Below the pieces are notes generated by a model that was not told where the DNA came from, searched no databases, and worked only from the letters and a program-made list of their open reading frames with translations. DNA of 64,000 nt from an uncultured Terracidiphilus sp. (GTDB lineage: Bacteria > Acidobacteriota > Terriglobia > Terriglobales > Acidobacteriaceae), in assembly GCA_964520005.1 (NCBI GenBank), contig CAZFMB010000008.1, forward strand, positions 10,661 through 74,660, given 5' to 3'. Shown one piece after another: positions 1 to 64,000 of the stretch; within the stretch, counting starts at the first letter, position 1, and each line of letters opens with the position of its first letter. The translations under genes were made by a program, and so were the position numbers.

Positions 1-334
1 TCCGGCGCAACGCGCGTAACTTACGCTCCGCAAAGGCCAGATCCACCGGCTTCACGCCGCGCCGCACCCGCACCTGCCAATCCATGGCCGCAATGCGATC
101 CTTGATGACGTTGATCGCCCGCCGGACTACCGGGGTCTCCGCAAACCTGCGCAGATTCATTGGTGTCGGTTTGGGCAGATGCTGCCCCGGAAACTGCACA
201 GGGCTCAGGATCGACGGCAGCGCCAGCGTTTTGCGCTCCGCCTCCGCATCTGCCGCGCCCGCTTCCATCTCCGCGTTCCGCCCGCTCCCCGTCGCTTGCC
301 GCCAGATCTCTCGCAACTGCTCTCCAACCTTCAC
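1..334 (-). CDS. phage portal-like protein, N-terminal part (gene runs off the left edge)
   Basis: Own translation of the minus strand from GTG at 334 (AAGGAAGG 5 nt upstream) is stop-free to position 1: VKVGEQLREIWRQATGSG...NLRRFAETPVVRRAINVIKDRIAAMDWQVRVRRGVKP. The composition is protein-like, unlike the Gly/Ala/Arg-rich listed ORF 21..377. It lies downstream of a terminase gene. It is missing from the ORF track because it is edge-truncated. Confidence 0.45.
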   Translation of the reverse strand, partial: MKVGEQLREIWRQATGSGRNAEMEAGAADAEAERKTLALPSILSPVQFPGQHLPKPTPMNLRRFAETPVVRRAINVIKDRIAAMDWQVRVRRGVKPVDLAFAERKLRALRR

Positions 335-406
335 GCGCACCTTCCTTCTTCGCCGCCCAAAAACAAAAAAGGCACAACCCCCGAAAGGGCCATGCCTATT
401 CCAACT

Positions 407-623
407 GACAGCTATCAGCTATCAGCTTTCAGCTAACAGTTATCCGTTCGATCAATAACCTGAAGGCTGGAAGTTCTCAGCCCCCAGATACATGAATCTC
501 ACTCACAAAACCCACTCTACAACAAACACTAGAAACTATCTGCAAAATCTCGCAAAATATTTCTCTCCAGTGAATTAATGATGCACGAGAAACTGTTAGC
601 TGAAAGCTGTCAGCTGATAGCTG
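407..623. repeat. inverted pair of CAGCTNT heptad arrays around a 148-bp AT-rich loop
   Basis: 407-444 reads gacagctatcagctatcagctttcagctaacagttatc. 593-623 reads ctgttagctgaaagctgtcagctgatagctg, nearly its reverse complement. Confidence 0.85.
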
Positions 624-642
624 GCGAGCCTTCGGCTCGCCC

Positions 643-1509
643 TCACACCTGCAATTCCCGCCGCGCCGTCTCCGCCACCCGACCCAGGTCCGACGTGGTC
701 AGCACCCGGATCTGGTTCTCTTCCATCGTCTCCACGCCAAAGCGATACATCTCCAGCCGCTCCGGCTCCGCGTCACTTGCCCCAAGCCGCGCCGCCGGCT
801 CAATCACGGCGGTCAACTCCAGGCTGGCCCGCTCCACCCGCTCCACGCCCATCCGCAGCCCCGCCGCGGAAAAAGCCAGCACCTTGGCCATCTCCACGCC
901 CGGCTCCAGGCTTACCGCGTGAAACATGCGCACCACACCATTCGGCTTATACCCCGCATCAATCCTCAGCGGATCGCCGGGCCGGGTGTACTCCGAGGCC
1001 GCAATCCTTTTTCTCAATAGCTCCCACACCCCAGCCCGTTCAAACTCTCCGCGCATCTTCGCCTGAATCGCCGCTCTTCCGCTCAATCTTTGCGTCTTCT
1101 CTCTCGGCGGCGGTTCCACATACAGCCGCATCAGCTCTTCCATCCCCGCCGGAAGGCTCTCCGCCAGGTATGCCTTGGGCTCGGTCATCTGCACATTCAG
1201 CGAGAGCGACTCGCTCAACAGCCGCATCAGATTCCCATCCGGCTCGCTCGCAAAGCGCCGCCGCAGCTCGCTCTCCATCCCCTCCAGCAACGCGGTGTCA
1301 GCCTCCGGATCAAGGCAGCGAACCCGGCGCCAGTCGCGGGTAAACCTGATCAAAGCCGGCTCCGCCCCGCCCGCCGCCGGTCCGTTCGCTTGCGTACCGC
1401 CCTGCTCTTTCAAAATCACCCCGATATGCACATACTCGTTCCTCACCGCATCCGGCACATACCGGAGCAGTTGAAATGTGCATGCCCGACGCTGGTTTTC
1501 GCTGTTCAT
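643..1509 (-). CDS. DUF3037 domain protein
   Basis: N-terminus FQLLRYVPDAVRNEYVHIGVIL matches the signature start of DUF3037 proteins as I recall it. 288 aa. Co-directional with the kinase gene upstream. Confidence 0.7.
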   Translation of the reverse strand: MNSENQRRACTFQLLRYVPDAVRNEYVHIGVILKEQGGTQANGPAAGGAEPALIRFTRDWRRVRCLDPEADTALLEGMESELRRRFASEPDGNLMRLLSESLSLNVQMTEPKAYLAESLPAGMEELMRLYVEPPPREKTQRLSGRAAIQAKMRGEFERAGVWELLRKRIAASEYTRPGDPLRIDAGYKPNGVVRMFHAVSLEPGVEMAKVLAFSAAGLRMGVERVERASLELTAVIEPAARLGASDAEPERLEMYRFGVETMEENQIRVLTTSDLGRVAETARRELQV

Positions 1510-1514
1510 CGATG

Positions 1515-1670
1515 TTAGTTTTCAGCTCTCAGCCTTCAGCCCTCAGCCCTCTAATCTCTGCCCTCAGCTTTTACCTGTTAGCTTTCAGCCCTCAGCTCTC
1601 AGCCTTCAGTTTGCCGCCGATGTCTATTTCCAAGACTGAAAGCTGACAGCTGTTAGCTGTTAGCTGATCG
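1515..1670. repeat. TCAGCCN / CAGCTNT heptad arrays between the DUF3037 and kinase genes
   Basis: 1515-1611 reads ttcagctc tcagcct tcagccc tcagccc ... tcagctc tcagcct tcagt. 1636-1670 reads actgaaagctgacagctgttagctgttagctgatcgctg, in inverse orientation. Confidence 0.85.
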
Positions 1671-1678
1671 CTGCCTTT

Positions 1679-2575
1679 TCAATTCACCCTCCCCATGGTA
1701 TTCCCCCACCTCTCCTCTTTCCAATCTTCCCCCAAATTTTTACCCATCCCCACCCATTTCGGAAATGGCCGCCTATCCGACTTCCCGAAGCCTTCAATCA
1801 GCTCCCGAATCCGGCTTCGCCTGGACAGCAGCTTTTCCACCAGAGCCTCCATTTCGCTCTGGTCGCCGCCATACCATTCAGGCGGTATCTCGTTGGCCGC
1901 CGCCCACACTGTCTCCGCCGCCATGGTCTCCAGCCGCGTCAGCCACGGTTCAAAGGCCTCCCAACCGCTGATCTCCCGGTAGACATCGTTGCGGTAGTAG
2001 ACCCCTCGCAGCGGCAGATCCTCGAACCTCCACTCCCCGGCGTGAAAGCAATACCCGTAGTCGATGAAGACCGCCCGGTAGCGCCGTTCCCGTTGTTTGC
2101 GCGCGAAAACCGCCTGCCGGCCGTTGGCGTTGCCCGTCCACTTGTCCAAGGCAAGAATCCCGGCAAATTCATTCAGGTTCCGCACCTCGGCCATCTGCTC
2201 CTCGGGCAGGTAATCCACCGCCTGTCCCGGCATCAGCCCGCCTACAAATCTCGACCCGAAGTTCAATCCCGCCGTACACCGCACTCGTGTCCGGCCCAGG
2301 TCCATCTCCAGCTCCGGCGTATTTTCCACCAGCCAGCTGGAGACCTCCATCAATACCGTCTCCGGAGCCGTAAGCCCCGCCGCCACCGCAATTCTTGAGG
2401 CCAGAAATTCGTTGGCCAGCACCCGCACGTGTTGCGGGTTATTCTGAAACTTCACCACGTACACCTGGCCATCCGCGCCCAGCATCAACTGGCCTTGCGC
2501 CCCGCCCCGCATCCGCCGGATATGCTGCACCGCCAGAACCGCCAAGCCCTTGCCCCCGCTCGCATTCAACCCCAC
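1679..2575 (-). CDS. HipA-like family kinase
   Basis: RRMRGGAQGQLMLGADGQVYVVKFQNNPQHVRVLANEF is typical of the HipA-family kinase proteins that pair with DUF3037. A catalytic-loop-like LDKWTGNANGRQ and a DFG-like FIDYGYCF are present. Confidence 0.65.
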   Translation of the reverse strand: MGLNASGGKGLAVLAVQHIRRMRGGAQGQLMLGADGQVYVVKFQNNPQHVRVLANEFLASRIAVAAGLTAPETVLMEVSSWLVENTPELEMDLGRTRVRCTAGLNFGSRFVGGLMPGQAVDYLPEEQMAEVRNLNEFAGILALDKWTGNANGRQAVFARKQRERRYRAVFIDYGYCFHAGEWRFEDLPLRGVYYRNDVYREISGWEAFEPWLTRLETMAAETVWAAANEIPPEWYGGDQSEMEALVEKLLSRRSRIRELIEGFGKSDRRPFPKWVGMGKNLGEDWKEERWGNTMGRVN

Positions 2576-2590
2576 TCGAATTCTATGCGC

Positions 2591-2733
2591 TGACAGTGAA
2601 CAGTGAACAGTGGTCAGTGATCAGTAAGGCGTATCGACACTCAGAACCATGCGTCCAAATTCTAAAATCTGCTTGACAATACCGTAAAACGTTAGCGCGT
2701 CCTCGTTGTTGACTGACCACTGTTCACTGTTTC
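2591..2733. repeat. inverted CAGTGNN heptad arrays between the kinase and terminase genes
   Basis: 2591-2627 reads tgacagtgaacagtgaacagtggtcagtgatcagtaa. 2711-2733 reads gactgaccactgttcactgtttc (reverse complement type) and overlaps the terminase stop codon. Confidence 0.85.
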
Positions 2734-4337
2734 AACTCGGCTCTCGCCTCCAACCCGATCGCCATAGCCATCACCCGGTCGTCATGCGTTCCCGGCCGTG
2801 CCCCGCTCCCGCCATCCGGACGGCGCACAAAACTCCGGCACTCCGCCAGCAGCTTTCGGCTCTGAAATCGCTCCGGTTCCTCCACCAGCGCCGCATCCAA
2901 TTGCCCCAACGCAGTCAGCCTGCTCAACGATGTGGTCAGCCAGCCCGCCTGCCCATTCTGCTTATAAATTCGCCCATACCCGCAGACGCTCTCCAGCAGC
3001 GCCAAAATTCCGCTGCCGTGATTGTTTCTCTCCACCACCAGCCAAGCCTGGTTGTACTCCGTGGCCAGCTTCGTCACAAACTGTGCCAGCTCCAGTCCGC
3101 CCATGTGCCCGGCAAACTCCGCGCACTGCAACCCCGTCTCCAGATCCAGCACCTCGGCCGCCGAATAATCCCCCTCGCTTCCGCCACCGGCCGGGTCCAC
3201 CGCCACCAGATACTTCTTGCCCGTGAGCGGCGGCAACCAGATCTCCAGCTCCCCGTTGTGCCGCACTTCAATCGGCTCAGTCACCGTCGCCAGCCGCGCA
3301 TCCACCGCCCCCAACTCAAAGACTGAATCCCCGCTGGCCAAAAAGCATTTTTCGCAATCTTCCGCGTACTCCTGCCGCGCCAGAGAGCGAAAATCCGCCC
3401 TGATCTGCCGCCGGAATCCAATCTGCTCCAGATCCAGCAGCTTGAAGGCCATTAAATCCCGCTCTTCGTCCGTAAGGCTCTCTTCGTCCACCGCCTTCGC
3501 CCGGTACTGCCGCTCCATCCACCAGGGAAAGAAGTGCCGCACCATCCCCATCTCGCTGGCCTTCTGCCACTCCTCGTAAAAGCAGCCGCCCACCCCCTCC
3601 GGCGTCGATTCCAGTATCAGCTCCGCACCTGGCGCCATCGCCGCCCGCAGTCCCGCCAGCGTCTCCGCTGGATCGCCCGGCCACCTCGCCAGCTCCGAGC
3701 AGTGCAGATTCTGCACCGTCAATCCCCGCCCCGCGTTCCGGTCTCCCGCCGTCACCACCCGGTACTGCGAGTCCATCTCCGGAAAAACAATCTGCCGCAC
3801 GTTGGCCCGCGAAATCTGCAACGGACCCTCGCGCAGCGCCTCCGGCAACCAGTCCACAAAGCGGTGCACAATTCCGAAGATCTCCTCGGCCGCCTCCTGC
3901 GAGTGCGCCACCTGCAGCGTCAGCGTCCCCGGCTGGGTAATTGTCTTCAGAAAAAAGCGCGCCGCCACCCAGGTCGTCATCCCCATCTGCCGCGCCTTTA
4001 GAACAATATTCCGTGTCGCCCGCAGCCGTTCAAAGGCCCGCTGCACCGTGTTCGCCCTGAGCGGCGCAGTGCTCCCATCTCGCGTACGCACCTTCAGCAG
4101 TTGCTCGGCCAGCTCCATCCCTACCGTCCGGCCACGCAGGCTCGCCGGACGAGTATCCAGTATCTTCCCGAAGCGCACCAACTCCTCCCGGTCAAGCTCC
4201 TCCGGGATTAGACTCCGGCCCCCGCTGTTGTTCTCCGCACTTATTTCAGCCACTGTATCCTCGCGATCATTGCCGCCTTCGCTTCCTCTCAAAACTTCTG
4301 TCCTGCATGAAGAGCGCCATATTCCAGGGCTACTCAC
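2724..4337 (-). CDS. phage terminase large subunit
   Basis: Walker-A-like LKARQMGMTTW, followed by a C-terminal RNaseH-like nuclease end (GTHDDRVMAMAIG). 537 aa. The start overlaps the stop of the upstream gene by 4 nt. Confidence 0.8.
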   Translation of the reverse strand: MSSPGIWRSSCRTEVLRGSEGGNDREDTVAEISAENNSGGRSLIPEELDREELVRFGKILDTRPASLRGRTVGMELAEQLLKVRTRDGSTAPLRANTVQRAFERLRATRNIVLKARQMGMTTWVAARFFLKTITQPGTLTLQVAHSQEAAEEIFGIVHRFVDWLPEALREGPLQISRANVRQIVFPEMDSQYRVVTAGDRNAGRGLTVQNLHCSELARWPGDPAETLAGLRAAMAPGAELILESTPEGVGGCFYEEWQKASEMGMVRHFFPWWMERQYRAKAVDEESLTDEERDLMAFKLLDLEQIGFRRQIRADFRSLARQEYAEDCEKCFLASGDSVFELGAVDARLATVTEPIEVRHNGELEIWLPPLTGKKYLVAVDPAGGGSEGDYSAAEVLDLETGLQCAEFAGHMGGLELAQFVTKLATEYNQAWLVVERNNHGSGILALLESVCGYGRIYKQNGQAGWLTTSLSRLTALGQLDAALVEEPERFQSRKLLAECRSFVRRPDGGSGARPGTHDDRVMAMAIGLEARAELKQ

Positions 4338-7300
4338 GGCAGCCAGGTGCAGTAACTACCCGGCTCGATTACCAGCGCATCCGATGTGCTGCTGGAGAGT
4401 CCGTAGACCGTCACCGTCACCGCGTTGGAACTTCCCGTGGTGAGAGTAAATTCGATCTCGTCCCTGTAGCCTGTCGCCGTGGCGCTGGGCGCATCCGCAG
4501 CAGAAACCGCGGTCGTTGTCGTCGAGGCGATCGTAGTATAAGTTGGTGCTTTGTACACTCCCGGAGAATCCTGATTGATCACCCAAAGGTCGGTAGGCGC
4601 ATTGTTCATCCCCATTCCGAATTGCACCGTGCCCACCGCCGTGTTTTGCTCCCAGATCAACACGCACATGCCGCGCTTGGTGGTGCTCACCGGAATCGAC
4701 GGAAGCGCCAGCCCGGTCGTAGTAAAGCTGGTTGCCGCGATGCTCGTCGCGCTGGAAAGCGATGCACCCATTCCGCCCGTGATCGTTCCAGTGGCCGTCA
4801 ATGTGCCCGGCACGCTGGCATTACCCGAACTCGTCACCGTGAAAGCTTGAACGTTATAATTCGCGCCGCCCTCGTAGACAATAAAACCGCCCGTGCCGGC
4901 TCCCGTCGATGCATTGTTGATGGTGACCGCGCTTGTGCCCTGCGAGTTGATGTTGGTTCCCGCATTGATGTAGCCGGTCAGAATGTCCACCGGAGTGGTC
5001 GCGCCCTGATCGTGAATCTTCAGATCGTAGCTCGTATCCTCTTCGATATACCACTCGGTCACCGGCGTCGCGGCGGCGCTGTTCAGTTGAATCCCGCCCA
5101 GATATGCGGTGCTCGACGTGCCCGGTTGAATTACAACATAGTCCGTGCTGGCCGAGTTATTCGCAAAGGTTGTGGTATTACCTGTAAAGGTCGGCGATGA
5201 TGTCAGCGCCAGCATCGATCCACTCCCCGACAACCCGCTGATCGCCGTTCCATTGATCTGTGTGGCGTTGGCATTTCCCAATTGTCCTTCAAGCTGCCAA
5301 TACGTTCCATCGAACGTCGCGCTAATCCAATTACCAGCCAATAAGTCATCGGCAATTAAGTTAGTGCCGCCGCCCCACTTCTTAATAGAAGCAGCTGTGG
5401 CGCCATTCACGGCCAGCGTTGCGCCTCCCGTGTTCGCCACATCCGCCTTGAACTGAATATGGTCTCCGGTCGCGGGTGTAAACGAAGGCGTGGTCGTGCA
5501 TGTGTAGGCTGTCCCCGACCCCGATGCCGCGCTGCAATTCGCCGGCACACTCAAATTGTGCGAGGTCGAGGCCACAAGCTGGCTGCCCGAATTGCTGCTC
5601 AATGCGTTCGTCGATGCCGGTATGCTGCCGCCGTTGATCTTGCCGACGCTCGTCGCCGATTGACTTCCTGTCACATCGCCCGCCAGGGAGTTTGTAAAGC
5701 TGGCCGCCGTCCCCGTCGTATTCGCCGTATTGCTCGGAATGTCCCCGCTCAACAGTGTCGGCAATTGCGCATGAGGAAGCGTGCCCGTTGTCAGGTCCGA
5801 CGCTGAAACTGTCACATTGCCGCTCAAGCTATGACCATTGACTGTCGTGCTCGTAGCCACCCCGCCCAGGTTCGTCAGCGCCCCGGAAGCAGTCGTGGAT
5901 CCCGTTCCTCCCGCCGCTACCGATACCGTGTTCACGCCTGAAAGCGTTGTACCCGTGCCGTTGTAATATGCGATCTGCCCATTGGTCCCCGAGTTCACCG
6001 TCCCGCTGCCGCCCCCGCCCCCGCTCCCGCACGCCGTCCCCGTATTGGTGATGTAACCCGAGTTGTCGATCTGCAGGCAGTTGTAGCCGCCGCTCGACGC
6101 AAGCCCCGGAAATTGAATGGATGTCGTTCCCGTGAAGCTGGCGTACAAACTGCCGCTGTTTCCTCCATACACCTTGAACTGCGTGCCGGACCCTGTTTCG
6201 TAGTTGATCCGCACCACTCCGGTAGAATTCGACGCATCAATATAGGTATCGCCGCTGTTCGTGCTCTGGTAAGCCTTGAAGCTGTCCAGTCCGCCGGTCG
6301 CCGAATTCAGCGCCCAGTTATTGCTCGCGTCCTTCACCATGTACCACTGGCTGCTCCCGTTCCAGTCCTTGTAGGTGTACGCACCTTTCTGGCTGGTGGT
6401 TAGTCCCGGCCATAGATAGTAATCCACCTCGGCATCGGCGTTATTCCGAACCGTCATCGTCCCTGTCGACTGCGACGTGCCTCCCACCAGCAGCGTGCCG
6501 TTGAACTGCGCGTTCCCGGTGTTGCCGACTGTCGCCACCGTGCTCTCGCTCGCTCCTCCCGATCCGAAGATCACTCCGCCAGTCCCCGAGCCATTCGATC
6601 CGTTCAGCACCACAGCTCCGGTCCCCGCCGAATTGATCGCTGTCTGGTTGTTGGTGCTCGACTGCCCGTTGTTATACTGGCCCACCGAAATCCGGTTCAC
6701 GTTGTTGAGCAAATCTTGTATCTGATAGAACTGTTCGCCCGCCGTCGCGTCCGTGTACCCTTCCATCCAGCGATAGCCGTAATCCGTCTGAATCTCATTC
6801 AGCAAGCCGCGTTCGTTTCCCGCGCCCGTCCCCAGCCGCAGGTGATTCGTAACTGTCGCGTCCTTCTGGCTCCCATACCAATCGCCATTCATGCCGTTAA
6901 AGCTGCGATGAAAGGTATCCAGAAAACTGTTGCGCGTGCCATTGTCCGTCAACTGCCCGGTAAACATCGTGCCGCCGGTCATCCAGTTGTTATACGAGCT
7001 GCCCGCATCCGCCACCACCTGATTCGTCGAGTTCTCGTTGCGCAATCCCACAATCGTGTTGTTCTGTGCGTTCGCTCCCAGGTGCAACGCCGTCGCGCAT
7101 CCCTCCACGTCTCCGCCAGTAAAGGTATTTCCATCGCCTTGTTGCAGGTTGATCCCATACGTCCCGCTTACCGGGCTGCCCCCGCTCGTCGGGCAATCAA
7201 TATGCAACCGCACAAACGTGCTCGCATTCAACCAATCCGTCGTCGCGGAATTTGCGATCTGATGCCCAATCGCGTTCACCGCCGTCTGAAATCCCGTAAA

Positions 7301-8557
7301 CTCGTTGTCGTAGAAAGTTCCACCCGTATAATTCCCCGTTCCGTCCAGCGTCATGCCCGTCTGGTTTGAGTTACCAAGAAAATACAAGCTTTCCAGATCC
7401 AACTCTTGCGTGCGATAAGCTGCGAATCCTTTCGCGCTGGCGCTCGATGATAATGTAGTGTTGATCGCCACGTTGTCCAAATGAAAACCCAGCGTGTCCG
7501 CGGCATACGTCGGGTCGCCCACCTGCAACATCGCGCCCGTCCCCGAGTAATAAAAAACCGTCCCGCCCTGGCTCCCGCTCGCCGTACTCGCCCCGCGCAA
7601 CGCGCACCCGCGCAGCGACACATTCCGCGTACCTGCCGTCACAATAATCTGGTTCGCCGTCGAAATCGTCGCGCACGGCAGCAGCACCGTTGCATTCGCC
7701 GTTGCAATTGTCACGCTCGATCCCATCCCCAGCGTCCCTGTAAAATTCCGCGCATCGCACGTTCCACCCTGCGTCGTGCTCAACCCGCTTAGGCATGCTC
7801 CCAGCTTGGCCCCGAAATCCGCTCCGGGAAATTGGTCCACCTGGTAAAGCGCCCCTATCTGTGTCGCCGTCAACGCACCCGTCAACGTTCCGCCCGTCAG
7901 AGGAACCGACTGCGCCGTCGCCGCATCCACATATTGCTTGTCCGCCGCCTGCAAAGGCGTAGTCGGAGCGCAACACAAAGTCAGCGGACCGGTCATCGTC
8001 GCCCCGTTTGCCGTCAGCAAACTTCCCGCCAGCTCCGCAACCGCCTGGTCAACATATGTCTTACTCGCCGCCTGCACGGCCTGCACCGATGGCATCACCT
8101 GCGACTGCACCTGACCCAGCGTCGCCGTTGTCGTCGCCGGAACCACCCAGTACTGCGTGTTCACCGACCCGTCGCTCATGTAACAGATCGCCGTATAGTA
8201 AAGCCCCGCCGGCGTAGCCCCAAGGTTAGGCGCCAAATTCACGCTCACAAATCCATCCGGCGCTATCGCCACTGTCATGCTGTCAGCCGCCACCAGTTGG
8301 CCGCTCGCCGTCGTAAATGATGGCCAACTCACCACCAGTGTCCCTGTCCCCGGCTGGCCGTTCGCAAGATACACCGTCCCCTGTACCGTCGTCGTGCCGA
8401 TAGCCTGCGCGTGGACCACGCTTCCCATCCACACGCCCAGCAGGCACAGCTCCATCAACAACAGGCCCAGCCATCCGCTGGCGCGCAAACCTTCATAATT
8501 TGTGAGCTTCATCCATCCCTCGTTTTCTTCCGGAAAAAAAGGCAGAGACTCCTTCAT
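4334..8557 (-). CDS. giant secreted tail-fibre-like / right-handed beta-helix protein
   Basis: 1407 aa, rich in G/T/S/N. Repeated phage tail-fibre motifs occur near the N-terminus (K.YVD...L.GGT(M/L)TG.LT), with a beta-helix-like middle (NVSLRGCALRG). From the alternative start at 8512 the N-terminus reads MKLTNYEGLRASGWLGLLLMELCLLGVWMGSVVHAQA, which looks like a signal peptide. Confidence 0.6.
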   Translation of the reverse strand: MKESLPFFPEENEGWMKLTNYEGLRASGWLGLLLMELCLLGVWMGSVVHAQAIGTTTVQGTVYLANGQPGTGTLVVSWPSFTTASGQLVAADSMTVAIAPDGFVSVNLAPNLGATPAGLYYTAICYMSDGSVNTQYWVVPATTTATLGQVQSQVMPSVQAVQAASKTYVDQAVAELAGSLLTANGATMTGPLTLCCAPTTPLQAADKQYVDAATAQSVPLTGGTLTGALTATQIGALYQVDQFPGADFGAKLGACLSGLSTTQGGTCDARNFTGTLGMGSSVTIATANATVLLPCATISTANQIIVTAGTRNVSLRGCALRGASTASGSQGGTVFYYSGTGAMLQVGDPTYAADTLGFHLDNVAINTTLSSSASAKGFAAYRTQELDLESLYFLGNSNQTGMTLDGTGNYTGGTFYDNEFTGFQTAVNAIGHQIANSATTDWLNASTFVRLHIDCPTSGGSPVSGTYGINLQQGDGNTFTGGDVEGCATALHLGANAQNNTIVGLRNENSTNQVVADAGSSYNNWMTGGTMFTGQLTDNGTRNSFLDTFHRSFNGMNGDWYGSQKDATVTNHLRLGTGAGNERGLLNEIQTDYGYRWMEGYTDATAGEQFYQIQDLLNNVNRISVGQYNNGQSSTNNQTAINSAGTGAVVLNGSNGSGTGGVIFGSGGASESTVATVGNTGNAQFNGTLLVGGTSQSTGTMTVRNNADAEVDYYLWPGLTTSQKGAYTYKDWNGSSQWYMVKDASNNWALNSATGGLDSFKAYQSTNSGDTYIDASNSTGVVRINYETGSGTQFKVYGGNSGSLYASFTGTTSIQFPGLASSGGYNCLQIDNSGYITNTGTACGSGGGGGSGTVNSGTNGQIAYYNGTGTTLSGVNTVSVAAGGTGSTTASGALTNLGGVATSTTVNGHSLSGNVTVSASDLTTGTLPHAQLPTLLSGDIPSNTANTTGTAASFTNSLAGDVTGSQSATSVGKINGGSIPASTNALSSNSGSQLVASTSHNLSVPANCSAASGSGTAYTCTTTPSFTPATGDHIQFKADVANTGGATLAVNGATAASIKKWGGGTNLIADDLLAGNWISATFDGTYWQLEGQLGNANATQINGTAISGLSGSGSMLALTSSPTFTGNTTTFANNSASTDYVVIQPGTSSTAYLGGIQLNSAAATPVTEWYIEEDTSYDLKIHDQGATTPVDILTGYINAGTNINSQGTSAVTINNASTGAGTGGFIVYEGGANYNVQAFTVTSSGNASVPGTLTATGTITGGMGASLSSATSIAATSFTTTGLALPSIPVSTTKRGMCVLIWEQNTAVGTVQFGMGMNNAPTDLWVINQDSPGVYKAPTYTTIASTTTTAVSAADAPSATATGYRDEIEFTLTTGSSNAVTVTVYGLSSSTSDALVIEPGSYCTWLP

Positions 8558-8670
8558 CTCTGCCTTGCTCCCGCAAAGTTTGTCTTCTCGTTAACTCGCT
8601 GAATCTACGGCTGACCTACACACGCCGCTCAGTTGTTCTTGCTGCTTTAGGGTCCACAGCGACATGGGGT

Positions 8671-8699
8671 CCCCAAGAAGCTGCACTTGCTTCTTGGGG
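8671..8699. repeat. CCCC...CTT...GGGG REP-type hairpin
   Basis: CCCCAAGAAGC-TGCACTT-GCTTCTTGGGG. Relatives lie at 16689-16725, 20808-20860 and 24294-24322. Confidence 0.75.
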
Positions 8700-8783
8700 T
8701 GGTAACCAGCAACAATTGCGCGTTGGGGTAAAACAACAGCTCTTTGTTGTTGATGTGATAATTGCGTGGAATTTGCTAACCCG

Positions 8784-9275
8784 CTAGCCCCGCGAAGCAG
8801 TTGCTAACTCACTCTCGTCCTGCTCCCGCTTCGCGGCTGCTTCGGCTTCTGCATCAGTCAACTGCTGCTCTGAAGTCAAGGTTTGCGCATAACTGAAAAG
8901 TTGGCTCACCACCTCTTGGTTTTCGCAATCGATGAGCCCGTCCGCCATGGCATACAATAGCCTGGCGCCCGTCCAGTCGCCCTTTTTCACGGAGTCGATC
9001 AGCTTCTGGGCAATATCCTCGCTGTTTTCCCCGACTTTCTTGTCTACCGCCGCAATCAACTTTGCCTTGCCCGGGTTGACCGACTTCGCTTGCGTTCCTG
9101 TTCCGCGCGGCTTGCCTGCAGCCGCCTGACATTTCCTTGCCAACACCATTTCTCCGCCAATCCCGTTCCAACATTCCACGGCCTCACTCTCTCCGTAGAA
9201 AAGGAAAGGGTTGATTCCCCAATGGGAACCACACCCCGTATTCGCCGAATTGGTTTCTTCGGTTGTCGCGAACAC
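8784..9275 (-). CDS. hypothetical protein (phage-block associated)
   Basis: ORF only. The C-terminal two thirds (from the alternative Met at 9149) look protein-like: KLIAAVDKKVGENSEDIAQKLIDSVKKGDWTGARLLYAMADG. It overlaps ORF 9056..9436 in another frame, so a frameshifted longer gene is possible. Confidence 0.3.
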   Translation of the reverse strand: MFATTEETNSANTGCGSHWGINPFLFYGESEAVECWNGIGGEMVLARKCQAAAGKPRGTGTQAKSVNPGKAKLIAAVDKKVGENSEDIAQKLIDSVKKGDWTGARLLYAMADGLIDCENQEVVSQLFSYAQTLTSEQQLTDAEAEAAAKREQDESELATASRG

Positions 9276-9726
9276 TCAGCGGCTTCCTGCACTACAAACC
9301 GCCTTGTTATCTCCCTCGCTGCTCCGATCAACTCGGAGAATATTCTGATCTCTTCCAGAGTTTGCCTTGCCCATGCCATTCTGCCTTCGGCCGCTTTCAA
9401 CGCTTCCATGCGCGGCCCTTCGCTAAGGTAAAACATCCACTTGTTCTCTGAAGATGTTCTCAGCCTCTCTCCACGCTTGCGACTCCGTGGAAGTGGTCCG
9501 AAAAAACCAGAAAAGCCTCTTCCCGCTCTCCTGTCAATTCTCTGTAATCATGATTACTGTTTGAATGTTTTTAGCTTAACCAATCTCCTCGTAATTAACT
9601 GCAAAATTTATGGACCCTATCTTCACCTATACTTTCAACTACTTAACCCTTAATTCCCTCCTTCCGCCCTTTGACAAGAATTCCAATGAACGAAATATAT
9701 GACTCAAGAAAACCTTCCCGCCCCAA

Positions 9727-9768
9727 ATCGGACACGTAATCGGTTTGATCGGACACATAATCGGTTTG
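9727..9768. repeat. tandem 21-bp direct repeat
   Basis: ATCGGACACGTAATCGGTTTG followed by ATCGGACACATAATCGGTTTG, in the AT-rich gap between the phage-like block and iaaA. Confidence 0.85.
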
Positions 9769-9870
9769 AATGGTTCAGGATTCAGGTGAAGGGTACGGGA
9801 TTCTGCCCATACACGAGTCAGAAATTATTTACTGGGCTTTAGTCTCTGAGGGAAACAGTCTCATTACAAA

Positions 9871-11085
9871 TTGTGGTTTCCGCCACTCCCCAGCCAAATG
9901 TTCTACGATAGCCAAGTGACATCCGCCACCCATTCCCCAACTCTTCTCGTTCACGGCGGCGCATGGGCCATTCCCGCCGAAGCCGCTGCCGCTCACCTGG
10001 ACGGCATCCGCCATGCTCTCGAAACCGGCTACGCTCTTCTTTCTCGCGGAGCATCCGCCCTCGACGCCGTCGAAGCAGCCGTCACCGTCCTCGAAGACGA
10101 CCCCACCTTCGACGCCGGACGCGGCAGCTTTCTCACCTCCGACGGACGCGTCCAGCTCGATGCACTCCTCATGGACGGCGGACGCATGAAGGCCGGCGGC
10201 GTGGCCTGCGTCGAGCGCCTGCGCAATCCCATTCAAGCAGCACGCCTGGTTCTCGAAAAAAGTCAGCACGTCTACTTCGTCGGGCCCGGTGCCGAGAACT
10301 TCGCCCACTCCCACGGCATGGCCCTTATCGACAACTCCGAACTCGTCCTCGACCGCGAGCGCCAGCGCCTCGTCCATGCCAAGATCCGCGAGTCCGCCGG
10401 CCTCGGCGACGACACCTTCTCCGGCCCTGAAACCGCTCCGCACACCGTCCTCCACGACGACAAAAGCCCCGAAACCGCAGTCCCTAATGGAGAATTTCCC
10501 GGTGCCCCTGGTCCCTCGCATTTGGGGACCAGGGAATCGATGAATCTAGCGTCTTCGCCTGACCGCGCCGAAGAAGGTCTTGTGTCAGGGCAAGACTTCA
10601 GTCGTGCCGATACAAGCGCAAAAAAAATTGATGGGGCTTTAGCCCCGGAGAAAAAGCCCTTATCCCAAAAATTCGAGGACCACGACACCGTCGGCGCTGT
10701 AGCCCTCGACTCCCACGGCAACCTCGCCGCCGCCACCTCCACCGGCGGAACCCTCAACAAAACTCCCGGCCGTGTCGGCGACTCCTCCCTCATCGGTTGC
10801 GGCTGTTACGCCGACAATCTCTCCGCCGCAGTCTCTCTCACCGGCTGGGGCGAACCCATCATGAAGCTGGTCCTCGGCAAGTGGGCCACCGACCGCGTCG
10901 CCAACGGAATCGCCCCAGAAATCGCCGCCCGAGAAGCCATCGCCTATCTCTTCAACCGTCTCGGCGGACACGGCGGCATCATATTGTTAGGCCCCGACGG
11001 CCGCTTCGGACTCGCCCACAACACCCCCGCCATGGCCTGGGGCCTAGCTACAAACAAAGGACTCCAAACCGGCCTCACCGTCTAA
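9871..11085 (+). CDS. iaaA: isoaspartyl peptidase / L-asparaginase (Ntn hydrolase) with expanded inter-subunit linker
   Basis: HGGAW near the N-terminus, nucleophile motif HDTVGAVALDSHGNLAAATSTGG, and GCGCYADN. At 404 aa it is about 80 aa longer than usual, because of an insert just before the nucleophile Thr. Confidence 0.85.
   Translation: MWFPPLPSQMFYDSQVTSATHSPTLLVHGGAWAIPAEAAAAHLDGIRHALETGYALLSRGASALDAVEAAVTVLEDDPTFDAGRGSFLTSDGRVQLDALLMDGGRMKAGGVACVERLRNPIQAARLVLEKSQHVYFVGPGAENFAHSHGMALIDNSELVLDRERQRLVHAKIRESAGLGDDTFSGPETAPHTVLHDDKSPETAVPNGEFPGAPGPSHLGTRESMNLASSPDRAEEGLVSGQDFSRADTSAKKIDGALAPEKKPLSQKFEDHDTVGAVALDSHGNLAAATSTGGTLNKTPGRVGDSSLIGCGCYADNLSAAVSLTGWGEPIMKLVLGKWATDRVANGIAPEIAAREAIAYLFNRLGGHGGIILLGPDGRFGLAHNTPAMAWGLATNKGLQTGLTV
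10488..10672. repeat. REP-like multi-hairpin elements inserted in-frame in iaaA
   Basis: Hairpins: CCCTGGTCCC-N9-GGGACCAGGG (10506-10534), GGCAAGAC-TTCA-GTCGTGCC (10589-10608) and GGGGCT-TT-AGCCCC (10633-10646). The first two modules recur in maf (11946-12022). A third copy of the second module is intergenic at 26126-26160. Confidence 0.8.
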
Positions 11086-11094
11086 ACACGCATC

Positions 11095-11640
11095 ATGACT
11101 GAAAAAATGAAGAAGGGCGAAATGGAAAGCCAATCATATATCTGCTCTTGCTGTGGAAAAGAACACTCTGGATTTCCTTTCAGTTTTGCCGCTGACTTTC
11201 CTGATCCTTATGCCAACCTGACCAAAGAAGAACGGGATACAAGAGCCGTCATCGGATCGGACCAGTGCATCATCGACCAGGAGCAGTTTTTCATTAGGGG
11301 ATGCATCGAACTACCGATCCATGATTCAGACAATGTGTTTCTTTGGGGTGTTTGGGCAAGAGTTAAGGAAGAAGCCTACGATTTGATTTCCACTTATTGG
11401 GATTCCGAAGGCAGAGAAAAGACAATCGGACCATTCAAAGGGCGGCTGGCAAATTCCCTTTCTATCTACACGGAAACTATTAATATGTGTCTTGAAATTC
11501 GCATACAACCGGTTGGAAAGCGGCCGTTGTTCATTTTGGAGGAACTTGATCATCCGATGAGAATTGAACAGAGAACTGGACTGACCATACAGAAAGCAGA
11601 GGAGTATGCCTGTCTTCTGCTCCGAATGGCAAAGCTATGA
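11095..11640 (+). CDS. DUF2199-like protein
   Basis: CSCCGKEH...FPFSFAADFPDPY...EERDTRAVIGSDQCIID...FFIRGCIELPI...FLWGVWARV resembles the DUF2199 pattern. The gene is visibly AT-richer than its neighbours. Confidence 0.5.
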   Translation: MTEKMKKGEMESQSYICSCCGKEHSGFPFSFAADFPDPYANLTKEERDTRAVIGSDQCIIDQEQFFIRGCIELPIHDSDNVFLWGVWARVKEEAYDLISTYWDSEGREKTIGPFKGRLANSLSIYTETINMCLEIRIQPVGKRPLFILEELDHPMRIEQRTGLTIQKAEEYACLLLRMAKL

Positions 11641-11733
11641 CCCTTCTCTTTAGTCCTTCTCCGGCCTCGCCGTCCCGCAGGGGCCCTCGCTGTAGCGCCG
11701 GCCTCCCGGTCCACGCCTGTTTCTTATCAGTGC

Positions 11734-12438
11734 ATGATCGTTCCCTGCAATAATCTCCTTATGCTCGTCCTCGCCTCCGCCTCGCCCCGCCGCCGCGAAC
11801 TCCTCACCCAAGCCGGCTACACCTTCGAGGTCCGTCCCGCCCACATCCCCGAGGACCCCCTCCCCAACGAAGACCCCGTCGCCTACGTCACCCGCCTCGC
11901 CCGCGAAAAAGCCGAAGCCGTCTACAACGAACTGGCCTTGAAAGAGCACGACTTCAGTCGTGCCGATACGATTGAAAAAAATATTCTGGGTGCCCCTGGT
12001 CCCTCGCATTTGGGGACCGGGGATTCATCGAACCTAACTCTCTCATCAACCACACCCCTCACCATCCTCGCCGCCGACACCACCGTAACCCTGGACAATC
12101 AAATCCTCGGCAAGCCTTCCGACCCCGCCGACGCCGCCCGAATGTTGCGTCTCCTCTCCGGCCGCACTCACCAGGTCATCACCGGCATCGCCCTCATCAC
12201 CGCAACCTCCACCCAGGTCGCCGCCGAAACCACCGCCGTCACCTTCCTCCCCCTCACCGAAGACGCCATCGCTGCCTACATCGCCACCGTCGAGCCCATG
12301 GACAAAGCCGGAGCTTACGCTATCCAGGGCCGCGCCGCCCGCTGGATTCCCCGCATCGAAGGCGACTACTTCAACGTCGTCGGCCTACCCATCGCCCTCG
12401 TCTCCTCCCTCCTCGAATCCCACCAGTTAACCCGCTAA
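11734..12438 (+). CDS. maf: Maf-like nucleoside triphosphate pyrophosphatase (likely start 11761)
   Basis: MLVLASASPRRRELLTQAGYTFEV, ILAADTTV..D..ILGKP and KAGAYAIQG motifs. It contains an in-frame REP insert. Confidence 0.85.
   Translation: MIVPCNNLLMLVLASASPRRRELLTQAGYTFEVRPAHIPEDPLPNEDPVAYVTRLAREKAEAVYNELALKEHDFSRADTIEKNILGAPGPSHLGTGDSSNLTLSSTTPLTILAADTTVTLDNQILGKPSDPADAARMLRLLSGRTHQVITGIALITATSTQVAAETTAVTFLPLTEDAIAAYIATVEPMDKAGAYAIQGRAARWIPRIEGDYFNVVGLPIALVSSLLESHQLTR
11940..12050. repeat. REP-like hairpin elements inserted in-frame in maf
   Basis: GCACGAC-TTCA-GTCGTGC (11946-11963) and CCCCTGGTCCC-N9-GGGACCGGGG (11993-12022). About 60 bp and 45 bp are shared with the iaaA insert. Confidence 0.8.
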
Positions 12439-12573
12439 CTCGCTGGCGCGCAAGCGCCGTATGCCTGGACGGCCAGTCCCCTCGACTCCCCCCTCTGCCT
12501 CATGTAAAATTCTCGCAATCAATTTTCACCATTCGCGACAGTTCTCTAATTTCTGCACGCAAAGGATCGTCTC

Positions 12574-14625
12574 ATGCGGATTTCTGTTCTTCTGCGCTAT
12601 CTGCCCCTGCTTTTCGCCTTCACATCACCGGCACTTCTGCTCGCCCAGTTCCAGCAGCCCACCGATGAGGAACTCAAGATGACCGCCGACCCCAAGGCCC
12701 CCGGAGCCGCCGCCGTCTACCTCAACGTCGAGGAAGTTACTAACGACGTGCTCTCCTATCAGACTTTTTACGCACGCATCAAGGTGCTAACCGAGAAGGG
12801 CAAGGAGTTGGCCACCGTCGATGTTCCCCCCTACCTGCGCAGCACATCCAAAATCGTCGACATCAAGGGCCGCACTATCCACTCCGACGGCACCGTCATA
12901 CCTCTTACCGGAAAGCCTGAAGACCTGCTGGTCGCCAAAGTAAAAAACAATCAAGGCGAGCAGGTGCAGGTCAACCGCAAGGTCTTCACCCTGCCCAGTG
13001 TCGAAGTCGGCAGCATCCTCGAATACTCCTATCAGATCCACAATGACGATAATATTGTTTCTTCTCCGCGTTGGGAGATTCAACGCCCTTACTTCGTCCA
13101 CAAGGCCCATTACCTCTTCACGCCAGCCAAGCAATTCCTGCCCGGCATCCTGAATCAGACCAGTTCAACTGTGATGGATGAGCGGGGACGCGTGGCCAAC
13201 ACTCTCATCTGGTGGCCCAAACTTCCCGAAGGCGTGACCGTGAAATCCGATGTCGCTGGTCATTACACCATCGATGTCACCGACATTCCCCCCACTCCCG
13301 ACGAAGAATGGATGCCGCCCATCGAGAGCATTCGTTATAAAGTCTTCTTCTATTACAAAGCCGCCAGTAGCGCTCAAGAGTTCTGGATCAACGACGCCAA
13401 GCTCTGGTCCAAGGATGTGGATCACTTCGCCGAACCCTCCAAAGCCATTAAGGAGGCGGTCGCCGGCATCATCTCCCCCGCCGACAGCGATCTCGACAAG
13501 GCAAAAAAGCTCTATAAAGCCGTCCAGGCACTCGATAACACCGACTATTCCCGCAAGAAAACTGAATCCGAGATGAAGCAGCTCCACTTGAAGGTCGCCA
13601 AGCATGCCGATGATACCTGGAAGCAGAAGAGCGGCGACAGCGAAGACATCGCACTGCTCTATCTCGCCATGCTGCGCGCCGCCGGCCTCACCGCCTATGC
13701 CACCAAGGTCGTCGACCGTGAGCAGGGCAATTTCGATATCTCCTATTTATCCTTGTCCCAGCTTGACGACACTCTCGTCGTTCTCTCTTCCGGCGGCAAG
13801 GATATCGATCTCGACCCCGGCGAAAAAATGTGCCCCTTCCAGACTCTCAGCTGGAAGCACTCCAGCGCTGGCGGCCTTACGCAATCCCCTAAAGGTGTCG
13901 GGGCCGTTACTACCGCCTCCCAGCCCTATTCCGAGAACAAAACCCTGCGCATCGGCGACATCACCCTCGATGCCCAGGGTGCTCTTACCGGCAGCTTTCG
14001 CTTTGTAATGAATGGCCAGGCTGCCCTCTACTGGAGGCAAAAAGCCTTCACCAACGACGAAGCTGAAGTCAAAAAGCAGTTCGACAAATCCCTCGAGTCC
14101 CGCTTCCCAGATGGCGTCGAAGCCCACATCGATCACTTCATCGGGCTCGACGATCCCGATGCCAACCTCCTCGCCGTCGTCAACGCAAAAGGCTCCATCG
14201 GCGCCGCTACTTCCAAACGCCTCATGCTCCCCGCCTTCTTCTTCGAGACCCGCGGCAACCAACCCTTTGTCGCTCAGGAAAAACGCACTCAGCCCGTCGA
14301 TATGCGCTATGGCGATCTCGTCACCGACCAGGTCACATATCACCTGCCAGACGGTTTCACCGTTGAAGGCGCGCCTCAGGACAACAAGATTTCCTGGCCG
14401 CAGCACGCACTCCTGACCGTAAAATCCGTCTCTGCCCCCGGCCAGATCACCATCGCCCGCTCCCTGGCCAGTGCCTTCACCTTCGCCAAGCCCGAGGAGT
14501 ACAACGACCTCCGTGGCTTCTACCAAAAAGTCGCCGCCGCCGACCAGGCTCAACTCGTCCTCACCAAATCACCTGGTGCGACATCTATCGCGCCGCCCGC
14601 GCAACCCGCGCCGAAAGGAAACTGA
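12574..14625 (+). CDS. DUF3857 / transglutaminase-like / DUF3858 protein, paralog 1 (catalytic Cys and His absent)
   Basis: Signal peptide MRISVLLRYLPLLFAFTSPALLLAQ. The transglutaminase-core position reads SGDSEDIALLYLAMLRAAGL (Ser in place of Cys). Paralogous to the four following genes. Confidence 0.7.
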   Translation: MRISVLLRYLPLLFAFTSPALLLAQFQQPTDEELKMTADPKAPGAAAVYLNVEEVTNDVLSYQTFYARIKVLTEKGKELATVDVPPYLRSTSKIVDIKGRTIHSDGTVIPLTGKPEDLLVAKVKNNQGEQVQVNRKVFTLPSVEVGSILEYSYQIHNDDNIVSSPRWEIQRPYFVHKAHYLFTPAKQFLPGILNQTSSTVMDERGRVANTLIWWPKLPEGVTVKSDVAGHYTIDVTDIPPTPDEEWMPPIESIRYKVFFYYKAASSAQEFWINDAKLWSKDVDHFAEPSKAIKEAVAGIISPADSDLDKAKKLYKAVQALDNTDYSRKKTESEMKQLHLKVAKHADDTWKQKSGDSEDIALLYLAMLRAAGLTAYATKVVDREQGNFDISYLSLSQLDDTLVVLSSGGKDIDLDPGEKMCPFQTLSWKHSSAGGLTQSPKGVGAVTTASQPYSENKTLRIGDITLDAQGALTGSFRFVMNGQAALYWRQKAFTNDEAEVKKQFDKSLESRFPDGVEAHIDHFIGLDDPDANLLAVVNAKGSIGAATSKRLMLPAFFFETRGNQPFVAQEKRTQPVDMRYGDLVTDQVTYHLPDGFTVEGAPQDNKISWPQHALLTVKSVSAPGQITIARSLASAFTFAKPEEYNDLRGFYQKVAAADQAQLVLTKSPGATSIAPPAQPAPKGN

Positions 14626-14688
14626 TTCGACCGCTTCTTAATTATCGTGCGTTCCGTATTCTGTTGCATTGCAAGAAAGGACGAGTTC

Positions 14689-16638
14689 ATGCGAGTTTTC
14701 GCCTTCATGCGCAGTCTGCCTTTACTCCTAGTCCTGGCATCGCCAGCCCTGCTCCGTGCCCAGTTCCAGCAGCCCACCGACGAAGAACTCAAGATGACCG
14801 CCGACCCCAAAGCCCCCGGAGCTGCCGCCGTCTACCTCTACCGCGAAGACATCACCGATGACTTTGCTCACCTCCATAGCTTCTACGAGCGTATCAAGGT
14901 GCTCACTGAGAAAGGCAAGGAGCTCGCCACTGTCAACATCCCCTACGTCCCCGGCGCCGACAGGGTCACAAAGATTGAAGGCCGTACCATCCATGCCGAC
15001 GGAACCGTCATTCCTTTGACCGTCAAACCCGACGACCTCGTGGATTTCAAGACCAAGAACCTCCAGGAAAATTCCGTGGTCTTTACCCTGCCCGACGTCG
15101 ATGTTGGCAGCATTCTGGAGTACCGCTATAGCTATAGCGGAAGTACCTTCGCCCCCACTTGGTGGGTTCAGCAGCCCTATTTCGTTCGCAAGGCACACTA
15201 CTCCTTCCATCCCGATTTAAGCGGGACGTTCGGCCTGATGACCGCAACTCGAATCGATTCCGGTGAAAAAGTGGTCAAGGATAAACATGGCATCCTCACG
15301 CTGGATATGGCCAATGTCCTTCCCCAGCCCAAAGAAGACTGGATGCCGCCCATGAACACCATTCGATGGCGCGTCGAGTTTTACTACTCGAGCATCGATA
15401 CCGCCAAGGAGTTCTGGGACAATGCAGAGAAATCTTGGGCCAATTGGGTACGGGACTTCACAAATCCATCCGGCCATCTCAAGACTATTGTTGCTGGCAT
15501 CGTCGCCCCCGGCGACACTGACGAGCAGAAAGCCGCCAAAATTTACGCCGCCGTCCAAAAGCTCGAGAACACCCGCTTCACCCGTACTAAATCTGAAGCC
15601 GAACGCAAAAAGGAAAAGCTGAAGGATATTAATAACGCGGGCGATGTCTGGAAGCAGCAGCGCGGCACCGACGACGAGATTGCGCTGCTCTATGTGGCTC
15701 TCGCCCGCGCCGCCGGCCTCAATGTAGTTCCCATGAAAGTGGTCGATCGCAGCCGCGCCTTCTTCGATAACACTCTTCTTTCTTCCGGGCAGTTAGACGA
15801 CTATATTGTGGTTGTCGTATTAGGCGGCAAAGATGTTTACCTCGACCCCGGTCAGAAGATGTGCCCCTTTGGCTTGTTGCACTGGAAGCATACTGTCGCC
15901 ACCGGCTTCCGCCTCTCCGAGAAAACTGCGGTGATTGCCACCACTCCCGCCGGCCTGCACAAGGATTCAATCGTGCAGCGTATCGCCAATCTAGGCATCG
16001 ACGAGACGGGCAGCTTGCAGGGAGCCGTCCGTTACATAATGTCCGGACAAGACGCGCTCCATTGGAGGCAACTGGCGCTGGAAAACGATGAGGAAGAAGT
16101 TAAGAAGCAGTTCATCGAATCCGTTCAGAACGAATTCCCCGAAGGCGTGCAGACCGACTTCGATCATTTCCAGGGCCTCGATGACTTCAGCAATAACCTC
16201 AGCAGCTATCTCCGCATCAGCGGCAATCTGGGCTCGGTCATCGGCAAGCACATTCTCCTTCCCGGCCTCTTCTTTGAATCACGCGCTGCGCATCCTTTCG
16301 TCGCTGAGGACAAGCGCATCTCCCCCATCGATCTTCACTACGCAAGAATGGAACAGGACAATGTCTCGCTTCACCTGCCCTCCGGTTATACCGTCGAAAG
16401 TACCCCGCAATCCCCGGACATTACCTGGTCAAATCACGCTTTGCTGCGGATTAAATCCACTGTGAAGGACGGCTCGGTCGAAGTAGTGCGCGTTTTCGCC
16501 CGTAGCTTTTGTCTGCTCGATCCCAAGGATTACGGCGACCTCCGCGGCTTCTACCAGAAAGTCGCCACTGCCGACCAACAACAAATTGTCCTCACCAAAT
16601 CACCTGCCGCGACATCTACCGCGCCGAAAGGAAACTGA
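14689..16638 (+). CDS. DUF3857 / transglutaminase-like protein, paralog 2 (Cys and His absent)
   Basis: The homologous start MRVFAFMRSLPLL at 14689 has AAGGACGAG upstream; the listed 14647 start is a GTG extension. Core reads RGTDDEIALLYVALARAAGL. Confidence 0.7.
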   Translation: MRVFAFMRSLPLLLVLASPALLRAQFQQPTDEELKMTADPKAPGAAAVYLYREDITDDFAHLHSFYERIKVLTEKGKELATVNIPYVPGADRVTKIEGRTIHADGTVIPLTVKPDDLVDFKTKNLQENSVVFTLPDVDVGSILEYRYSYSGSTFAPTWWVQQPYFVRKAHYSFHPDLSGTFGLMTATRIDSGEKVVKDKHGILTLDMANVLPQPKEDWMPPMNTIRWRVEFYYSSIDTAKEFWDNAEKSWANWVRDFTNPSGHLKTIVAGIVAPGDTDEQKAAKIYAAVQKLENTRFTRTKSEAERKKEKLKDINNAGDVWKQQRGTDDEIALLYVALARAAGLNVVPMKVVDRSRAFFDNTLLSSGQLDDYIVVVVLGGKDVYLDPGQKMCPFGLLHWKHTVATGFRLSEKTAVIATTPAGLHKDSIVQRIANLGIDETGSLQGAVRYIMSGQDALHWRQLALENDEEEVKKQFIESVQNEFPEGVQTDFDHFQGLDDFSNNLSSYLRISGNLGSVIGKHILLPGLFFESRAAHPFVAEDKRISPIDLHYARMEQDNVSLHLPSGYTVESTPQSPDITWSNHALLRIKSTVKDGSVEVVRVFARSFCLLDPKDYGDLRGFYQKVATADQQQIVLTKSPAATSTAPKGN

Positions 16639-16688
16639 TGATCGCCGCGCACCTAGTTCTTTCTAAATTGGACCGGAATAGCCGGGTA

Positions 16689-16725
16689 CCCCGCCACCGG
16701 CACGTTCTTTGTGCCCAAGGCGGGG
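16689..16725. repeat. CCCC...GTTCTTT...GGGG REP-type hairpin
   Basis: CCCCGCCACCGGCAC-GTTCTTT-GTGCCCAAGGCGGGG, downstream of paralog 2. Confidence 0.75.
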
Positions 16726-16863
16726 CGCCTGCAACTACAGCCTTTAATAGTTTGGAAACACGCCAGCCCCCTCGACGCCGCTCTCGTGACGTTGTAAAAT
16801 CCTTGCAATCATTTCCAGCGTCTCGTTATAGGTCTCAAATTTTCTGAAAGCATAGGAAGTCTC

Positions 16864-18804
16864 ATGCGGATTTCTGTTTTCATGCGCCATTTGCCCCTGC
16901 TTCTCGCCCTCGCATCTCCGGCCCTCCTGCTCGCCCAGTTTCAGCAGCCCACCGACGAAGAACTCAAGATGACCGCCGACCCCAAAGCCCCCGGAGCCGC
17001 CGCCGTCTACCTATACCGCGAAGAAAACACCGATCACAGCGGTTCCAGTGGTGGTACTCAACGCTTCTATGAGCGCATCAAAGTGCTCACCGAAAAGGGC
17101 AAAGAGCAGGCCACAATTCGCATTTCTTATAATCCTGATAAAAGTAATGTCACGGATATCCAAGGCCGCACCATTCACCCTGATGGAACCGTCATTCCTT
17201 TTACAGGCAAACCCTCCAATATGGTGGGCCTCAAGACTAAGGGTTACCAGATCAACTACATGGTCTTCACCCTGCCCAACGTCGAGGTCGGTAGCATCCT
17301 GGAATACCGCTATATCTATTCCGGTGAGATTCCCGTGCCCATATGGTGGATTCAACAGCAATTATTTGTCCACAAAGAGCACTACTCATACATTCCCAGC
17401 AATATTAGCAACCAGTTATATGAGACTTATATTCACTCCGATGCCAAGGTGATTTGTTGCAAAAACAACACTTATACGCTAGACATTACCGACGTCCCGC
17501 CCCTTCCCGATGAGGATTGGATGCCGCCGTTAAATACTTTCAAGTGGCGAGTAGAGTTCTTTTACACCACGTACAGCTCCGCCAATGAATACTGGGACAA
17601 CACGGGTAAAAATTGGGCTAAGATTGTGCGCAACTTCACCGATCCAACGAAAGGGCTCAAGAAAGCCGTAGACGGGATTATCGCTCCCACCGACACCGAT
17701 CAACAAAAAGCCGCTAAAATTTATGCCGCCGTACAAAAGCTCGACAACACCGTCTTTAGCCGGGTAAAATCTCAGGCCGAGCGTCATCAAGAAAAGCTTA
17801 AAAACATTCATAATGCAGAGGATGTCTGGAATCAGCAGAGCGGTACGGATGATGAGATCACGCTGCTCTACGTGGCTCTCGCCCGCGCTGCAGGACTCAA
17901 GGCCTGGCCCATGCAGGTGGTTGACCGTAGTCGCGCCGTCTTCGATCATTCCTACCTGTCCACCAGGCAGTTCGACGATTTCCTTGCCATCATCGTGATT
18001 GATGGCAAAGAGGTATATCTTGACCCCGGACAAAAAATGTGCCCCTTTGGCAGTCTGCATTGGAAACACACTCTCGCGTCAGGCTTCCGACTTTCGGACA
18101 AGGGCGCGGTTATCGATAGTACCCCCGACAGCAACTATAAAGATTCGGTGGTTCAAAAGATCGCGGATATTACCATCAGCGAAGATGGAGGCGTGAACGG
18201 TACGGCGCGTGTTGTTCTGTCGGGCCCGGAGGCGCTCTACTGGCGGCAATTGGCCCTTCAGAACGACGAGGATGAAGTTAAAAAGCAGTTCATCGAGTCG
18301 TTGCGTAACTCCCTTCCTGACGGTGTACAGGCTGATATCGACCACTTTGTCGCGCTAGACGACAGCAGCACCAATCTGATCGGAGTAATTAAGCTCAGCG
18401 GCAATATCGGCGCCGCTTCCAGCAAGCGTCTAATCTTTCCCGCCTTCTTCTTTGAATCCCGCGCCAAACATCCCTTCATTGCACAGAACAAGCGTATTAC
18501 CTCTATTGATCTTCACTACGCAAAGATAGAGCAGGATGATGTCACCTTTCACATGCCCTCCGGCTACACCATCGAGAGCGCACCCGATTCTTCCGAAGCT
18601 ACTTGGCCCGATCACGCTTCGCTGCGGATTTTCATCACCGCAAAGGAGGATTCGTTCGAAGTGGAGCGCATACTTACACCCAGCTTTCATTTGCTCAATC
18701 CCGTCGAATACGACTACCTCCACGACTTCTATTTGAAGCTGGCCGCCTCCGACCAGCAGCAACTCGTTTTCACGCGCCCTTCTGCCGCCAAAGGAACCCA
18801 ATGA
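16864..18804 (+). CDS. DUF3857 / transglutaminase-like protein, paralog 3 (Cys and His absent)
   Basis: Same N-terminal 50 aa as paralogs 1, 2 and 5. Core reads SGTDDEITLLYVALARAAGL. Its stop overlaps the next gene's start (ATGA at 18801-18804). Confidence 0.7.
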   Translation: MRISVFMRHLPLLLALASPALLLAQFQQPTDEELKMTADPKAPGAAAVYLYREENTDHSGSSGGTQRFYERIKVLTEKGKEQATIRISYNPDKSNVTDIQGRTIHPDGTVIPFTGKPSNMVGLKTKGYQINYMVFTLPNVEVGSILEYRYIYSGEIPVPIWWIQQQLFVHKEHYSYIPSNISNQLYETYIHSDAKVICCKNNTYTLDITDVPPLPDEDWMPPLNTFKWRVEFFYTTYSSANEYWDNTGKNWAKIVRNFTDPTKGLKKAVDGIIAPTDTDQQKAAKIYAAVQKLDNTVFSRVKSQAERHQEKLKNIHNAEDVWNQQSGTDDEITLLYVALARAAGLKAWPMQVVDRSRAVFDHSYLSTRQFDDFLAIIVIDGKEVYLDPGQKMCPFGSLHWKHTLASGFRLSDKGAVIDSTPDSNYKDSVVQKIADITISEDGGVNGTARVVLSGPEALYWRQLALQNDEDEVKKQFIESLRNSLPDGVQADIDHFVALDDSSTNLIGVIKLSGNIGAASSKRLIFPAFFFESRAKHPFIAQNKRITSIDLHYAKIEQDDVTFHMPSGYTIESAPDSSEATWPDHASLRIFITAKEDSFEVERILTPSFHLLNPVEYDYLHDFYLKLAASDQQQLVFTRPSAAKGTQ

Positions 18805-20792
18805 TAGACATTTCGCTTTCTTCCAGTCCTGTTCGTTTCTTAGCCGCTGCTCTGTTGGTGCTTGCATGCCAGCCCGCCCACGCCAACTGGTTTGGCGGCA
18901 AGCAGGACCCTCCGCAGTGGGGCCTCGACGCCGCCAAGACTCCCACCCCCGCTAACGTCAAGGATGCCGCCTCTGTCATCCTCTATGACGAGTACCTCGA
19001 AACCGTAGACGCCCAGGGCCGCGCCACCGAGCGCGAGCGCGTGGTCAGGCGCATCCTCAAGCCACAGGGCCGCGGCGATGCATACTGCTTGGTCTCCTTC
19101 GACGTGGACGAAAAAATCAACTACTTCCGCGAATGGACCATCGCCGCGGACCAGAAGCAATATCAAGCCCAGGACACCGATTTCATCGACGTAGGAAACC
19201 CCGGCAGCTCCACCATGCTCACCACTCACAAAGTCCGCGGCGTAAATCCTCCCGCCGCCGATGTCGGCGCCACCATCATCTGCGAGTCCGAGAAGTTAGT
19301 CGCGCCCTACCTACAGGAGACAGTCTGGCAAATCCAGGATCATGTTCCCGTCGTCTTCCAAGCCCTTGAGGTTGACCTGCCCGCCGGCCGCGCGCACTCC
19401 GAGGCATGGCACAGATACACGCCCGTAAAGCCCGTCGAGGTTGCTCCCAATCACTGGCGCTGGGAGATTAAAGATATGCCCGCCCTAAACCTGCGCGACG
19501 TAAAATCTCATCCCGAATGGGAAGCTCTCGCCGCCCGCATGTCCGTCCAATGGGGCGATGCCGCCGTGGACGGCAAAGACAATCAATGGCGCGCCATCGG
19601 TCAGTGGACAACTGCGCTGCAAGAGCATCGCACCGACCCCTCGCCCGAAATCACCGCCCAAACCCAAAGCCTTATCGCCGGAGCGCCCGACTTCGTCTCC
19701 AAGCTCACCCGCATCACCGAGTACATCCAGAAAAACATCCGTTACTTCATCGTCATGCGCGGCATCGGCGGATTGCAGGCGCATCCCGCATCCGACATCT
19801 TCCGCAATCGCTACGGCGACTGCAAAGACAAAACCACCCTGCTCATCTCCATGCTCCAGGTCGCCGGCATACACGCCTTTTACATGCCTGTCGACAGTCG
19901 CCGCGACGTCGTCGATCCCGATGCGCCATCCCTTTTCGGCAATCACATGATTACCGCTATCGAGATTCCCGCCGATGTGCAGGACCCGCGACTCAAGGCC
20001 ATCGTCAAAGCCAAAGACGGCAAGCGATACCTCATCTTCGACCCAACCGACGAGCGCACACCCGTCGGCAATCTGCCTTCGGAAGAGCAAGGTAGCTATG
20101 GCATCCTCGCCGCCGGACCCGCAAGTCAGATCATTGCCCTACCCGTGCTTGATCCGGATGCCAACGGCACAGAACAAAAAGGTACATTCACTCTCGCGCT
20201 CGACGGCACCCTGACCGGCTCCATCGATACCTCTTCTATCGGACCCAAAGGCGCCGGTCTGCGCGAGTTCCTCAAGTACACCGACGAAAAGGAGCGACGC
20301 CAATACTGGGAGAAGTACGTAGCTACATCTCTTCCCGGCGTCACTCTCGACACTTTTCAATTTGTCCAGCCCGCTGCCCTAGACAAACCCCTCGAGTTCC
20401 ACTACAAGGTCACCGCCCGCCAATACTCCCATCAAGCCGGTCCGCTCCTGCTCGTCCGCCCCCGCGTCATCGGCTCCTATGCTGAGGCCTTCGACGACAA
20501 GCCGCGCATCTATCCCATCGATCTCGACGCCACCGGTCGCTGGCATGCCAGCTTCGACATCACCATCCCGCCCGGTTATGTCGTCGATGAAACGCCCGAC
20601 CCTATCTCGCTGGATCTTGACTTCGCCAGCTACCGCTCCTCGGTCACGGCCAAAGGAAGTCTCCTCCACTACGAGCGCGAATACGTCGTTCGCCAGGTCG
20701 AACTCCCGCCCGCCAAATACGCCGATTTCCGCCACCTTGAATCCGTCATCCTTTCCGACGAAAAAAACGCCGCCGTCCTCAAAAAACAGTAG
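18801..20792 (+). CDS. DUF3857 / transglutaminase-like protein, paralog 4 (Cys-His-Asp triad intact)
   Basis: Start MIDISLSSSPVRFLAAALLVLACQPAHA (signal peptide) at 18801. Core YGDCKDKTTLLISMLQVAGI, then GNHMITAIEI and LIFDPTDE. The upstream part of the listed ORF (18603-18800) overlaps paralog 3. Confidence 0.75.
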   Translation: MIDISLSSSPVRFLAAALLVLACQPAHANWFGGKQDPPQWGLDAAKTPTPANVKDAASVILYDEYLETVDAQGRATERERVVRRILKPQGRGDAYCLVSFDVDEKINYFREWTIAADQKQYQAQDTDFIDVGNPGSSTMLTTHKVRGVNPPAADVGATIICESEKLVAPYLQETVWQIQDHVPVVFQALEVDLPAGRAHSEAWHRYTPVKPVEVAPNHWRWEIKDMPALNLRDVKSHPEWEALAARMSVQWGDAAVDGKDNQWRAIGQWTTALQEHRTDPSPEITAQTQSLIAGAPDFVSKLTRITEYIQKNIRYFIVMRGIGGLQAHPASDIFRNRYGDCKDKTTLLISMLQVAGIHAFYMPVDSRRDVVDPDAPSLFGNHMITAIEIPADVQDPRLKAIVKAKDGKRYLIFDPTDERTPVGNLPSEEQGSYGILAAGPASQIIALPVLDPDANGTEQKGTFTLALDGTLTGSIDTSSIGPKGAGLREFLKYTDEKERRQYWEKYVATSLPGVTLDTFQFVQPAALDKPLEFHYKVTARQYSHQAGPLLLVRPRVIGSYAEAFDDKPRIYPIDLDATGRWHASFDITIPPGYVVDETPDPISLDLDFASYRSSVTAKGSLLHYEREYVVRQVELPPAKYADFRHLESVILSDEKNAAVLKKQ

Positions 20793-20807
20793 CCTCTATA
20801 TGTCCGG

Positions 20808-20860
20808 GTGCCCCACCTTCGCCGATGTGCGTTCTTTGCACATCGGTTAAGGTGGGGCAC
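20808..20860. repeat. CCCC...GTTCTTT...GGGG REP-type hairpin (long form)
   Basis: GTGCCCCACCTTCGCCGATGTGC-GTTCTTT-GCACATCGGTTAAGGTGGGGCAC, downstream of paralog 4. Confidence 0.8.
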
Positions 20861-20991
20861 CTACAATTACAGCTCTTTGTAGCTCGGTGCAGTCCCCCCT
20901 CGACTCTACCCACTTTCCGTTATAGAATTCTTGCAATCAATTTTCACAACTCTCTACAGGTCTCTAATTTTCTGCACGCAAAGGAAGTCTC

Positions 20992-23028
20992 ATGCGGATC
21001 TCTGCTCTTGTGCGCTACCTGCCCCTGCTTTTCGCCCTCATGTCTCCGGCTTTCCTGCGTTGCCAGTTCCAGCAGCCCACCGACCAAGAGCTCAAGATGA
21101 CCTCCGATCCCAAGGCCCCCGGAGCCGCCGCCGTCTACCTCAACGTAGAGGAAATCACCGACGATCCGCACAGCTCTCAAAGCTTTTACGCCCGCATCAA
21201 GGTGCTTACCGAGAAGGGCAAGGAGCTGGCCATTGTCGATCTCCCCCCTTATCTGCGCGGCACATCCAAGATTACAGACATTAAAGCCCGCACCATCCAC
21301 CCCGACGGAACTGTCATTCCCTTAATCGGCAAGCCACAGGACCTATTGGTCGTCAAGGGAAAAACCGGCAAAGATGAGCAAATACAGGTCAACCGCAAGG
21401 TTTTCACTTTGCCCAGCGTCGAGGTTGGCAGCATCCTCGAGTACGCCTATACAATCCAGAATGACGAAAATATCTGCTCCTCTCCCCACTGGGAGATTCA
21501 GCGGCCCTACTTCGTACACAAGGCCCACTACTTCTTTACGCCCTCAAGGCAATTCCTGCGCGGAAGCCTGAATCAGTCCAACCTGTATATGGAGGACGAA
21601 CATCAGCGCTTAATCAACTCTATTATCTGGTGGAAACATCTTCCTGCGGGTGTGTCCGTGAAATCAGACACCTCCGGCCATTTCAGTCTCGATATCACCG
21701 ATGTTCCTCCCGCTCCCGATGAGGAGTGGATGCCTCCCGTTGAGAGCGTTCTTTATAGGGTGTTCTTTTATTACAAAGCCGCCAGCAGCTCAAGCGATTT
21801 TTGGATCAACGACGCCAAGCTCTGGTCCAGGGACGTGGATAAATTCGCCGAACCTTCCAATTCCATCAAGCAAGCGGTCTCCAGCCTGATTGCCCCAGCC
21901 GACACGGACCTCGACAAGGCAAAGAAACTCTACAAAGCAGTCCAGGCCCTTGACAACACCGACTATACACGCAGGAAATCTGAATCCGAAATGAAGCAGC
22001 TCAACCTGAAGGCCGCAAGGCACGCCGAAGATATCTGGGCGCAGAAAAGCGGCTCGAGCGAGGACATCGCCCTCCTCTACCTCGCCATGCTCCGCGCAGC
22101 GGGCCTCACCGCCTATGCCACTAAGGTCGTTGATCGTCAGCGCAGTGTCTTCGACATTTCCTACCTCTCTTTATCCCAGCTAAACAGTACAATTGTGATT
22201 CTCAATTCCGATGGAAAAGAAATCTACCTCGACCCCGGTGAAAAGATGTGCCCCTTCGGGACCGTAAACTGGAGGCACTCCAGTGCCGGCGGCCTTACGC
22301 AGTCCGCAAAAGGCGTCTTGGGTATCACAACCAGAACCCAGCCCTATGCCGAGAACAAAACTTTGCGCATTGGCGATGTCTTCCTCGACTCCAACGGAGC
22401 CATCACCAGCAACTTCCACTTTGTTATGACCGGCCAGGTTGCCCTTTACTGGCGTCAAAAAGCCCTTGCCAACGACGAAGCTGAAGTCAAAAAACTCTTC
22501 GACAAGTCACTCGAATCCATCTTCCCCGACGGTGTCGAAGCCCACATCGATCACTTCACCGGGCTCGACGATCCCGACGTGGACCTGATCGCCATCATCA
22601 ATGCAAAAGGCGCCATCGGTGTCGCCTCCTCCAAACGCCTCATGCTCCCTGCATTCTTCTTCCAGACACGCGGCTCGCATCCTTTCACCGCTCAGGAAAA
22701 ACGCACTCAGCCCGTCGATATGCAATATGGCGATTTAGTTTCCGATCAGGTCATCTATCACCTGCCCGACGGCTTTGCAGTCGAAGGCGCGCCTCAGGAC
22801 GCCCAGATTCCCTGGCCACAACGCGCGAATTTCATAACCAAATCCACCCCCGCACCCCGCTCAATCACCATCAACCGATCGCTGGCCCGCGCCTTTACCT
22901 TCGCCAAGCCTGAGGAATACCAGGACCTCCGCGCCTTTTATCAGAAAATCGCCGCAGCCGACCAGGCCCAGATCGTCCTCTCCAAATCCGCTCCAGCCCC
23001 CGCGCCTCCCGCGCCGAAAGGCAACTGA
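20992..23028 (+). CDS. DUF3857 / transglutaminase-like protein, paralog 5 (Cys and His absent)
   Basis: Closest to paralog 1. Core reads SGSSEDIALLYLAMLRAAGL. The C-terminus APKGN is shared with paralogs 1 and 2. Confidence 0.7.
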   Translation: MRISALVRYLPLLFALMSPAFLRCQFQQPTDQELKMTSDPKAPGAAAVYLNVEEITDDPHSSQSFYARIKVLTEKGKELAIVDLPPYLRGTSKITDIKARTIHPDGTVIPLIGKPQDLLVVKGKTGKDEQIQVNRKVFTLPSVEVGSILEYAYTIQNDENICSSPHWEIQRPYFVHKAHYFFTPSRQFLRGSLNQSNLYMEDEHQRLINSIIWWKHLPAGVSVKSDTSGHFSLDITDVPPAPDEEWMPPVESVLYRVFFYYKAASSSSDFWINDAKLWSRDVDKFAEPSNSIKQAVSSLIAPADTDLDKAKKLYKAVQALDNTDYTRRKSESEMKQLNLKAARHAEDIWAQKSGSSEDIALLYLAMLRAAGLTAYATKVVDRQRSVFDISYLSLSQLNSTIVILNSDGKEIYLDPGEKMCPFGTVNWRHSSAGGLTQSAKGVLGITTRTQPYAENKTLRIGDVFLDSNGAITSNFHFVMTGQVALYWRQKALANDEAEVKKLFDKSLESIFPDGVEAHIDHFTGLDDPDVDLIAIINAKGAIGVASSKRLMLPAFFFQTRGSHPFTAQEKRTQPVDMQYGDLVSDQVIYHLPDGFAVEGAPQDAQIPWPQRANFITKSTPAPRSITINRSLARAFTFAKPEEYQDLRAFYQKIAAADQAQIVLSKSAPAPAPPAPKGN

Positions 23029-23169
23029 CAACCGCTTGGCACTCACAAATTGCCAGTTATCTTTTCAACAAACTTGGTTCATCTTGCAACTTTTCCTTCG
23101 CCCATCCTGCCAACCTGGGCCTATACTTCCTCTAGAGCAGGATTTTCACCACGGTTGCTCGTCTTCGCC

Positions 23170-23694
23170 ATGGCCATGCAACTTCCCCAGAATCGCGCTC
23201 CAGAATCGCCCGCAATCCCCGACCGCCTCTACTTCAAGATTGGCGACGTCGCCCGCATCTGCGGCGTTGAAGCCTATGTCCTGCGCTTTTGGGAATCCCA
23301 GTTTCCCCAGCTCAAGCCCAACAAAAGCGGCGCCGGCCAGCGCCTATACCGCCGCAAAGATGTTGAGCTAGTATTGAAGATCAAGCACCTGGTCCACACC
23401 GAGGGCTACACCCTCTCCGGCGCTCGTCAGGCATTGGAGCAGGCCCACACCCGCAAGTCGCCCCCGACAGAGCAACACTCCAAATTGCCGCAGTTAGCCG
23501 TTGTCCCCGCCCAGCCCGCTTCTACCCGGTCGCGGGATGAGGCCGCCGCCACCATCGCCCATGCCCGCAATGAACTCCGCGAAATTGCCGGCATGCTCGC
23601 CTCGCCTGAGCCTCAGTCGCCGCAGCTTCCGCCACGACGCCGCTCCCGCCTCGCCACCATGCCCTCCAAATCAGACACACTTTTCCCGCTTTAA
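23170..23694 (+). CDS. MerR-family transcriptional regulator
   Basis: [54 protein letters not shown] is a MerR-type HTH. Start taken at MAMQLPQ (23170); the listed 23050 start is an extension. Confidence 0.8.
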
Positions 23695-24101
23695 TCGCCG
23701 CCCCGCTCAAAGCTCAGTGAAGCCGAGTTGATGCAATACCTCAGCCCCGTCGGCCGCGGACCATCCGGAAAAACATGCCCCAAATGTCCGCCGCACCGCG
23801 CGCACGTCACCTCCACGCGACGCATTCCCAGGCTCAAGTCCTCATGCTCCACAACCGCCTTCGAGTTCGCCGGTAGCATGAAGCTCGGCCATCCGCACCC
23901 TGAATCGAACTTCGCCCCGCTCAGAAACAGCAGCGCCCCGCAGCCCGCGCAGTGGTAGTTGCCTGTCTCCTGATTCTCCTCCAGCGTCCCGGTGAACGGC
24001 CGCTCCGTGCCTTTTTCGCGCAGCACTCGATACTGTTCCGGCGACAGCCGCGCACGCCACTCCGCCTCCGTCAGCGTCACCTTCTCAGGCATCTCGCTCA
24101 T
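23691..24101 (-). CDS. msrB: peptide-methionine (R)-S-oxide reductase
   Basis: CAGCG...GCGWPSF...[21 protein letters not shown]...RYCINS. Confidence 0.9.
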
Positions 24102-24293
24102 GCAGCCTCCTGCACCTCATGCTCATTGGATGCATTCCGCCGCAAAAATGTATGTGGGTTTTCTTGAAGACTCTATATATATGGATCTCCCGACTTAGTT
24201 ATCATTCTGAACTGTCCGAAGCTTCATCTAAACAGTACCAAGTGTCTGGAAGCAACTTCGCTGGGGCGTCTATTCCCTACTCCCTGCCGGGGT

Positions 24294-24322
24294 CCCCGGC
24301 GAATGATCTTTATTCGCTGGGG
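24294..24322. repeat. CCCC...GATCTTT...GGGG REP-type hairpin
   Basis: CCCCGGCGAAT-GATCTTT-ATTCGCTGGGG, between msrB and ridA. Confidence 0.7.
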
Positions 24323-24338
24323 TGGCTACTCCCTGCTT

Positions 24339-24731
24339 TTATACAACCTCCGCCACCAGCTCAATCTCCACCAGCATATCCTTGGGCAGTCGTGAAACCT
24401 CCACGGTCGTCCGCGCCGGTGGCGCCATGCCCTTCGCCCCTAGATAAGTCTCATACACCGCGTTCATGGCCGCAAAATCCTTCATGTCACTCAGGTACAC
24501 GGTCGCCTTGACTGCTTTGTCCAGGCTCGTGCCTGCCTTTTCCAGAATGGCTTTCAGGTTTTCCATGGCGCGAGCGGTCTGTTCGGCAATCCCGCCCGGC
24601 TCTGCCTGCCTCGTCTTCGGATCCACGCCCAACTGTCCGGCTGTGAAGACGAGGTTCCCCGAGAGCACCGCCTGTGAATACGGCCCTATCGCCGCGGGAG
24701 CTTTATCGGTTGCAATGACGTGTTTGCTCAT
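24339..24731 (-). CDS. ridA: RidA/YjgF family reactive-intermediate deaminase
   Basis: KAPAAIGPYSQAV...FTAGQLG...ARTTVEVSRLPKDMLVEIE; 130 aa. Confidence 0.85.
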   Translation of the reverse strand: MSKHVIATDKAPAAIGPYSQAVLSGNLVFTAGQLGVDPKTRQAEPGGIAEQTARAMENLKAILEKAGTSLDKAVKATVYLSDMKDFAAMNAVYETYLGAKGMAPPARTTVEVSRLPKDMLVEIELVAEVV

Positions 24732-24755
24732 GCCACCATTGTAGCCTCAAAGCTA

Positions 24756-25160
24756 TCAGCGCCACACCGCCAGTAGGATGCTGCTGCCCACCACCGCTGT
24801 CAGCCAGTAGCCCGCATTGATCGCCAGCAGCTTGTACGAACGCTGCTCGAAGATCGTCTCCGACAACAGCGGCATCGCAATGAACCCCAGCCAGCAGATG
24901 ACGCCTACGAATGCGCCCCCGTGAATGTGCGCCACATCCGACCAAATCACCACATGCGCCAGCATAAACGCCAGCACCAGTCCGCCGATGAACGACGCGA
25001 TCATGCCAACAACCGCCGCCTTGGGACGCGACCCAGCCTTGTGGCCGGTCAGCGCCATCCACGGCTTGGCAAAAAACAGCGAGTACCACAGCGCGCCCAG
25101 TATCCACTGATACAAGGCTGCAACCAGGATGGCTAGGGGATTGAAGTGAAAATGATGCAT
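24756..25160 (-). CDS. DUF1761-like membrane protein
   Basis: From Met at 25160: MHHFHFNPLAILVAALYQWILGALWYSLFFAKPWMALTG, with 4 predicted TM helices. The upstream part of the listed ORF looks non-coding. Confidence 0.55.
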   Translation of the reverse strand: MHHFHFNPLAILVAALYQWILGALWYSLFFAKPWMALTGHKAGSRPKAAVVGMIASFIGGLVLAFMLAHVVIWSDVAHIHGGAFVGVICWLGFIAMPLLSETIFEQRSYKLLAINAGYWLTAVVGSSILLAVWR

Positions 25161-25362
25161 CCGGTTTCCTCCATCGCGACCATGAATCGCGTTTTTTGAT
25201 ATTGACGTCCCCGCAAATTCCCTGTCAAGCAGAATCCCGCCGAGTAGCTCCAAGATTTTCACAATTCGAATAATGGATGGGGCGCCGCTGACTCGCTGAC
25301 TTGCTAACTCGCTTCCACTTACCCCACACCCTCCCGGCCCTTGGCGTACACTAGTTGTCAAC

Positions 25363-26100
25363 ATGATCTCCCCCCTCGCCATGGACCTCTACGCCGGTCT
25401 CGGTGCAACCGCAGGACTCGCTCTGGCCGCCGGCGGCTTCGCTTACGCCTCCCTCCATCCCGCATCGCAACTCTTCGGTTCCTCGCTCATCGCCCCGCCG
25501 CATCCCGGTGAACTCGCCCTCACCTTCGACGACGGCCCCAACCCCATCTGGACCCCGCGCCTCCTCGATCTCCTCTCCCGTCGCGGCGTCCGCGCCACCT
25601 TCTTTCTCGTCGGCAGCTACGCCCAATCCCATCCCGATCTCGTCCGCCAGATCGCCGCCGCCGGCCACTCCATCGGCAATCACTCCTGGTCCCATCTCAA
25701 CCTGGCCCTCGCCTCCTCACGCCAAATTGAAGACCAGCTCTACCGCACCATTCAAACTCTCGAGGAAATCACCGGCCTGCCTATCTGCTTCTTCCGTCCG
25801 CCCTTCGGAGCACGCCGCCCCGCAACCCTCAGCATCGCCCGCCGCCTCGGCCTCACCCCCGTCCTCTGGAACGCCATGACCTCCGACTGGAAAAATCCCT
25901 CCGCCGACGCCATCGCCCTCAATCTGCAAGCCAAAATCGACCGCCTCTACCGCCAGGGACAAGCCGCCAACATCGTCCTCCACGACGGCAGCCACTCCCA
26001 CTCCTCCGCCGACCGCGCCCCCTCCATAGCCGCCGCCGCCCAACTCATCGCCCGCTACCAACCCACCCACCAGTTCGTCACCCTCGACGCCTGGGCCTAG
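25363..26100 (+). CDS. polysaccharide deacetylase (NodB homology domain)
   Basis: LTFDDGPNP...TFFLVG...GHSIGNHSWSH...FFRPPFG motifs. Confidence 0.85.
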   Translation: MISPLAMDLYAGLGATAGLALAAGGFAYASLHPASQLFGSSLIAPPHPGELALTFDDGPNPIWTPRLLDLLSRRGVRATFFLVGSYAQSHPDLVRQIAAAGHSIGNHSWSHLNLALASSRQIEDQLYRTIQTLEEITGLPICFFRPPFGARRPATLSIARRLGLTPVLWNAMTSDWKNPSADAIALNLQAKIDRLYRQGQAANIVLHDGSHSHSSADRAPSIAAAAQLIARYQPTHQFVTLDAWA

Positions 26101-26570
26101 CACTCGGGCCACATCGCCATGTATTGTGTCAGGGCACGACTTCACAGCTTGCGGAAAAAAGAACCAGCATGGTTACACATCAAGATTCTACGAATCACTC
26201 GGAGCGGAATTAAAGGACTTACGAGCCCTTGTCCCGGCCGAAAATCATCGAAATTACTACTTTGATTCTTTTTTCCGCAAGCTGTTCAGTGAAGATTATG
26301 CACTTGACACAGACATAGATTTGTACTGCGATTGATTGTAATGACAAGTGGCGAATTGTTATATCTTGATAGGACTGTTTAAGAAAAGGCGCATCTTTCG
26401 CCTTATATACCCATTTAAGGAAATACTCAACACTTTATAGTCAGTTTTCCACATATATTTTGCATGGTCTGTGGATAACTTATTGCGCAATTGGTGAAAC
26501 AAGTCGATAATTCGGGAAGGACGTAGGAAGGTTTGCTCCTTTCGCCTACGCTCCCAATTCTCTACGCTGA

Positions 26571-26594
26571 GAGGCTCCGCAAGGAGCCTCTTTT
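26571..26594. terminator. GC hairpin + T-run (intrinsic-terminator-like)
   Basis: GAGGCTCC-GCAA-GGAGCCTC followed by TTTT on the plus strand. It lies 4 nt beyond the stop of the minus-strand NYN gene. Confidence 0.5.
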
Positions 26595-26597
26595 GCG

Positions 26598-27329
26598 TTA
26601 GCACGTTTTTTCGAGGAAATCTCGCAATGCTGCCACATCAACTATTTGTAAACCCCTAGATTTAAGGGCATTCAGTTCTGATGCAATATGCCTAGCCGTA
26701 CCGAATACGCTAACTTGGCGTTTTGCGTTAAGAATGACTGTCAATGGATCAGCGAAATCGCTATCCCCACTGAAAAGACAAAAGCTGTCCGCCTCATTGA
26801 GCTGAAAGGCGATACGCATATCAGTTCCAATCTCAACATCAAAGTTGCATTTCCAGCACTCCAGGTGCAACAAACCGCTCCCATTCAAGGTTCTTAATTC
26901 GTTGTTGAGGCAAGCAATTGTCTGCTCACTTAATCGGTTGAGCAATGTTTTGTCTATAAAGTTCGAAAGGGGGTCTTTGGAGAGCGGATCGGCAACATTT
27001 GAAACGTCAATCGATAGCTGCATCTTTTTTACTGCTTTGGTGCGGATCGTGTATCCGCACCTATGCACGAAGGTCATGAAACGGTTGGCGCTCTCATCTT
27101 TGCGTAGTGTTCCAAAGTAGAATCGCACTTCTTTTACGCCAAAGGAATCGAGAAAATCCTTGAGTTTTTTCAGATCGATTTCCCACCCAAGCCTTTTTCT
27201 CCACTCTCGAACATTACCAAAATCGATATATACAATGGTCCGCTCTGTAAGTAGTTTTTCGAGCAAAGACACCCGCTCCGCGTGGTTCCCTGCGGCGAAC
27301 CCCAACGCGAAAGTCTTAGGTTTGAACAT
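26598..27329 (-). CDS. NYN (LabA/DUF88, PIN-like) domain nuclease
   Basis: The conserved acidic positions occur in canonical order: VYIDFGNV, KCNFDVEIGTDM, LFSGDSDFADPL, followed by VSVFG. AT-rich gene, co-directional with and 68 bp downstream of the CRISPR array. Confidence 0.7.
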   Translation of the reverse strand: MFKPKTFALGFAAGNHAERVSLLEKLLTERTIVYIDFGNVREWRKRLGWEIDLKKLKDFLDSFGVKEVRFYFGTLRKDESANRFMTFVHRCGYTIRTKAVKKMQLSIDVSNVADPLSKDPLSNFIDKTLLNRLSEQTIACLNNELRTLNGSGLLHLECWKCNFDVEIGTDMRIAFQLNEADSFCLFSGDSDFADPLTVILNAKRQVSVFGTARHIASELNALKSRGLQIVDVAALRDFLEKTC

Positions 27330-27397
27330 TTTTTAACCCATATGGAGCATGAGGATCATAATACAGGGAAGCAAGGGGGAGGGTATGTCCCTCAGAG

Positions 27398-27696
27398 GTT
27401 TCCGTCAGCCGTGAATGGACGCCACTCTACGGCTGTCGCTCACTCGCAGACCGCTCCCTGTGCGTTTCAGTCAGCCGTGAATGGACGCCCCTCTACAGCC
27501 ATTTCTCCTGCTGTGCCGTTATTGTGAGGTTTCAGTCAGCCGTGAATGGACGCCCCTCTACAGCCGGCGGCGGGCGGGCGAGGGCGAGTTTGCGGTTTCA
27601 GTCAGCCGTGAATGGTCGCCCCTCTACAGCGAAATTGGTGAACTAACCCGCACGAAAGAAGTTTCAGTCAGCCGTGAATGGACGCCCCTCTACAGC
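27398..27696. CRISPR. CRISPR array, 5 x 36-bp repeats, 4 spacers
   Basis: Repeat GTTTCAGTCAGCCGTGAATGGACGCCCCTCTACAGC at 27398-27433 (3 mismatches), 27464-27499, 27529-27564, 27595-27630 (1 mismatch) and 27661-27696. Spacers are unique and 30, 29, 30 and 30 bp long. The repeat has no internal palindrome. Confidence 0.85.
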
Positions 27697-27992
27697 TGAT
27701 TAGTTCTAAATCGCTGACAAGTATCGAGATCGAAACAAGTGAACTTCGAAAAAAGAGAAAATATCGCCACTGGAAATCGCTGTTTCGTCCATTTATTTGT
27801 CAAATATCGGTGCAAGGGCGAAGCCCGACCGGCGGGCACAAACCCTCCGGTAACGCACCTCGGCTGTTCGGACCAGGGGATGGTCGGTTACGCGGTAACC
27901 GTGAGGATACCGTCATTCGCCTATCCGCCCAGTGCCCGGCCGCGAAACTACTGGTTTCCTTGCCCTGGGGCAATGGAACCGTCCCGGCCGTC

Positions 27993-29603
27993 TTACTCGT
28001 TCTCGATAAGCTCCTTCAACCACTGTTGAAAGAGATCGAACTTCTTGAATTTACCACCATTTTCAATTTGATGCAGTCCGCGCAAAGCAATAATCAGGCT
28101 CGCATTGGAATCCGCATTGGCTTCGTGGCCGCAAGCCATACACAGGAACACGTCCTGAATCGCTTTTCCGGCTGCGTCTTTCTTAGGCCGATTTGCCGCA
28201 TCCTTGTGTCCGCACCGTGCGCAAGTTTGCGAGGTATAAGCCGCAGGAACCTCGACCGGGGCTGGCAGACCTTCGCGCTCTGCCTTGTATGTGAGCATCT
28301 GCTTGAGCTTGGTGAATTGGCTTTGCTTCAGGAACCGGCCCATCGTTACACCCTTGATGGCTTCGATAACGATCTGGGAGCGGTTCTCTTTGGCAATGGA
28401 TACGATCCGATTGGCATATTCGCCTAGAATGATGTCGGCGCGCTTTCCGCGCAGTGAAAATTTGCGTGACCGTTGCTTGCCACTTTGCTGTAGACGCTTG
28501 ATTTGCTGCTCGTATCGCTGCATCTCCGCCGCAAAGGCCGTGCCTTCCAGGTCGAGATTAGTCTTAATCGGTTTGCCTTCACGGTCGATCAGGGTTGCGG
28601 CGCCTATCTTCGCTGCTCCGCGGTCGATGCCAAGGAAAGTTTCTGTCTCTACGATTGGAGGCGTGAATTCGAAGGCCGCGTGGACGTAAAAGTCGTAATC
28701 CTCGGCGCTGAAATGGACTGGCTGATTGGCCGAAACTTTGACATTCGTGTGAGGATACTCATGGCGTTTTACGACTAGTTTTGCGCTTTGGATGGAACCA
28801 TGCGTGAGATATTCACTTTCATGGAATTCGCGGCCCAGTTCCAGGGGCAGAATCATGCCGGGATATTTCTTGCCTTCAATACGTTCCTTTGTTTTGCAGT
28901 TGATAACTCCTTCGTTGAGTACGCGCTTCTCGCAATAGCGGTGATCTTGTGAGAATAGCCGGACGAGCAGATAGTAGTTCCCGTCGCAAAAGGCAAGCAG
29001 GCAACCACGTCCAATCTCGTTGCGTGTGAATTCGATAGGGTGGGGGAGAGTGCCTTCCAACTTGCGCAATATCTGACCAGCGGCGCGTGAGACGGCCCAA
29101 TTGGTGTAGATTTTGCTCAGACGTTTAGCGACGCGGATTTCGCCTCGCTCCATTGCCTTGCCAATCTTTTCCTGATGCTGCGGTTTAATGGTCAGCTTCG
29201 CTTCGGGGTCTGTAAATAGGCTGTAGGCTTGCCGATACTCATCCTCGGACATAGGGTCAAGGTTGGATACAGTGGGTGGATTGGATTCGTTCTCACCTTT
29301 GTATGTCTTGTTGAGGTGACTCATGAGCATCGCAGATGCGTCATTGATGAGATAGTCGCGTAGAGGAGAAAGCTCCCAATCATGCGGAGCAATCGTGTAA
29401 AGGAGTTTACTGAGTTTGAATTTGTTGGGACGAAGTTTCTCTTTCCTGTCCAGTTCTGAAACTTGCTCTAGCAGACCAGGGATTGCCAGCGTCTTTTCGA
29501 GCACGTCCTTCAAAGTCTCGTGGTAGCGGGTCATCGCATACCAGAGCATCGTGCTCTTGTGCCGTGACGGATTGTGGACCTTGAATCGCGCTGTCTTGAA
29601 CAT
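27993..29603 (-). CDS. CRISPR-adjacent TnpB/Cas12-family (type V-like) RuvC nuclease, 536 aa
   Basis: RuvC-I FLGIDRGAAKIG, RuvC-II SQIVIEAIKG, YTSQTCARCGH...FLCMACGHEANADSNASLIIA (CxxC..CxxC zinc ribbon + RuvC-III) in canonical order. N-terminus FKTARFKVHNPSRHKSTMLWYAMTRYHETL is like a TnpB/Cas12 WED start. The array lies 296 bp downstream. Confidence 0.8.
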   Translation of the reverse strand: MFKTARFKVHNPSRHKSTMLWYAMTRYHETLKDVLEKTLAIPGLLEQVSELDRKEKLRPNKFKLSKLLYTIAPHDWELSPLRDYLINDASAMLMSHLNKTYKGENESNPPTVSNLDPMSEDEYRQAYSLFTDPEAKLTIKPQHQEKIGKAMERGEIRVAKRLSKIYTNWAVSRAAGQILRKLEGTLPHPIEFTRNEIGRGCLLAFCDGNYYLLVRLFSQDHRYCEKRVLNEGVINCKTKERIEGKKYPGMILPLELGREFHESEYLTHGSIQSAKLVVKRHEYPHTNVKVSANQPVHFSAEDYDFYVHAAFEFTPPIVETETFLGIDRGAAKIGAATLIDREGKPIKTNLDLEGTAFAAEMQRYEQQIKRLQQSGKQRSRKFSLRGKRADIILGEYANRIVSIAKENRSQIVIEAIKGVTMGRFLKQSQFTKLKQMLTYKAEREGLPAPVEVPAAYTSQTCARCGHKDAANRPKKDAAGKAIQDVFLCMACGHEANADSNASLIIALRGLHQIENGGKFKKFDLFQQWLKELIENE

Positions 29604-29691
29604 GGACGTGAATCTAGCAAGCTAGTCTATTCCCGCAACTGAGCTACTCGCAACTTTCTTTCCCGCCATCGGTTTTCCTCGTATCCGCGTC

Positions 29692-30171
29692 TTAGCCGGC
29701 GCCCGGCGTGCCGAAGCCGATCCGGCGCCGGGGCTTTTCCGGAGGCTTCATCAACCCCCGAATCGCGTCGAAAACCGCTCTGAACTGTGCGTCGTACCGG
29801 CTCTCCATCTCCTCCAACTTCCGCGCCAGATCGCGATGAGAAGCAATGATTTCTCTCAGCTTGACGAACGCGCGCATGATGGCGATGTTGACCTGCACCG
29901 CGCGTGGACTACGCAGCACGCTCGACAGCATGGCCACGCCCTGCTCGGTAAAAGCGTAGGGCGTTGCGCGGCGAGCGCCTCCCCAACTTGAAGTCACAAT
30001 TTGTGACTTCAAGTTTGCTACTTCTGCTCTGGTCAACTGGAACATAAAATCCTTGGGGAAACGCTCATGATTGCGCTTAACAGCCTGCATCAGAACCTTC
30101 GGAACAACCTCATAAAGCTCTGCCAAATCGGTGCTCAGCATCACTTTCTGCCCGCGAACCCGTAAAATCAT
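29692..30171 (-). CDS. ORF6N (KilA-N-like) domain DNA-binding protein
   Basis: [39 protein letters not shown]...[44 protein letters not shown]. Confidence 0.8.
29985..30015. repeat. 31-bp perfect palindrome inside the ORF6N gene
   Basis: AACTTGAAGTCACAA-T-TTGTGACTTCAAGTT. An imperfect second copy lies at 30203-30228, just 5' of the ORF6N start. Confidence 0.9.
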
Positions 30172-30424
30172 CCGTTCAATGCGTTCGGGCGGAATGCCCG
30201 AACTTGAGGTGACAATTTGTGACCTCAGTTGCTCATCAACCTGCTACCTCACCTTGACTTCCAGCATCTTCGTCGTATCGTTGCCCAGAATGTCGATCCC
30301 CTTCACCACCACCCTGTACGACCCCGCCTCCGCGTATTCGCACCCGGCCTTCAACCCATCCCAGATCAGCTCTGTCATATCGCGCCTTGGATTCTACTCT
30401 GGCCCGATAGCCTGTTCCCTGTAT

Positions 30425-31321
30425 TTATTCCCCAGCGAGTTGCTCCAGCAGCCCATCAAAATCCTCCAGCCGCGCGTATTCAATAATGACTTTGCCGTGG
30501 CCGTCGTGATCTTCAATGTGAACCTTCAGTCCCAGCGCTCTCTGCAACCGCTCTTGCACCGCGCGAATATTCGGATCAAGAAGCCGCTCTGCTTTTTCTT
30601 CTTTTTTCGCGGCGCGATCGGGATGCGTAATCCCTTGTATATAAGCCTCTGATTGGCGAACGGAAAGCGAAAGTTTAATCATCCGCTGTGCCGCCATTTC
30701 CATCTCCTCGGCGTGCTCAAAGGCCAGCAGCGAACGCGCATGGCCATAGCTCAGATCGCCGGACTCCACACGTGCCTGTACGGACATCGGTAATCTCAAC
30801 AAACGCAAGTAGTTAGCTACAGTTGCCCGGTCCTTGCCGGTACGAACCGCCATCTGCTCCTGCGTCATGTGAAACTCGCGCGAAAGCCGCTCAAAAGCCC
30901 GCGCCTGCTCCATCGGATTCAGGTCCATCCGCTGCAGGTTTTCGACGATGGTGATCTCCATCGCCTGCTCGTCGGAGACTCTCCGCAGAATCGCCGGAAT
31001 GGTCTTCTTGCCGGCCATTTCCGAGGCCTTCCAGCGCCGCTCGCCCGCGATCAACTGGAAGCGGCCATTGGCCAGCGGGCGCACCAGCACCGGCTGCACA
31101 ACGCCATTGGCTGTGATCGAGGCGGCCAGCTCGCCCAGCTGCTCCTCATTCAATTGCGAGCGCGTCTGAAACGGGTTGCGATCGATTTGGTCGAGGGGGA
31201 TCTCGAGCGGCTTGCCCCCTTCACTCTCCGCGGCGGCGGGAGCGGCAGGGATGCGCGGCAAAAGGGAGTCGAGGCCCTTGCCCAGGGCGCGGCGTTTAAT
31301 GTCGGTAACGGTAGCATTCAT
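30425..31321 (-). CDS. parB: chromosome partitioning protein ParB/Spo0J
   Basis: ALGKGLDSLL, NPFQTR, LIAGERRWKAS, and HTH region TQEQMAVRTGKDRATVANYLRLLRLP. Confidence 0.9.
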   Translation of the reverse strand: MNATVTDIKRRALGKGLDSLLPRIPAAPAAAESEGGKPLEIPLDQIDRNPFQTRSQLNEEQLGELAASITANGVVQPVLVRPLANGRFQLIAGERRWKASEMAGKKTIPAILRRVSDEQAMEITIVENLQRMDLNPMEQARAFERLSREFHMTQEQMAVRTGKDRATVANYLRLLRLPMSVQARVESGDLSYGHARSLLAFEHAEEMEMAAQRMIKLSLSVRQSEAYIQGITHPDRAAKKEEKAERLLDPNIRAVQERLQRALGLKVHIEDHDGHGKVIIEYARLEDFDGLLEQLAGE

Positions 31322-31452
31322 AGTTCAATAACCTCTTTCCCGGAAGAGTGGCCGGGGGATTGAATCTGCATTGATCTGGGGTAATTTGCAATACCTGTTT
31401 TACCTACCCTGGCGCGTCTTTTGTTTTTGCGGCCAGGGCGGAAAGCCGTCCC

Positions 31453-32289
31453 TCAGGGGGTAGGCAAGATTCGAACCTCATCTACTGGCGCGACGGAGTT
31501 GAGATTCGCCTTCGGCGGAATCTCGATGCCGTTGCGCGCCAGAAACTCACCCGCCATTTCGAAGTAAGCCTCGGTGCCGCGGGAACGGGGATCGTACAGA
31601 GCCACTGGCTTGCCGTGGCTGGGCGCCTCGGCCAGCCGCACGTTGCGTGGAATTACGGTGTGGTAGAGGCGATCTTTGAAGTACTCGCGCAGAGTGTCTG
31701 TCACCTGCTGCGCCAGGTTGGTGCGGTCGTCGTACATAGTCATTAGAACACCCTCGATGGTCAGCGTGGGATTGTACGCGGCGCGCACTCGTTCGAGAGT
31801 GGAGATCAGCTCGGAGATTCCTTCCAGGGCGAAGTACTCGGCTTGCATGGGAACGATGAGCGTGTCGGCCGCAGCCAGAACGTTGAGGGTGAGCAGGTCA
31901 AGCGCCGGTGGGCAGTCCAGAATCACCAACTCGTAGTCTTCCTTGATTGACTCCAGAGCGCGACGCAAACGCAATGCGCGATCATCGGCCGTGGCCAGTT
32001 CGACATTGGCTCCGGTCAGGTTTTTGGAGCCGGGCAGCAGCGATAGCTTATCGATCTCTGTGGGCAGAATGACCTGCTCCGCGGGGGCGTCGCCCATCAG
32101 CACATCGTAGATGGAGCGGCGGTTGTCGTCGCGCTGGAATCCCAACCCGGAGGAGCAGTTAGCCTGGGGATCGCAGTCCACCAGGAGAATCTTGATGCCT
32201 TGGAGAGCAAGGCAGGCGGCGAGGTTGATGGCTGTGGTCGTCTTGCCAACTCCGCCTTTTTGGTTGACGAGGCCGAGAATCTTTCCCAT
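31453..32289 (-). CDS. parA: chromosome partitioning ATPase ParA/Soj
   Basis: Deviant Walker A NQKGGVGKTTTAINLAA, plus LLVDCDPQAN and ILDCPP. Confidence 0.9.
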   Translation of the reverse strand: MGKILGLVNQKGGVGKTTTAINLAACLALQGIKILLVDCDPQANCSSGLGFQRDDNRRSIYDVLMGDAPAEQVILPTEIDKLSLLPGSKNLTGANVELATADDRALRLRRALESIKEDYELVILDCPPALDLLTLNVLAAADTLIVPMQAEYFALEGISELISTLERVRAAYNPTLTIEGVLMTMYDDRTNLAQQVTDTLREYFKDRLYHTVIPRNVRLAEAPSHGKPVALYDPRSRGTEAYFEMAGEFLARNGIEIPPKANLNSVAPVDEVRILPTP

Positions 32290-32571
32290 GGCAATCCAGA
32301 GTAAAGCAAACGGCTTTCACGGGTCGCCGCTGGAACTGTGGAGAACGGAGCAAAGTTGTGGAAAGCGCTTGCGGTGGGGTGGAGCATGAAGTGAGCAAAC
32401 GTATATAGGGCAAGGCTTTCACGGCGGGGCACGCCGAGGCGGTGGGGGGTGCGCGAAAAACCGTGATCGGTGGAAAACTTCTGTGATTTTGGGCGAAAAG
32501 AGGGGCGGGAAATTGAGTTTTTGCAGTAGGGTCCATTTTGAGACCTCGCCCATTTTGGGAAGGGATAGAAA

Positions 32572-32587
32572 TGTTCCACGTGGAACA
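32572..32587. promoter_or_regulatory. parS centromere site 1
   Basis: TGTTCCACGTGGAACA, the perfectly palindromic form of the parS consensus TGTTNCACGTGAAACA. The palindrome extends to 24 bp (32568-32591). It lies 283 bp upstream of parA. Confidence 0.85.
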
Positions 32588-32615
32588 TTTCCCGCTTTGG
32601 GCTGGCTTCCCAAAA

Positions 32616-32631
32616 TGTTCCACGTGGAACA
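32616..32631. promoter_or_regulatory. parS centromere site 2
   Basis: Second exact TGTTCCACGTGGAACA, 44 bp from the first. Confidence 0.85.
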
Positions 32632-32795
32632 TTCGGAATATGTGGAACAGCTTCGTTATTGATTTGCAGATTAATTGTTACCTGACTTCGCCAGACCTTC
32701 GGTTAGGCGTCTGGGGCGCAACTGGCAAAGGGGGCTGCGGAATCGCTCTTGATTTCTGGCGAAATAGGCGGAGCGTGCTACTGTGGCCATTGACT

Positions 32796-33362
32796 CCTGC
32801 ATAAGTAATGTCCTATGTTGTAGCAGTTTCCTGAAGAGTGGATTCTGGAAGCAGAGAGTCAGTGCGACGTCTGGAAAGCGTTGCGCCGCCGTTGCTCGGA
32901 GGTGAATTATTCGACCGCCAGGCAGTCCTGAAGAGTTGCAACGTAAACGGGAACATGCCATCCGTTTGTTGGAACGGGGGATTTCGCAGGCCGAAATCGC
33001 GCGTCGGCTGGATGTTGATCCGCGCAGCGTGCGCCGCTGGAAGCATGACCGGCGACTGGGTGGTTTGGCAGCGCTGAAAGCAGTCCCGGCAAGCGGAAGG
33101 CCGCTTAAACTTACCCCAGGCGAACGCCTGCAACTGGAAAGACAGTTGCTCGAGGGTGCGCAGGCTGCTGGATTCTCGACCGATCTGTGGACTTGTTCAA
33201 GTGTGGCCGAACACATCGAACGCGCCTTTGGCGTTCGTTATCACGTCGATCATGTTGGCCGCATATTGCACGCTATGAACTGGAGTCCACACTAGCCACA
33301 CACACACTGATTGAACACGCCTCCCTCTGCGGCTATTGTCACCTGCATAAGTAATGTCCTAT
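32796..33362 (+). mobile_element. IS630-family remnant flanked by 21-bp direct repeats
   Basis: CCTGCATAAGTAATGTCCTAT at 32796-32816 and 33342-33362, in the same orientation, enclose only the HTH part of an IS630-type transposase. Confidence 0.55.
32936..33295 (+). pseudogene. IS630-family transposase, N-terminal HTH fragment only
   Basis: LERGISQAEIARRLDVDPRSVRRWKHD...GRPLKLTPGERLQLE...WTCSSVAEHIERAFGVRYHVDHVGRILHAMNWSPH, then a stop. The DDE domain is absent. Confidence 0.6.
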
Positions 33363-33463
33363 TGAGAGCGCGAAGAAAGCTGTTTGTGTTGAAGTAGGGA
33401 GGGGAATGGTTGCTGGTTGTTTTGCAGGGAACGGGCACTGCAGCGGGGGCGTTAATTTCCTTT

Positions 33464-34209
33464 GGGGCTTAGGAAGAAAAGGCCGTCAGATTGGGTTCTT
33501 TCTCAAGAGCGATAGTAGCACTTTGTAGAGGTCATTGTTGCGGTGATTGAAGCGAAATTCTGTTTCTTTCAGATGGAGCGGAAAGGTACATTTGCTCACG
33601 CCGTGAAACTTCGTCAAGCGGTGTTTGGCAAAGCCCCAAAAGCTCTCGATGCCGTTGATGTGATTCGGTCCGGCGGCAAATTCGCTGTCCCCGTGAAGGA
33701 CGCGAAAGTGTCGAGCGTAGCCGAGATCAACCAGGCCGTCGTAGCCGCTCCAACCGTCGGTATGAATCGTAGAATCGAACGAGGCATGATTGCGAATCAC
33801 CGCTTGTAGAGCGGCTCTTGAGACATTCGACATGATTTGCGCGTAGACCTTGTCGTCGCGTTTGAGCAGTCCGAAGACGATTGTTTGCGATCCGCGCCAC
33901 GCCCGCGCTTACCACGAACACGATGTGGTCCGAAGTAAGATTCGTCGGCTTCGAGATCGCCGCTAAAGGGCGACAGCTTTTCACATTCTTGGGCAAGTTT
34001 TTCTCTGAGCCGTTGAAAGATAGGGTTGACGCTACGCACCGAAATGCCCGTCATCTTTGCCGTCTGAGAGGCAGACAGATCAAGCGCGAAACAGCGCAAA
34101 AGTTGGCGAAATCTGGCCTCGGAAATCTTCGCAAAACGAAAATAGCGGTTAACCTGCTGCATGGCAATATGTTAACGCCACTCAACTATGCCTTTTCTTC
34201 CTAAGCCCC
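33464..34209 (-). mobile_element. IS1595-family insertion sequence (746 bp) with perfect 20-bp IRs and 8-bp TSD
   Basis: IR GGGGCTTAGGAAGAAAAGGC at 33464-33483 and its exact reverse complement at 34190-34209. Flanking direct duplication TTTCCTTT at 33456-33463 and 34210-34217. Confidence 0.85.
33486..34162 (-). pseudogene. IS1595 (ISXO2-like) transposase, frameshifted
   Basis: The N-terminal frame (34162 down to about 33885) reads ...YFGPHRVRGKRGRGA. The continuation IVFGLLKRDDKVYAQIMSNVSRAALQAVI...HTDGWSGYDGL...GIESFWGFAKHRL is in another frame. The shift lies near 33880-33895. Confidence 0.75.
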
Positions 34210-35065
34210 TTTCCTTTTATCTCTGCTTTGAGCCACGATGCCCTGTGCGTCAAGTTATTGAGCGCGGCGAGCTGAGTTCCGGCTAGCGGGTCAAGCCTGA
34301 GAGGCAGAATCTATGAGCTGAACCAGAGTAAAGGTACGGTTTGCGAAGAAAGGCTAATAGTCAAGTAACACAAGCCCGAAAAGCAGATCTCAGGGGCTAA
34401 AGTCCGCGATTATTCCTTTGGCGTTAGGACAGGGATAAATCCCCGATCTATCGTTCGCGTGAATTTACCATCAGGCTGTAAATCCGCACTATCGACGAAG
34501 TTTTTTACTTTTACCACCGCGAGCAACAATCGTTCTCTGTGGACCCCGGTGTAGTCGTGTTCTGACTCATTGCCTCCGTCGATAATATGGATAGGTTAAA
34601 CCTATCCATAGAAGCCTGCGATGATTTTGCCTACTATATGCGGGGGTTGAAATTTTCGCATCCCTCCAGGAAAACCGTTCATTCGGGCGCGCAAAAGGTT
34701 CCGGGGAGATTTCACGCCGGCCCTACAGGACGGTGGGGATTGCTATGGAACGCTAACCCCGGGTTTCACCCGGGGCTATTTTCATATTCTCCCTACGGGA
34801 GAAGGATCAACCAAAAGCCCGCAGCTTATGCATTTCGACAGAATGTGTTGAGTGCGGCGTGGACCAGGAGGTCCACGCAACAGCCGGCCGGGAGGCCGGC
34901 GCTACAGGTTCGCGACCCATCGGCAACATTCAGGAGCCAGAAGGCTCCTGCTCCCTCTGGCTGCGAATCGCTGGCAATTTGTTTTCGTCCTTGTGTCGCG
35001 GCAAAGAATGCGAGAGGCAGAAAAGTAGTGAGCAGAAATTGAGAGCGGTGGTACACTCGCGGATT

Positions 35066-36553
35066 ATGGCGAGCGAACAAGAAATTGCGTCAGCTGAGCG
35101 CCTGGCGGCGGAAGGCGGGAGCGGCGATGCGGGTTGCCCGGCAGAGATGGGGTTCTTCGGGGAAGGTCCTGCATGCCGTCGCAAATTGCACCCAGCGCCG
35201 ATCGGCATCGACGAACAACCCGTTTGTCTAATGCATTCGAAAGATCCGGCTAAGCTATCAGGCCCACTCCACGACGAGTTTTGGCGAGTCTTTGAGGAGA
35301 TTCTTGCTAAGGCCGGTGAGGGTAAGGCCGACTTCAAGCGTTTCGTTTTTCCAGAAGTACGACTACGAAAGCGCGATTTCGAAGCCATCTGCATCTTCTT
35401 TGATGCGGTCTTCATGCAGAATGTCGACTTCATCGGCGCGACCTTCGATCTGCCTGCGGACTTTCGCGGCGCAACTTTCGAACAGGAGGCAGAATTTAGT
35501 GGCGCGGTTTTCATGCAGTTCGTAAACTTCATAGGCACAACTTTCGAGCAGACCACATGCTTCCGCGGTGTGATCTTCATGCATGAAGTAAACTTCACAA
35601 GCGCAATCTTCTCAGAGAAGGTAGACTTCACCCGTGCGGAATTCTCGGCTACAGCTGACTACGACTTGACTGAATTCCACGGGACTGGGGACTGGACTGA
35701 GGCTCATTTCATTGATCGGGCCGAGTTTCGAGGAACTACCTTACAGCCGAAGGACCCCACAGCGCCAAGCTCGGTCTTCTCACTAGCCAAGTTCGCCAAG
35801 CCTGCCGAGATCGTCTTTGACGATGTCGACCTGAGCCGCTCCCTCTTCCACAATTGCGACGTGAGTCAACTTTGGTTCACCTCATCCGTATGGTGGGGAA
35901 CTCGGAAAGGAAATCGCGGCCTCGCAGTCTTCGAGGAAACGATTGATCTCAAACAAGAGTTCGCGGAAGGATTGCGGAGAGACGGACAGCGTGACTACCG
36001 GGCAATAGCTCAGATCTATCAGCAGTTGAAGAAGAACTACGACTCCCGCCTGGATTACTGGACGGCCAATGAGTTTCATTTTGGCGAGATGGAGATGAAG
36101 CGCCTGGCGGGGCCGGCGAGTGGACGACTTCTCACGCTACGGAGGTGGTGGCATCGGAATCTGAGTTTTGTGGCCTGGTACAAATATGCGAGCGATTACG
36201 GGAACAGCTACGGGAAGCCTTTGGTGTGGCTGTTTGTAATCCTCCTGGCCGCAACGCTCCTGTTTCCCCTCCCCGGAGTTGGATTGAAGCAGGCGATCTC
36301 TGCGAACTCTGCACGCGTGACCTACAGCCGCGTATGGAACCAGCAGGACAGTTGGACGAATAATTTTTGGACAGAGGCAAAACTGATCGGCAAGAGTGGA
36401 ATCACGGCAATCGATATGGCTACGTTTCAAAGAACTCCAGAGTATGCGCCGGCTTATCCATGGGGGCGGGTTTTGGCGATCTTCGAGACATTGCTTACCT
36501 CGTCGTTGTTTGCACTGTTTTTGCTGGCGACTCGGAGACAGTTCAGGCGGTAG
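35066..36553 (+). CDS. pentapeptide-repeat protein with C-terminal transmembrane segment pair
   Basis: Start taken at MASEQE (35066). About 25 consecutive pentapeptide units (AVFMQNVDFIGATFDLPADFRGATFEQEAEFSGAVFMQFVNF...). C-terminus has two hydrophobic helices (LVWLFVILLAATLLFPL; LTSSLFALFLLA). Confidence 0.7.
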   Translation: MASEQEIASAERLAAEGGSGDAGCPAEMGFFGEGPACRRKLHPAPIGIDEQPVCLMHSKDPAKLSGPLHDEFWRVFEEILAKAGEGKADFKRFVFPEVRLRKRDFEAICIFFDAVFMQNVDFIGATFDLPADFRGATFEQEAEFSGAVFMQFVNFIGTTFEQTTCFRGVIFMHEVNFTSAIFSEKVDFTRAEFSATADYDLTEFHGTGDWTEAHFIDRAEFRGTTLQPKDPTAPSSVFSLAKFAKPAEIVFDDVDLSRSLFHNCDVSQLWFTSSVWWGTRKGNRGLAVFEETIDLKQEFAEGLRRDGQRDYRAIAQIYQQLKKNYDSRLDYWTANEFHFGEMEMKRLAGPASGRLLTLRRWWHRNLSFVAWYKYASDYGNSYGKPLVWLFVILLAATLLFPLPGVGLKQAISANSARVTYSRVWNQQDSWTNNFWTEAKLIGKSGITAIDMATFQRTPEYAPAYPWGRVLAIFETLLTSSLFALFLLATRRQFRR

Positions 36554-36645
36554 GATTGGGCGAATATATGGAGAATATGGTGTGAGGTTCCTGGTTCCGA
36601 AAATCCGGAGTTGGAGTACAGGTATACGGCTAGCTTGGGGTGAGT

Positions 36646-36699
36646 GTGGGCTATCCGTCCGCTCATCGCGATAGTGCGCTGCGATAAAGGGGACACGGC
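36646..36699. repeat. about 55-bp REP-like element, copy 1
   Basis: GTGGGCTATCCGTCCGCTCATCGCGATAGTGCGCTGCGATAAAGGGGACACGGC is roughly 80% identical to 49704-49758. Confidence 0.7.
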
Positions 36700-36840
36700 T
36701 TTTTTGTACAGCTTCTCTTGCTCATCGTGACTCTTTGGGGTTGATGAACGGGCGGGTGGCGCAGGTTCTACCACAAATCAAAACCGGACCCTTTCGTCCT
36801 CTATCGCACCTGCCGCTTCCGTGGTTACACTGTTTGCTGC

Positions 36841-37581
36841 ATGTGCGTCCATATCGCCATTCCCGAGCCCACCGGTTCCGATTCGGAATACAACCAGCGA
36901 ACCTTGCCCACCTATCTCGCCGCCCTTCGCTCCGCAGGGGCCACGCCCATCATCGTTCCGCTGCACGAGCATCAGGACCGTGTCGCGCGCCTGCTCGCCG
37001 GGGTCCACGGGGTACTTTTGCCCGGCAGCAAATTCGACGTAGATCCGCAGCGATATGGCGAGGCTGCGCTCCCCAAGTGCGGCCCGGCCGACCCAGCCCG
37101 CGCCGCCGTTGACGAGCTGCTGCTGCAAGACGCCTTCAACCTCCACAAGCCCATGCTGGGCATCTGCGGCGGCATGCAAACCTTGAATGTGTGGCTCAAT
37201 GGCTCACTCACACAGCACCTCACAACCACTGTCAATCACAGCCCAGGCCGCGAAGTGACGGAGGCTCACCCCGTTCGCATCACTCCCGGCTCGCGCATCG
37301 CCAGCCTAAGTTCTGAGGCCGAGCCCGTGGTCAACTCCTCGCACCACCAGGCAATTAAAGTCGTCGGCGACGGCCTGGTGGTGAGCGCCGTTTCTCCGCA
37401 CGACGGCATCATTGAGGCCGTCGAACTTGACTCCAGCGAGCACTTTGTTCTTGGAGTCCAGTGGCATCCCGAGAGGACATACACACAGAGCGCCTTCTCG
37501 CGCGCCATCTTCGCAGCCTTCGTGCAGGCCGCAGTTGTCTGGAAGCCACGCCTAATTGAAGACTCGAAGGAGCCAGCGTGA
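36841..37581 (+). CDS. class I glutamine amidotransferase / gamma-glutamyl-GABA hydrolase-like (peptidase C26)
   Basis: GICGGMQTLNV (nucleophile Cys), SSHHQAI, GVQWHPE. Confidence 0.8.
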   Translation: MCVHIAIPEPTGSDSEYNQRTLPTYLAALRSAGATPIIVPLHEHQDRVARLLAGVHGVLLPGSKFDVDPQRYGEAALPKCGPADPARAAVDELLLQDAFNLHKPMLGICGGMQTLNVWLNGSLTQHLTTTVNHSPGREVTEAHPVRITPGSRIASLSSEAEPVVNSSHHQAIKVVGDGLVVSAVSPHDGIIEAVELDSSEHFVLGVQWHPERTYTQSAFSRAIFAAFVQAAVVWKPRLIEDSKEPA

Positions 37582-38219
37582 GCGAGGAGGCTGTGGTCGA
37601 GCGCCTCAACGCTCTTCTCATTGAGTCGGCTCAGGCCCCGCTCGACCCTGTTTTAACCAAAAGCTTCGAAGATTTATATTCGCTCTTTGTTCGCTGGGGC
37701 GCGCGCGTCAACCTCTCCGCCATTCGCGACCAGGAGGGAATCCTCTCCCGCCATTTTGTCGAGTCCATAGCCTGCGCCCGCGCACTACCTGCTGGCATCT
37801 CGACGTTGCTCGACTTCGGCTCCGGCGCGGGCTTTCCGGGGATTCCGATTACGCTCTGCCGGCCGGAGATTGCCGTGACTCTTGCCGAGTCGCAAGGAAA
37901 AAAAGCTGCATTTCTACAGGAAGCTGCTCGTGTCTTGGGTATCTCCGCAAAAATTTACTCCGGCCGCGCCGAAGAGCTTCAGGCCGTCTTCGATTGCGTA
38001 ACCTTGCGCGCCGTCGACAAAATGGACCGGGCCGTCCAGGCAGCGGCCAAGCTCGTTCGTCCCGGCGGATGGCTGGCGCTGATGACCACCGCCGCAGCGA
38101 TTCCCGCTCTCAAGGCGTTCGCCGGAGCGGAATTCATCTGGACTGCCACGCCTCTGTTTCCCGGCAACGACAACCGCCTGCTCGCTCTCGGAAAACGCTC
38201 GCTCAATTCGCCATCTTGA
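37578..38219 (+). CDS. rsmG: 16S rRNA (guanine527-N7)-methyltransferase
   Basis: LLDFGSGAGFPGIPI and the general GidB layout. GTG start overlaps the upstream stop (GTGA). Confidence 0.9.
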   Translation: MSEEAVVERLNALLIESAQAPLDPVLTKSFEDLYSLFVRWGARVNLSAIRDQEGILSRHFVESIACARALPAGISTLLDFGSGAGFPGIPITLCRPEIAVTLAESQGKKAAFLQEAARVLGISAKIYSGRAEELQAVFDCVTLRAVDKMDRAVQAAAKLVRPGGWLALMTTAAAIPALKAFAGAEFIWTATPLFPGNDNRLLALGKRSLNSPS

Positions 38220-38622
38220 TCAACGCCAGTTTCTTGATCGCGGCCAGGTCCTTCGCCGCCTTCACCATCAAGCGCACGCCCGTTCCCTCCGAATACCGCG
38301 GCGCCTCGTCGAGGATCTTCAGCGTGCTGTTGGAAAGATCGCCTTTACGCGCCGCCGCAATCGCCTTGTCGCCTAAAATAAACGACACCCGAAAACAACC
38401 AGCGCACGGCCCCAGATAGACGATGTTTCTTTTTTTCACTTTGAGCCGCAGCGCCCAGCCGGCCTTGGGCGAATACGAATTCCACTCCTGAATTGCAGCT
38501 CCCTGCTCCGCCATCCAGCTCACCAACTGCTTCCACAGCGCAGCCGTCGAGCCTAGCGCCGCATCAACTTCTGCCTCAGTGGGCCTCGTAGTTTTTCCGA
38601 TAAACGCATTTGCTGTTTCCAT
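38203..38622 (-). CDS. DUF3788-like protein
   Basis: EWNSYSPKAGWALRLKVKKRNIVYLGPCAGCFRVSFILGDKA resembles DUF3788. Assignment from memory only. Confidence 0.45.
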   Translation of the reverse strand: METANAFIGKTTRPTEAEVDAALGSTAALWKQLVSWMAEQGAAIQEWNSYSPKAGWALRLKVKKRNIVYLGPCAGCFRVSFILGDKAIAAARKGDLSNSTLKILDEAPRYSEGTGVRLMVKAAKDLAAIKKLALIKMAN

Positions 38623-38643
38623 CTTTCCCCTCTTCCCGTCCCT

Positions 38644-40215
38644 TCAATCCCAATGCTTCATCCGCGGCCAAATCTGCTGCAGGTTCCACTCGTATCCGCG
38701 GCAGTGATAAATCGGCAGCCATTCATCTGGACGCGACAGCGGGTGCTTGGTATTGCCAATGATCGAGTAGCTCTTGCAATGCTCCTGCATATTCTTTTCA
38801 TGTCCATCGCCCAGCACGATGATGCTCTCGCCTGTATACTCGCGCGGTCCCCAAATCCAATAACTCTGGTGATTGCCGATGGACTTCGGCAGCCCGTATT
38901 TCGGCCCAAAGAAATCAATCGCCCCGGCGTCTCCAAAGTTGTTCGCAAAAATCGCCGTCTTCCGCTGCTCCTCGGGCGAGAGTGTCTGGTAATACGCCCC
39001 CACCTGCTGCGCAACCTCCTCCCACCCAAACATATCCGCATAAATCTGAGGCAGAACTCCTTGCGTGTTATGCTCGAACTTCTGCGGCTCAAGGCCTGTC
39101 ATGTGCTCGTAAGCCAGAAAATTCGGAACGCTGAGTACCGGCAGCACTAACGGACCGGAAATGATGCCGGCATTGATGATCGACACTGCCAGCGCGGGCT
39201 TCACCCACACCCACACTCTACGTTCGGTCGCGCCTTCCACCCACACCGCTCCCGCCGCAAAGATCATCGGATACACCGGCGCCAGGTAATACATCTTGCC
39301 GTGCATGGCCATCATCACCGCCAGAAAAACCACGTACGCCCATCCCAGCGCCCGATACGGCCGGCCCTGTTTCGTGAAGAAGAATCCCAGCGCGGCAACC
39401 ACCAGAATCGCGGTAACAAAGCCTAGCATCTCTGCCTGAGCCTGGAGAAACGGCAGCGGCCCCAGCGCAATGTCCCGGCCATGCGCGCGGATGTTGCGCA
39501 TCAACTCAAGAAAGGGAAACTGATGCTGCCACTGCCACAAAAAGTTGGGCAGGGCAATGGCCGCCGCCACAGCACAGCCCAGCCAAAACCACCGCTGCCG
39601 CAAGCTCTCCCTGAGCGGCGTCAGGCACATGCCAATCACCAGTCCCGACATCCAGAACACCACGCCATATTTATTCAGAATCGTGATGCCCGTCAGCGCG
39701 CCAACAAACAGCCAAAGAGGCTCGCGCCCGCTTTTCGCAATCTGCACAACCAGGCAAGCGATCCCCGTCCACAGCAGCGGGTCATAGGCATTCATCGTGA
39801 ACAGGTGCGAAAAGGACAGCGAGACCGGTGTCAGCAGCGCCGCCAGCGCAGCCAAAAACATCGCCCACCGCCGCCCTCCCAACTGCCACGCCAACACTCC
39901 CGCCAACACAACTGTCCCCGCCCCAGCCAGCGCCGGCAGCAGCCGCAACGCCCACAGCGACGTCCCAATTGTGTGCTGCGATAGCCAGGCAACCCATGCG
40001 ATCAGCGGCGGCTGGTCAACGTATCCCCACGCCGGATGCTCCCCGCACGCCAGGTAATAAAGCTCATCGCGGAAGTATCCGTAGTTCGGTGCGGACAGGC
40101 AGTAGAGCGCCATCCGCGCCAGCGCAACATAAATGACAATCGCCATCCCGGAGGTAAATCGAGATGGCCTGCGATTTTCCTGAACGGCCTCAGCCGCGTT
40201 TGCGTTTGTGCTCAT
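38644..40215 (-). CDS. glycosyltransferase family 39 (ArnT/PMT-like) membrane protein
   Basis: YFRDELYYLACGEHPAWGYVDQPPLIAW N-terminal motif, more than 10 TM helices, and a soluble C-terminal domain. Confidence 0.75.
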   Translation of the reverse strand: MSTNANAAEAVQENRRPSRFTSGMAIVIYVALARMALYCLSAPNYGYFRDELYYLACGEHPAWGYVDQPPLIAWVAWLSQHTIGTSLWALRLLPALAGAGTVVLAGVLAWQLGGRRWAMFLAALAALLTPVSLSFSHLFTMNAYDPLLWTGIACLVVQIAKSGREPLWLFVGALTGITILNKYGVVFWMSGLVIGMCLTPLRESLRQRWFWLGCAVAAAIALPNFLWQWQHQFPFLELMRNIRAHGRDIALGPLPFLQAQAEMLGFVTAILVVAALGFFFTKQGRPYRALGWAYVVFLAVMMAMHGKMYYLAPVYPMIFAAGAVWVEGATERRVWVWVKPALAVSIINAGIISGPLVLPVLSVPNFLAYEHMTGLEPQKFEHNTQGVLPQIYADMFGWEEVAQQVGAYYQTLSPEEQRKTAIFANNFGDAGAIDFFGPKYGLPKSIGNHQSYWIWGPREYTGESIIVLGDGHEKNMQEHCKSYSIIGNTKHPLSRPDEWLPIYHCRGYEWNLQQIWPRMKHWD

Positions 40216-40402
40216 AGGAGTCTTTACGAATGATAGAGGAAATCGTTCCCGTGGGCACGAGACTCATGACCGGATTGCGATGCTGAGAACGTTTCTCACG
40301 GGGAGAAAATGACAATAGCCCAAGCTGGAGTATTCATGCCCAGAGCCTCACGGGGCTGCCGCTGGTTGTACTCGCGATAGAGGGCGTGGCGCGGAAACGA
40401 AA

Positions 40403-41470
40403 TTATCGCCGTGCCTCTGCCACAAAATACGCGCGTTTGGGCTTATTGGGAGTCAGGGTGCTGCTTTCGCGCCGCACGCTGTGGCTGATTCCGCAGAACT
40501 GATTGCACTTCATCATCTTTTTGCGCGTGCTGCCCGCGGAGTCCCAGAAGCGTCGCAGATCGCCGTACTTGACGAGCTGACGGCCACGAAAATCGGGGGA
40601 AAAGCATAATCTCGCCATTCCCCAAAGATCCACCATGATGTTGCGATGATAGGTGTTGCAGATATGCTCTTCGGTGCGGGACTTTGTGCGCCAGCCACGA
40701 TTTGCATCAACGAGACCGTGGAGCGATCTGAAGTACATCCCCACCTGCGCCATCCACACCGGATTTAGATTCAGCGCGAATTTCTCATTGCAATGAGCGA
40801 GAGTTTCGACCAGAAGGCCGGCATCGACCTTTCCATGTTCCGCGAAGAACTGATCGACCGGCTCACCCCAGCCGAAGGAGGGCTGGAGGAAGTTGAGCTT
40901 GAGCTTGTCCGCTTTGATGTCATTGAGCACAAAATCATAGAAGGCCTCCAGCTCGCGATAGTTTTCATCGAAGATCAGGGCCATGACGTAAATTTTTGTA
41001 TTTTGGGCAGGGTTGCGCTCGCGCGCTTGAACAAGGAGTCGCAGCGCATTGACTGCCTTGGTGAAAGAACCCTCGACGCCGCGCGTGCGGTCATGCAGAT
41101 CCTGCCGATGACTGTTCAACGAAACTGAAATTTCAGTGGGCCCGGAGAGAATCAGCCGCTGGGCGTCGCTTTCATTTTGGATTCGCGTACCGTTGGTAAC
41201 CGACATACAGCGCAACCCAAGCCGCCTGCACTCGCCGGAGATTGCAAAATAGTCTTCCAGATCGAGCATGCTCTCGCCGCCGCATATTACGACTCCACCA
41301 TCGCCGCTCAGTTCGGCAAACTCGCGGAGGATTTCGGATTTGCGCTCCCGCGTCAGGTAGTTGGCGCGCTCGGAGTCATTGCGCTTCCAGAAGGCGCAGT
41401 GCTGGCAGCGAAGATTGCAGCGTTGATTGACGTGAAGGAAGAGAAAACTTGGCGGTTCGAGGATTGACAT
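40403..41470 (-). CDS. radical SAM (SPASM/twitch-like) protein
   Basis: CNLRCQHCAFW (CxxxCxxC) near the N-terminus. Cys-rich C-terminus (CNTYH..., KCNQFCG). Confidence 0.8.
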   Translation of the reverse strand: MSILEPPSFLFLHVNQRCNLRCQHCAFWKRNDSERANYLTRERKSEILREFAELSGDGGVVICGGESMLDLEDYFAISGECRRLGLRCMSVTNGTRIQNESDAQRLILSGPTEISVSLNSHRQDLHDRTRGVEGSFTKAVNALRLLVQARERNPAQNTKIYVMALIFDENYRELEAFYDFVLNDIKADKLKLNFLQPSFGWGEPVDQFFAEHGKVDAGLLVETLAHCNEKFALNLNPVWMAQVGMYFRSLHGLVDANRGWRTKSRTEEHICNTYHRNIMVDLWGMARLCFSPDFRGRQLVKYGDLRRFWDSAGSTRKKMMKCNQFCGISHSVRRESSTLTPNKPKRAYFVAEARR

Positions 41471-41563
41471 TTAATCTCCCTGCGCAAATGGAAGGGGCTA
41501 TTCGGATTTGATCGAATAAAGTGTGTGCTATGACTCATTTTACCAGAATCCAACTTGAGATAG

Positions 41564-42367
41564 TCAGGAGCACGAGACGCGCAGGCTTTCGATGGATGCG
41601 CGGAGACGGGCGGTGAGTTCATCGACCTGCTGCATGGTCATGCCCGCGGTTTCAATGGGCTGGCCGATGCTGACCGTCAGTTCGCCGGGATAAAAGTGAT
41701 GGGTGTGGACGGGCAGCAGATCGTAGACTCCGCTAAGCGCCATGGGGACAAGCGGAACTTGAGCGCGGATGGCGAGGTAGGCCGCGCCGGGAAGAAATGG
41801 ACGCAGCGCGCCGTCGGAGGTGCGGCCTCCCTCGGGAAAGAGGAAGAGCGGCATGCCGGCGCGGAGGACTTTGGCGGCGGCCGCCATGCTGGAGATGGAG
41901 GCGCGGGGGTTGCGAGTATCGATGGGCAACTGGCCGGAGCGATTCAGGTACCAGCCGATGAAGGGTACGCGCCATAAGACCTTCCACGCAATGATACGGA
42001 ACTGGAAGGGCAGCGCGGCGAAGATTACGGGGACATCCATGTAGGAAGTGTGGTTGGAGGCGTAGACGGCGGCGGCGCGCCCGAGAAGATTCTCTGCGCC
42101 AACGACCTTCAGCTTTGAACCAGAGTTCCAAACGCAGGCGCGCGCCCAGAAGCGGGCGATGCGGTGCTGTGCGTTGCCTTTTTTGTCCACAAACGAAACG
42201 AGGAAAGAAATGCTGCCGCAGATGGCGGTGATCATCGCCAGGAGCGGCGTTTGAACGAGGTTGGTGCGCCAGCGATAGAACCGGGGCATGGGATCGGGGC
42301 GCTGCTGGGGGCGTTGCCTGTGGTGCTTTTTGAAGCGCTGACGCAGTTTTTTGAGGCGCTGTTTCAC
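41564..42367 (-). CDS. plsC: 1-acyl-sn-glycerol-3-phosphate acyltransferase
   Basis: NHTSYMDV (HX4D) and FPEGGRT motifs. The start overlaps the folC stop by 4 nt. Confidence 0.8.
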   Translation of the reverse strand: MKQRLKKLRQRFKKHHRQRPQQRPDPMPRFYRWRTNLVQTPLLAMITAICGSISFLVSFVDKKGNAQHRIARFWARACVWNSGSKLKVVGAENLLGRAAAVYASNHTSYMDVPVIFAALPFQFRIIAWKVLWRVPFIGWYLNRSGQLPIDTRNPRASISSMAAAAKVLRAGMPLFLFPEGGRTSDGALRPFLPGAAYLAIRAQVPLVPMALSGVYDLLPVHTHHFYPGELTVSIGQPIETAGMTMQQVDELTARLRASIESLRVSCS

Positions 42368-43710
42368 GATGCGCGCCCTCCTGATTCGGCCGGTTCGGCA
42401 AGCAGCAGGGAACGCGCTTCACCCACTAGATAGACCGAGCCGCAGATGACGATTGGGCTGTCGCCGGCCTGCTTGCTCGCCAGCTGTAACGCATCGGCGA
42501 CCGACTCCGCAACGAGGAAGGGCGTTTGAGTCAGTTGCGCTGCGGCTGTCAGATCTTGGATAGACGCGGCGCGGGCGGCGTGGAGCGGAGTTAAAATCAC
42601 GCGCTCGAACATGGGAAATAGTATCTGCGCTATTTCCGCGATGGGCTTGTCGCGCAGGCAACTGAAGATAAGAGTGTGCGCTTCCCGGCCTCCAGGCACG
42701 TCGGAGAATCCGCCGCGCACTGCCCACGCGCCTGCGGGATTGTGGGCGACGTCGAGAATCCAAACGCGACCATCGCTCTCGATGCGCTCCAGCCGGCCGG
42801 GCCACACGGTGTTGCGAATGCCCTGGCCTATTTGATACGGCGTGATGAGAAAGCCGTGCTCGCAGGCAAGCTCGACGGCAGCGGCGATGGCCACGGCAAT
42901 GTTGCGCCGCTGATGTCCGCCGGCCAGGGGCGAGTTGATTTGAATTTTCGCGCCGCGCACTTCAACTATGTACTCGTAGCCGGCGCTGCCTTCTACCAGG
43001 GAGGGCAGATATTCGATCACGTCGACCCAGCGCACACCGAGCTCTTTTGCGATTTCGCTGAGCACATCGTCGGCCTCGTTGAGTTGCGGGAGGCGAATCA
43101 TGGTTCCGCCGGGGCGCAGGATTCCGGCCTTCTCGCGCGCAATGGCGGCGATGGTTGAGCCTAGCCATTCGGTGTGGTCGAGGGAGATGTCGGTGATGAT
43201 GGAGAGGAGCGGATCGACGATGTTGGTGGCGTCGAGCCGGCCACCCATGCCTACTTCAAGGACCGCCAAGGCAACCTTCTGCTCGGCAAAATAGAGGACG
43301 GAGATGGCGGTGAGGATCTCAAAAAAGCTGGGTTGCTGCTGTAGGCGGCTTTCGTGGACCAACATTTGCGCGACATCACGAACGCGGAAGTAGAGGCGGG
43401 CAAAGTCGTCGTCGGCAATTTCCGCGTTGCCGATGCGGATGCGCTCGTTAACGCGCTCGAGATGCGGCGAGGTGTAGAGGCCAGCACGCGCTCCGGAAAC
43501 GGTGAGAATGGAGGCCAGAGTGGCTGCCGTGGAGCCTTTGCCGTTGGTTCCGGCGATGAGCACGGAGGGAAATCTGAGTTGGGGATCGCCTAGGGCGGCG
43601 AGGAGGGTGCGGACTTCGTCGAGAGAGAATTTTCGGCGCGGCTGACCGGGACGCGCGTACAGTTCCGGCACCATGGTGTTGAGCTGATCGATGGCGGCGG
43701 AATAGGACAT
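42364..43710 (-). CDS. folC: bifunctional folylpolyglutamate synthase / dihydrofolate synthase
   Basis: IAGTNGKGST P-loop, HLERVNERI, DVAHNPAG. Start taken at MSYSAAIDQL (43710); the listed start 43839 is an extension. Confidence 0.85.
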   Translation of the reverse strand: MSYSAAIDQLNTMVPELYARPGQPRRKFSLDEVRTLLAALGDPQLRFPSVLIAGTNGKGSTAATLASILTVSGARAGLYTSPHLERVNERIRIGNAEIADDDFARLYFRVRDVAQMLVHESRLQQQPSFFEILTAISVLYFAEQKVALAVLEVGMGGRLDATNIVDPLLSIITDISLDHTEWLGSTIAAIAREKAGILRPGGTMIRLPQLNEADDVLSEIAKELGVRWVDVIEYLPSLVEGSAGYEYIVEVRGAKIQINSPLAGGHQRRNIAVAIAAAVELACEHGFLITPYQIGQGIRNTVWPGRLERIESDGRVWILDVAHNPAGAWAVRGGFSDVPGGREAHTLIFSCLRDKPIAEIAQILFPMFERVILTPLHAARAASIQDLTAAAQLTQTPFLVAESVADALQLASKQAGDSPIVICGSVYLVGEARSLLLAEPAESGGRAS

Positions 43711-43978
43711 GGAAATATAAGTATAGAAGGCGGGTACCTGCCAAAATATCCGCGTAAAAAATAATTGATACAAGTACCGGCTAGCGGTCACTATAATCCA
43801 TGCAAGTCGAAGCCGGGATTCCGACGCGACTTTACGCACGCTTTACAGCAAGGAATCAACACGGGTCAACTTTTCTAAAAGATGAGCCACAATCGAGTTC
43901 CCCATGTGGCTAACGACCTGACTTCCCCAACCTGCCCGACATTCCCAGCCGGGCAACACAACGACCATGGAGGTTACT

Positions 43979-45070
43979 ATGAATCACCGAGCCTTACTGG
44001 CTATACTCATCGGCGCGACGGCACTCACCGTCTTTCCCGATCAGCCTCGCGCCGCAGCCCAGGAAACCCTCACCTACTTTTATTACCAACCCGGATCGGG
44101 CGGCACGCGCATACCGCGCACTGGCACAGGCGGACATTTTGTGACGCTGGCCGGACCCACCGTGGTGGGCGGAACGCTGACACCCGGCGCAACCATCCCG
44201 GTGCAAACGTCGTTTCCTTCCACGTGGATCACGACGACAAATCCGCCCTCGCAATACGCGCTAGCCTTTATCAGCATCAACGGCGGCGCGGAAGGGGGCA
44301 TCAGCGTATTCCCGACGAGTAACGGAACCCTACCGCTGACCGTGAATGTCATTCTGCCGAACACGCCTAAGCCACAGATTATTGTGGATGTTTATTACTT
44401 TCCGGTGGGCGGCTCGTGTGGCAACCCCGCAGGTTGCGGCAGCGGCGCAGTTATTGACGAATGGGGAGAGATACAAGGGACGCTGCTCAACGACTACTTC
44501 GTGAGTGTGTTCATACCTCCGACCGCTACACAGAACGCCGGACTCACTAACACGGGCAATGTGGATGGCTCGGTGGCCACGACGAACAACGCGGTCCGGA
44601 TCGACGCCGACTCGACCACAACAACAGGAGGGAATTTCGACAGGTGGGTCACGAGTCCTGGAGGAACAATCGGCTCCCCTGACACCAATTTGAGCGTTGG
44701 CAAGGGGGTGGATGATTACGCGCTGGCGTTCTACCACTCCACGTGTCCCGCAGGCTACAGCTGGACCACGAGCGCGACGATCAGCCAGTGCACACCAACG
44801 CCGACGCACACCTGCCTCAGCGGAGAGGTTTGGGATCCATATACCAATAAGTGCGTACCTATCACTGGAGGTTGCCCGTCAACTTGCCACTTTGGGTGCT
44901 ATCTGCCGTTTATCGGACCTGATGGGCAGCTTGTGTGGAACTGCAAGCCTGCGCCGGGAACCTGCACGCGCGCCGGCGCCACCAACGGCTGCGGAGCGAA
45001 TCAATACTGCTCAACGCCGGGCCCTGGCGGAACAGACTGCACCTGCCTCAAGTGTTCGCCCGTGATGTGA
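43979..45070 (+). CDS. secreted Cys-rich protein, paralog A
   Basis: GGAGG RBS then MNHRALLAILIGATALTVFPDQPRAAAQE (signal peptide). The C-terminal about 110 aa contain 18 Cys by my count. Paralogous to 45510..46556. Confidence 0.6.
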   Translation: MNHRALLAILIGATALTVFPDQPRAAAQETLTYFYYQPGSGGTRIPRTGTGGHFVTLAGPTVVGGTLTPGATIPVQTSFPSTWITTTNPPSQYALAFISINGGAEGGISVFPTSNGTLPLTVNVILPNTPKPQIIVDVYYFPVGGSCGNPAGCGSGAVIDEWGEIQGTLLNDYFVSVFIPPTATQNAGLTNTGNVDGSVATTNNAVRIDADSTTTTGGNFDRWVTSPGGTIGSPDTNLSVGKGVDDYALAFYHSTCPAGYSWTTSATISQCTPTPTHTCLSGEVWDPYTNKCVPITGGCPSTCHFGCYLPFIGPDGQLVWNCKPAPGTCTRAGATNGCGANQYCSTPGPGGTDCTCLKCSPVM

Positions 45071-45509
45071 CGGGCTTAACGAAATTGGCAGTCGATCATG
45101 CGGTTACTCCGTCTTTCGTTCGCACGTAAGGATGAGAGATTGGGTTGCCGCATGGGTTCTGCCGATTGAGCGTAATAATAAAACGGGCTCCCTGACTTTC
45201 ACGAATTCGTGAAGGATGGGGAGCCTGTTTATTGCCAGATAAAAAACGGACACGTACTGCCGCGGATAGCCTAATATGCACGCCTAGAATTTTTGATATG
45301 AAATTTGGCGGGGAATCACTACTAACCTAGCAAACCGAAATCGGGATTCTGGCGCAACTATCTGCTCGTACTCCGGCAGGGAATCAACGCGGGCATTTAA
45401 TCCGAGTCCGCAAGCCTGAATTGCACTCCCGAAGCGATGCTTGCGTCCCGGCTCCCCCCAACCCACCCGGCATGTCCAGCCGCGTGGAAGCACGACCAAG
45501 GAGGACACG

Positions 45510-46556
45510 ATGAAACACAGAGCCGTATTGGCTATCCTCGCCTGCGCTACAGCGCTCAGCTTCTTTCCGGAGCTACCTTGCGCCTCAGCACAGGAAACCC
45601 TTAACTTTTTGCGTTATGTACCGGGCACTGGCGGCACACGCCAGCCGCGCACGAGCAACGGCGGACAGTTTATGAAATTTGCCTCATCCCAAGTCGGAAT
45701 ACCAAATACGCCGGGCGCAACCATCTCTGTACAAACATCCTTTCAAACTCCATATCCATCAACTACCCAGGGAATCCAATATGTACTGTCCTATGTCAAC
45801 ATCCTCGGCGGCGCAAATGGCGGCATCAACGTCAATCCAGACGCCAACGGAATCATGCCGCAGACCACGAATGTGACGCTGCAGAACACGTCCGATCCAA
45901 CGTTGATCGTGAATGCCTACTACTATCCGGAAGGGGGAACTTGTCCACCGGGCCAAGTGTGCGGCACGGCGTACATTGACCAATTCGACGATGTACTGGG
46001 ATCGCTGGAGAGCGACACGTTCGTAAATGTCTATACGACGCCTCCACCGACGGCAAGCCCGACACTAACCAAGACAGGTAATGTGGACGGGTATGTGACG
46101 ACGGGGACTAGCGCGGTGCAAATCGACGCTATCCAGACCACGGCACAGGGAAGGATCTTCGACGAGTGGTCTGGCGGGCCGGGAGGAACGATCAACGGCA
46201 ACAACCTGAGCGTAGGCAAGGGAATCACGCTGTATGAGTTTGCGCATTATCACTCGAAATGTCCCAATGGTTTGATCTGGAGTTCAGGGGCTACGGTCAG
46301 CCAATGCGTGACGCCCAGCTGCCCGAAAGGGGAATATTGGAGCGCGGAGTACAACCAGTGCATTCAAACCTGCCCTAGTGGAGATTATTGGAATGTAACC
46401 ACCAAGAAATGCGTGACCATCGGGAATCCTAACGGTGAGCACTGCAATATGAAATGTCCCGCAGGCACAAGCTGCTATGCCGTGGCTTTTGAATGCGATT
46501 GCATTTGCGGGGTCCTGAACCCGAACACGGGATGGCATACATCAACGCAACAATGA
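45510..46556 (+). CDS. secreted Cys-rich protein, paralog B
   Basis: AAGGAGGA RBS then MKHRAVLAILACATALSFFPELPCASAQE. Same architecture as paralog A, including repeated CP.G..W......C units. Confidence 0.6.
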   Translation: MKHRAVLAILACATALSFFPELPCASAQETLNFLRYVPGTGGTRQPRTSNGGQFMKFASSQVGIPNTPGATISVQTSFQTPYPSTTQGIQYVLSYVNILGGANGGINVNPDANGIMPQTTNVTLQNTSDPTLIVNAYYYPEGGTCPPGQVCGTAYIDQFDDVLGSLESDTFVNVYTTPPPTASPTLTKTGNVDGYVTTGTSAVQIDAIQTTAQGRIFDEWSGGPGGTINGNNLSVGKGITLYEFAHYHSKCPNGLIWSSGATVSQCVTPSCPKGEYWSAEYNQCIQTCPSGDYWNVTTKKCVTIGNPNGEHCNMKCPAGTSCYAVAFECDCICGVLNPNTGWHTSTQQ

Positions 46557-46714
46557 GATGCATACAAATCGCGACGAAGGATACGAGCAAAACCTTTGAC
46601 AGGGCGGGCCGCGCACACGCGTGGCCCGCGTTGTCCGGGGCGCAACAACGCGCTATCAACCGATTGATAGAATTTTGCAACTTCAATTCATCAAATTGAT
46701 TTGAGCGAGTTGCA

Positions 46715-47542
46715 TCAGGAGCGTAGGAGGAGTTGCAGGGCGCCGCGGGCGTTTTGCAGGCAGCCGCGGGCCTCGTCCTCTGAAATGAGGCCCTGGTGGA
46801 CTGCTTTGCGGCCGATATCGTTGACCAGGTTGGCTATGCGGGGAAAATCCGAGTCGAAGCCGGTCATCTTGAGGTTATTGTTCACCTCATGAAGGAGATT
46901 TCCGAGCGTCGCTGTATTGCGGTAACGGGAGCGAATCTGCCCGGTGAGCGCGATGGGGAGTTTTTGCTTGATGGCCTCCTCGAGAACCGAGCGGCACATG
47001 ATGGCGCAGGCGGTAAACAAGCCAAAGAAATAGCATCGTGTGGCTTCGTCGAGATAGCGGTCGGCCTCCTCTGAACTGGGAGAGGCGACGACACATTCGC
47101 GCAGGTGCGTGGCGCGTTGCACGGCGGGCTCGACCAGCTCGAGTAACTCGAGGGCAAAGGCAATGCGGAGCAGATTGTTTTGCTGGCCGTCGAGAGCACG
47201 CTGAATCTCTTGCCATGCGGGAGTCGGTCCTTCGAAGCCGGCATATTGCAGCTTGGTAAGCGAGGTGAGGCGCTGACGCGCATGTTGTATGAAGCCTTGG
47301 CGCATCTCCTGGGCTAGAAGTTGCCAACCGGCGACAAAAGCCTCGGGATCCTGCTCATAGCGCGCCCACAATTCGTCATAGACAATGCCCGGCAGCACCT
47401 CGCGCAACTGTGCAAATCGGCCTGTCCGCGCCAGTTCGGAGATGGCTTCGCAAAACTCGCGGCCAGGCGTTCCCTCAGCTGACATCTGGAAGAGTTGATC
47501 CTCCAGGCGGCCTATGTCGATCCCCATCTCCGATGTCCTCAT
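46715..47542 (-). CDS. hypothetical protein with DUF4145/HEPN-like C-terminal domain
   Basis: C-terminal half YLDEATRCYFFGLFTACAIMCRSVLEEAIKQKL...LGNLLHEV...ANLVNDIGRKAVHQG resembles DUF4145. Assignment from memory only. Confidence 0.4.
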   Translation of the reverse strand: MRTSEMGIDIGRLEDQLFQMSAEGTPGREFCEAISELARTGRFAQLREVLPGIVYDELWARYEQDPEAFVAGWQLLAQEMRQGFIQHARQRLTSLTKLQYAGFEGPTPAWQEIQRALDGQQNNLLRIAFALELLELVEPAVQRATHLRECVVASPSSEEADRYLDEATRCYFFGLFTACAIMCRSVLEEAIKQKLPIALTGQIRSRYRNTATLGNLLHEVNNNLKMTGFDSDFPRIANLVNDIGRKAVHQGLISEDEARGCLQNARGALQLLLRS

Positions 47543-48407
47543 TCGCAGAGTTTAGTCTGTAAACTGTCCAGGCCAGAGAAAAACGTGAAGGTACTTTCGT
47601 TTGGGGTGCTGGAATGGGAAGCATTATTGCCCGCTCCCGTGATCGGAAATTCTCTCGGCTCACTTGCGACTCGTTTTTATACACTTTCTTCTATCCTTCC
47701 AATCCAGCGACGAAAAGATCGATATATTCCTCCTCTGTGGATTGCTGGTCTGCTGTAACCCCTTTTCCTATGCGGCCTCAGACGCGCTTTTCACATAATC
47801 CACCTCCTTTACACAGCCCTTTTTGAGTCGCCTGTGGGAGTGGTGGGAAATTGAGGCCGCAAAACATGCTCACCGTCCTGTTTTCCAATTGCCCTCAATT
47901 ACACAGCCTGGTTTTAGAAAACTCTCCTCCTAGCCAACCTGTTCTCCCTTAACCATTTCGACTGACTTTCCACTTTTCCTTGCTGAACTACGGGTACTAC
48001 TGTCTTTATTCTTTATTACATCTACCTTTATTCACCTTCCGTCGCAGACACCCCTCTAAGCTTTCTCCGGGGCTGAAGCCCGTGTTGATTCTAGCGGCAT
48101 CTGCGGAGGTTGAAACCCCCGCCTTCCTCTGCCTTACTTCCGCTCCCTCTGCTCCAATCGCTCCCCCCTTCGTTATCTTCTCAGCACTTTCCGTCATGAT
48201 CCCGCTTCCTCCGAGGAGTCAGTTGGATGCCCAGGAATGCAGAGAACGGCCTAGTTTTCCACGCGCCAAGTAGCGTAAAGGTGCATACAATCAAGAAGAA
48301 GAAAAGAAAGCGGTTTCCGGCAGGCGGCTAGTTGTTGTACAGTGTGGCCAGCGTGGAAATTGCTTTGATGGGGATTTTTTCGCGAGTGGCAAAGCGGGGG
48401 TGGGATT

Positions 48408-49580
48408 ATGGCGAAAGCAGAGACAGAAGTCGAGAAGCCGTCCGCGACAGGGACAGCGATGGAGATAACTGTAAGCCGTCAGGAGCTTTTGAAGGAGCTG
48501 ACTGCGACACAGAGCGTGGTGGAACGCAAGACTACCATTCCGATTTTGTCCAATTTTCTTATTGAAGCCGAGGGCGACCGGTTGAACATTACGGCCACCG
48601 ATCTCGACCAGGCGATCCGCACCAGCGCCGCAGCCAAGGTGAAGAAGGCGGGCGCCTGCACCATTCCCGCACGCAAGCTCTATGACTACGTGAAGCTGCT
48701 GCCCGACGGCGACATCTCCATCAAGCTACTGGAAAATCATTGGGTGCAGATTCGCAGCGGCCGCTCGAACACGAAGATGGTGGGGATGGCGCGCGCCAAC
48801 TTTCCGCAGGTGCCGGAGTTTCCATCCATCGCGGCGACCGGAATTTCATCGGTGGCGCTGAAGACGCTGATCAATCGTACAATTTTCGCTATCTCGAATG
48901 AAGAATCGCGCTACACGCTGAACGGCGCACTGCTGGTGATCAAGGCGGAGTCACTGGCCATGGTGGCGACCGACGGGCATCGGCTGTCGTACGTGGAGAA
49001 GACCAACGAGACACTTGAAGGCATCAGCGGCGAGAAGCGCGTGCTGATTCCGCGCAAAGCGCTGCACGAGCTGGTGCAGTTGCTTTCAGCCTCCGATGCT
49101 GGCAAGGTGGAGTTCGCCGACGACGAGCACACGCTTTTTTTCCGCGTGGGGCATCGCACGTTGAGCACACGCAAGCTCAGCGGGCAGTTCCCCAACTTTG
49201 AGGCGGTGATGCCGCGCGACAATACCAAGTTCGCAGTGGTGCGATCGAGCGAGCTGGCCGCGGCCATTGAGCGCGTGGCGCAGTTTGCCGAAGAGCGGTC
49301 GGGAGCCATACGGCTGCGGCTGGAGAGCAACGAACTTAAGCTCAGCGCCAACTCCAGCGAGAGCGGCGAGAGCGAAGATACCATCGACACACCCTACACG
49401 AGCGACCCCATTGCAGTGGGCTTCAATTCCGGCTACATTCTCGACTTCCTGAGAGCGTTGGGGAATGAAGGCGAGGTGCGGCTGGAGTTCAAGGATTCGC
49501 AGTCGGCGGGACAGATGCGGCCAGAAGATCCGGATGCGGAGTACAAGTATCGGTATGTGTTGATGCCGATGCGGATCTGA
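48408..49580 (+). CDS. dnaN: DNA polymerase III beta sliding clamp (alternative start 48459)
   Basis: MEITVSRQELLKELT..VVERKTTIPILSNFLIEAEGD.L.ITATDLD, three-domain length, C-terminus YRYVLMPMRI. Confidence 0.9.
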   Translation: MAKAETEVEKPSATGTAMEITVSRQELLKELTATQSVVERKTTIPILSNFLIEAEGDRLNITATDLDQAIRTSAAAKVKKAGACTIPARKLYDYVKLLPDGDISIKLLENHWVQIRSGRSNTKMVGMARANFPQVPEFPSIAATGISSVALKTLINRTIFAISNEESRYTLNGALLVIKAESLAMVATDGHRLSYVEKTNETLEGISGEKRVLIPRKALHELVQLLSASDAGKVEFADDEHTLFFRVGHRTLSTRKLSGQFPNFEAVMPRDNTKFAVVRSSELAAAIERVAQFAEERSGAIRLRLESNELKLSANSSESGESEDTIDTPYTSDPIAVGFNSGYILDFLRALGNEGEVRLEFKDSQSAGQMRPEDPDAEYKYRYVLMPMRI

Positions 49581-49605
49581 AAAGCTGGGAATAGTGGAAT
49601 AGAAA

Positions 49606-49631
49606 ACGGCCCAGCAGCGATGCTGGGCCGT
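49606..49631 (+). terminator. hairpin downstream of dnaN
   Basis: ACGGCCCAGCAGCGATGCTGGGCCGT: 10-bp stem with a GCGA loop and no clean T-run. A near-identical copy lies at 54312-54337. Confidence 0.5.
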
Positions 49632-49703
49632 CACTATTTATTGGTTAGGCTTCCGATAAAGAAAGAATTCACAATCTTTTGTCTATCATCTCAAAATCAA
49701 GAT

Positions 49704-49758
49704 GTGGGCTACCGCCCGCCCGCTCATCGCGATAAGACTGCGATAAACGTGGCACAGC
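49704..49758. repeat. about 55-bp REP-like element, copy 2
   Basis: GTGGGCTACCGCCCGCCCGCTCATCGCGATAAGACTGCGATAAACGTGGCACAGC; see 36646-36699. Confidence 0.7.
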
Positions 49759-49961
49759 TTGTCAGGATTTATAGCGATTGTTGTTCATGGCAATTTTCGG
49801 AATTGATGTATGGGTCGCTTGCCGGTCATCCAGGTCCGGGAAATACTGCATCTGGGTAACTTCTCCCGCGTCAAATGATTACATTTGAATGACAGATACC
49901 CACATAAAATGCTTGAGAATAATTGCAGAGAAAGGCAGAGTGTTGCGGAGGATCTATCTGA

Positions 49962-51032
49962 ATGACGACCGCATACATAAACCGCATTGCGACGGCCGTT
50001 CCTCCGCACGATATTCATCGGGCCTTCATCGATTTTGCCGGCAGTATGCTTGCCGAGGGCACAGTACGCAACCTCTTTCGGCGCATGGCGCGTCTCTCCG
50101 CCATTGAACACCGTTACTCATTTCTGCAGCCTGTCACTTCTCCAGATGGTTCCTGGAAGGATGCGGAAGATCTTTATGAGCGGGGAAATTTTCCCGCAAC
50201 AGCGCGCCGGATGCAGTTGTTTGAGCGCTTTGCTCCACAACTTGCGCAACATACACTGGACAAACTTGCGCTGACAGAGGAAGAGCGGCGCGGCATAACG
50301 CATGTGATTGTAACCTCGTGCACGGGACACTATGCGCCGGGCCTGGACTTCGATGTAGTGAACCATTTAGGGCTCAACCCATCGGTCGAACGCACGATGA
50401 TCGGCTTTATGGGCTGCTACGCCGCTATCAATGCCCTGAAGTCGGCCCATCACATCATTCGCTCTGAGGCTGAAGCCAAAGTTCTGGTATTGAACCTGGA
50501 ACTGTGCACTCTGCACCTTCAGGAAACGCAAGACATCGAGCAGGTTCTCTCATTTTTGCTTTTTGCCGACGGCAGCGCTGTAAGCCTTATCAGCGCGCGC
50601 CCGGAGGGACTGGCTATTGACAGCTTTCTGGCAGTTACCATTCCGAAGACAAACCAACTGATTACATGGCGGATTGGCGACCTTGGATTCGATATGCATT
50701 TATCCGGACAAGTTCCAAGTGAGATTGGTCACGCGCTGCATAAGCTGGGCCGGCAAATAACGCGCGATCAAGATCCATTGTCGATCGGTTTATGGGCAGT
50801 ACATCCAGGAGGCCGCTCCATTCTCGATTCGGTGGAGAAGGGCTTAGGACTCGATGAGGATGCGCTCTGCTGTTCTCGCGACGTTCTGGCGAGATACGGT
50901 AACATGTCTTCTGCCACGGTGATGTTTGTGCTGGAGCAGACGATGCAGCGCTCACAGCCGGGGCAGCAAGGCTGCGCCATGTCGTTCGGGCCGGGGCTGA
51001 CGGCGGAGACGATGCTCTTTCATGCTGCCTAA
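49962..51032 (+). CDS. type III polyketide synthase (chalcone/stilbene synthase family)
   Basis: Cys-His-Asn triad contexts: VTSCTGHYAPGLD, AVHPGGRSIL, GNMSSATVMFVL. Also LFADGSA. Confidence 0.9.
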   Translation: MTTAYINRIATAVPPHDIHRAFIDFAGSMLAEGTVRNLFRRMARLSAIEHRYSFLQPVTSPDGSWKDAEDLYERGNFPATARRMQLFERFAPQLAQHTLDKLALTEEERRGITHVIVTSCTGHYAPGLDFDVVNHLGLNPSVERTMIGFMGCYAAINALKSAHHIIRSEAEAKVLVLNLELCTLHLQETQDIEQVLSFLLFADGSAVSLISARPEGLAIDSFLAVTIPKTNQLITWRIGDLGFDMHLSGQVPSEIGHALHKLGRQITRDQDPLSIGLWAVHPGGRSILDSVEKGLGLDEDALCCSRDVLARYGNMSSATVMFVLEQTMQRSQPGQQGCAMSFGPGLTAETMLFHAA

Positions 51033-51744
51033 CAAGCTTGATTTCAGCCGCCGCGCGCAGCTCACGGAGCGAATGGATGAGCCTTGCAGCCGAGAGGAAT
51101 TACGCGCCTGCCTGCGCGATATTGCTAAGACAAACCGCTGGCTGATGGCCTATCGACCGACGTTGCATTGGCTCGACTGTCTTGAATTAGAGTCTCTCGC
51201 TTGTCCGCTTCGTATCCTCGATGTGGGCTGTGGCTATGGAGACGGACTGCGGCGGATTGAGCAATGGGCAAAGGCACGCGGAGTTGCCGTGGAGCTGACT
51301 GGCCTCGACCACAATGCGGATGCTACCGCAATCGCAGCGGAGGCCAGTGCGGCGGGGAGCGAGATCCAGTGGGTTACCGCGGATGTATTTGCGTACACTC
51401 CGCAGAAGCCGGTTCACCTCGTAGTCAGCTCCCTCTTCACGCACCATCTTGCCGAAGCCGATGTAATTCGATTTCTGCGATGGATGGAGCGGCATAGCGA
51501 GCTGGGATGGTTTATCAACGATCTATCTCGCGCCGCCATTCCGTATTATGCCTTCCGTGTCCTTTCGAAGTTAGCTGGCCTTCATCCCTTTGTGCAGTAT
51601 GATGGGCCTGTTTCGATAGCGCGGTCTTTCGTGGAGGAAGATTGGCGAAGGATGTGCGCAGCAGCGGGACTGGACGATGGGGAGGTAGTTATCAAGGGAA
51701 TGAAACCGGCAAGGTTATGTGTGGGACGGAGAAAACCACGGTGA
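51022..51744 (+). CDS. SAM-dependent methyltransferase
   Basis: ILDVGCGYGDGLRRI (motif I). Overlaps the PKS stop by 11 nt. Confidence 0.8.
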   Translation: MLPNKLDFSRRAQLTERMDEPCSREELRACLRDIAKTNRWLMAYRPTLHWLDCLELESLACPLRILDVGCGYGDGLRRIEQWAKARGVAVELTGLDHNADATAIAAEASAAGSEIQWVTADVFAYTPQKPVHLVVSSLFTHHLAEADVIRFLRWMERHSELGWFINDLSRAAIPYYAFRVLSKLAGLHPFVQYDGPVSIARSFVEEDWRRMCAAAGLDDGEVVIKGMKPARLCVGRRKPR

Positions 51745-52883
51745 ACAGATTGAACAAGCCACGCCAAACCATAGATCATCTGGTGATCGGAGGAGGTCCC
51801 GCGGGATCGATGGTTGCCATGCGTCTTGCAGCCGCGGGACGCGATGTAACGCTGCTGGAAAAAGAGCGGTCGGCCCACCATAAGGTCTGCGGTGAGTTTC
51901 TGAGCGGCGAAGCTATCGATTACCAGAGACTTGCCGGAGTCAATCCATTGGATCTCGGCGCAGCCACGATCCGCTCCATTCGGCTGTGCTCGAAGCATGG
52001 GGTTGCTGAAGCTGCATTGCCCTTCACCGCGCTCTCGCTTTCGCGCTATGCCCTGGATGCTGCCATGATGGCGCGCGCGGCAGAGAGCGGTTGCGAAGTA
52101 CGGCTTGGCTCGCTCGTTACGAGGCTCACCCGGCGCGATGATGATTGGCTTGTCGAACTTCAGAACGGAGAAGTATTGCGTGCACGCACGGTCTTCCTTG
52201 CCAATGGGAAACACGATCTTCGCGGATGGGAGCGCGGGCACGGCGTACAGGGTGACCTGATCGGCTTCAAGATGCACTGGCAACTGGCGCCGGCGCAGAT
52301 TGAGGATTTGCGGGGCGCTTTGGAGATGTTTCTCTTCCGCGGCGGATATGGAGCACTGTCGCTGGTAGAAGGCGATGCGGCTAACTTGTGCCTGGTGGTC
52401 AGACGCAGCGAGTTGCGCAGGATAGGCGGATGGAGTGAGCTGCTAGCCGACTTGCTTGATGGCAGCCGGCAGCTACGAAAGCGTTTGCACTGCGCAAAGG
52501 CATTGTGGGATCGGCCATTGGCCATCTCTCCCATTCCATATGGGTATCTTGTTAGAGGCGGTTCCAGCTTGTGGTGCATAGGCGATCAGGCCGCGGTGAT
52601 TCCTTCATTTACCGGAAATGGCATGTCCATCGCACTGCACAGCGGAAGATTGGCGGCGGAGATGTTTCTGGCTGGCGCCCGCGAGGATGAGTTTCACCGC
52701 AGGCTGCACAAACAACTCCGTCGCGGGATGTCGCTTGCGACGCTTATCTCGCGCGCTATGGTAACCGGAGCGGGACGCATGATGATGCCGCACAGTCTTT
52801 CGCTCTATCCAAATACAATGCGATGGATTGCGGCGTCAACCAGAATCCCTGAATGGGCCTTGCTTACCAAACCGGTAAGCTGA
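51741..52883 (+). CDS. FAD-dependent oxidoreductase (geranylgeranyl-reductase / aromatic hydroxylase-like)
   Basis: DHLVIGGGPAGSMVAMRLAAAGRDVTLLEKE (Rossmann GxGxxG). Preferred start is the GTG at 51741, overlapping the methyltransferase stop (GTGA). An alternative ATG is at 51717 and the listed start is 51642. Confidence 0.8.
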   Translation: MNRLNKPRQTIDHLVIGGGPAGSMVAMRLAAAGRDVTLLEKERSAHHKVCGEFLSGEAIDYQRLAGVNPLDLGAATIRSIRLCSKHGVAEAALPFTALSLSRYALDAAMMARAAESGCEVRLGSLVTRLTRRDDDWLVELQNGEVLRARTVFLANGKHDLRGWERGHGVQGDLIGFKMHWQLAPAQIEDLRGALEMFLFRGGYGALSLVEGDAANLCLVVRRSELRRIGGWSELLADLLDGSRQLRKRLHCAKALWDRPLAISPIPYGYLVRGGSSLWCIGDQAAVIPSFTGNGMSIALHSGRLAAEMFLAGAREDEFHRRLHKQLRRGMSLATLISRAMVTGAGRMMMPHSLSLYPNTMRWIAASTRIPEWALLTKPVS

Positions 52884-52908
52884 AGTGACTGTCAGGCGAC
52901 GGCAGAGG

Positions 52909-52967
52909 CAGATGCGGCCGGAAGATCCTGACTCGGAGTACAAGTACCGAAACGTGCTGATGCCGAT
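52909..52967 (+). pseudogene. orphan duplicate of the dnaN 3' end
   Basis: 59 bp align with 49512-49570 with 9 mismatches. The fragment translates QMRPEDPDSEYKYRNVLMPI*; dnaN reads QMRPEDPDAEYKYRYVLMPMRI*. Confidence 0.75.
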
Positions 52968-53161
52968 ATAGAATTGTTTATCTCTCGGAGCCATGATAAA
53001 TTGTTGGCAGTTTTCCGGTCAGTGAATTTCTGTCGCGAGTTTCTTCCGGTTACACTGAGGAACGACGGGCGGATTGGTGTACTCGCAGAATTGCAATCAA
53101 ATTGAGATTGATGGGCAATTCGCCATACGGTTAGATTCTCGCAATAGGAAAGAGGATACGT

Positions 53162-54283
53162 ATGAATAGGATCAAACTTTGTTTCCCGATCTCTGTGCTA
53201 TTTTTCACGTTTCCCTTTTGCGGCTGCGGAGGAGGCAGCGCAACAAGCAGCAACACCGGCGGCAATTCGGGAGGCACCACCACAACGGTCTATGCAGTGG
53301 GCGGCTCGTACAATCCGATAAGCGGAGCCTCGCAAGCCAACTACTGGACGAATGGCGTATCGTCTCCCGTCGCCGGAGGAGTTACCGGGTATGATCCCGG
53401 CGAAAATACCTGGTCGATTGCCGCATCTGGCAGCAACGTCTACATGGCGGGCGATGGTTATGACGGCGCGACCGGCAATTATCAAGCCATGTCGTGGGCA
53501 AACGGCACGGTTACCGCTCTTACTGATGGAACCGTGAATGCCTCAGCGAACGGAATTGCCGTCTCCGGCAGCGACGTCTATATAGCTGGCTATAAATACG
53601 ACAGCGCAACCGGCAACTACATTGCGGTGTACTGGAAGAACAACACGCTCGTGCCGCTTACCGATGGAACCGTGAGTGCCGGGGCAAGTGCAATCACTAT
53701 CTCTGGAAGCGATGTCTATGTAGCGGGTTCCCAGACCAACTCCGCGACCGGCCGCGCTGAAGCCGTCTACTGGAAGAACGGCGTAGCCACGGCTCTGCCC
53801 GCCGCACCACCGTTGAACACCAGTGTTGCTAACGCAATTGCCCTCTCTGGCAACGATGTCTATGTTGCGGGCTTTGAAAACTACGATGGTGGCATCACAG
53901 CAGCCTGTTACTGGAAAAACGGCTCAACGGCCGTTGCCCTCGGTCAGAATGGATCGATTGCGTCAATGGCATACTCAATCGCCGTCTCCGACGGCAATGT
54001 TTATATCGCTGGAGTTGACACGAACTCTACGAACGACCATGGCATAGCTGTATATTGGATGAACGGTACGGAAGTGACCATCTCAAGTCTTTCTCCATCG
54101 GCGATGGCTTTGGGATACGGGATTGCCGTCTCCGGCAGCGATGTCTATGTAGCAGGCCAGCAGTGGGACTCCACAACTCAATACTATGTACCCTACTACT
54201 GGAAGAATGGAGTGGGTACGGCGCTTCCCGCAACAACAACGGAGGACGGTATAGCGACTTCGATTGCCGTTGTGGTTCAGTAG
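53162..54283 (+). CDS. lipoprotein with seven about 46-aa repeats (beta-propeller-like)
   Basis: Lipobox FPFCGC. Seven units of the form SGS(D/N)VY(V/I/M)AG...ATG...AVYWKNG..T.L. Confidence 0.65.
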   Translation: MNRIKLCFPISVLFFTFPFCGCGGGSATSSNTGGNSGGTTTTVYAVGGSYNPISGASQANYWTNGVSSPVAGGVTGYDPGENTWSIAASGSNVYMAGDGYDGATGNYQAMSWANGTVTALTDGTVNASANGIAVSGSDVYIAGYKYDSATGNYIAVYWKNNTLVPLTDGTVSAGASAITISGSDVYVAGSQTNSATGRAEAVYWKNGVATALPAAPPLNTSVANAIALSGNDVYVAGFENYDGGITAACYWKNGSTAVALGQNGSIASMAYSIAVSDGNVYIAGVDTNSTNDHGIAVYWMNGTEVTISSLSPSAMALGYGIAVSGSDVYVAGQQWDSTTQYYVPYYWKNGVGTALPATTTEDGIATSIAVVVQ

Positions 54284-54311
54284 CGGAATATTGTGTGAAG
54301 GGAAGAGAATG

Positions 54312-54337
54312 ACGGCCCGGCAGCGATGCCGGGCCGT
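54312..54337 (+). terminator. hairpin, paralog of the dnaN terminator hairpin
   Basis: ACGGCCCGGCAGCGATGCCGGGCCGT differs from 49606-49631 at two positions that pair with each other (A-T changed to G-C). Confidence 0.5.
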
Positions 54338-54377
54338 GGTGTTTGCGAGGCGTGGTAGATGGAGCTATTGAAGCAGA

Positions 54378-55250
54378 TCACGCCACAGCGGGAGCGCGGA
54401 GGAACTCCAGTGCGCGAATCAGGTAGGACTTGAGTTGGCGGCGATGGACGACGGCGTCGAGGAAGCCTTTTTCGAGGAGGAACTCGGAGCGTTGAAAGCC
54501 CTCGGGGAGCTTTTGCCGGATGGTCTGTTCTATGACGCGCGGGCCGGCAAAGCCTATAAGAGCGCCGGGTTCGGCGATGTTGAGGTCGCCGAGCATGGCG
54601 AAGCTGGCGGTGACGCCTCCAGTGGTGGGGTCGGTGAGGACGCAGATGTAGGGAACGCGGGCGGAGTCGAGCTGGGCGAGGGCGGAGGAGATTTTTGCCA
54701 TCTGCATGAGGCTGACGACGCCCTCCATCATGCGCGCTCCGCCGGAGGCGGCGACGATGATGAGCGGATGGCGGCTGATGCGGGCGCGATCGACGGCGCG
54801 GGCGATGGTCTCGCCGACCACCGCGCCCATGGACCCGCCGATGAAGGCGTACTCCATAACGCTGAGCACGACCTGATGGGGACCGAGGCGGCCGATGGCG
54901 TTGAGGATGGCATCGTCGAGGCCGGTTTGTTCCTGAGCTTTGCGTAGCCGTTGCTTGTAGGGCTTGATGTCTGTGAAGTTGAGCGGGTCGGTGGAGCGCA
55001 GTCCGCCGTCGACAAGCTCATAGCCGGGCTCGAGCAACAGGTCGATGCGCTGAAGCGCGCCGATGCGGAAGTGATATTGGCAGCGGGGGCAGACGTTCAG
55101 GTTGGCCAGCAGATCCGCTTTCCAGACGGGCCTTCGGCAGCCATCGCATTTGATCCACAGGCCCTCGGTACGTACACGCGACTCGGCCGCTGTCGCAGAG
55201 CCCCTCAGACCGGGGCCGTATTCTCCGTCATCGCGCTTGAACCAGGGCAT
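54378..55250 (-). CDS. accD: acetyl-CoA carboxylase carboxyltransferase beta subunit
   Basis: Zinc ribbon CDGCRRPV...CPRCQYHFR, then FIGGSMG and a carboxyltransferase domain. Confidence 0.9.
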   Translation of the reverse strand: MPWFKRDDGEYGPGLRGSATAAESRVRTEGLWIKCDGCRRPVWKADLLANLNVCPRCQYHFRIGALQRIDLLLEPGYELVDGGLRSTDPLNFTDIKPYKQRLRKAQEQTGLDDAILNAIGRLGPHQVVLSVMEYAFIGGSMGAVVGETIARAVDRARISRHPLIIVAASGGARMMEGVVSLMQMAKISSALAQLDSARVPYICVLTDPTTGGVTASFAMLGDLNIAEPGALIGFAGPRVIEQTIRQKLPEGFQRSEFLLEKGFLDAVVHRRQLKSYLIRALEFLRAPAVA

Positions 55251-55355
55251 TGAACCTCTGAAATGCAGCAGACAGCTAACAGCATGCAGTTGACATCACG
55301 ATTCGGCCTACGGGGAACTAATGACTGAACGGTGTAGGTTGATAGCTGCCCTATC

Positions 55356-55895
55356 TCAATATTCTATTCCGAGCTGGGCGAGAATGCCTTTTTGGTAGGC
55401 GTGCTTGACTTCGCGCATTTCGGTTACGGTATCGGCCATCTCGACGAGCAAGGGATGGGCGTTGCGGCCGGTAAGGATGACGTGCACCATCTCGGGGCGC
55501 GCGCGCAGGGCATCGGCGACCACTGCGGGGTTCAACATGCCGTAGCCGATGGCGTAGTTAATCTCGTCGAGAATGACCATGTCCCACTGGCCTGAGTCAA
55601 TGGCTTCGCGCGCTTCGGTCCAGGCGGCCTCGACCAGGCGAATATCCTCCGGGTCGGTCTCGGCGCCGCCGACTTTTACGAAGCCGCGGCCCATCTGCTT
55701 GAGTACGAAGTTCTCGCCGAAGGATTGAACCGCGTCGAGCTCGCCATAGTGCCAGGAGCCTTTGAGGAACTGAATCATCAGCACCTTCATGCCATTGCCG
55801 ACGGCGCGCAGGGCTGTACCCATGGCCGCGGTGGTCTTGCCTTTACCGGGGCCGGTATTGATAAGAATCAGTCCTCGACGGGAATCGATAGTCAC
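55356..55895 (-). CDS. cobO: cob(I)yrinic acid a,c-diamide adenosyltransferase
   Basis: GPGKGKTTAAMGTALRAVGNGMKVLMIQFLKG, DEINYA, ILTGRNA. Confidence 0.9.
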   Translation of the reverse strand: MTIDSRRGLILINTGPGKGKTTAAMGTALRAVGNGMKVLMIQFLKGSWHYGELDAVQSFGENFVLKQMGRGFVKVGGAETDPEDIRLVEAAWTEAREAIDSGQWDMVILDEINYAIGYGMLNPAVVADALRARPEMVHVILTGRNAHPLLVEMADTVTEMREVKHAYQKGILAQLGIEY

Positions 55896-56012
55896 AGATA
55901 CAGCTTACAGCGATCAGCTATCAGCTTACAGTTCGCAGTTCGCAGAAGTTGCTTGAGGACGGCACGCATCTGAATTATCTGATAGCTGACTGCTGATAGC
56001 TGACCGCTGTCG
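55893..56012. repeat. inverted pair of CAGCNNN heptad arrays
   Basis: 55893-55948 reads cagata cagctta cagcgat cagctat cagctta cagttcg cagttcg. 55977-56012 is the reverse-complement type (ctgatagctgactgctgatagctgaccgctg). Confidence 0.85.
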
Positions 56013-56013
56013 T

Positions 56014-56463
56014 TCAGTGTCCGGCGTGGTAGGGGTGTCCGGAGAGGATGGTGAATGCGCGGTAGATCTGCTCGGCCATGGCGAGGCGCGCGAGGGCGTG
56101 GGCCATGGTCATGGGACCGAGCGAGAGCAGCAGTTGGGCTCTCTTGCGCGCTTCGTCTGACCAACCGGCGTGCGGCCCCACGGCGAAGACAAGGTGCTGC
56201 GTTCCCTGGTCGCGACGCGTGCCCAGCCATGCGGCAAAGGCTTCGGAACTCATCTGACGGCCGCGGCTGTCGAGCATAACAGCGATGGCGTGCGTGCGTC
56301 CTTGCTGCCGATCGAGCCACTCCATGAGAGCTTGTTCGTTGCGGAAGGATTCGGTGTTGCAACGCGCATATTTGGAGCAGCGCCGCAGATAAAGCGCGGT
56401 GAGGGCTTCGAATTCGTCCTTTGTTGCGGGGCGCGCGCCTATATGCGCGAGGGTCAGGTTCAT
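56014..56463 (-). CDS. rlmH: 23S rRNA (pseudouridine1915-N3)-methyltransferase
   Basis: 149 aa SPOUT fold. LVFAVGPHAGWSDE..., C-terminus QIYRAFTILSGHPYH. Confidence 0.85.
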   Translation of the reverse strand: MNLTLAHIGARPATKDEFEALTALYLRRCSKYARCNTESFRNEQALMEWLDRQQGRTHAIAVMLDSRGRQMSSEAFAAWLGTRRDQGTQHLVFAVGPHAGWSDEARKRAQLLLSLGPMTMAHALARLAMAEQIYRAFTILSGHPYHAGH

Positions 56464-56920
56464 GGGGAGCAGAATACTCTACTGTGCGCACGTTTGCATG
56501 GATGAAGCAGATATTGCAGCAAAGGGCAACATAAGCCATGCAAAGGAGATGGGAAGCACAGAGTGCAGAGAGTCTGTCACCGGGGTGGTATCGTATAGCC
56601 GGAGCTATCCTCAACAAAAAAGGTCAAAACTGGACAAAGTGTCCATTTTTGGGATTCCTTGCTGGAGCAATCCACTTTTTCATATATCAACCAACAGCAA
56701 GAGGTCGAATTAATACATAACCCATTTAAAATCAACGAAAAAAAATATTGTCTTACGTTTCGAATATGGCCCTTAAACTGCTATTTCAACATTACGAGTA
56801 GTGCCTCGCATTCCTGGGATTGAGTTTATATACCCCTAACCGAGACGCAAGAGCACACAGGTGGGTTGAGAAGCTGCTAGAACGGGTTTCCGGCCCCCAC
56901 AGAACTTTTGGAGGAAGTCC

Positions 56921-59900
56921 ATGAAGATATTCCGGTTGCATAGTGCGGTTTTAGCGCTCGGCCTTCTGCTGATGGCCGGCTTTGTTGCGAATCTCACGAC
57001 CCCGGCGGCGTTCGGCCAGTCGACGAACACCGGAACGGTAGTCGGCGTGGTCGAGGACCCGAGCGGCGCGGTGATTCAGGGCGCGACCGTCACCCTGACC
57101 GATAATTCAACCAAGACGGAGCGCAAGACCAGCACATCCCATACCGGCCAGTATGTGTTTGTGAACGTCCCTCCAGGCGACTACTCCATTACCGCCAGCA
57201 AGAGCGGTTTTGCGACCGATAAAGTCGCGAGTCAAACGGTGACGGTCGGCACGCAGACCACGGCCAACTTCAAGTTGCAAGTAGGCAGCGAAGCGACGAC
57301 TGTTGAAGTGCATACATCGGGCGCGGATCTGCAAACCATCAACGCGACAGTAGGCAGCACTGTTGATCCGGTTTCGCTCGCCCAGCTACCCAGCTTTCTT
57401 CATGATTCAGGCACCTTTGCCCAGTTACAGGCGGGCGTGAGCCCCGACGGCAGCGTGGCCGGAGCGGTGGTCGACCAAAATACATACAGCCTGGATGGCG
57501 GCAACAACTCCAGCGACATGGACGGCAGCATGAACGTTTATACGGGTTCGTTCGCGGAAGACCCGACGGGCGTCGCGGGCCAGAATTTTAATCTCTCGGC
57601 AAGCCCCACAGGCGTGATCCCTACGCCGCAGGACAGCGTGGAAGAGTTCAAGGTGAACACCAACAACCAAACGGCGGACTTCAACAATTCAGCCGGGTCG
57701 CAGGTGGAGATCGTGACCAAGCGCGGCACGGAAAAATGGCACGCAACGGCCTATGAATATTACCTGGACAACGATGAGAGCGCCAACACGTGGCAGAACA
57801 ATCTCACCGATACGCCGGTTACGCATTATCACTATAGCAAGTATGGCTTCGCAGGCGGCGGACCAGTGATTCCCAAGAATATATTGGGTGGGAAGACATT
57901 TTTCTTCGCTAATTACCAGGCATGGCGCTATCCCCAATCCGAGACCATTGAACGCCCGGTTCCAACAGCGGCGATGGCAGCCGGCACCCTCCAAGTCAAT
58001 GTTGGTAGCCCCGCAGTTCTCACAAGTTTCAACATGGCAACCATTGACCCACGCAGCATCGGCATCAATCCGGACGTCAAGACGATGTGGACAACAGAAG
58101 AGCCGGCAGGGAACATTCCGGCCGCAGTCGGCAATCCATGCTCAGGGTTAACTTCAGCCGCATATTGCGACAAACACAATACGGTCGCATTCAAGGCCAA
58201 TATGGCGGTCCCCGTCAAGGACAACTTTTTCGTTGCGCGCCTGGATCATGATTTCGGGCCGAAATGGCACCTGATGAGCAGCTACCGCTACTACAAACTG
58301 GTCCAGCTCCGTGACTACCAGATAGATATCGGCGGAGCGTTACCCGGCGACACGTTAGGCAAGCCGGTCGCAAAGGCAAGCCGCCCGCAGCAGCCGTGGT
58401 ACCTTGTGGCCGGATTGACGACGAACATTACATCGAACGTCACCAACGACTTCCACTACAGCTACCTACGTAACTACTGGTCGTGGTCGACCCAAGGCGC
58501 CCCGCCGCAAGTCTCGGGCCTAGGCGGCGCACTGGAGCCCATGGGTGAATCCCAGGTTAATGCCCTCACGCCATATAACGTGAATACCCAGCAGATTCGT
58601 ACACGCTTCTGGGACGGCAAAGACAACTTCTTCCGGGATGACCTCACTTACCTGAAGGGCAGCCACCTGTTCCAATTCGGCGGCCAGTATCAGCACAACT
58701 TCGACTACCATCAACGGTCTGACAATGGCGGCGGCATCAACTTTACCCCCACCTACCAATTGGGCGATGGAAATGGCGCAGGGAATATCGATCTCTCCAG
58801 TCTGGGTGGAGGCTACCCGTCCGGCAGTCAGTCGTCCGCGCGCTTGGCGGCCGCAGTGTATGGAATGGTGACCGACTCGGAAGTAGCGTACACGCGCCAG
58901 GGAGCCAATCTGGCGCTGAATCCGCCACTGACGCCCGCATTCGACAAGAGCACCATCCCTTACTACAACGTGTATTTCAGCGACACGTGGCACGCGAAGC
59001 CGAGCTTTACGCTGACGTATGGCATGGGCTGGACACTGGAGATGCCGCCGACGGAACAGAACGGCAAGCAGACTGTACTGGTTGACGATAACGTCAATCC
59101 GGTCTCGCTCAACACATACATCAATCAACGCAAGATGGCCGCGCTGGCGGGCAACGTGTACAACCCGGAACTTGGCTTTGCGCTGGTAGGCAACGTGGGC
59201 GCCGGTGATAAGTATCCGTACAACCCGTTCTATGGCAGCTTCAGCCCGCGCGTAGCCGCGGCTTGGAATCCGAAATTTGAGAGCCACTCCTTGCTCGGTC
59301 GCATCTTCGGCCACGACTCGACGGTCGTACGCGGAGGCTATGGTCACTCTTACGGCCGCCTGAACGGCGTGGGCCAAGTGCTGGTGCCGCTGTTGGGCGT
59401 CGGTTTGATCCAGCCAGTGCAATGCAAATTTGCATTAGCAGGCAGCACGACAGACCCGGGTCAAGGTTTGTTGTCCTCGACCGGCACTTGCAACGGCTCT
59501 ACTACTGCTGGTCCCAACTACCTGTCAGCTGCCAATGCATTCCGCATAGGCGTGGACGGCAACTCGGCGCCTCTGGCTGCGGCCGCCCCCACGCTGCCCC
59601 AGCCGATTTACCCAGGCGTAAACAGCGCCGCTAGTTCGGCCGCCGAAGGGCTCGATCCCAGCTTCCGCCCCAATATGATCGATTCCTTCGATTTGACGAT
59701 CCAGCGGCAGTTGAGCCGGAAGACATTGGTTGAGGTGGGATACATTGGGCGCTTGATTCACCATGAATACCAACCCGTCAACCTGAACGCGGTCCCGTAC
59801 ATGATGTCGCAAGGTGGACAGCAGTTCCAATCCGCGTACGCGGCTCTGGAGAAGGCGCTGGGTTGCGCTACATCACAGGCACAGTGCGGCTTCGGGGGCA

Positions 59901-61006
59901 TTCCTGCAACCATCACGGCGCAGCCATTCTTTGAATCGACGCTCGCAGCCTCGGGCTATTGCACCGGATACGCGAGCTGCACCGCGGCAGTTCTCAACAA
60001 GGAGATTAACAACCTTGTGACCCAGTCTGTGTGGAGCCTGTGGAGCGATTTAGATGCCGGCAAATTCAACTTTGCACCAACAATGACGAACAACACCGGA
60101 CAGTTTTCGAGCGGCGTGGCGCTGAATGCCAGCATCGGCTACGGAAACTACAACGGCGGCTTTGTCACGGTCAGCACGACGGACTGGCATGGCCTAACCA
60201 TGCATGAGAACTTCACCTACAGCAAGGCTCTGGGCACCGGAGCCCAGACGCAGTCCACCAGCGAATACACGGTCAATGATGCCTTCGACCTGGGGAAGAA
60301 TTACGGAGTTCAGGCGTTTAACCGCAAGTTCGTCTTCAACATGTACGGGGTGTGGCAAGAGCCGTATTACAAAGACCAGCGCGGCATTATCGGACGGCTT
60401 GTGGGCGGCTGGTCGCTTGCCCCGATCTACACCATGGGCAACGGCGAGCCGCTGGCCTGCCAGACAGCAAACAACAACCTCTACACCGGCTCCCAGGAGT
60501 TTGGAGCGGCCGACGACAGCAACTACGGCAACAACATTCAATGCATCTTCACCAGCAAGTATAACGGGGGAGTTCACTCGCATTACGGCATAACCGGCAG
60601 CACCGACGCATACGGAAATGCTCCGGGGACATCGCCAGCAGGATCAACCGTAGCCTCAGAGGTCAATATGTTCGCGAATCCGGCGGTGGTCTACGATCAG
60701 GTTCGCGCGCCGATTCTGGGCATCGACACCAAGAACCCCGGCAACGGCGCTATCATCGGAATGCCGTATTGGAATGTGGACCTGAGCGCGCAGAAGGACT
60801 TCAAGGTATGGAAGAGCGCCAAGATCCAGCTCTCGTTTATCTTCGAAAACGTGTTCAACCACAATGTCCTTGCCGACCCGTATCTTCAGAGCGGCCCTTC
60901 CAACGGCAGCCCATATGGCATCGGCAATGACGCTGGCTGGGGTACGGAGCAAGGCCAAGCCAACGTCCCACGCAAGATCGAGTATGGCGGTCGCGTTAGC
61001 TGGTAA
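56921..61006 (+). CDS. TonB-dependent receptor with N-terminal carboxypeptidase-regulatory-like domain
   Basis: Signal peptide, then GTVVGVVEDPSGAVIQGATVTLTDNSTKTERKTSTSHTGQYVFVNVPPGDYSITASKSGF. 1361 aa with beta-barrel-type composition. Ends ...GRVSW (aromatic terminus). Confidence 0.8.
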   Translation: MKIFRLHSAVLALGLLLMAGFVANLTTPAAFGQSTNTGTVVGVVEDPSGAVIQGATVTLTDNSTKTERKTSTSHTGQYVFVNVPPGDYSITASKSGFATDKVASQTVTVGTQTTANFKLQVGSEATTVEVHTSGADLQTINATVGSTVDPVSLAQLPSFLHDSGTFAQLQAGVSPDGSVAGAVVDQNTYSLDGGNNSSDMDGSMNVYTGSFAEDPTGVAGQNFNLSASPTGVIPTPQDSVEEFKVNTNNQTADFNNSAGSQVEIVTKRGTEKWHATAYEYYLDNDESANTWQNNLTDTPVTHYHYSKYGFAGGGPVIPKNILGGKTFFFANYQAWRYPQSETIERPVPTAAMAAGTLQVNVGSPAVLTSFNMATIDPRSIGINPDVKTMWTTEEPAGNIPAAVGNPCSGLTSAAYCDKHNTVAFKANMAVPVKDNFFVARLDHDFGPKWHLMSSYRYYKLVQLRDYQIDIGGALPGDTLGKPVAKASRPQQPWYLVAGLTTNITSNVTNDFHYSYLRNYWSWSTQGAPPQVSGLGGALEPMGESQVNALTPYNVNTQQIRTRFWDGKDNFFRDDLTYLKGSHLFQFGGQYQHNFDYHQRSDNGGGINFTPTYQLGDGNGAGNIDLSSLGGGYPSGSQSSARLAAAVYGMVTDSEVAYTRQGANLALNPPLTPAFDKSTIPYYNVYFSDTWHAKPSFTLTYGMGWTLEMPPTEQNGKQTVLVDDNVNPVSLNTYINQRKMAALAGNVYNPELGFALVGNVGAGDKYPYNPFYGSFSPRVAAAWNPKFESHSLLGRIFGHDSTVVRGGYGHSYGRLNGVGQVLVPLLGVGLIQPVQCKFALAGSTTDPGQGLLSSTGTCNGSTTAGPNYLSAANAFRIGVDGNSAPLAAAAPTLPQPIYPGVNSAASSAAEGLDPSFRPNMIDSFDLTIQRQLSRKTLVEVGYIGRLIHHEYQPVNLNAVPYMMSQGGQQFQSAYAALEKALGCATSQAQCGFGGIPATITAQPFFESTLAASGYCTGYASCTAAVLNKEINNLVTQSVWSLWSDLDAGKFNFAPTMTNNTGQFSSGVALNASIGYGNYNGGFVTVSTTDWHGLTMHENFTYSKALGTGAQTQSTSEYTVNDAFDLGKNYGVQAFNRKFVFNMYGVWQEPYYKDQRGIIGRLVGGWSLAPIYTMGNGEPLACQTANNNLYTGSQEFGAADDSNYGNNIQCIFTSKYNGGVHSHYGITGSTDAYGNAPGTSPAGSTVASEVNMFANPAVVYDQVRAPILGIDTKNPGNGAIIGMPYWNVDLSAQKDFKVWKSAKIQLSFIFENVFNHNVLADPYLQSGPSNGSPYGIGNDAGWGTEQGQANVPRKIEYGGRVSW

Positions 61007-61024
61007 GGCGTGGAGTAAACAAGC

Positions 61025-61061
61025 AAAAGGGCCGGGAGCGCAAGCTCCCGGCCCTTTTTTT
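61025..61061. terminator. bidirectional rho-independent terminator
   Basis: AAAA-GGGCCGGGAGC-GCAA-GCTCCCGGCCC-TTTTTTT, between the convergent TonB-receptor and rsfS genes. Confidence 0.85.
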
Positions 61062-61202
61062 ATGTGTGCGGGAAAATTTAGATATTGCAAGGAAAACATC
61101 TTAATTGAATCGATAAAAAGCAGATCCTTCGACTCACCACCCCCATGCTGAAGAGTACGCCTGGGGCCCTGTTCGCTCAGGATGACAAGCAAAAACAACA
61201 GT

Positions 61203-61859
61203 CTAGTGCTTCTTCTTTTTAGGCGCAGGTTTGCGGGGCGATGCCTTTTTGGCTGCAATTTTCTTAGCGGGGGATATGCTGGAGGCCTTCTTCTTAACAG
61301 CGGGCTTTTTCTTTGCGGATGAGCTTTTCGCGGAAGGTTTGGCTGCGCGTGACTTTCCGGTGGCGGGCTTTATGGCGCGCTTCTTGACGGCCTTCTTTGG
61401 CTTTGGCTTCGGCTTGGGCGCGGGCTTTGCGGCTGCTTTGCTGCGGACGGCCAGAGTTTTTGCGGAGAGCGCGGCTTTTAGCTCGGCGTCGAACTCGGCG
61501 GGGGTGGCGGTGCGGGCGGATTTGCGCAGGCGCTCGATGTCGTAGAAGGCGCGGCGGTCGGCGAGGAAGACGTGCACGACAAAGTCCACATAGTCGAGGA
61601 GAATCCACTGGCCCTGGCGGCGTCCCTCGACGGAGTTGGGGAAGAGGCCAAAGGACTTTTTGAGGCGGTCTTCGATCTCGTCGGCGATGGCGATGGCCTG
61701 GCGGTCGTTGGCGGCCGAGGTAATGAGGAAGAAGTCGGAGAGGCCGGAGTCGATGGGGTCGAGCTCGAGGATGCGGGTGTCGAGGCCCTTCTTGTCTTCA
61801 CAGACGGCGGCGGCTGTCTGGACATGGATGCGGGTTTGCTGCTTGGTTTCAGTTGTCAT
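61203..61859 (-). CDS. rsfS: ribosome silencing factor RsfS (iojap) fused to a Lys/Ala/Pro-rich basic tail
   Basis: DFFLITSAANDRQAIAIADEIEDRLK...WILLDYVDFVVHVFL...R.FYDIERL. Start taken at MTTETK (61859). The last roughly 95 aa are KAAAKPAPKPKPKPKKAVKK...-type. Confidence 0.8.
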   Translation of the reverse strand: MTTETKQQTRIHVQTAAAVCEDKKGLDTRILELDPIDSGLSDFFLITSAANDRQAIAIADEIEDRLKKSFGLFPNSVEGRRQGQWILLDYVDFVVHVFLADRRAFYDIERLRKSARTATPAEFDAELKAALSAKTLAVRSKAAAKPAPKPKPKPKKAVKKRAIKPATGKSRAAKPSAKSSSAKKKPAVKKKASSISPAKKIAAKKASPRKPAPKKKKH

Positions 61860-61914
61860 TCTATGTGATTGATCTCCGAGCTTCATCGTAGCCTTTCGAG
61901 GGGGCTGGGGCAAG

Positions 61915-62670
61915 TCAATGATAGAGGTGGTGGGCACGAATGTACTCCAATACAGGAGGGGGAAGGAGGTTGGGGTGGGGCGTTTGGGTCGCGGCTGGAG
62001 AGGGTCCGAATAGGCGGATTTGTTCACGAATATCGGAGGCGCTGATGTCGATATGCAGGCCGGGGAGCAGGTAGAAGGGAGCTTGTTGGCCGGCGGGATT
62101 GCGGAGAATGTAGCGGCGGAGGGCGATGGCCGGCTCAACGATTTCCGACTCAGGCGCGGGCTCCATGGTCAGGCCATCCGGCAGGGCGGAGTCGAGGTTG
62201 TTCAATAGCTGGCCGGGGCGGGAAGCGATGATCAAGGGGGCTACAAAGGGGATCTCGGCGGCGCGATGCCAGCGTCTAAAACCGGCAAACGAGTCGGCTC
62301 CCATGAGGCAAAAGAGGGTGGTGTTGGGCGGAAGTTGGTAGCGCAGGGCGAGGAGCGTCTCCAGTGTGTAGTTGGGTGCGCCGGAGGGCTGGGGGGCATC
62401 GGCCATGGAGAGGTCAAAGCCAGGCTCGCTGGCAATGGCCATGCGGGTCATGGCCAGGCGGTCTTCAAAGCTGGCCTCAGTGCCCTGCGGCTTGAGGGGC
62501 TGCGTTCCCACGGGCGCAAAGAGCACGGAGTCGAGGCTGAGGGCCGCCTGGGCCGCGCGCGCCACACCGAGATGGCCGAGGTGGGGCGGGTCAAAACTGC
62601 CTCCAAAAAAGGCTACGCGGCGGCCCCTGGGGTGGGGTTGGCGGCCTTCGGCGTCGGATAACGAACCCAT
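61915..62670 (-). CDS. nadD: nicotinate-nucleotide adenylyltransferase
   Basis: VAFFGGSFDPPHLGHL. Confidence 0.9.
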   Translation of the reverse strand: MGSLSDAEGRQPHPRGRRVAFFGGSFDPPHLGHLGVARAAQAALSLDSVLFAPVGTQPLKPQGTEASFEDRLAMTRMAIASEPGFDLSMADAPQPSGAPNYTLETLLALRYQLPPNTTLFCLMGADSFAGFRRWHRAAEIPFVAPLIIASRPGQLLNNLDSALPDGLTMEPAPESEIVEPAIALRRYILRNPAGQQAPFYLLPGLHIDISASDIREQIRLFGPSPAATQTPHPNLLPPPVLEYIRAHHLYH

Positions 62671-62721
62671 ATATATTCATGGTAATTGCGACGGATGCGC
62701 CGGTTACGCGTCTAATGAATT

Positions 62722-63150
62722 GTGCGATATATCATTGCAATCCTGGCGCTGGCGGGCGTGTGGGTTTCCGCGCTATCCCTGCGCGTACACTATTCCAACG
62801 AGACCACGCCCTGTTCTATCAACGCGAAGTGGGATTGCGATCTTGTGAACCGCAGCCCTTACGCCGAGATCAAGGGGGTGCCTGTGGCGGCGATAGGGAT
62901 TGCAGGCTACTTTGCGCTGGCGGCCCTGGCGTTGATGGGACAACGGGTAATGGTATTTCTTTCTTCGCTAATGGGGCTGGGATACGCACTCTATCTTGCT
63001 CATATCGAGAGAGACGTTCTGATGGTGTGGTGCCTGTATTGCGTGATCTCGCTGGGAGTCATCGCGCTCATCACGCTGCTCAGCCTGGGATGGCTGTCGT
63101 TCTGGGGGATACGGTCGAAGTACGAATTACATTCAGAAGTAGAGTTATAG
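62722..63150 (+). CDS. vitamin K epoxide reductase (VKOR) family protein
   Basis: Four TM helices, loop cysteines PCSINAKWDCDLV, and a CxxC active site (WCLYC). Confidence 0.75.
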   Translation: MRYIIAILALAGVWVSALSLRVHYSNETTPCSINAKWDCDLVNRSPYAEIKGVPVAAIGIAGYFALAALALMGQRVMVFLSSLMGLGYALYLAHIERDVLMVWCLYCVISLGVIALITLLSLGWLSFWGIRSKYELHSEVEL

Positions 63151-63218
63151 AGGGGCGCCCGGCTTCAGCTTCGGTTCACAGTCCGCTCGTCCGGCACTGT
63201 TAGAATCTAAGTAAATCC

Positions 63219-64000
63219 ATGTTCAAAAAGAAATATGCGCGCTGGATGTACGAGTGGGAGACGCGACTGACCACGCGCGACGAAAACCGCGTGGTGCGCC
63301 CACTGGAATGGGGCTTCGAATGGATTGAGCCTTTCTTGCGCGAGCATGGCTATGAGGAGGCGCTGCCGGGGCCGGAGATTGTGAGCGATCCCTCGCTGTC
63401 CGAGGCGGCGATGGTGCTCCTTAACCAGTTTTTGATACGCCACAGCGATGCATTTTTCGGCTATAAGCGGCCTACTGATTTCCGTTTGGAAGAGCGGCAC
63501 CCGGAGCTTTTTCCCACCAATGTTCGCCCGGAGACGCTGGCACAGGACGCGGCGCTGAAGCAGCAGGCCGCAGAGGGGAAGATTCCGAAGGCGCAGTATC
63601 TTCGCTTCACCTCGCCGGAGCGGACACCTTATCCGGAGAACGATCTGGTGAATGCGCGCTGGTACCCTGCGCCGGAGCATAAGGACCCTAAGCGGCCCAA
63701 GCAGGCGATTGTAGTGATGCCGCAATGGAATGCTGATGCCTTCAGCCACAATTCGCTGTGCACGATCTTCAACAAGATGGGGATTTCGGCGCTGAGGCTC
63801 TCGAAGCCTTATCACGACATTCGGCGTCCGGTGGAGTTGGAGCGGTCGGATTACGCGGTCAGCGCGAATATCGGGCGGACGATTTCGGCGTGCCGGCAGG
63901 CGGTGGTGGATATTCGTTGCTGCCTGGATTGGCTGGAAGAGCAGGGTTACGAGCACTTCGGTGTGCTGGGAACGAGTTTAGGATCGTGCTACGCGTTTTT
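63219..64000 (+). CDS. alpha/beta hydrolase-fold protein, N-terminal part (runs off the right edge)
   Basis: Own translation from ATG 63219 is stop-free to the window end: MFKKKYARWMYEWETRL...IVVMPQWNADAF...GVLGTSLGSCYAF (GxSxG nucleophile elbow). Absent from the ORF track because it is edge-truncated. The listed antisense ORF 63207..63956 is Arg-rich junk. Confidence 0.55.
   Translation, partial: MFKKKYARWMYEWETRLTTRDENRVVRPLEWGFEWIEPFLREHGYEEALPGPEIVSDPSLSEAAMVLLNQFLIRHSDAFFGYKRPTDFRLEERHPELFPTNVRPETLAQDAALKQQAAEGKIPKAQYLRFTSPERTPYPENDLVNARWYPAPEHKDPKRPKQAIVVMPQWNADAFSHNSLCTIFNKMGISALRLSKPYHDIRRPVELERSDYAVSANIGRTISACRQAVVDIRCCLDWLEEQGYEHFGVLGTSLGSCYAF

Follow-up and report, generated by a model that had tools for sequence, protein, structure and literature searches.

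Among the compact RNA-guided nucleases of type V, Cas12f works as an asymmetric homodimer with a single guide RNA, Cas12e possesses extra domains and is encoded at loci that include cas1, cas2 and cas4, and Cas12m keeps its RuvC domain for RNA processing only. The tracrRNA of Cas12n overlaps the 3' end of the effector ORF, whose terminal tail is dispensable (bioRxiv 10.64898/2026.03.27.714800). Recent catalogues list 40 extra branches, V-U6 to V-U45 (Altae-Tran et al., PNAS 2023), along with over 20 TranC clades (Jin et al., Cell 2025): These comprise TnpB-derived effectors of 300-600 aa with an array downstream of the gene, no linkage to cas1/2/4, and an omega-RNA-like scaffold that is split into tracrRNA and crRNA.

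The locus described here is located in a 64-kb stretch of DNA (64,000 nucleotides, referred to as the window) from a soil acidobacterium of the family Acidobacteriaceae (Terracidiphilus-like). Its effector belongs to a large cas12 family that is named by no curated model. The locus probably represents a complete stand-alone type V CRISPR-Cas interference module, with a tracrRNA gene in the gap between effector gene and array that was absent from an earlier, sequence-only reading of the same DNA.

Effector gene and protein

The effector gene and the element preceding it are positioned as follows:

27993-29603, minus strand: cas12-family effector gene, 536 aa (ORF call, homologue alignment, HMMs)
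29624-29653, minus strand: promoter-like element (TTGCGA, 18 nt, TAGACT), its end lying 20 nt upstream of the ATG

The conservation of the N-terminus MFKTARFKVHNPSRHK among homologues identified the ATG at 29603 as the true start. The predicted layout consists of a WED/REC N-terminal half (residues 1-~290) followed by RuvC-I, RuvC-II, TNB and RuvC-III. The RuvC motifs in canonical order and the zinc ribbon of the sequence-only reading were confirmed: The catalytic triad D327 (RuvC-I, GIDRG), E414 (RuvC-II, IVIEA) and D498 (RuvC-III, NADSNAS) and the four TNB zinc-ribbon cysteines C461/C464/C488/C491 (CxxC..CxxC) were invariant in 38 family members of 55-92% identity. The ORF matched the Pfam model Cas12f1-like_TNB (1.9e-17), and its predicted monomer structure was modeled confidently by AF2 (pLDDT 83.8, pTM 0.71). 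As in type V systems, a single effector thus carries C-terminal RuvC-I/II/III motifs with a zinc-ribbon insert, and its predicted fold matches Cas12 structures. In the alignment, which included the window ORF, the latter was of full length with all family-invariant positions intact; a 15-nt insertion shortens its C-terminal tail, a segment that owes its conservation to the RNA rather than to the protein.

The alignment of the upstream regions (n=13) was conserved only in TTGCG-N18-TA(G/C/A)A(C/A)T and the ~20 nt thereafter, and the sequences further upstream were unrelated among the 13 regions. The element, which was not called by a generic sigma-70 scan, would by its sequence be a candidate promoter; the conserved module has its left edge here.

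CRISPR array

The array and its leader comprise the following parts (repeat starts refer to the plus strand):

27697-27778, minus strand: leader of the array, from clade alignments
27398-27696, minus strand: CRISPR array, 5 repeats and 4 spacers, transcription on the minus strand
27661-27696, minus strand: R1, leader-proximal repeat, 0 mismatches
27631-27660, minus strand: spacer S1
27595-27630, minus strand: R2, 1 mismatch
27565-27594, minus strand: spacer S2
27529-27564, minus strand: R3, 0 mismatches
27500-27528, minus strand: spacer S3
27464-27499, minus strand: R4, 0 mismatches
27434-27463, minus strand: spacer S4
27398-27433, minus strand: R5, terminal repeat, 3 mismatches

The five 36-bp repeats (plus strand, GTTTCAGTCAGCCGTGAATGGACGCCCCTCTACAGC; minus strand, GCTGTAGAGGGGCGTCCATTCACGGCTGACTGAAAC), the spacers of 29-30 bp and the distance of 296 bp between ORF and array agreed with the sequence-only reading. 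Zero matches to the repeat are expected by chance, and no further copy was present elsewhere in the 64 kb; in metagenomes, all occurrences of the repeat were adjacent to this cas12, i.e. it is not dispersed in the manner of a REP element. The leader contains a T-run at 27747-27761 and, immediately upstream of the first repeat, the clade-conserved motif GTCAG..N..TTAG. The polarity of the array was deduced from the degenerate repeats, which in every case among the family loci occupied the gene-distal end, and from the inter-strain spacer differences at the leader end.

tracrRNA between gene and array

According to sequence comparison, the 296-bp gap encodes a tracrRNA with the following predicted parts:

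27804-27989, minus strand: tracrRNA scaffold core, ~186 nt (nhmmer profile, covariation, folding)
27862-27866, minus strand: anti-repeat 1, pseudoknot-like, tracrRNA CAGCC pairing with repeat nt 24-28 GGCUG
27779-27793, minus strand: anti-repeat 2/3, tracrRNA 3' tail (complementarity by sequence reading)

With the nhmmer profile of the core, a single copy was detected in the window (E 6e-51), and every relative was matched as well, even those ending before the array; no Rfam family matched the core. In the window, the predicted core begins 3 nt past the stop codon of the shortened ORF; in the homologues, its first ~42 nt coincide with the last 13-14 ORF codons, the stop codon TAG being located inside the invariant tracrRNA motif CAGTAGTTTC. 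The RNAalifold consensus contained 45 pairs, 22 of them compensatory. A hand-drawn structure with 77 proposed pairs was 85.8% paired versus 33-45% in slid controls, with compensatory changes in 42 pairs and a pairing level that was equaled by none of 500 shuffles. The helices, all of which are present in the window copy, were recovered by the single-sequence MFE fold, the z-score of which was only −1.33.

The helix between anti-repeat 1 and the repeat (helix 7) was paired in 19/19 sequences, and four of its five pairs were changed on both sides (CAGCC:GGCUG, CCCCC:GGGGG, CACCC:GGGUG, CCCAC:GUGGG, UCCGC:GCGGA); the segment is single-stranded in the MFE fold. The predicted anti-repeat 2, AAUGGACG, is complementary to repeat nt 13-20 (CGUCCAUU), and anti-repeat 3, ACAGC, to repeat nt 1-5 (GCUGU). 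In other clades, anti-repeat 2 covaried with the repeat (AAGGAGCG with CGUUCCUU in L020, CGGGAAU with AUUCCCG in L011), and L008 exhibited a 14-bp tracrRNA:repeat duplex of −30 kcal/mol. The support for anti-repeats 2/3 is weaker than that for anti-repeat 1 because of the poor alignment in this region, where helices 11-12 were 61-67% paired.

Linkage within the family and genomic setting

All relatives with sufficient flank displayed the common layout of promoter-like element, cas12, ~190-nt conserved RNA, leader and array. The array followed the gene on the same strand in 18/18 MAG loci that had 300 bp or more of downstream sequence (3-13 repeats, 263-313 bp past the gene; up to 18 repeats elsewhere in the family). 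In the reverse direction, a metagenome scan for the repeat revealed cas12 in 28/28 contigs that had 900 nt or more of upstream sequence and the tracrRNA in 32/32 contigs for which this was 500 nt or more. This stable effector-array linkage, as is characteristic of type V, and the covariation of RNA and repeat support the suggestion of a compact tracrRNA-dependent effector with its own array. The surroundings differed between loci: ParB/ORF6N in the window, DUF433/ParE in L024, and spermine synthase/RNase H in L093, the closest relative (90% identity).

A different origin of the locus would be a TnpB of IS200/IS605 or IS607 type with its omega-RNA whose proximity to an unrelated CRISPR array is coincidental. 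Source databases indeed label the family "IS605 OrfB transposase", the generic guided_TnpB model scored 88.6 bits (below its cutoff of 100), and, like omega-RNA, the scaffold RNA overlaps with the 3' end of the ORF. Against this stand the array linkage and the covariation described above, the single copy in each of 22 MAGs, the absence of TnpA within 10 kb, the loss of conservation beyond ~60 nt upstream of the ATG, neither terminal hairpins nor conserved element ends being present in the upstream alignment, and scores far below cutoff for IS200_TnpB (28.2 versus 425 bits) and IS607_TnpB (17.9 versus 350 bits). The ORF was thus placed outside IS605/IS607, and with its constant cas12-tracrRNA-array layout, shifting genomic surroundings and lack of ends, the locus is most improbable as an IS-borne TnpB, a reading that is effectively refuted.

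The NYN gene adjacent to the module and its low-GC block do not belong to the CRISPR system, since both are absent at all other family loci and the neighborhood of L093 is different. The AT-rich islet of 3.6 kb claimed previously was recovered insofar as the GC content was below that of the flanks (0.56-0.65); however, it consists of two compositional blocks, the NYN gene block (0.42-0.46 over 26200-27400) and cas12 (0.50-0.55), rather than one. The proposed REP copy at 26126-26160 was weak, with more than three mismatches to the REP-like consensus AGGGCACGACTTCAGTCGTGCC that occurs at 10587 and 11943. A 28-nt inverted repeat (26139-26166 / 26263-26290) and an IS1595 DDE fragment ~4 kb from the locus were also present.

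Spacer turnover and proposed function

PADLOC analysis of the 54 window ORFs with a length of 85 aa or more yielded a Cas match only for the 536-aa ORF, and Pfam annotation of ±10 kb revealed neither Cas1/2/4 nor a Y1 or serine transposase. The earlier statement that cas1, cas2 and cas4 are missing was thereby sustained, while that on the transposases, made for 64 kb, holds for the ±10 kb covered. No family locus had adaptation genes within 10 kb either, and adaptation in trans is for this reason conjectural. Turnover at the leader end was nevertheless observed in the family, whose 70 arrays contained 316 unique spacers: Over 2100 nt of cas12, tracrRNA and leader, L006 and L082 exhibit 99.9% identity, and they have the two trailer spacers in common, whereas their leader-proximal spacers differ (10 versus 8); L078 carries a third spacer set. 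These leader-end differences despite near identity indicate active acquisition, and the sequences point to related arrays that still gain spacers by machinery acting in trans.

Some copies may be idle, since one abundant species had an identical array in 8 contigs from different samples and a 92%-identical relative retained a single repeat only. By extension, the family could be functional and the window locus a decaying or idle relic without interference, to which its four spacers, the degenerate terminal repeat, the point change in R2, the low repeat number (5 versus up to 18) and the truncating 15-nt insertion would correspond. The intact full-length ORF, a tracrRNA that fits the family profile with all helices kept, and the loss of a tail that is conserved for the RNA and not for the protein speak against decay, which is accordingly considered quite unlikely.

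For an active interference module, the following mechanism is proposed. The conserved promoter would drive the 536-aa Cas12-family gene, and right at the 3' terminus of the ORF, a structured tracrRNA (about 190-215 nt) would begin; as it overlaps the last 13-14 codons in most relatives, its excision from the mRNA is conceivable by analogy with the omega-RNA of TnpB. The five-repeat array would be transcribed in the direction of the gene after a leader of ~80 nt, and the crRNA would retain the 3' portion of the repeat (36 nt), paired with the tracrRNA via the 5-bp internal helix CAGCC:GGCUG and the 3' anti-repeat AAUGGACG:CGUCCAUU. The complex of protein, tracrRNA and crRNA would find DNA that matches the ~30-nt spacer beside a PAM, and the intact RuvC site would cut it, as suggested by the invariant catalytic triad and the behavior of Cas12f and Cas12e. 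New spacers would enter at the leader end via adaptation enzymes presumably encoded elsewhere in the genome.

An intact RuvC domain is no proof of DNA cleavage, given its restriction to RNA processing in Cas12m. The effector could instead be an RNA-guided DNA binder or silencer like Cas12m or Cas12c whose RuvC only processes pre-crRNA; such processing is conceivable because no crRNA-processing enzyme is evident, and the missing adaptation or helper genes, the small arrays, the lack of detected phage protospacers and a low-scoring Cas12m among the PDB profile matches would be in line with it. However, the best relatives in sequence and structure are the cutters Cas12f and Cas12e and not Cas12m (PADLOC Cas12u1 model only 31 bits; UnCas12m4a E 0.0085), and spacer sets with fast turnover and almost exclusively unique spacers are expected of defense rather than of fixed regulation, so that a mere silencer appears unlikely. 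No spacer matched the window or any family locus with up to 4 mismatches; no match was obtained for 126 of the 316 unique spacers in GenBank phages, no exact 22-mer match for seven spacers tested in IMG/VR, and none for one spacer tested in JGI metagenomes. As no protospacer was found, the presumed defense role and the PAM rest on analogy.

Comparison with known systems

The nearest sister lineage (37% identity) is located between the cas4-cas1-cas2 genes of a type I operon and its array of 27-43 repeats, and possesses a homologous scaffold RNA with an anti-repeat complementary to the type I repeat. This arrangement leaves room for a possible, if rather doubtful, wider interpretation: an undescribed type V subtype, widespread in Acidobacteriaceae of peat and soil, whose effectors rely on the arrays of other systems, the acidobacterial branch being a free-living descendant with a mini-array and adaptation borrowed in trans. 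If true, it would provide a concrete case of the route from TnpB-like nuclease to Cas12 by insertion next to a pre-existing array. The suggested designation as a TnpB-to-Cas12 intermediate is only loosely apt, as all neighboring branches inspected are already CRISPR-associated.

With IS200/IS605 TnpB, the window family shares the RuvC/TNB catalytic core and a guide scaffold RNA starting within the ORF 3' end; in contrast, it has a multi-spacer array and a separate tracrRNA instead of a single fused guide, and the window protein is ~130 residues longer. Among named type V groups, Cas12f and Cas12e weakly emerged as the nearest from sequence and model comparison. Cas12f/Cas14 (V-F; AsCas12f, Un1Cas12f1, Cas14b) resembles the window system in its size class (400-700 aa), its WED-REC-RuvC-TNB-RuvC order, a tracrRNA encoded between effector and downstream array, whose pairing with the repeat is supported here by covariation, and the usual lack of cas1/2/4 in bacterial members. 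It also provided the best HMM matches (NCBIfam Cas12f2, 124.1 bits; PADLOC Cas12f/Cas14b, 113 bits), but the former is far below its cutoff of 450, the matches cover only residues ~281-512, and the N-terminal ~290 aa are without sequence match. Furthermore, solved Cas12f structures are 14-17% identical to the window protein (TM 0.36-0.48), and the tracrRNA of the window family reaches into the ORF end and possesses a scaffold of its own.

Cas12e (CasX, V-E), likewise tracrRNA-dependent, ranked first in the Foldseek comparison of the predicted structure (E 1e-16; dVemCas12e 8xyc, E 1.2e-16, TMq 0.46; PlmCasX 7wb0), followed by Cas12f (E 1e-15 to 1e-13), with all TM values ≤0.48 and identities to solved structures of ≤17%. 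It differs by its solved chains of about 880-990 aa versus 536 aa, by the cas1/2/4 genes absent here, and by an NCBIfam Cas12e score of 74.7 versus a cutoff of 200 bits. The ORF passes no named subtype cutoff. Cas12n (V-N, formerly V-U4) is similarly miniature and stand-alone with small arrays, and its tracrRNA-ORF overlap recurs in the homologues, the window ORF stopping 3 nt short; similarity is, however, limited to TNB/RuvC-III (PADLOC Cas12u4, 34.9 bits over 87 residues; PDB 9j09, E 0.014), and Cas12n was absent from the top 50 Foldseek matches. With the V-U6-45/TranC clades, the comparison was by description and by one sequence, LaTranC (9jfo; E 1.5e-3 over about 90 residues); the reported "clade 20" has similar statistics (mean 513 aa, 36/38-bp repeats, 3-12 repeats), and the window family may correspond to an unnamed clade there. 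Within the Cas12f-like assemblage, it probably forms a distinct lineage.

Array, effector gene and adaptation genes

The 36-bp unit described in the sequence-only reading is present as claimed: five copies, each with 0-3 mismatches, lie at 27398-27696 and are separated by spacers of 29-30 bp; no further copy was found in the window (chance expectation: zero matches). The 536-aa ORF (27993-29603, minus strand) is likewise real, and its ATG is regarded as the true start because the N-terminus MFKTARFKVHNPSRHK is common to the homologs; the JGI gene call for cas12 is 518 aa long and starts 18 codons downstream of the chosen ATG. The acidic RuvC residues (D327, E414 and D498) and the CxxC..CxxC ribbon recognized in the same reading did not vary across 38 aligned family members (55-92% identity). 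Based on this triad and on the way Cas12f and Cas12e behave, the protein would be expected to cleave DNA. The reported lack of adaptation genes in the window was also borne out: PADLOC, applied to 54 non-overlapping ORFs, returned Cas matches for the 536-aa protein only, and Pfam annotation of the source contig (JGI Ga0455670_0000897, 140.6 kb) revealed neither cas1/2/4 nor an IS605/IS607 transposase within ±10 kb. An IS1595-type DDE transposase fragment of 115 aa and small HTH transposase-like ORFs, all unrelated to IS605/IS607, are located approximately 4 kb from cas12 (33486-33833 and neighbours).

Linkage of effector and array and extent of the module

When 185,579 species genomes were scanned with a profile, 22 loci were recovered, one per MAG: 21 originated from MAGs labelled as Acidobacteriota (Acidobacteriaceae, Terracidiphilus, Granulicella, one Bryobacteraceae, one "Acidobacteria bacterium" and one uncultured Acidobacteriota) and one from a bin labelled Acidimicrobiales. 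All 18 MAG loci that reached at least 300 bp past the gene contained an array of 3-13 repeats, starting 263-313 bp downstream of the gene on the same strand, with repeats of mostly about 36 bp (36-38 where resolved) that carry the GAAAC end on the gene strand, and with spacers of about 30 bp. Degenerate terminal repeats, where present, were gene-distal and thereby locate the leader between the gene and the array. In the reverse direction, scanning of JGI metagenomes for the repeat core retrieved 50 contigs; the cas12 protein (72-92% identity) was encoded on 28 of 28 contigs that extended 900 nt or more upstream of the array, and the scaffold RNA, i.e. the conserved RNA between cas12 and array, on 32 of 32 with at least 500 nt. 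In consequence, the repeat is not a REP-like dispersed element, and no orphan copy was present among the 50 contigs. The array of one Acidobacteriaceae locus (L011:11147-11579) alternates between spacers of 29-30 nt and 39-40 nt, and the 5' half of its repeat is strongly diverged.

The surroundings of the loci differed: ParA/ParB/ORF6N and NYN genes in the window, DUF433 and a ParE toxin pair in the related loci L024-L031, and spermine synthase and RNase H in a 90%-identical relative (L093). In tblastn searches of the 22 MAG loci, the NYN, ORF6N and ParB proteins of the window had no match, and for the deacetylase a single weak, distant one was obtained. Upstream conservation ends about 60 nt before the ATG and comprises a promoter-like TTGCG-N18-TAGACT (generic promoter and terminator scans were uninformative). 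According to these limits and the differing surroundings, the inherited, moving unit consists of promoter, cas12, RNA, leader and array. The AT-rich block of the sequence-only reading is correct as to the GC dip but falls into two parts rather than one, with a GC content of 0.50-0.55 over cas12 and the lowest values of the region (0.42-0.46) over the block of the NYN gene (flanks: 0.56-0.65); a single 3.6-kb "islet" gained as a unit was ruled out, as the conserved module begins only about 60 nt before the ATG and stops at the array end. The two genes beyond the array are:

26598-27329, minus strand: NYN-domain (LabA-like RNase) gene, 243 aa, starting 69 nt past the last repeat on the same strand as the array
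26359-26604, minus strand: 81-aa ORF without family match, following the NYN gene

A role of the NYN protein as accessory crRNA-processing RNase was considered and ruled out, given the missing tblastn homolog in the 22 related loci and the different neighbours of the closest relative. In the Pfam tables of nine loci (L023-L031), the gene appeared solely in L023, the window's own contig. As it is not kept beside cas12 at any other locus, it is an unrelated neighbour, probably acquired horizontally as a separate gene.

With regard to the REP copy proposed as the left edge of the block, a REP-like hairpin (AGGGCACGACTTCAGTCGTGCC) does occur in the window at 10587-10608 and 11943-11964, but the copy at 26126-26160 is much more degenerate. 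The hairpin was also encountered in the upstream regions of the related loci L001 and L004 and in L046, i.e. in intergenic DNA of related acidobacterial genomes. A 28-nt inverted repeat is located at 26139-26166/26263-26290. Genes for parB, parA, gidB and a dnaN-like protein (30425-32289, approximately 37578-38216, and a DNA_pol3_beta ORF), together with a minimum of the cumulative GC skew near 31 kb, place the CRISPR module in an origin-proximal region of the chromosome. Five large paralogs of 646-729 aa (DUF3857, some with a transglutaminase core) follow each other at 12574-23028.

A tracrRNA between cas12 and array

Comparison of the aligned loci indicates that the 296-bp gap between cas12 and the array encodes a tracrRNA, the ends and processing of which are predicted. 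The most conserved DNA of the locus is the first approximately 190 nt 3' of the gene. RNAalifold predicted 45 pairs for the scaffold alignment, 22 of them with compensatory changes. The fuller structure drawn from the alignment comprises eight intramolecular and three intermolecular helices with 77 pairs: 85.8% of the cells were paired, compared with 33-45% when the 3' partners were slid by 1-3 columns; 42 pairs had changed on both sides, and none of 500 shuffles reached any of the five measures. The minimum free energy fold of the window RNA alone gave the same helices, with both proposed anti-repeats left single-stranded; taken by itself, its z-score (-1.33) is unremarkable. The anti-repeats are:

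27862-27866: anti-repeat 1, CAGCC, pairing over 5 bp with repeat nucleotides 24-28 (GGCUG); paired in 19 of 19 loci
27786-27793: anti-repeat 2, AAUGGACG, pairing with CGUCCAUU, in the 3' tail of the scaffold

Judged from covariation, the scaffold:repeat helix CAGCC:GGCUG is the decisive element for the tracrRNA reading: four of its five positions vary on both sides (CCCCC:GGGGG, CACCC:GGGUG, CCCAC:GUGGG and UCCGC:GCGGA). Anti-repeat 2 also co-varies with the repeat in other clades, but the alignment of this stretch is poor and the statistics are weaker than for anti-repeat 1. Covariation was used instead of RNAduplex, since the comparison of the repeat with the whole intergenic region was not discriminating in this GC-rich sequence. 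The nhmmer profile of the scaffold detected a single copy in the window (27804-27989, E 6e-51) and, among loci cut off before the array, gave strong matches in L004, L013 and L017 and a weak one in L005 (34 nt left). No matching Rfam family was found for the region.

In most homologs, the ORF extends 13-14 codons into the scaffold RNA (tail ...GRDGSxAxGQxxQ) and ends with a TAG within the invariant RNA motif CAGTAGTTTC. The window differs by a 15-nt insertion (GAGAACGAGTAAGAC, 27993-28007) that brings a stop codon, so that the ORF ends 3 nt before the RNA; the related loci L010 and L046 contain their own, different insertions at the same place, and the other homologs are mostly without. Accordingly, the ORF tail is kept for the RNA and not for the protein. 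Taken together, array linkage and scaffold:repeat covariation back the first of the two alternatives of the sequence-only reading, a compact tracrRNA-dependent Cas12 with its own array.

Spacer turnover, adaptation and targets

The 70 arrays contained 467 spacers, 316 of them unique, and showed internal deletions and one duplication. The loci L006 (array 11896-12723) and L082 (metagenome contig Ga0326727_10025214) share 99.9% identity across the 2100 nt that comprise cas12, tracrRNA and leader; their arrays have only the two trailer-end spacers in common and differ in 10 versus 8 leader-proximal spacers. A third contig (L078, Ga0326728_10288685) possesses the same two trailer spacers with another leader-end set of 4. 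Such a pattern indicates, as a classic signature, recent polarized spacer acquisition. Since cas1/2/4 were absent within 10 kb of any family locus, adaptation would be supplied in trans; a search with Cas1/2/3/4/5/7 of the sister-lineage loci gave no match in all family loci and the window. In one abundant species, an identical 8-repeat array was present on eight contigs from different samples. The locus with the highest protein identity seen (L046, Ga0187852_1002980; 92% across the 144 C-terminal residues that the contig covers) contains cas12 and tracrRNA but just a single repeat (737-772 reverse-complemented; 12175-12210 as stored), with REP-like elements after it; its array has collapsed to a solo repeat. 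Spacer turnover is thus episodic.

No self-target with up to 4 mismatches was detected when all 316 unique spacers were compared with the collected loci and the window; the 126 of 316 unique spacers searched against GenBank phages, the seven spacer 22-mers searched against IMG/VR and the one 22-mer searched against JGI metagenomes had no match. As no protospacer was obtained for any spacer searched, no PAM was derived, and for the same reason we can only infer PAM, targets and a defence role. The family itself was not encountered on viral contigs in IMG/VR.

Protein models, structure and neighbouring branches

Sequence models cover only residues ~281-512 of the protein, and the scores remained below the NCBIfam cutoffs (Cas12f2, 124 bits, cutoff 450; Cas12e, 74.7, cutoff 200; generic guided_TnpB, 88.6, cutoff 100; IS200_TnpB, 28, cutoff 425); PADLOC gave 113 bits for Cas12f/Cas14b. 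Against PDB sequences, the family profile matched AsCas12f (5e-19), newer Cas12f structures (4e-18) and Cas12e (3e-14), followed by LaTranC (1.5e-3) and Cas12n (9j09, 0.014). The confident AlphaFold model (pLDDT 83.8, pTM 0.71) displays a beta-strand, a helical domain of about 170 residues, a beta-rich WED-like domain, and RuvC with zinc ribbon, in this order. Its best Foldseek matches in the PDB were Cas12e (E 1.2e-16, TMq 0.46-0.48) and then several Cas12f (E 1e-15 to 1e-13) at 14-17% identity; TnpB, Cas12n and TranC were absent from the top 50. When 1.84 billion representatives were searched exhaustively with HMMER, the family showed a sharp edge (373 to 159 bits). The family comprises more than 400 sequence clusters; ten outgroup representatives were also below every named subtype cutoff.

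The nearest outgroup (P0139 group, ~500 aa, 37% identity) is encoded between cas4-cas1-cas2 of a type I operon and its array, with cas7/DevR, cas5 and cas3 upstream (L037:5425-11699, L039:4211-10855); the type I array comprises 27 and 43 repeats, respectively. Its scaffold is recognizably homologous to that of the family (..CTCTGGCAGTTAGGCGATTGAC.. ..TGCTCATAGAGCA) and contains, at the corresponding place in L037 and L039, 9 nt that are exactly complementary to the type I repeat, a length also reached by ~3% of shuffled repeats. Judged by gene order and scaffold, the P0139 group appears to be a small Cas12 that shares the array of a class 1 system. Further relatives are a 415-aa protein with a 6-repeat array (L041), loci with 4-repeat (L034) and 8-repeat (L042) arrays, and one on a phage-like contig (L040); no IS-borne relative was seen among those inspected. 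These CRISPR-linked relatives and the lack of IS-borne ones place the family, as far as the compared loci indicate, within a broad, already CRISPR-associated, Cas12f-like assemblage and not at the TnpB/Cas12 boundary; the second alternative of the sequence-only reading, a TnpB-to-Cas12 intermediate, thereby fits only loosely. The singleton P0140 was dropped as informative outgroup (short contig, probable frameshift, no array within 700 bp).

Two distant relatives deserve mention. A 501-aa protein (L033/L034, GCA_024712125.1/GCA_024712105.1) is accompanied by a 4-repeat array in one of two assemblies; the other has a single repeat at the array position and another copy further downstream. The Pseudoalteromonas spongiae plasmid NZ_CP023400.1 (L036) encodes a full-length protein of 488 aa (25% identity) annotated as TnpB, immediately downstream of an unannotated array (22775-23231; 8 units, 60-nt period, ~28-nt repeat, 32-nt spacers) in an orientation opposite to that of the acidobacterial family.

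Comparison with known systems

In the literature searched, no report connected this acidobacterial family with Cas12, Cas14 or type V, and one Cas14 survey had zero hits in Acidobacteria. Altae-Tran et al. 2023 (PMC10691335) describe 40 extra CRISPR-linked branches (V-U6-45) and a heterogeneous "greater Cas12f branch" without cas1/2/4; the TranC work and a 2026 preprint describe more than 20 clades, one of which is similar in size and repeat statistics. These catalogues may contain the family under a provisional label. If so, what the present analysis offers is reduced to a good annotation plus a model of the tracrRNA. No description of this tracrRNA model, of the indications for adaptation in trans or of a sister lineage within type I loci was found in the literature searched.

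A gene annotated as "IS605 OrfB transposase" is resolved here into a CRISPR system that consists of a promoter, an effector, a tracrRNA whose anti-repeats are mapped, a leader and an array; these parts suffice to design a single-guide RNA and to test a 536-aa nuclease only distantly related to existing compact editors. Leader-polarized spacer gain without linked adaptation genes and the sister branch in type I loci bear on how TnpB-derived nucleases acquire arrays and adaptation. As a compact Cas12 system, the locus is solid and fully resolved into its parts. By analogy, it works functionally like type V-F, V-E or V-N, i.e. as a tracrRNA-dependent Cas12 with predicted cleavage. It differs from V-F, V-E and TnpB in that the protein fails their curated models, and its similarity to Cas12n and LaTranC is marginal; with Cas12n, the family has in common a tracrRNA that overlaps the ORF.

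Follow-up and report, generated by a model that had tools for sequence, protein, structure and literature searches.

Cas12e (CasX), which is nearly twice the size of the 536-aa nuclease described here, uses a tracrRNA. In the published minimal Cas12f locus the order of elements is cas12f, a putative tracrRNA and the CRISPR array (PMC7229846). Cas12f guides are about 200 nt long, with stems 1–4 and a core that contains a pseudoknot; stem 5 is formed between repeat and anti-repeat, and a further, ‘head-to-toe’ stem with the 5' end of the tracrRNA has been proposed. The scaffold core adjoining the guide is said to be common to the TnpB reRNA and the Cas12f guides (PMC12255294). For Cas12n, 10.64898/2026.03.27.714800 cites a tracrRNA whose coding sequence lies within a C-terminal tail of the ORF that is unstructured and dispensable. 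According to the same source, a tracrRNA is needed by all known subtypes identified (Cas12b, e, f and n) with the exception of Cas12h (10.64898/2026.03.27.714800).

The locus described here lies in a stretch of 64,000 nucleotides (subsequently referred to as the window), the minus strand of which very probably encodes, as judged from sequence comparison, the tracrRNA of a compact type V (Cas12f/Cas12e-like) CRISPR-Cas system. The locus shares with those of Un1Cas12f1, AsCas12f1, SpCas12f1 and CnCas12f1 the order nuclease, tracrRNA, array and a multi-stem scaffold of about 200 nt. As in Cas12f, the repeat is predicted to pair with an anti-repeat in the 3' part of the tracrRNA (stem 5 in Cas12f) and the bases adjoining the guide to be held by an internal or 5' segment of the tracrRNA (the pseudoknot and the ‘head-to-toe’ stem in Cas12f). 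It differs in that the RNA has no sequence or Rfam match and the protein matches in its RuvC/TNB half only. Moreover, there are three colinear contacts with the repeat, one of which involves the very 5' part of the scaffold, the first hairpin of the RNA lies inside the ORF, and no cas1, cas2 or cas4 is seen adjoining the nuclease in the window.

The placing of RNA within the tail of the ORF is reminiscent of Cas12n (type V-U4). Here a hairpin, stem 0, is found in a variable 14-aa tail; however, only this first hairpin overlaps the ORF and not the bulk of the RNA. There is also a likeness to the TnpB omega-RNA/reRNA of the IS200/IS605 elements, since in homologues of the window locus the 3' end of the nuclease ORF already contains the start of the scaffold, the rest of which follows downstream without a change of strand. 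In contrast to TnpB, whose guide stems from the transposon flank, the guide would here be supplied by a CRISPR array with spacer turnover; tracrRNA and crRNA would be separate molecules, and the protein has a REC lobe. The omega-RNA layout put forward in an initial annotation of the window is therefore apt for the overlap with the end of the ORF and for the common strand, but not for the guide, which comes from a true, active array. No similarity of the RNA to the Cas12e guide RNA was detected, the repeat sequence was not found in the searchable literature, and no literature on a Cas12f tracrRNA in Acidobacteria was found.

Organization of the locus

The nuclease stop (27993, minus strand) is separated from the nearest repeat (27696) by a gap of 296 nt (27992–27697), and the features of the region are collected in Table 1. 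As first described, the gap consists of an AT-rich, leader-like part (27697–27810, G+C 0.37) and a GC-rich part (27811–27992, G+C 0.65). Of 95 related loci, 25 from genomes (Acidobacteriota MAGs in almost every case) and 70 from metagenomic data, nearly all show the succession of nuclease, spacer stretch of about 250 nt and array, with nuclease and array in the same orientation; their proteins are between 92% and about 45% identical to the window nuclease. The first repeat is usually found 250–262 nt after a conserved sequence that starts at the stop codon of the homologues.

Table 1. Features of the nuclease, predicted tracrRNA and array region, listed in the direction of the minus strand.
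Feature	Position	Strand	Description
Nuclease gene	27993..29603	(-)	536 aa; predicted Cas12f/Cas12e-like; RuvC domain and zinc-ribbon TNB domain
15-nt insertion	27990..28004	(-)	GAGAACGAGTAAGAC with in-frame TAA; relative to the 90%-identical L026 and L031 and to other homologues
Stem 0	27953..27980	(-)	Hairpin GGUUCC-A-UUGCCC-CA-GGGCAA-GGAAACC; lies in the coding tail of the homologues' nuclease
Conserved core of the predicted tracrRNA	27804..27951	(-)	Covariance model R1, 144 bits in the window
AR-a	27943..27948	(-)	tracr 5' segment GUUUC(G); its partner is the 3'-terminal (U)GAAAC of the repeat, adjoining the spacer
Domain 1	27873..27932	(-)	Nested helices H1–H3 around an invariant GGCGAAUGA motif; 90.5–99.3% paired; 13/21 pairs compensatory
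AR-b	27861..27866	(-)	tracr segment CAGCCG; pairs with repeat bases 23–28, CGGCUG; sits between the two structured domains
Domain 2	27809..27859	(-)	H4 enclosing H5/H6 and the GGGC-UUCG-GCCC hairpin H7; 88.5–100% paired; 15/18 pairs compensatory
AR-c	27786..27793	(-)	AAUGGACG; pairs with repeat bases 13–20, CGUCCAUU
U-rich tract	27749..27761	(-)	UUUUCUCUUUUUU; many relatives have a T-run at a similar distance
Leader element	27713..27736	(-)	Partial, inverted copy of the repeat's 3' end (GUUUCG ... GUCAGC)
CRISPR array	27398..27696	(-)	Five 36-nt repeats GCUGUAGAGGGGCGUCCAUUCACGGCUGACUGAAAC and four spacers of 29–30 nt; degenerate repeat at 27398–27433

The nuclease is predicted to be Cas12f/Cas12e-like, with Cas12f and Cas12e as its nearest solved relatives by both sequence and modelled fold. 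Its length lies within the 400–700 aa of Cas12f proteins, and it contains a C-terminal split RuvC domain, a TNB domain (Pfam PF07282, Cas12f1-like TNB, 1.9e-17) and an intact catalytic triad. The residues D327, E414 and D498, together with the four cysteines of the zinc ribbon (CxxC...CxxC), are invariant across the family. The PADLOC Cas12f and Cas14b models match at about 113 bits, over the C-terminal half (RuvC/TNB) only. The same half alone is matched by the NCBIfam Cas12f2 model NF049972, the score of which (124 bits) is below the curated cutoff of 450, and the PADLOC Cas12u4 model reaches only 35 bits. An AF2 model of the protein (pLDDT 84.5) was compared with solved structures using Foldseek, where the best matches are Cas12e (1e-17) and, scoring equally well, AsCas12f (E 1.7e-16, TM 0.38–0.49); a profile search against PDB sequences gives AsCas12f at about 4e-19. 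These matches argue for a compact Cas12 with a REC insertion and not a minimal TnpB. The match to LaTranC has an E-value of about 1e-3 only, over the TNB region.

The neighbouring genes encode ORF6N, ParB, ParA and NYN-domain proteins and fragments of an IS1595 transposase; neither TnpA nor transposon ends were found near the nuclease. A homologue with 83% identity has a different context, among toxin–antitoxin genes, and no adaptation genes are present within 10 kb of it.

Of the five repeats of the array, the degenerate one, with three mismatches, lies at the greatest distance from the ORF. Arrays of the related loci contain between 2 and about 20 repeats, and where related arrays are compared the tracr-proximal end differs and the spacers of the trailer end are common. 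L006 and L050 share their two trailer-end spacers only, and L068 corresponds to L012 with one extra spacer at the scaffold-proximal end. The sharing of spacers and the position of the degenerate repeat at the far end place the leader on the scaffold side. The sharing also indicates that spacers are still being acquired, presumably through an adaptation module at another site. Where an identical nuclease was found in six samples the arrays are also identical and are uninformative on spacer turnover; a search of IMG/VR with three of the window spacers found no protospacers. In the leader of the relatives the inverted copy of the repeat end is contiguous, GUUUCC(N)GUCAGC (own-versus-other permutation, 62/20000).

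A conserved structured RNA is predicted after the nuclease gene

Considered by itself, the window gives limited information on the RNA. The initial annotation was based on a split anti-repeat of 8 + 5 nt and on a set of short hairpins. The plus strand at 27779–27793 does read GCTGTTTCGTCCATT, as had been noted, and a colinear 8 + 5 match to the repeat or its complement is obtained in 4.7% of composition-matched shuffles of the region, an 8-mer match in 21%; the split match is by itself only marginal evidence against chance. The whole 296 nt fold with -107.5 kcal/mol, which is only moderately better than shuffles (z = -2.2), and this minimum free energy (MFE) structure reproduces the conserved helices of the core described below. 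A sliding RNAduplex scan of the repeat against 3 kb to either side, on both strands, singled out no anti-repeat and is not discriminating, because many equally good matches occur in GC-rich coding DNA. The strong evidence for the RNA is comparative and does not come from the window by itself.

The three hairpins quoted in the initial annotation are found, with coordinates off by 1–2 nt at most. TTGCC/GGCAA forms the inner part of the conserved, co-varying stem 0 (27980–27953). In contrast, GGTTAC/GTAACC and GAAAC/GTTTC are not conserved pairings among the relatives and are rejected; the halves of the former belong to helix H3 and those of the latter to stem 0 and AR-a. A further helix, CGGCC/GGUCCG, which is hinted at by the MFE structure of the window, was found on inspection to have no support in other clades. 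The repeat had also been described as free of internal palindromes. An imperfect hairpin of -9.1 kcal/mol is possible within the window repeat, but no hairpin inside the repeat was found to be conserved across the related loci.

Searching with an HMM (nhmmer) gives exactly one copy of the element per locus, which without exception lies on the strand of the nuclease and immediately follows the ORF. A covariance model, R1, with 149 positions and 39 base pairs, similarly has exactly one match per locus in 93 related loci, with the same strand and placing, and its match at 27951–27804 (minus) is the only one within the window. Covariance analysis across homologous loci had been proposed as a check of the initial annotation, and both the helices and the contacts with the repeat were found to co-vary. 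For the 39 pairs of R1 in 70 distinct sequences, 94.0% of the cells contain standard pairs compared with 76.6% after shuffling and 33–45% when the partners are slid as a control; 28 of the pairs are compensatory against a shuffled mean of 22.2, although the alignment was fitted to the structure and the pair counts are inflated by this. Plain MAFFT alignments (A2, A3 and A6) concur, and an earlier run with plain MAFFT and RNAalifold gave 19 compensated pairs. None of 500 shuffles reaches 28 compensatory pairs, a count which, like the other shuffle counts reported here, is not a probability because the sequences are phylogenetically related.

The conserved fold, to which the 94% of paired cells refer, has eight helices, and the two domains of the core are labelled H1–H3 and H4–H7 (Table 1). 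Three pairs are always or nearly always U·G or G·U (70/70, 59/70 and 67/70 sequences). On the opposite strand these would be A·C mismatches, and the RNA is therefore the nuclease-sense (minus-strand) transcript, which overturns the earlier view that an RNA from either strand could serve. No Rfam family matches at a permissive E-value on positions 26000–31000 or at the gathering threshold on the whole window, and consensus scans of the minus strand in the region found no sigma-70-like promoter or intrinsic terminator.

A further hairpin, stem 0, is located directly upstream of the stop codon of the homologues, where the DNA encodes a variable tail that follows a conserved GRDG motif. Both sequence and length vary but a hairpin is always present. 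Stem 0 was counted with an explicit structure on a length-variable alignment. In a plain MAFFT alignment of 32 loci 81% of its cells are paired compared with 65% after shuffling, 12 of 13 pairs are compensatory, and 0/500 shuffles show covariation as good. The scaffold had been thought to follow the nuclease stop; the RNA of the homologues is predicted to start earlier than this, inside the 3' end of the ORF. In the window allele the in-frame TAA of the insertion (Table 1) removes the 14-aa C-terminal tail that the homologues translate as far as a TAG at 27951–27949. Despite this premature stop, which takes the stem out of the ORF, stem 0 (27980–27953) is intact, and this points to the RNA, not the peptide, as the target of selection.

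Predicted contacts between the scaffold and the repeat

Because the repeats differ greatly between clades, co-variation of the scaffold with the repeat can be tested directly. It is evident for two segments, AR-a and AR-b, and more weakly for a third, AR-c. The two best-supported contacts, AR-a (27948–27944) and AR-b (27866–27861), had been missed in the initial annotation. AR-a and AR-b were tested on a concatenated scaffold–linker–repeat alignment (A3) with 12 pairs, of which 91.6% of cells are paired compared with 76.7% after shuffling and 9 of 12 pairs are compensatory; 0/500 shuffles are as good. When the repeat of each locus was exchanged for those of others, 4/20000 permutations were as good for AR-a, and 0/20000 for each of AR-b and AR-c.

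AR-a, the core of which is the GUUUC at 27948–27944, forms 5–8 bp in 32/32 loci. In the window's clade there are only 5 bp (plus a G·U). The pairing is fully compensated in L023 (GCUGUAG/CUACAGC) and L082 (GUUGUAA/UUACAAC), and its positions 6–7 co-vary as AG/CU, AU/AU and AC/GU. AR-b occurs in about ten sequence versions and complementarity is kept in all of them, including CCCACG/CGUGGG, CCCCC/GGGGG, CCCGCC/GGCGGG, CUCACC/GGUGAG, UCCGCC/GGCGGA and UGCCCG/CGGGCA; 97.5% of its cells are paired and 4 of 5 pairs are compensatory.

AR-c corresponds to the 8-nt block of the split anti-repeat first noted. This block, AAUGGACG, is real and constitutes the third and weakest contact. The accompanying 5-nt block ACAGC/GCUGU (27783–27779), however, is lost in close relatives such as L001, L006, L007 and L010. 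In the clade of the window AR-c is conserved, and L007, L052 and L024 carry variants with a wobble or a compensated change. At its site most other clades have a different complementary stretch of 6–11 bp, with shifts of register, and in several clades (L012/L014/L016 and L025) the contact is weak or not evident. The AR-c duplex has an energy of -16.9 kcal/mol with own repeats compared with -13.9 kcal/mol with other repeats.

Co-folding of the transcript with the repeat, a further check that had been suggested, recovers part of this arrangement. When the window tracr is co-folded with a crRNA consisting of repeat 1 and its spacer, AR-b and AR-c are present in the MFE structure and AR-a is absent from it; the ddG is -9.6 kcal/mol compared with -4.1 ± 2.2 kcal/mol for shuffled repeats. 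The three contacts are antiparallel and colinear, and scaffold and repeat therefore amount to one interrupted duplex with two inserted domains.

More distant homologues were also considered. Full-length nuclease homologues with 27% identity are found in 182 Salinibacter phage records, each followed by its own array, and motifs resembling AR-a and AR-b are present at these loci. Model R1 has no match at the Salinibacter phage homologues or at homologues on Pseudoalteromonas plasmids.

Discussion

The element lies beside an effector gene and a CRISPR array, carries anti-repeats that co-evolve with the repeat and has a conserved scaffold structure. It is predicted to be the tracrRNA of an unclassified Cas12f/Cas12e-like type V system. 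The central proposal of the initial annotation, a tracrRNA- or omega-RNA-like scaffold between nuclease and array, is thereby borne out, largely on grounds other than those given there, in the form of one conserved element per locus with co-varying helices and repeat contacts.

In the proposed mechanism the tracrRNA would start at or just before stem 0 (~27980), which in homologues corresponds to the last codons of the nuclease, and would reach at least as far as AR-c (27786), a length of about 195 nt. The U-rich tract (27761–27749) may be its 3' end, or may form part of the promoter region of the array. Two structured domains, H1–H3 and H4–H7, would be separated and flanked by three short single-stranded segments that pair colinearly with the crRNA repeat: AR-c with bases 13–20, AR-b with bases 23–28 and AR-a with bases 31/32–36, adjoining the spacer. 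The nuclease would bind the tracrRNA:crRNA hybrid and the spacer-derived 3' part would guide DNA cleavage by the intact RuvC site. For the system as a whole we infer transcription of the element and the ends of the RNA, processing of pre-crRNA, protein binding, and DNA targeting with its PAM.

The overlap of the RNA with the 3' end of the ORF, as in the omega-RNA/reRNA, and the nearly constant distance from scaffold to first repeat (about 250–262 nt) could also be read as signs of a contiguous, TranC-like guide, in which the 3' end of the mRNA, the scaffold, the leader and the first repeat-spacer constitute one transcript. Such an RNA would by nature be a single guide, in which the leader forms a long loop, and a separate tracrRNA and crRNA would be unneeded or would represent one of two modes. 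No terminator was found between scaffold and array, L092 retains nuclease, scaffold and a single intact repeat, L056 a degenerate one, and there are non-CRISPR, TnpB-annotated relatives on plasmids; since the three contacts are colinear, a single-chain version would also be topologically simple. However, with arrays of up to ~20 repeats and polarised turnover the units past the first must pair in trans. Furthermore, the REC insertion of the protein is complete, its closest matches are Cas12f and Cas12e rather than TnpB, the match to LaTranC reaches only E about 1e-3, and transposon ends and TnpA are lacking nearby. A contiguous guide is for these reasons considered distinctly unlikely.

The position of the element, in what would be the 3' UTR and the leader, and the inverted partial repeat copy in the leader, which might serve integration or processing, would also suit a cis-acting RNA or DNA element without guide function. 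This could be a 3' UTR or attenuator, or a leader for spacer integration, with the likeness to the repeat as a by-product. Such an element would not explain why three segments co-vary with the repeat, in the sense of base pairing, through about ten sequence versions, or why ~39 base pairs are kept by compensatory change, and the tracrRNAs of the nearest solved relatives are encoded at the same position (PMC7229846; PMC12255294), which makes it very improbable. That the anti-repeat and hairpins are coincidental in a GC-rich intergenic stretch has a practically negligible likelihood, since the modest shuffle and z-score values of the window are outweighed by the conservation of one element per locus in 93 loci, with proteins down to about 45–50% identical, and by covariation that 0/500 shuffles reach, which together refute it.

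The predicted tracrRNA may additionally be viewed in an evolutionary setting. As the scaffold starts inside the nuclease ORF and has a fixed distance to the first repeat, it could represent an intermediate of the RNA splitting that leads from TnpB to Cas12, perhaps transcribed together with the first repeat-spacer and acting with it as an omega-like single guide, and as an in-trans tracrRNA for the others. The inverted repeat fragment of the leader may then regulate which guide mode is used, and the Salinibacter phage relative would point to a broader, undescribed type V lineage in soil bacteria and halophile phages. Taken together, this reading is regarded as unlikely.

With the tracrRNA assignment, a family that is labelled as ‘IS605 OrfB / TnpB transposase’ and has hundreds of members among the Acidobacteriota of peat and soil would become a defined miniature CRISPR-Cas12 system. 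The covariation gives a blueprint of the predicted guide RNA, with its boundaries, two domains and three repeat contacts, from which a single-guide RNA could be designed. The contacts indicate that the anti-repeats of compact type V systems can be short (5–8 nt), split and invisible singly, and yet plain in comparative data. Finally, a first hairpin that overlaps a dispensable coding tail adds a data point linking TnpB, Cas12n and Cas12f.

C-terminal tail of the nuclease and the RNA hairpin

In comparison with its homologues the nuclease of the window is shortened by a 14-residue tail, as a 15-nt insertion brings in an in-frame TAA (see table); the homologues read through this tail to a TAG that corresponds to window positions 27951-27949. 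Despite the truncating insertion, the RNA hairpin encoded in the tail region is unbroken in the window. Loss of the tail with retention of the hairpin is a hint from nature that the peptide can be dispensed with and that the constraint acts on the RNA.

Features of the cassette and of its distant relatives
Feature	Location	Strand
15-nt insertion GAGAACGAGTAAGAC with in-frame TAA	window 27990-28004	minus
Inverted partial copy of repeat 3' end (GUUUCG...GUCAGC)	window 27713-27736	minus
Flanking genes	window 26598-27329; 29692-32289; 33486-34162	minus (first interval)
L102, Salinibacter phage 4_12	OR896275.1, 2342-4814	
L103, Pseudoalteromonas spongiae plasmid	NZ_CP023400.1, 2474-3940	

Leader and array

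Some 13-40 nt before the first repeat, the leader, on the scaffold-proximal side of the array, contains an inverted partial copy of the repeat's 3' end. The same element occurs in the leaders of the homologous loci L001, L002, L003, L006, L082 and L025, among others, where it is contiguous, GUUUCC(N)GUCAGC, whereas the window version is split. In each locus the copy follows the sequence of that locus's repeat (62/20000 in a permutation of own against other repeats). At a further locus, L079, scaffold and array are separated by approximately 200 additional nt (in the region about 150-460 nt past the start of the scaffold); among these is a 14-nt fragment of the repeat in inverted orientation, TTCATGCCCGCGCG.

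Spacer acquisition in the related arrays is polarised: comparison of L006 with L050, and of L012 with L068, finds common spacers at the trailer end and differences at the scaffold-proximal end. No cas1, cas2 or cas4 genes are found within approximately 6-10 kb of the effector. Two loci, L092 and L056, retain the nuclease and scaffold with a single repeat and no array; in L092 the repeat is located approximately 255-291 nt from the start of the scaffold, whereas that of L056 is degenerate. Either the arrays of these loci have decayed, or the loci represent a fixed-guide state resembling that of an omega-RNA.

Distant relatives and genomic surroundings

Full-length homologues of the nuclease (27% identity, 96% coverage) are present in 182 Salinibacter phage records. 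In one of these phages (L102) an array of 6-7 repeats, with the 30-nt repeat GTCGAACTATACCCTTTGGGGTGCTGAAAG, lies approximately 550 nt after the ORF. The intergenic region carries CTTTCACCGGCC, comparable to GTTTCACCGGCC at the 5' end of the scaffold, as well as ACCCCAAG, complementary to the repeat. The locus thus resembles a relative of the system that is carried by a phage. The plasmid homologue (L103), near full-length, 25% identical and annotated as a TnpB family protein, has no array within 800 nt downstream and may be a non-CRISPR relative.

A gene for an NYN-domain protein adjoins the trailer end of the cassette, and genes for ORF6N, ParB and ParA lie upstream. Beyond these are two ORFs, one an IS1595-type transposase fragment and the other with only a weak, sub-threshold match to sigma-70 region 4. 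The cassette has moved between genomic contexts, since an 83%-identical nuclease homologue is surrounded instead by toxin-antitoxin genes.
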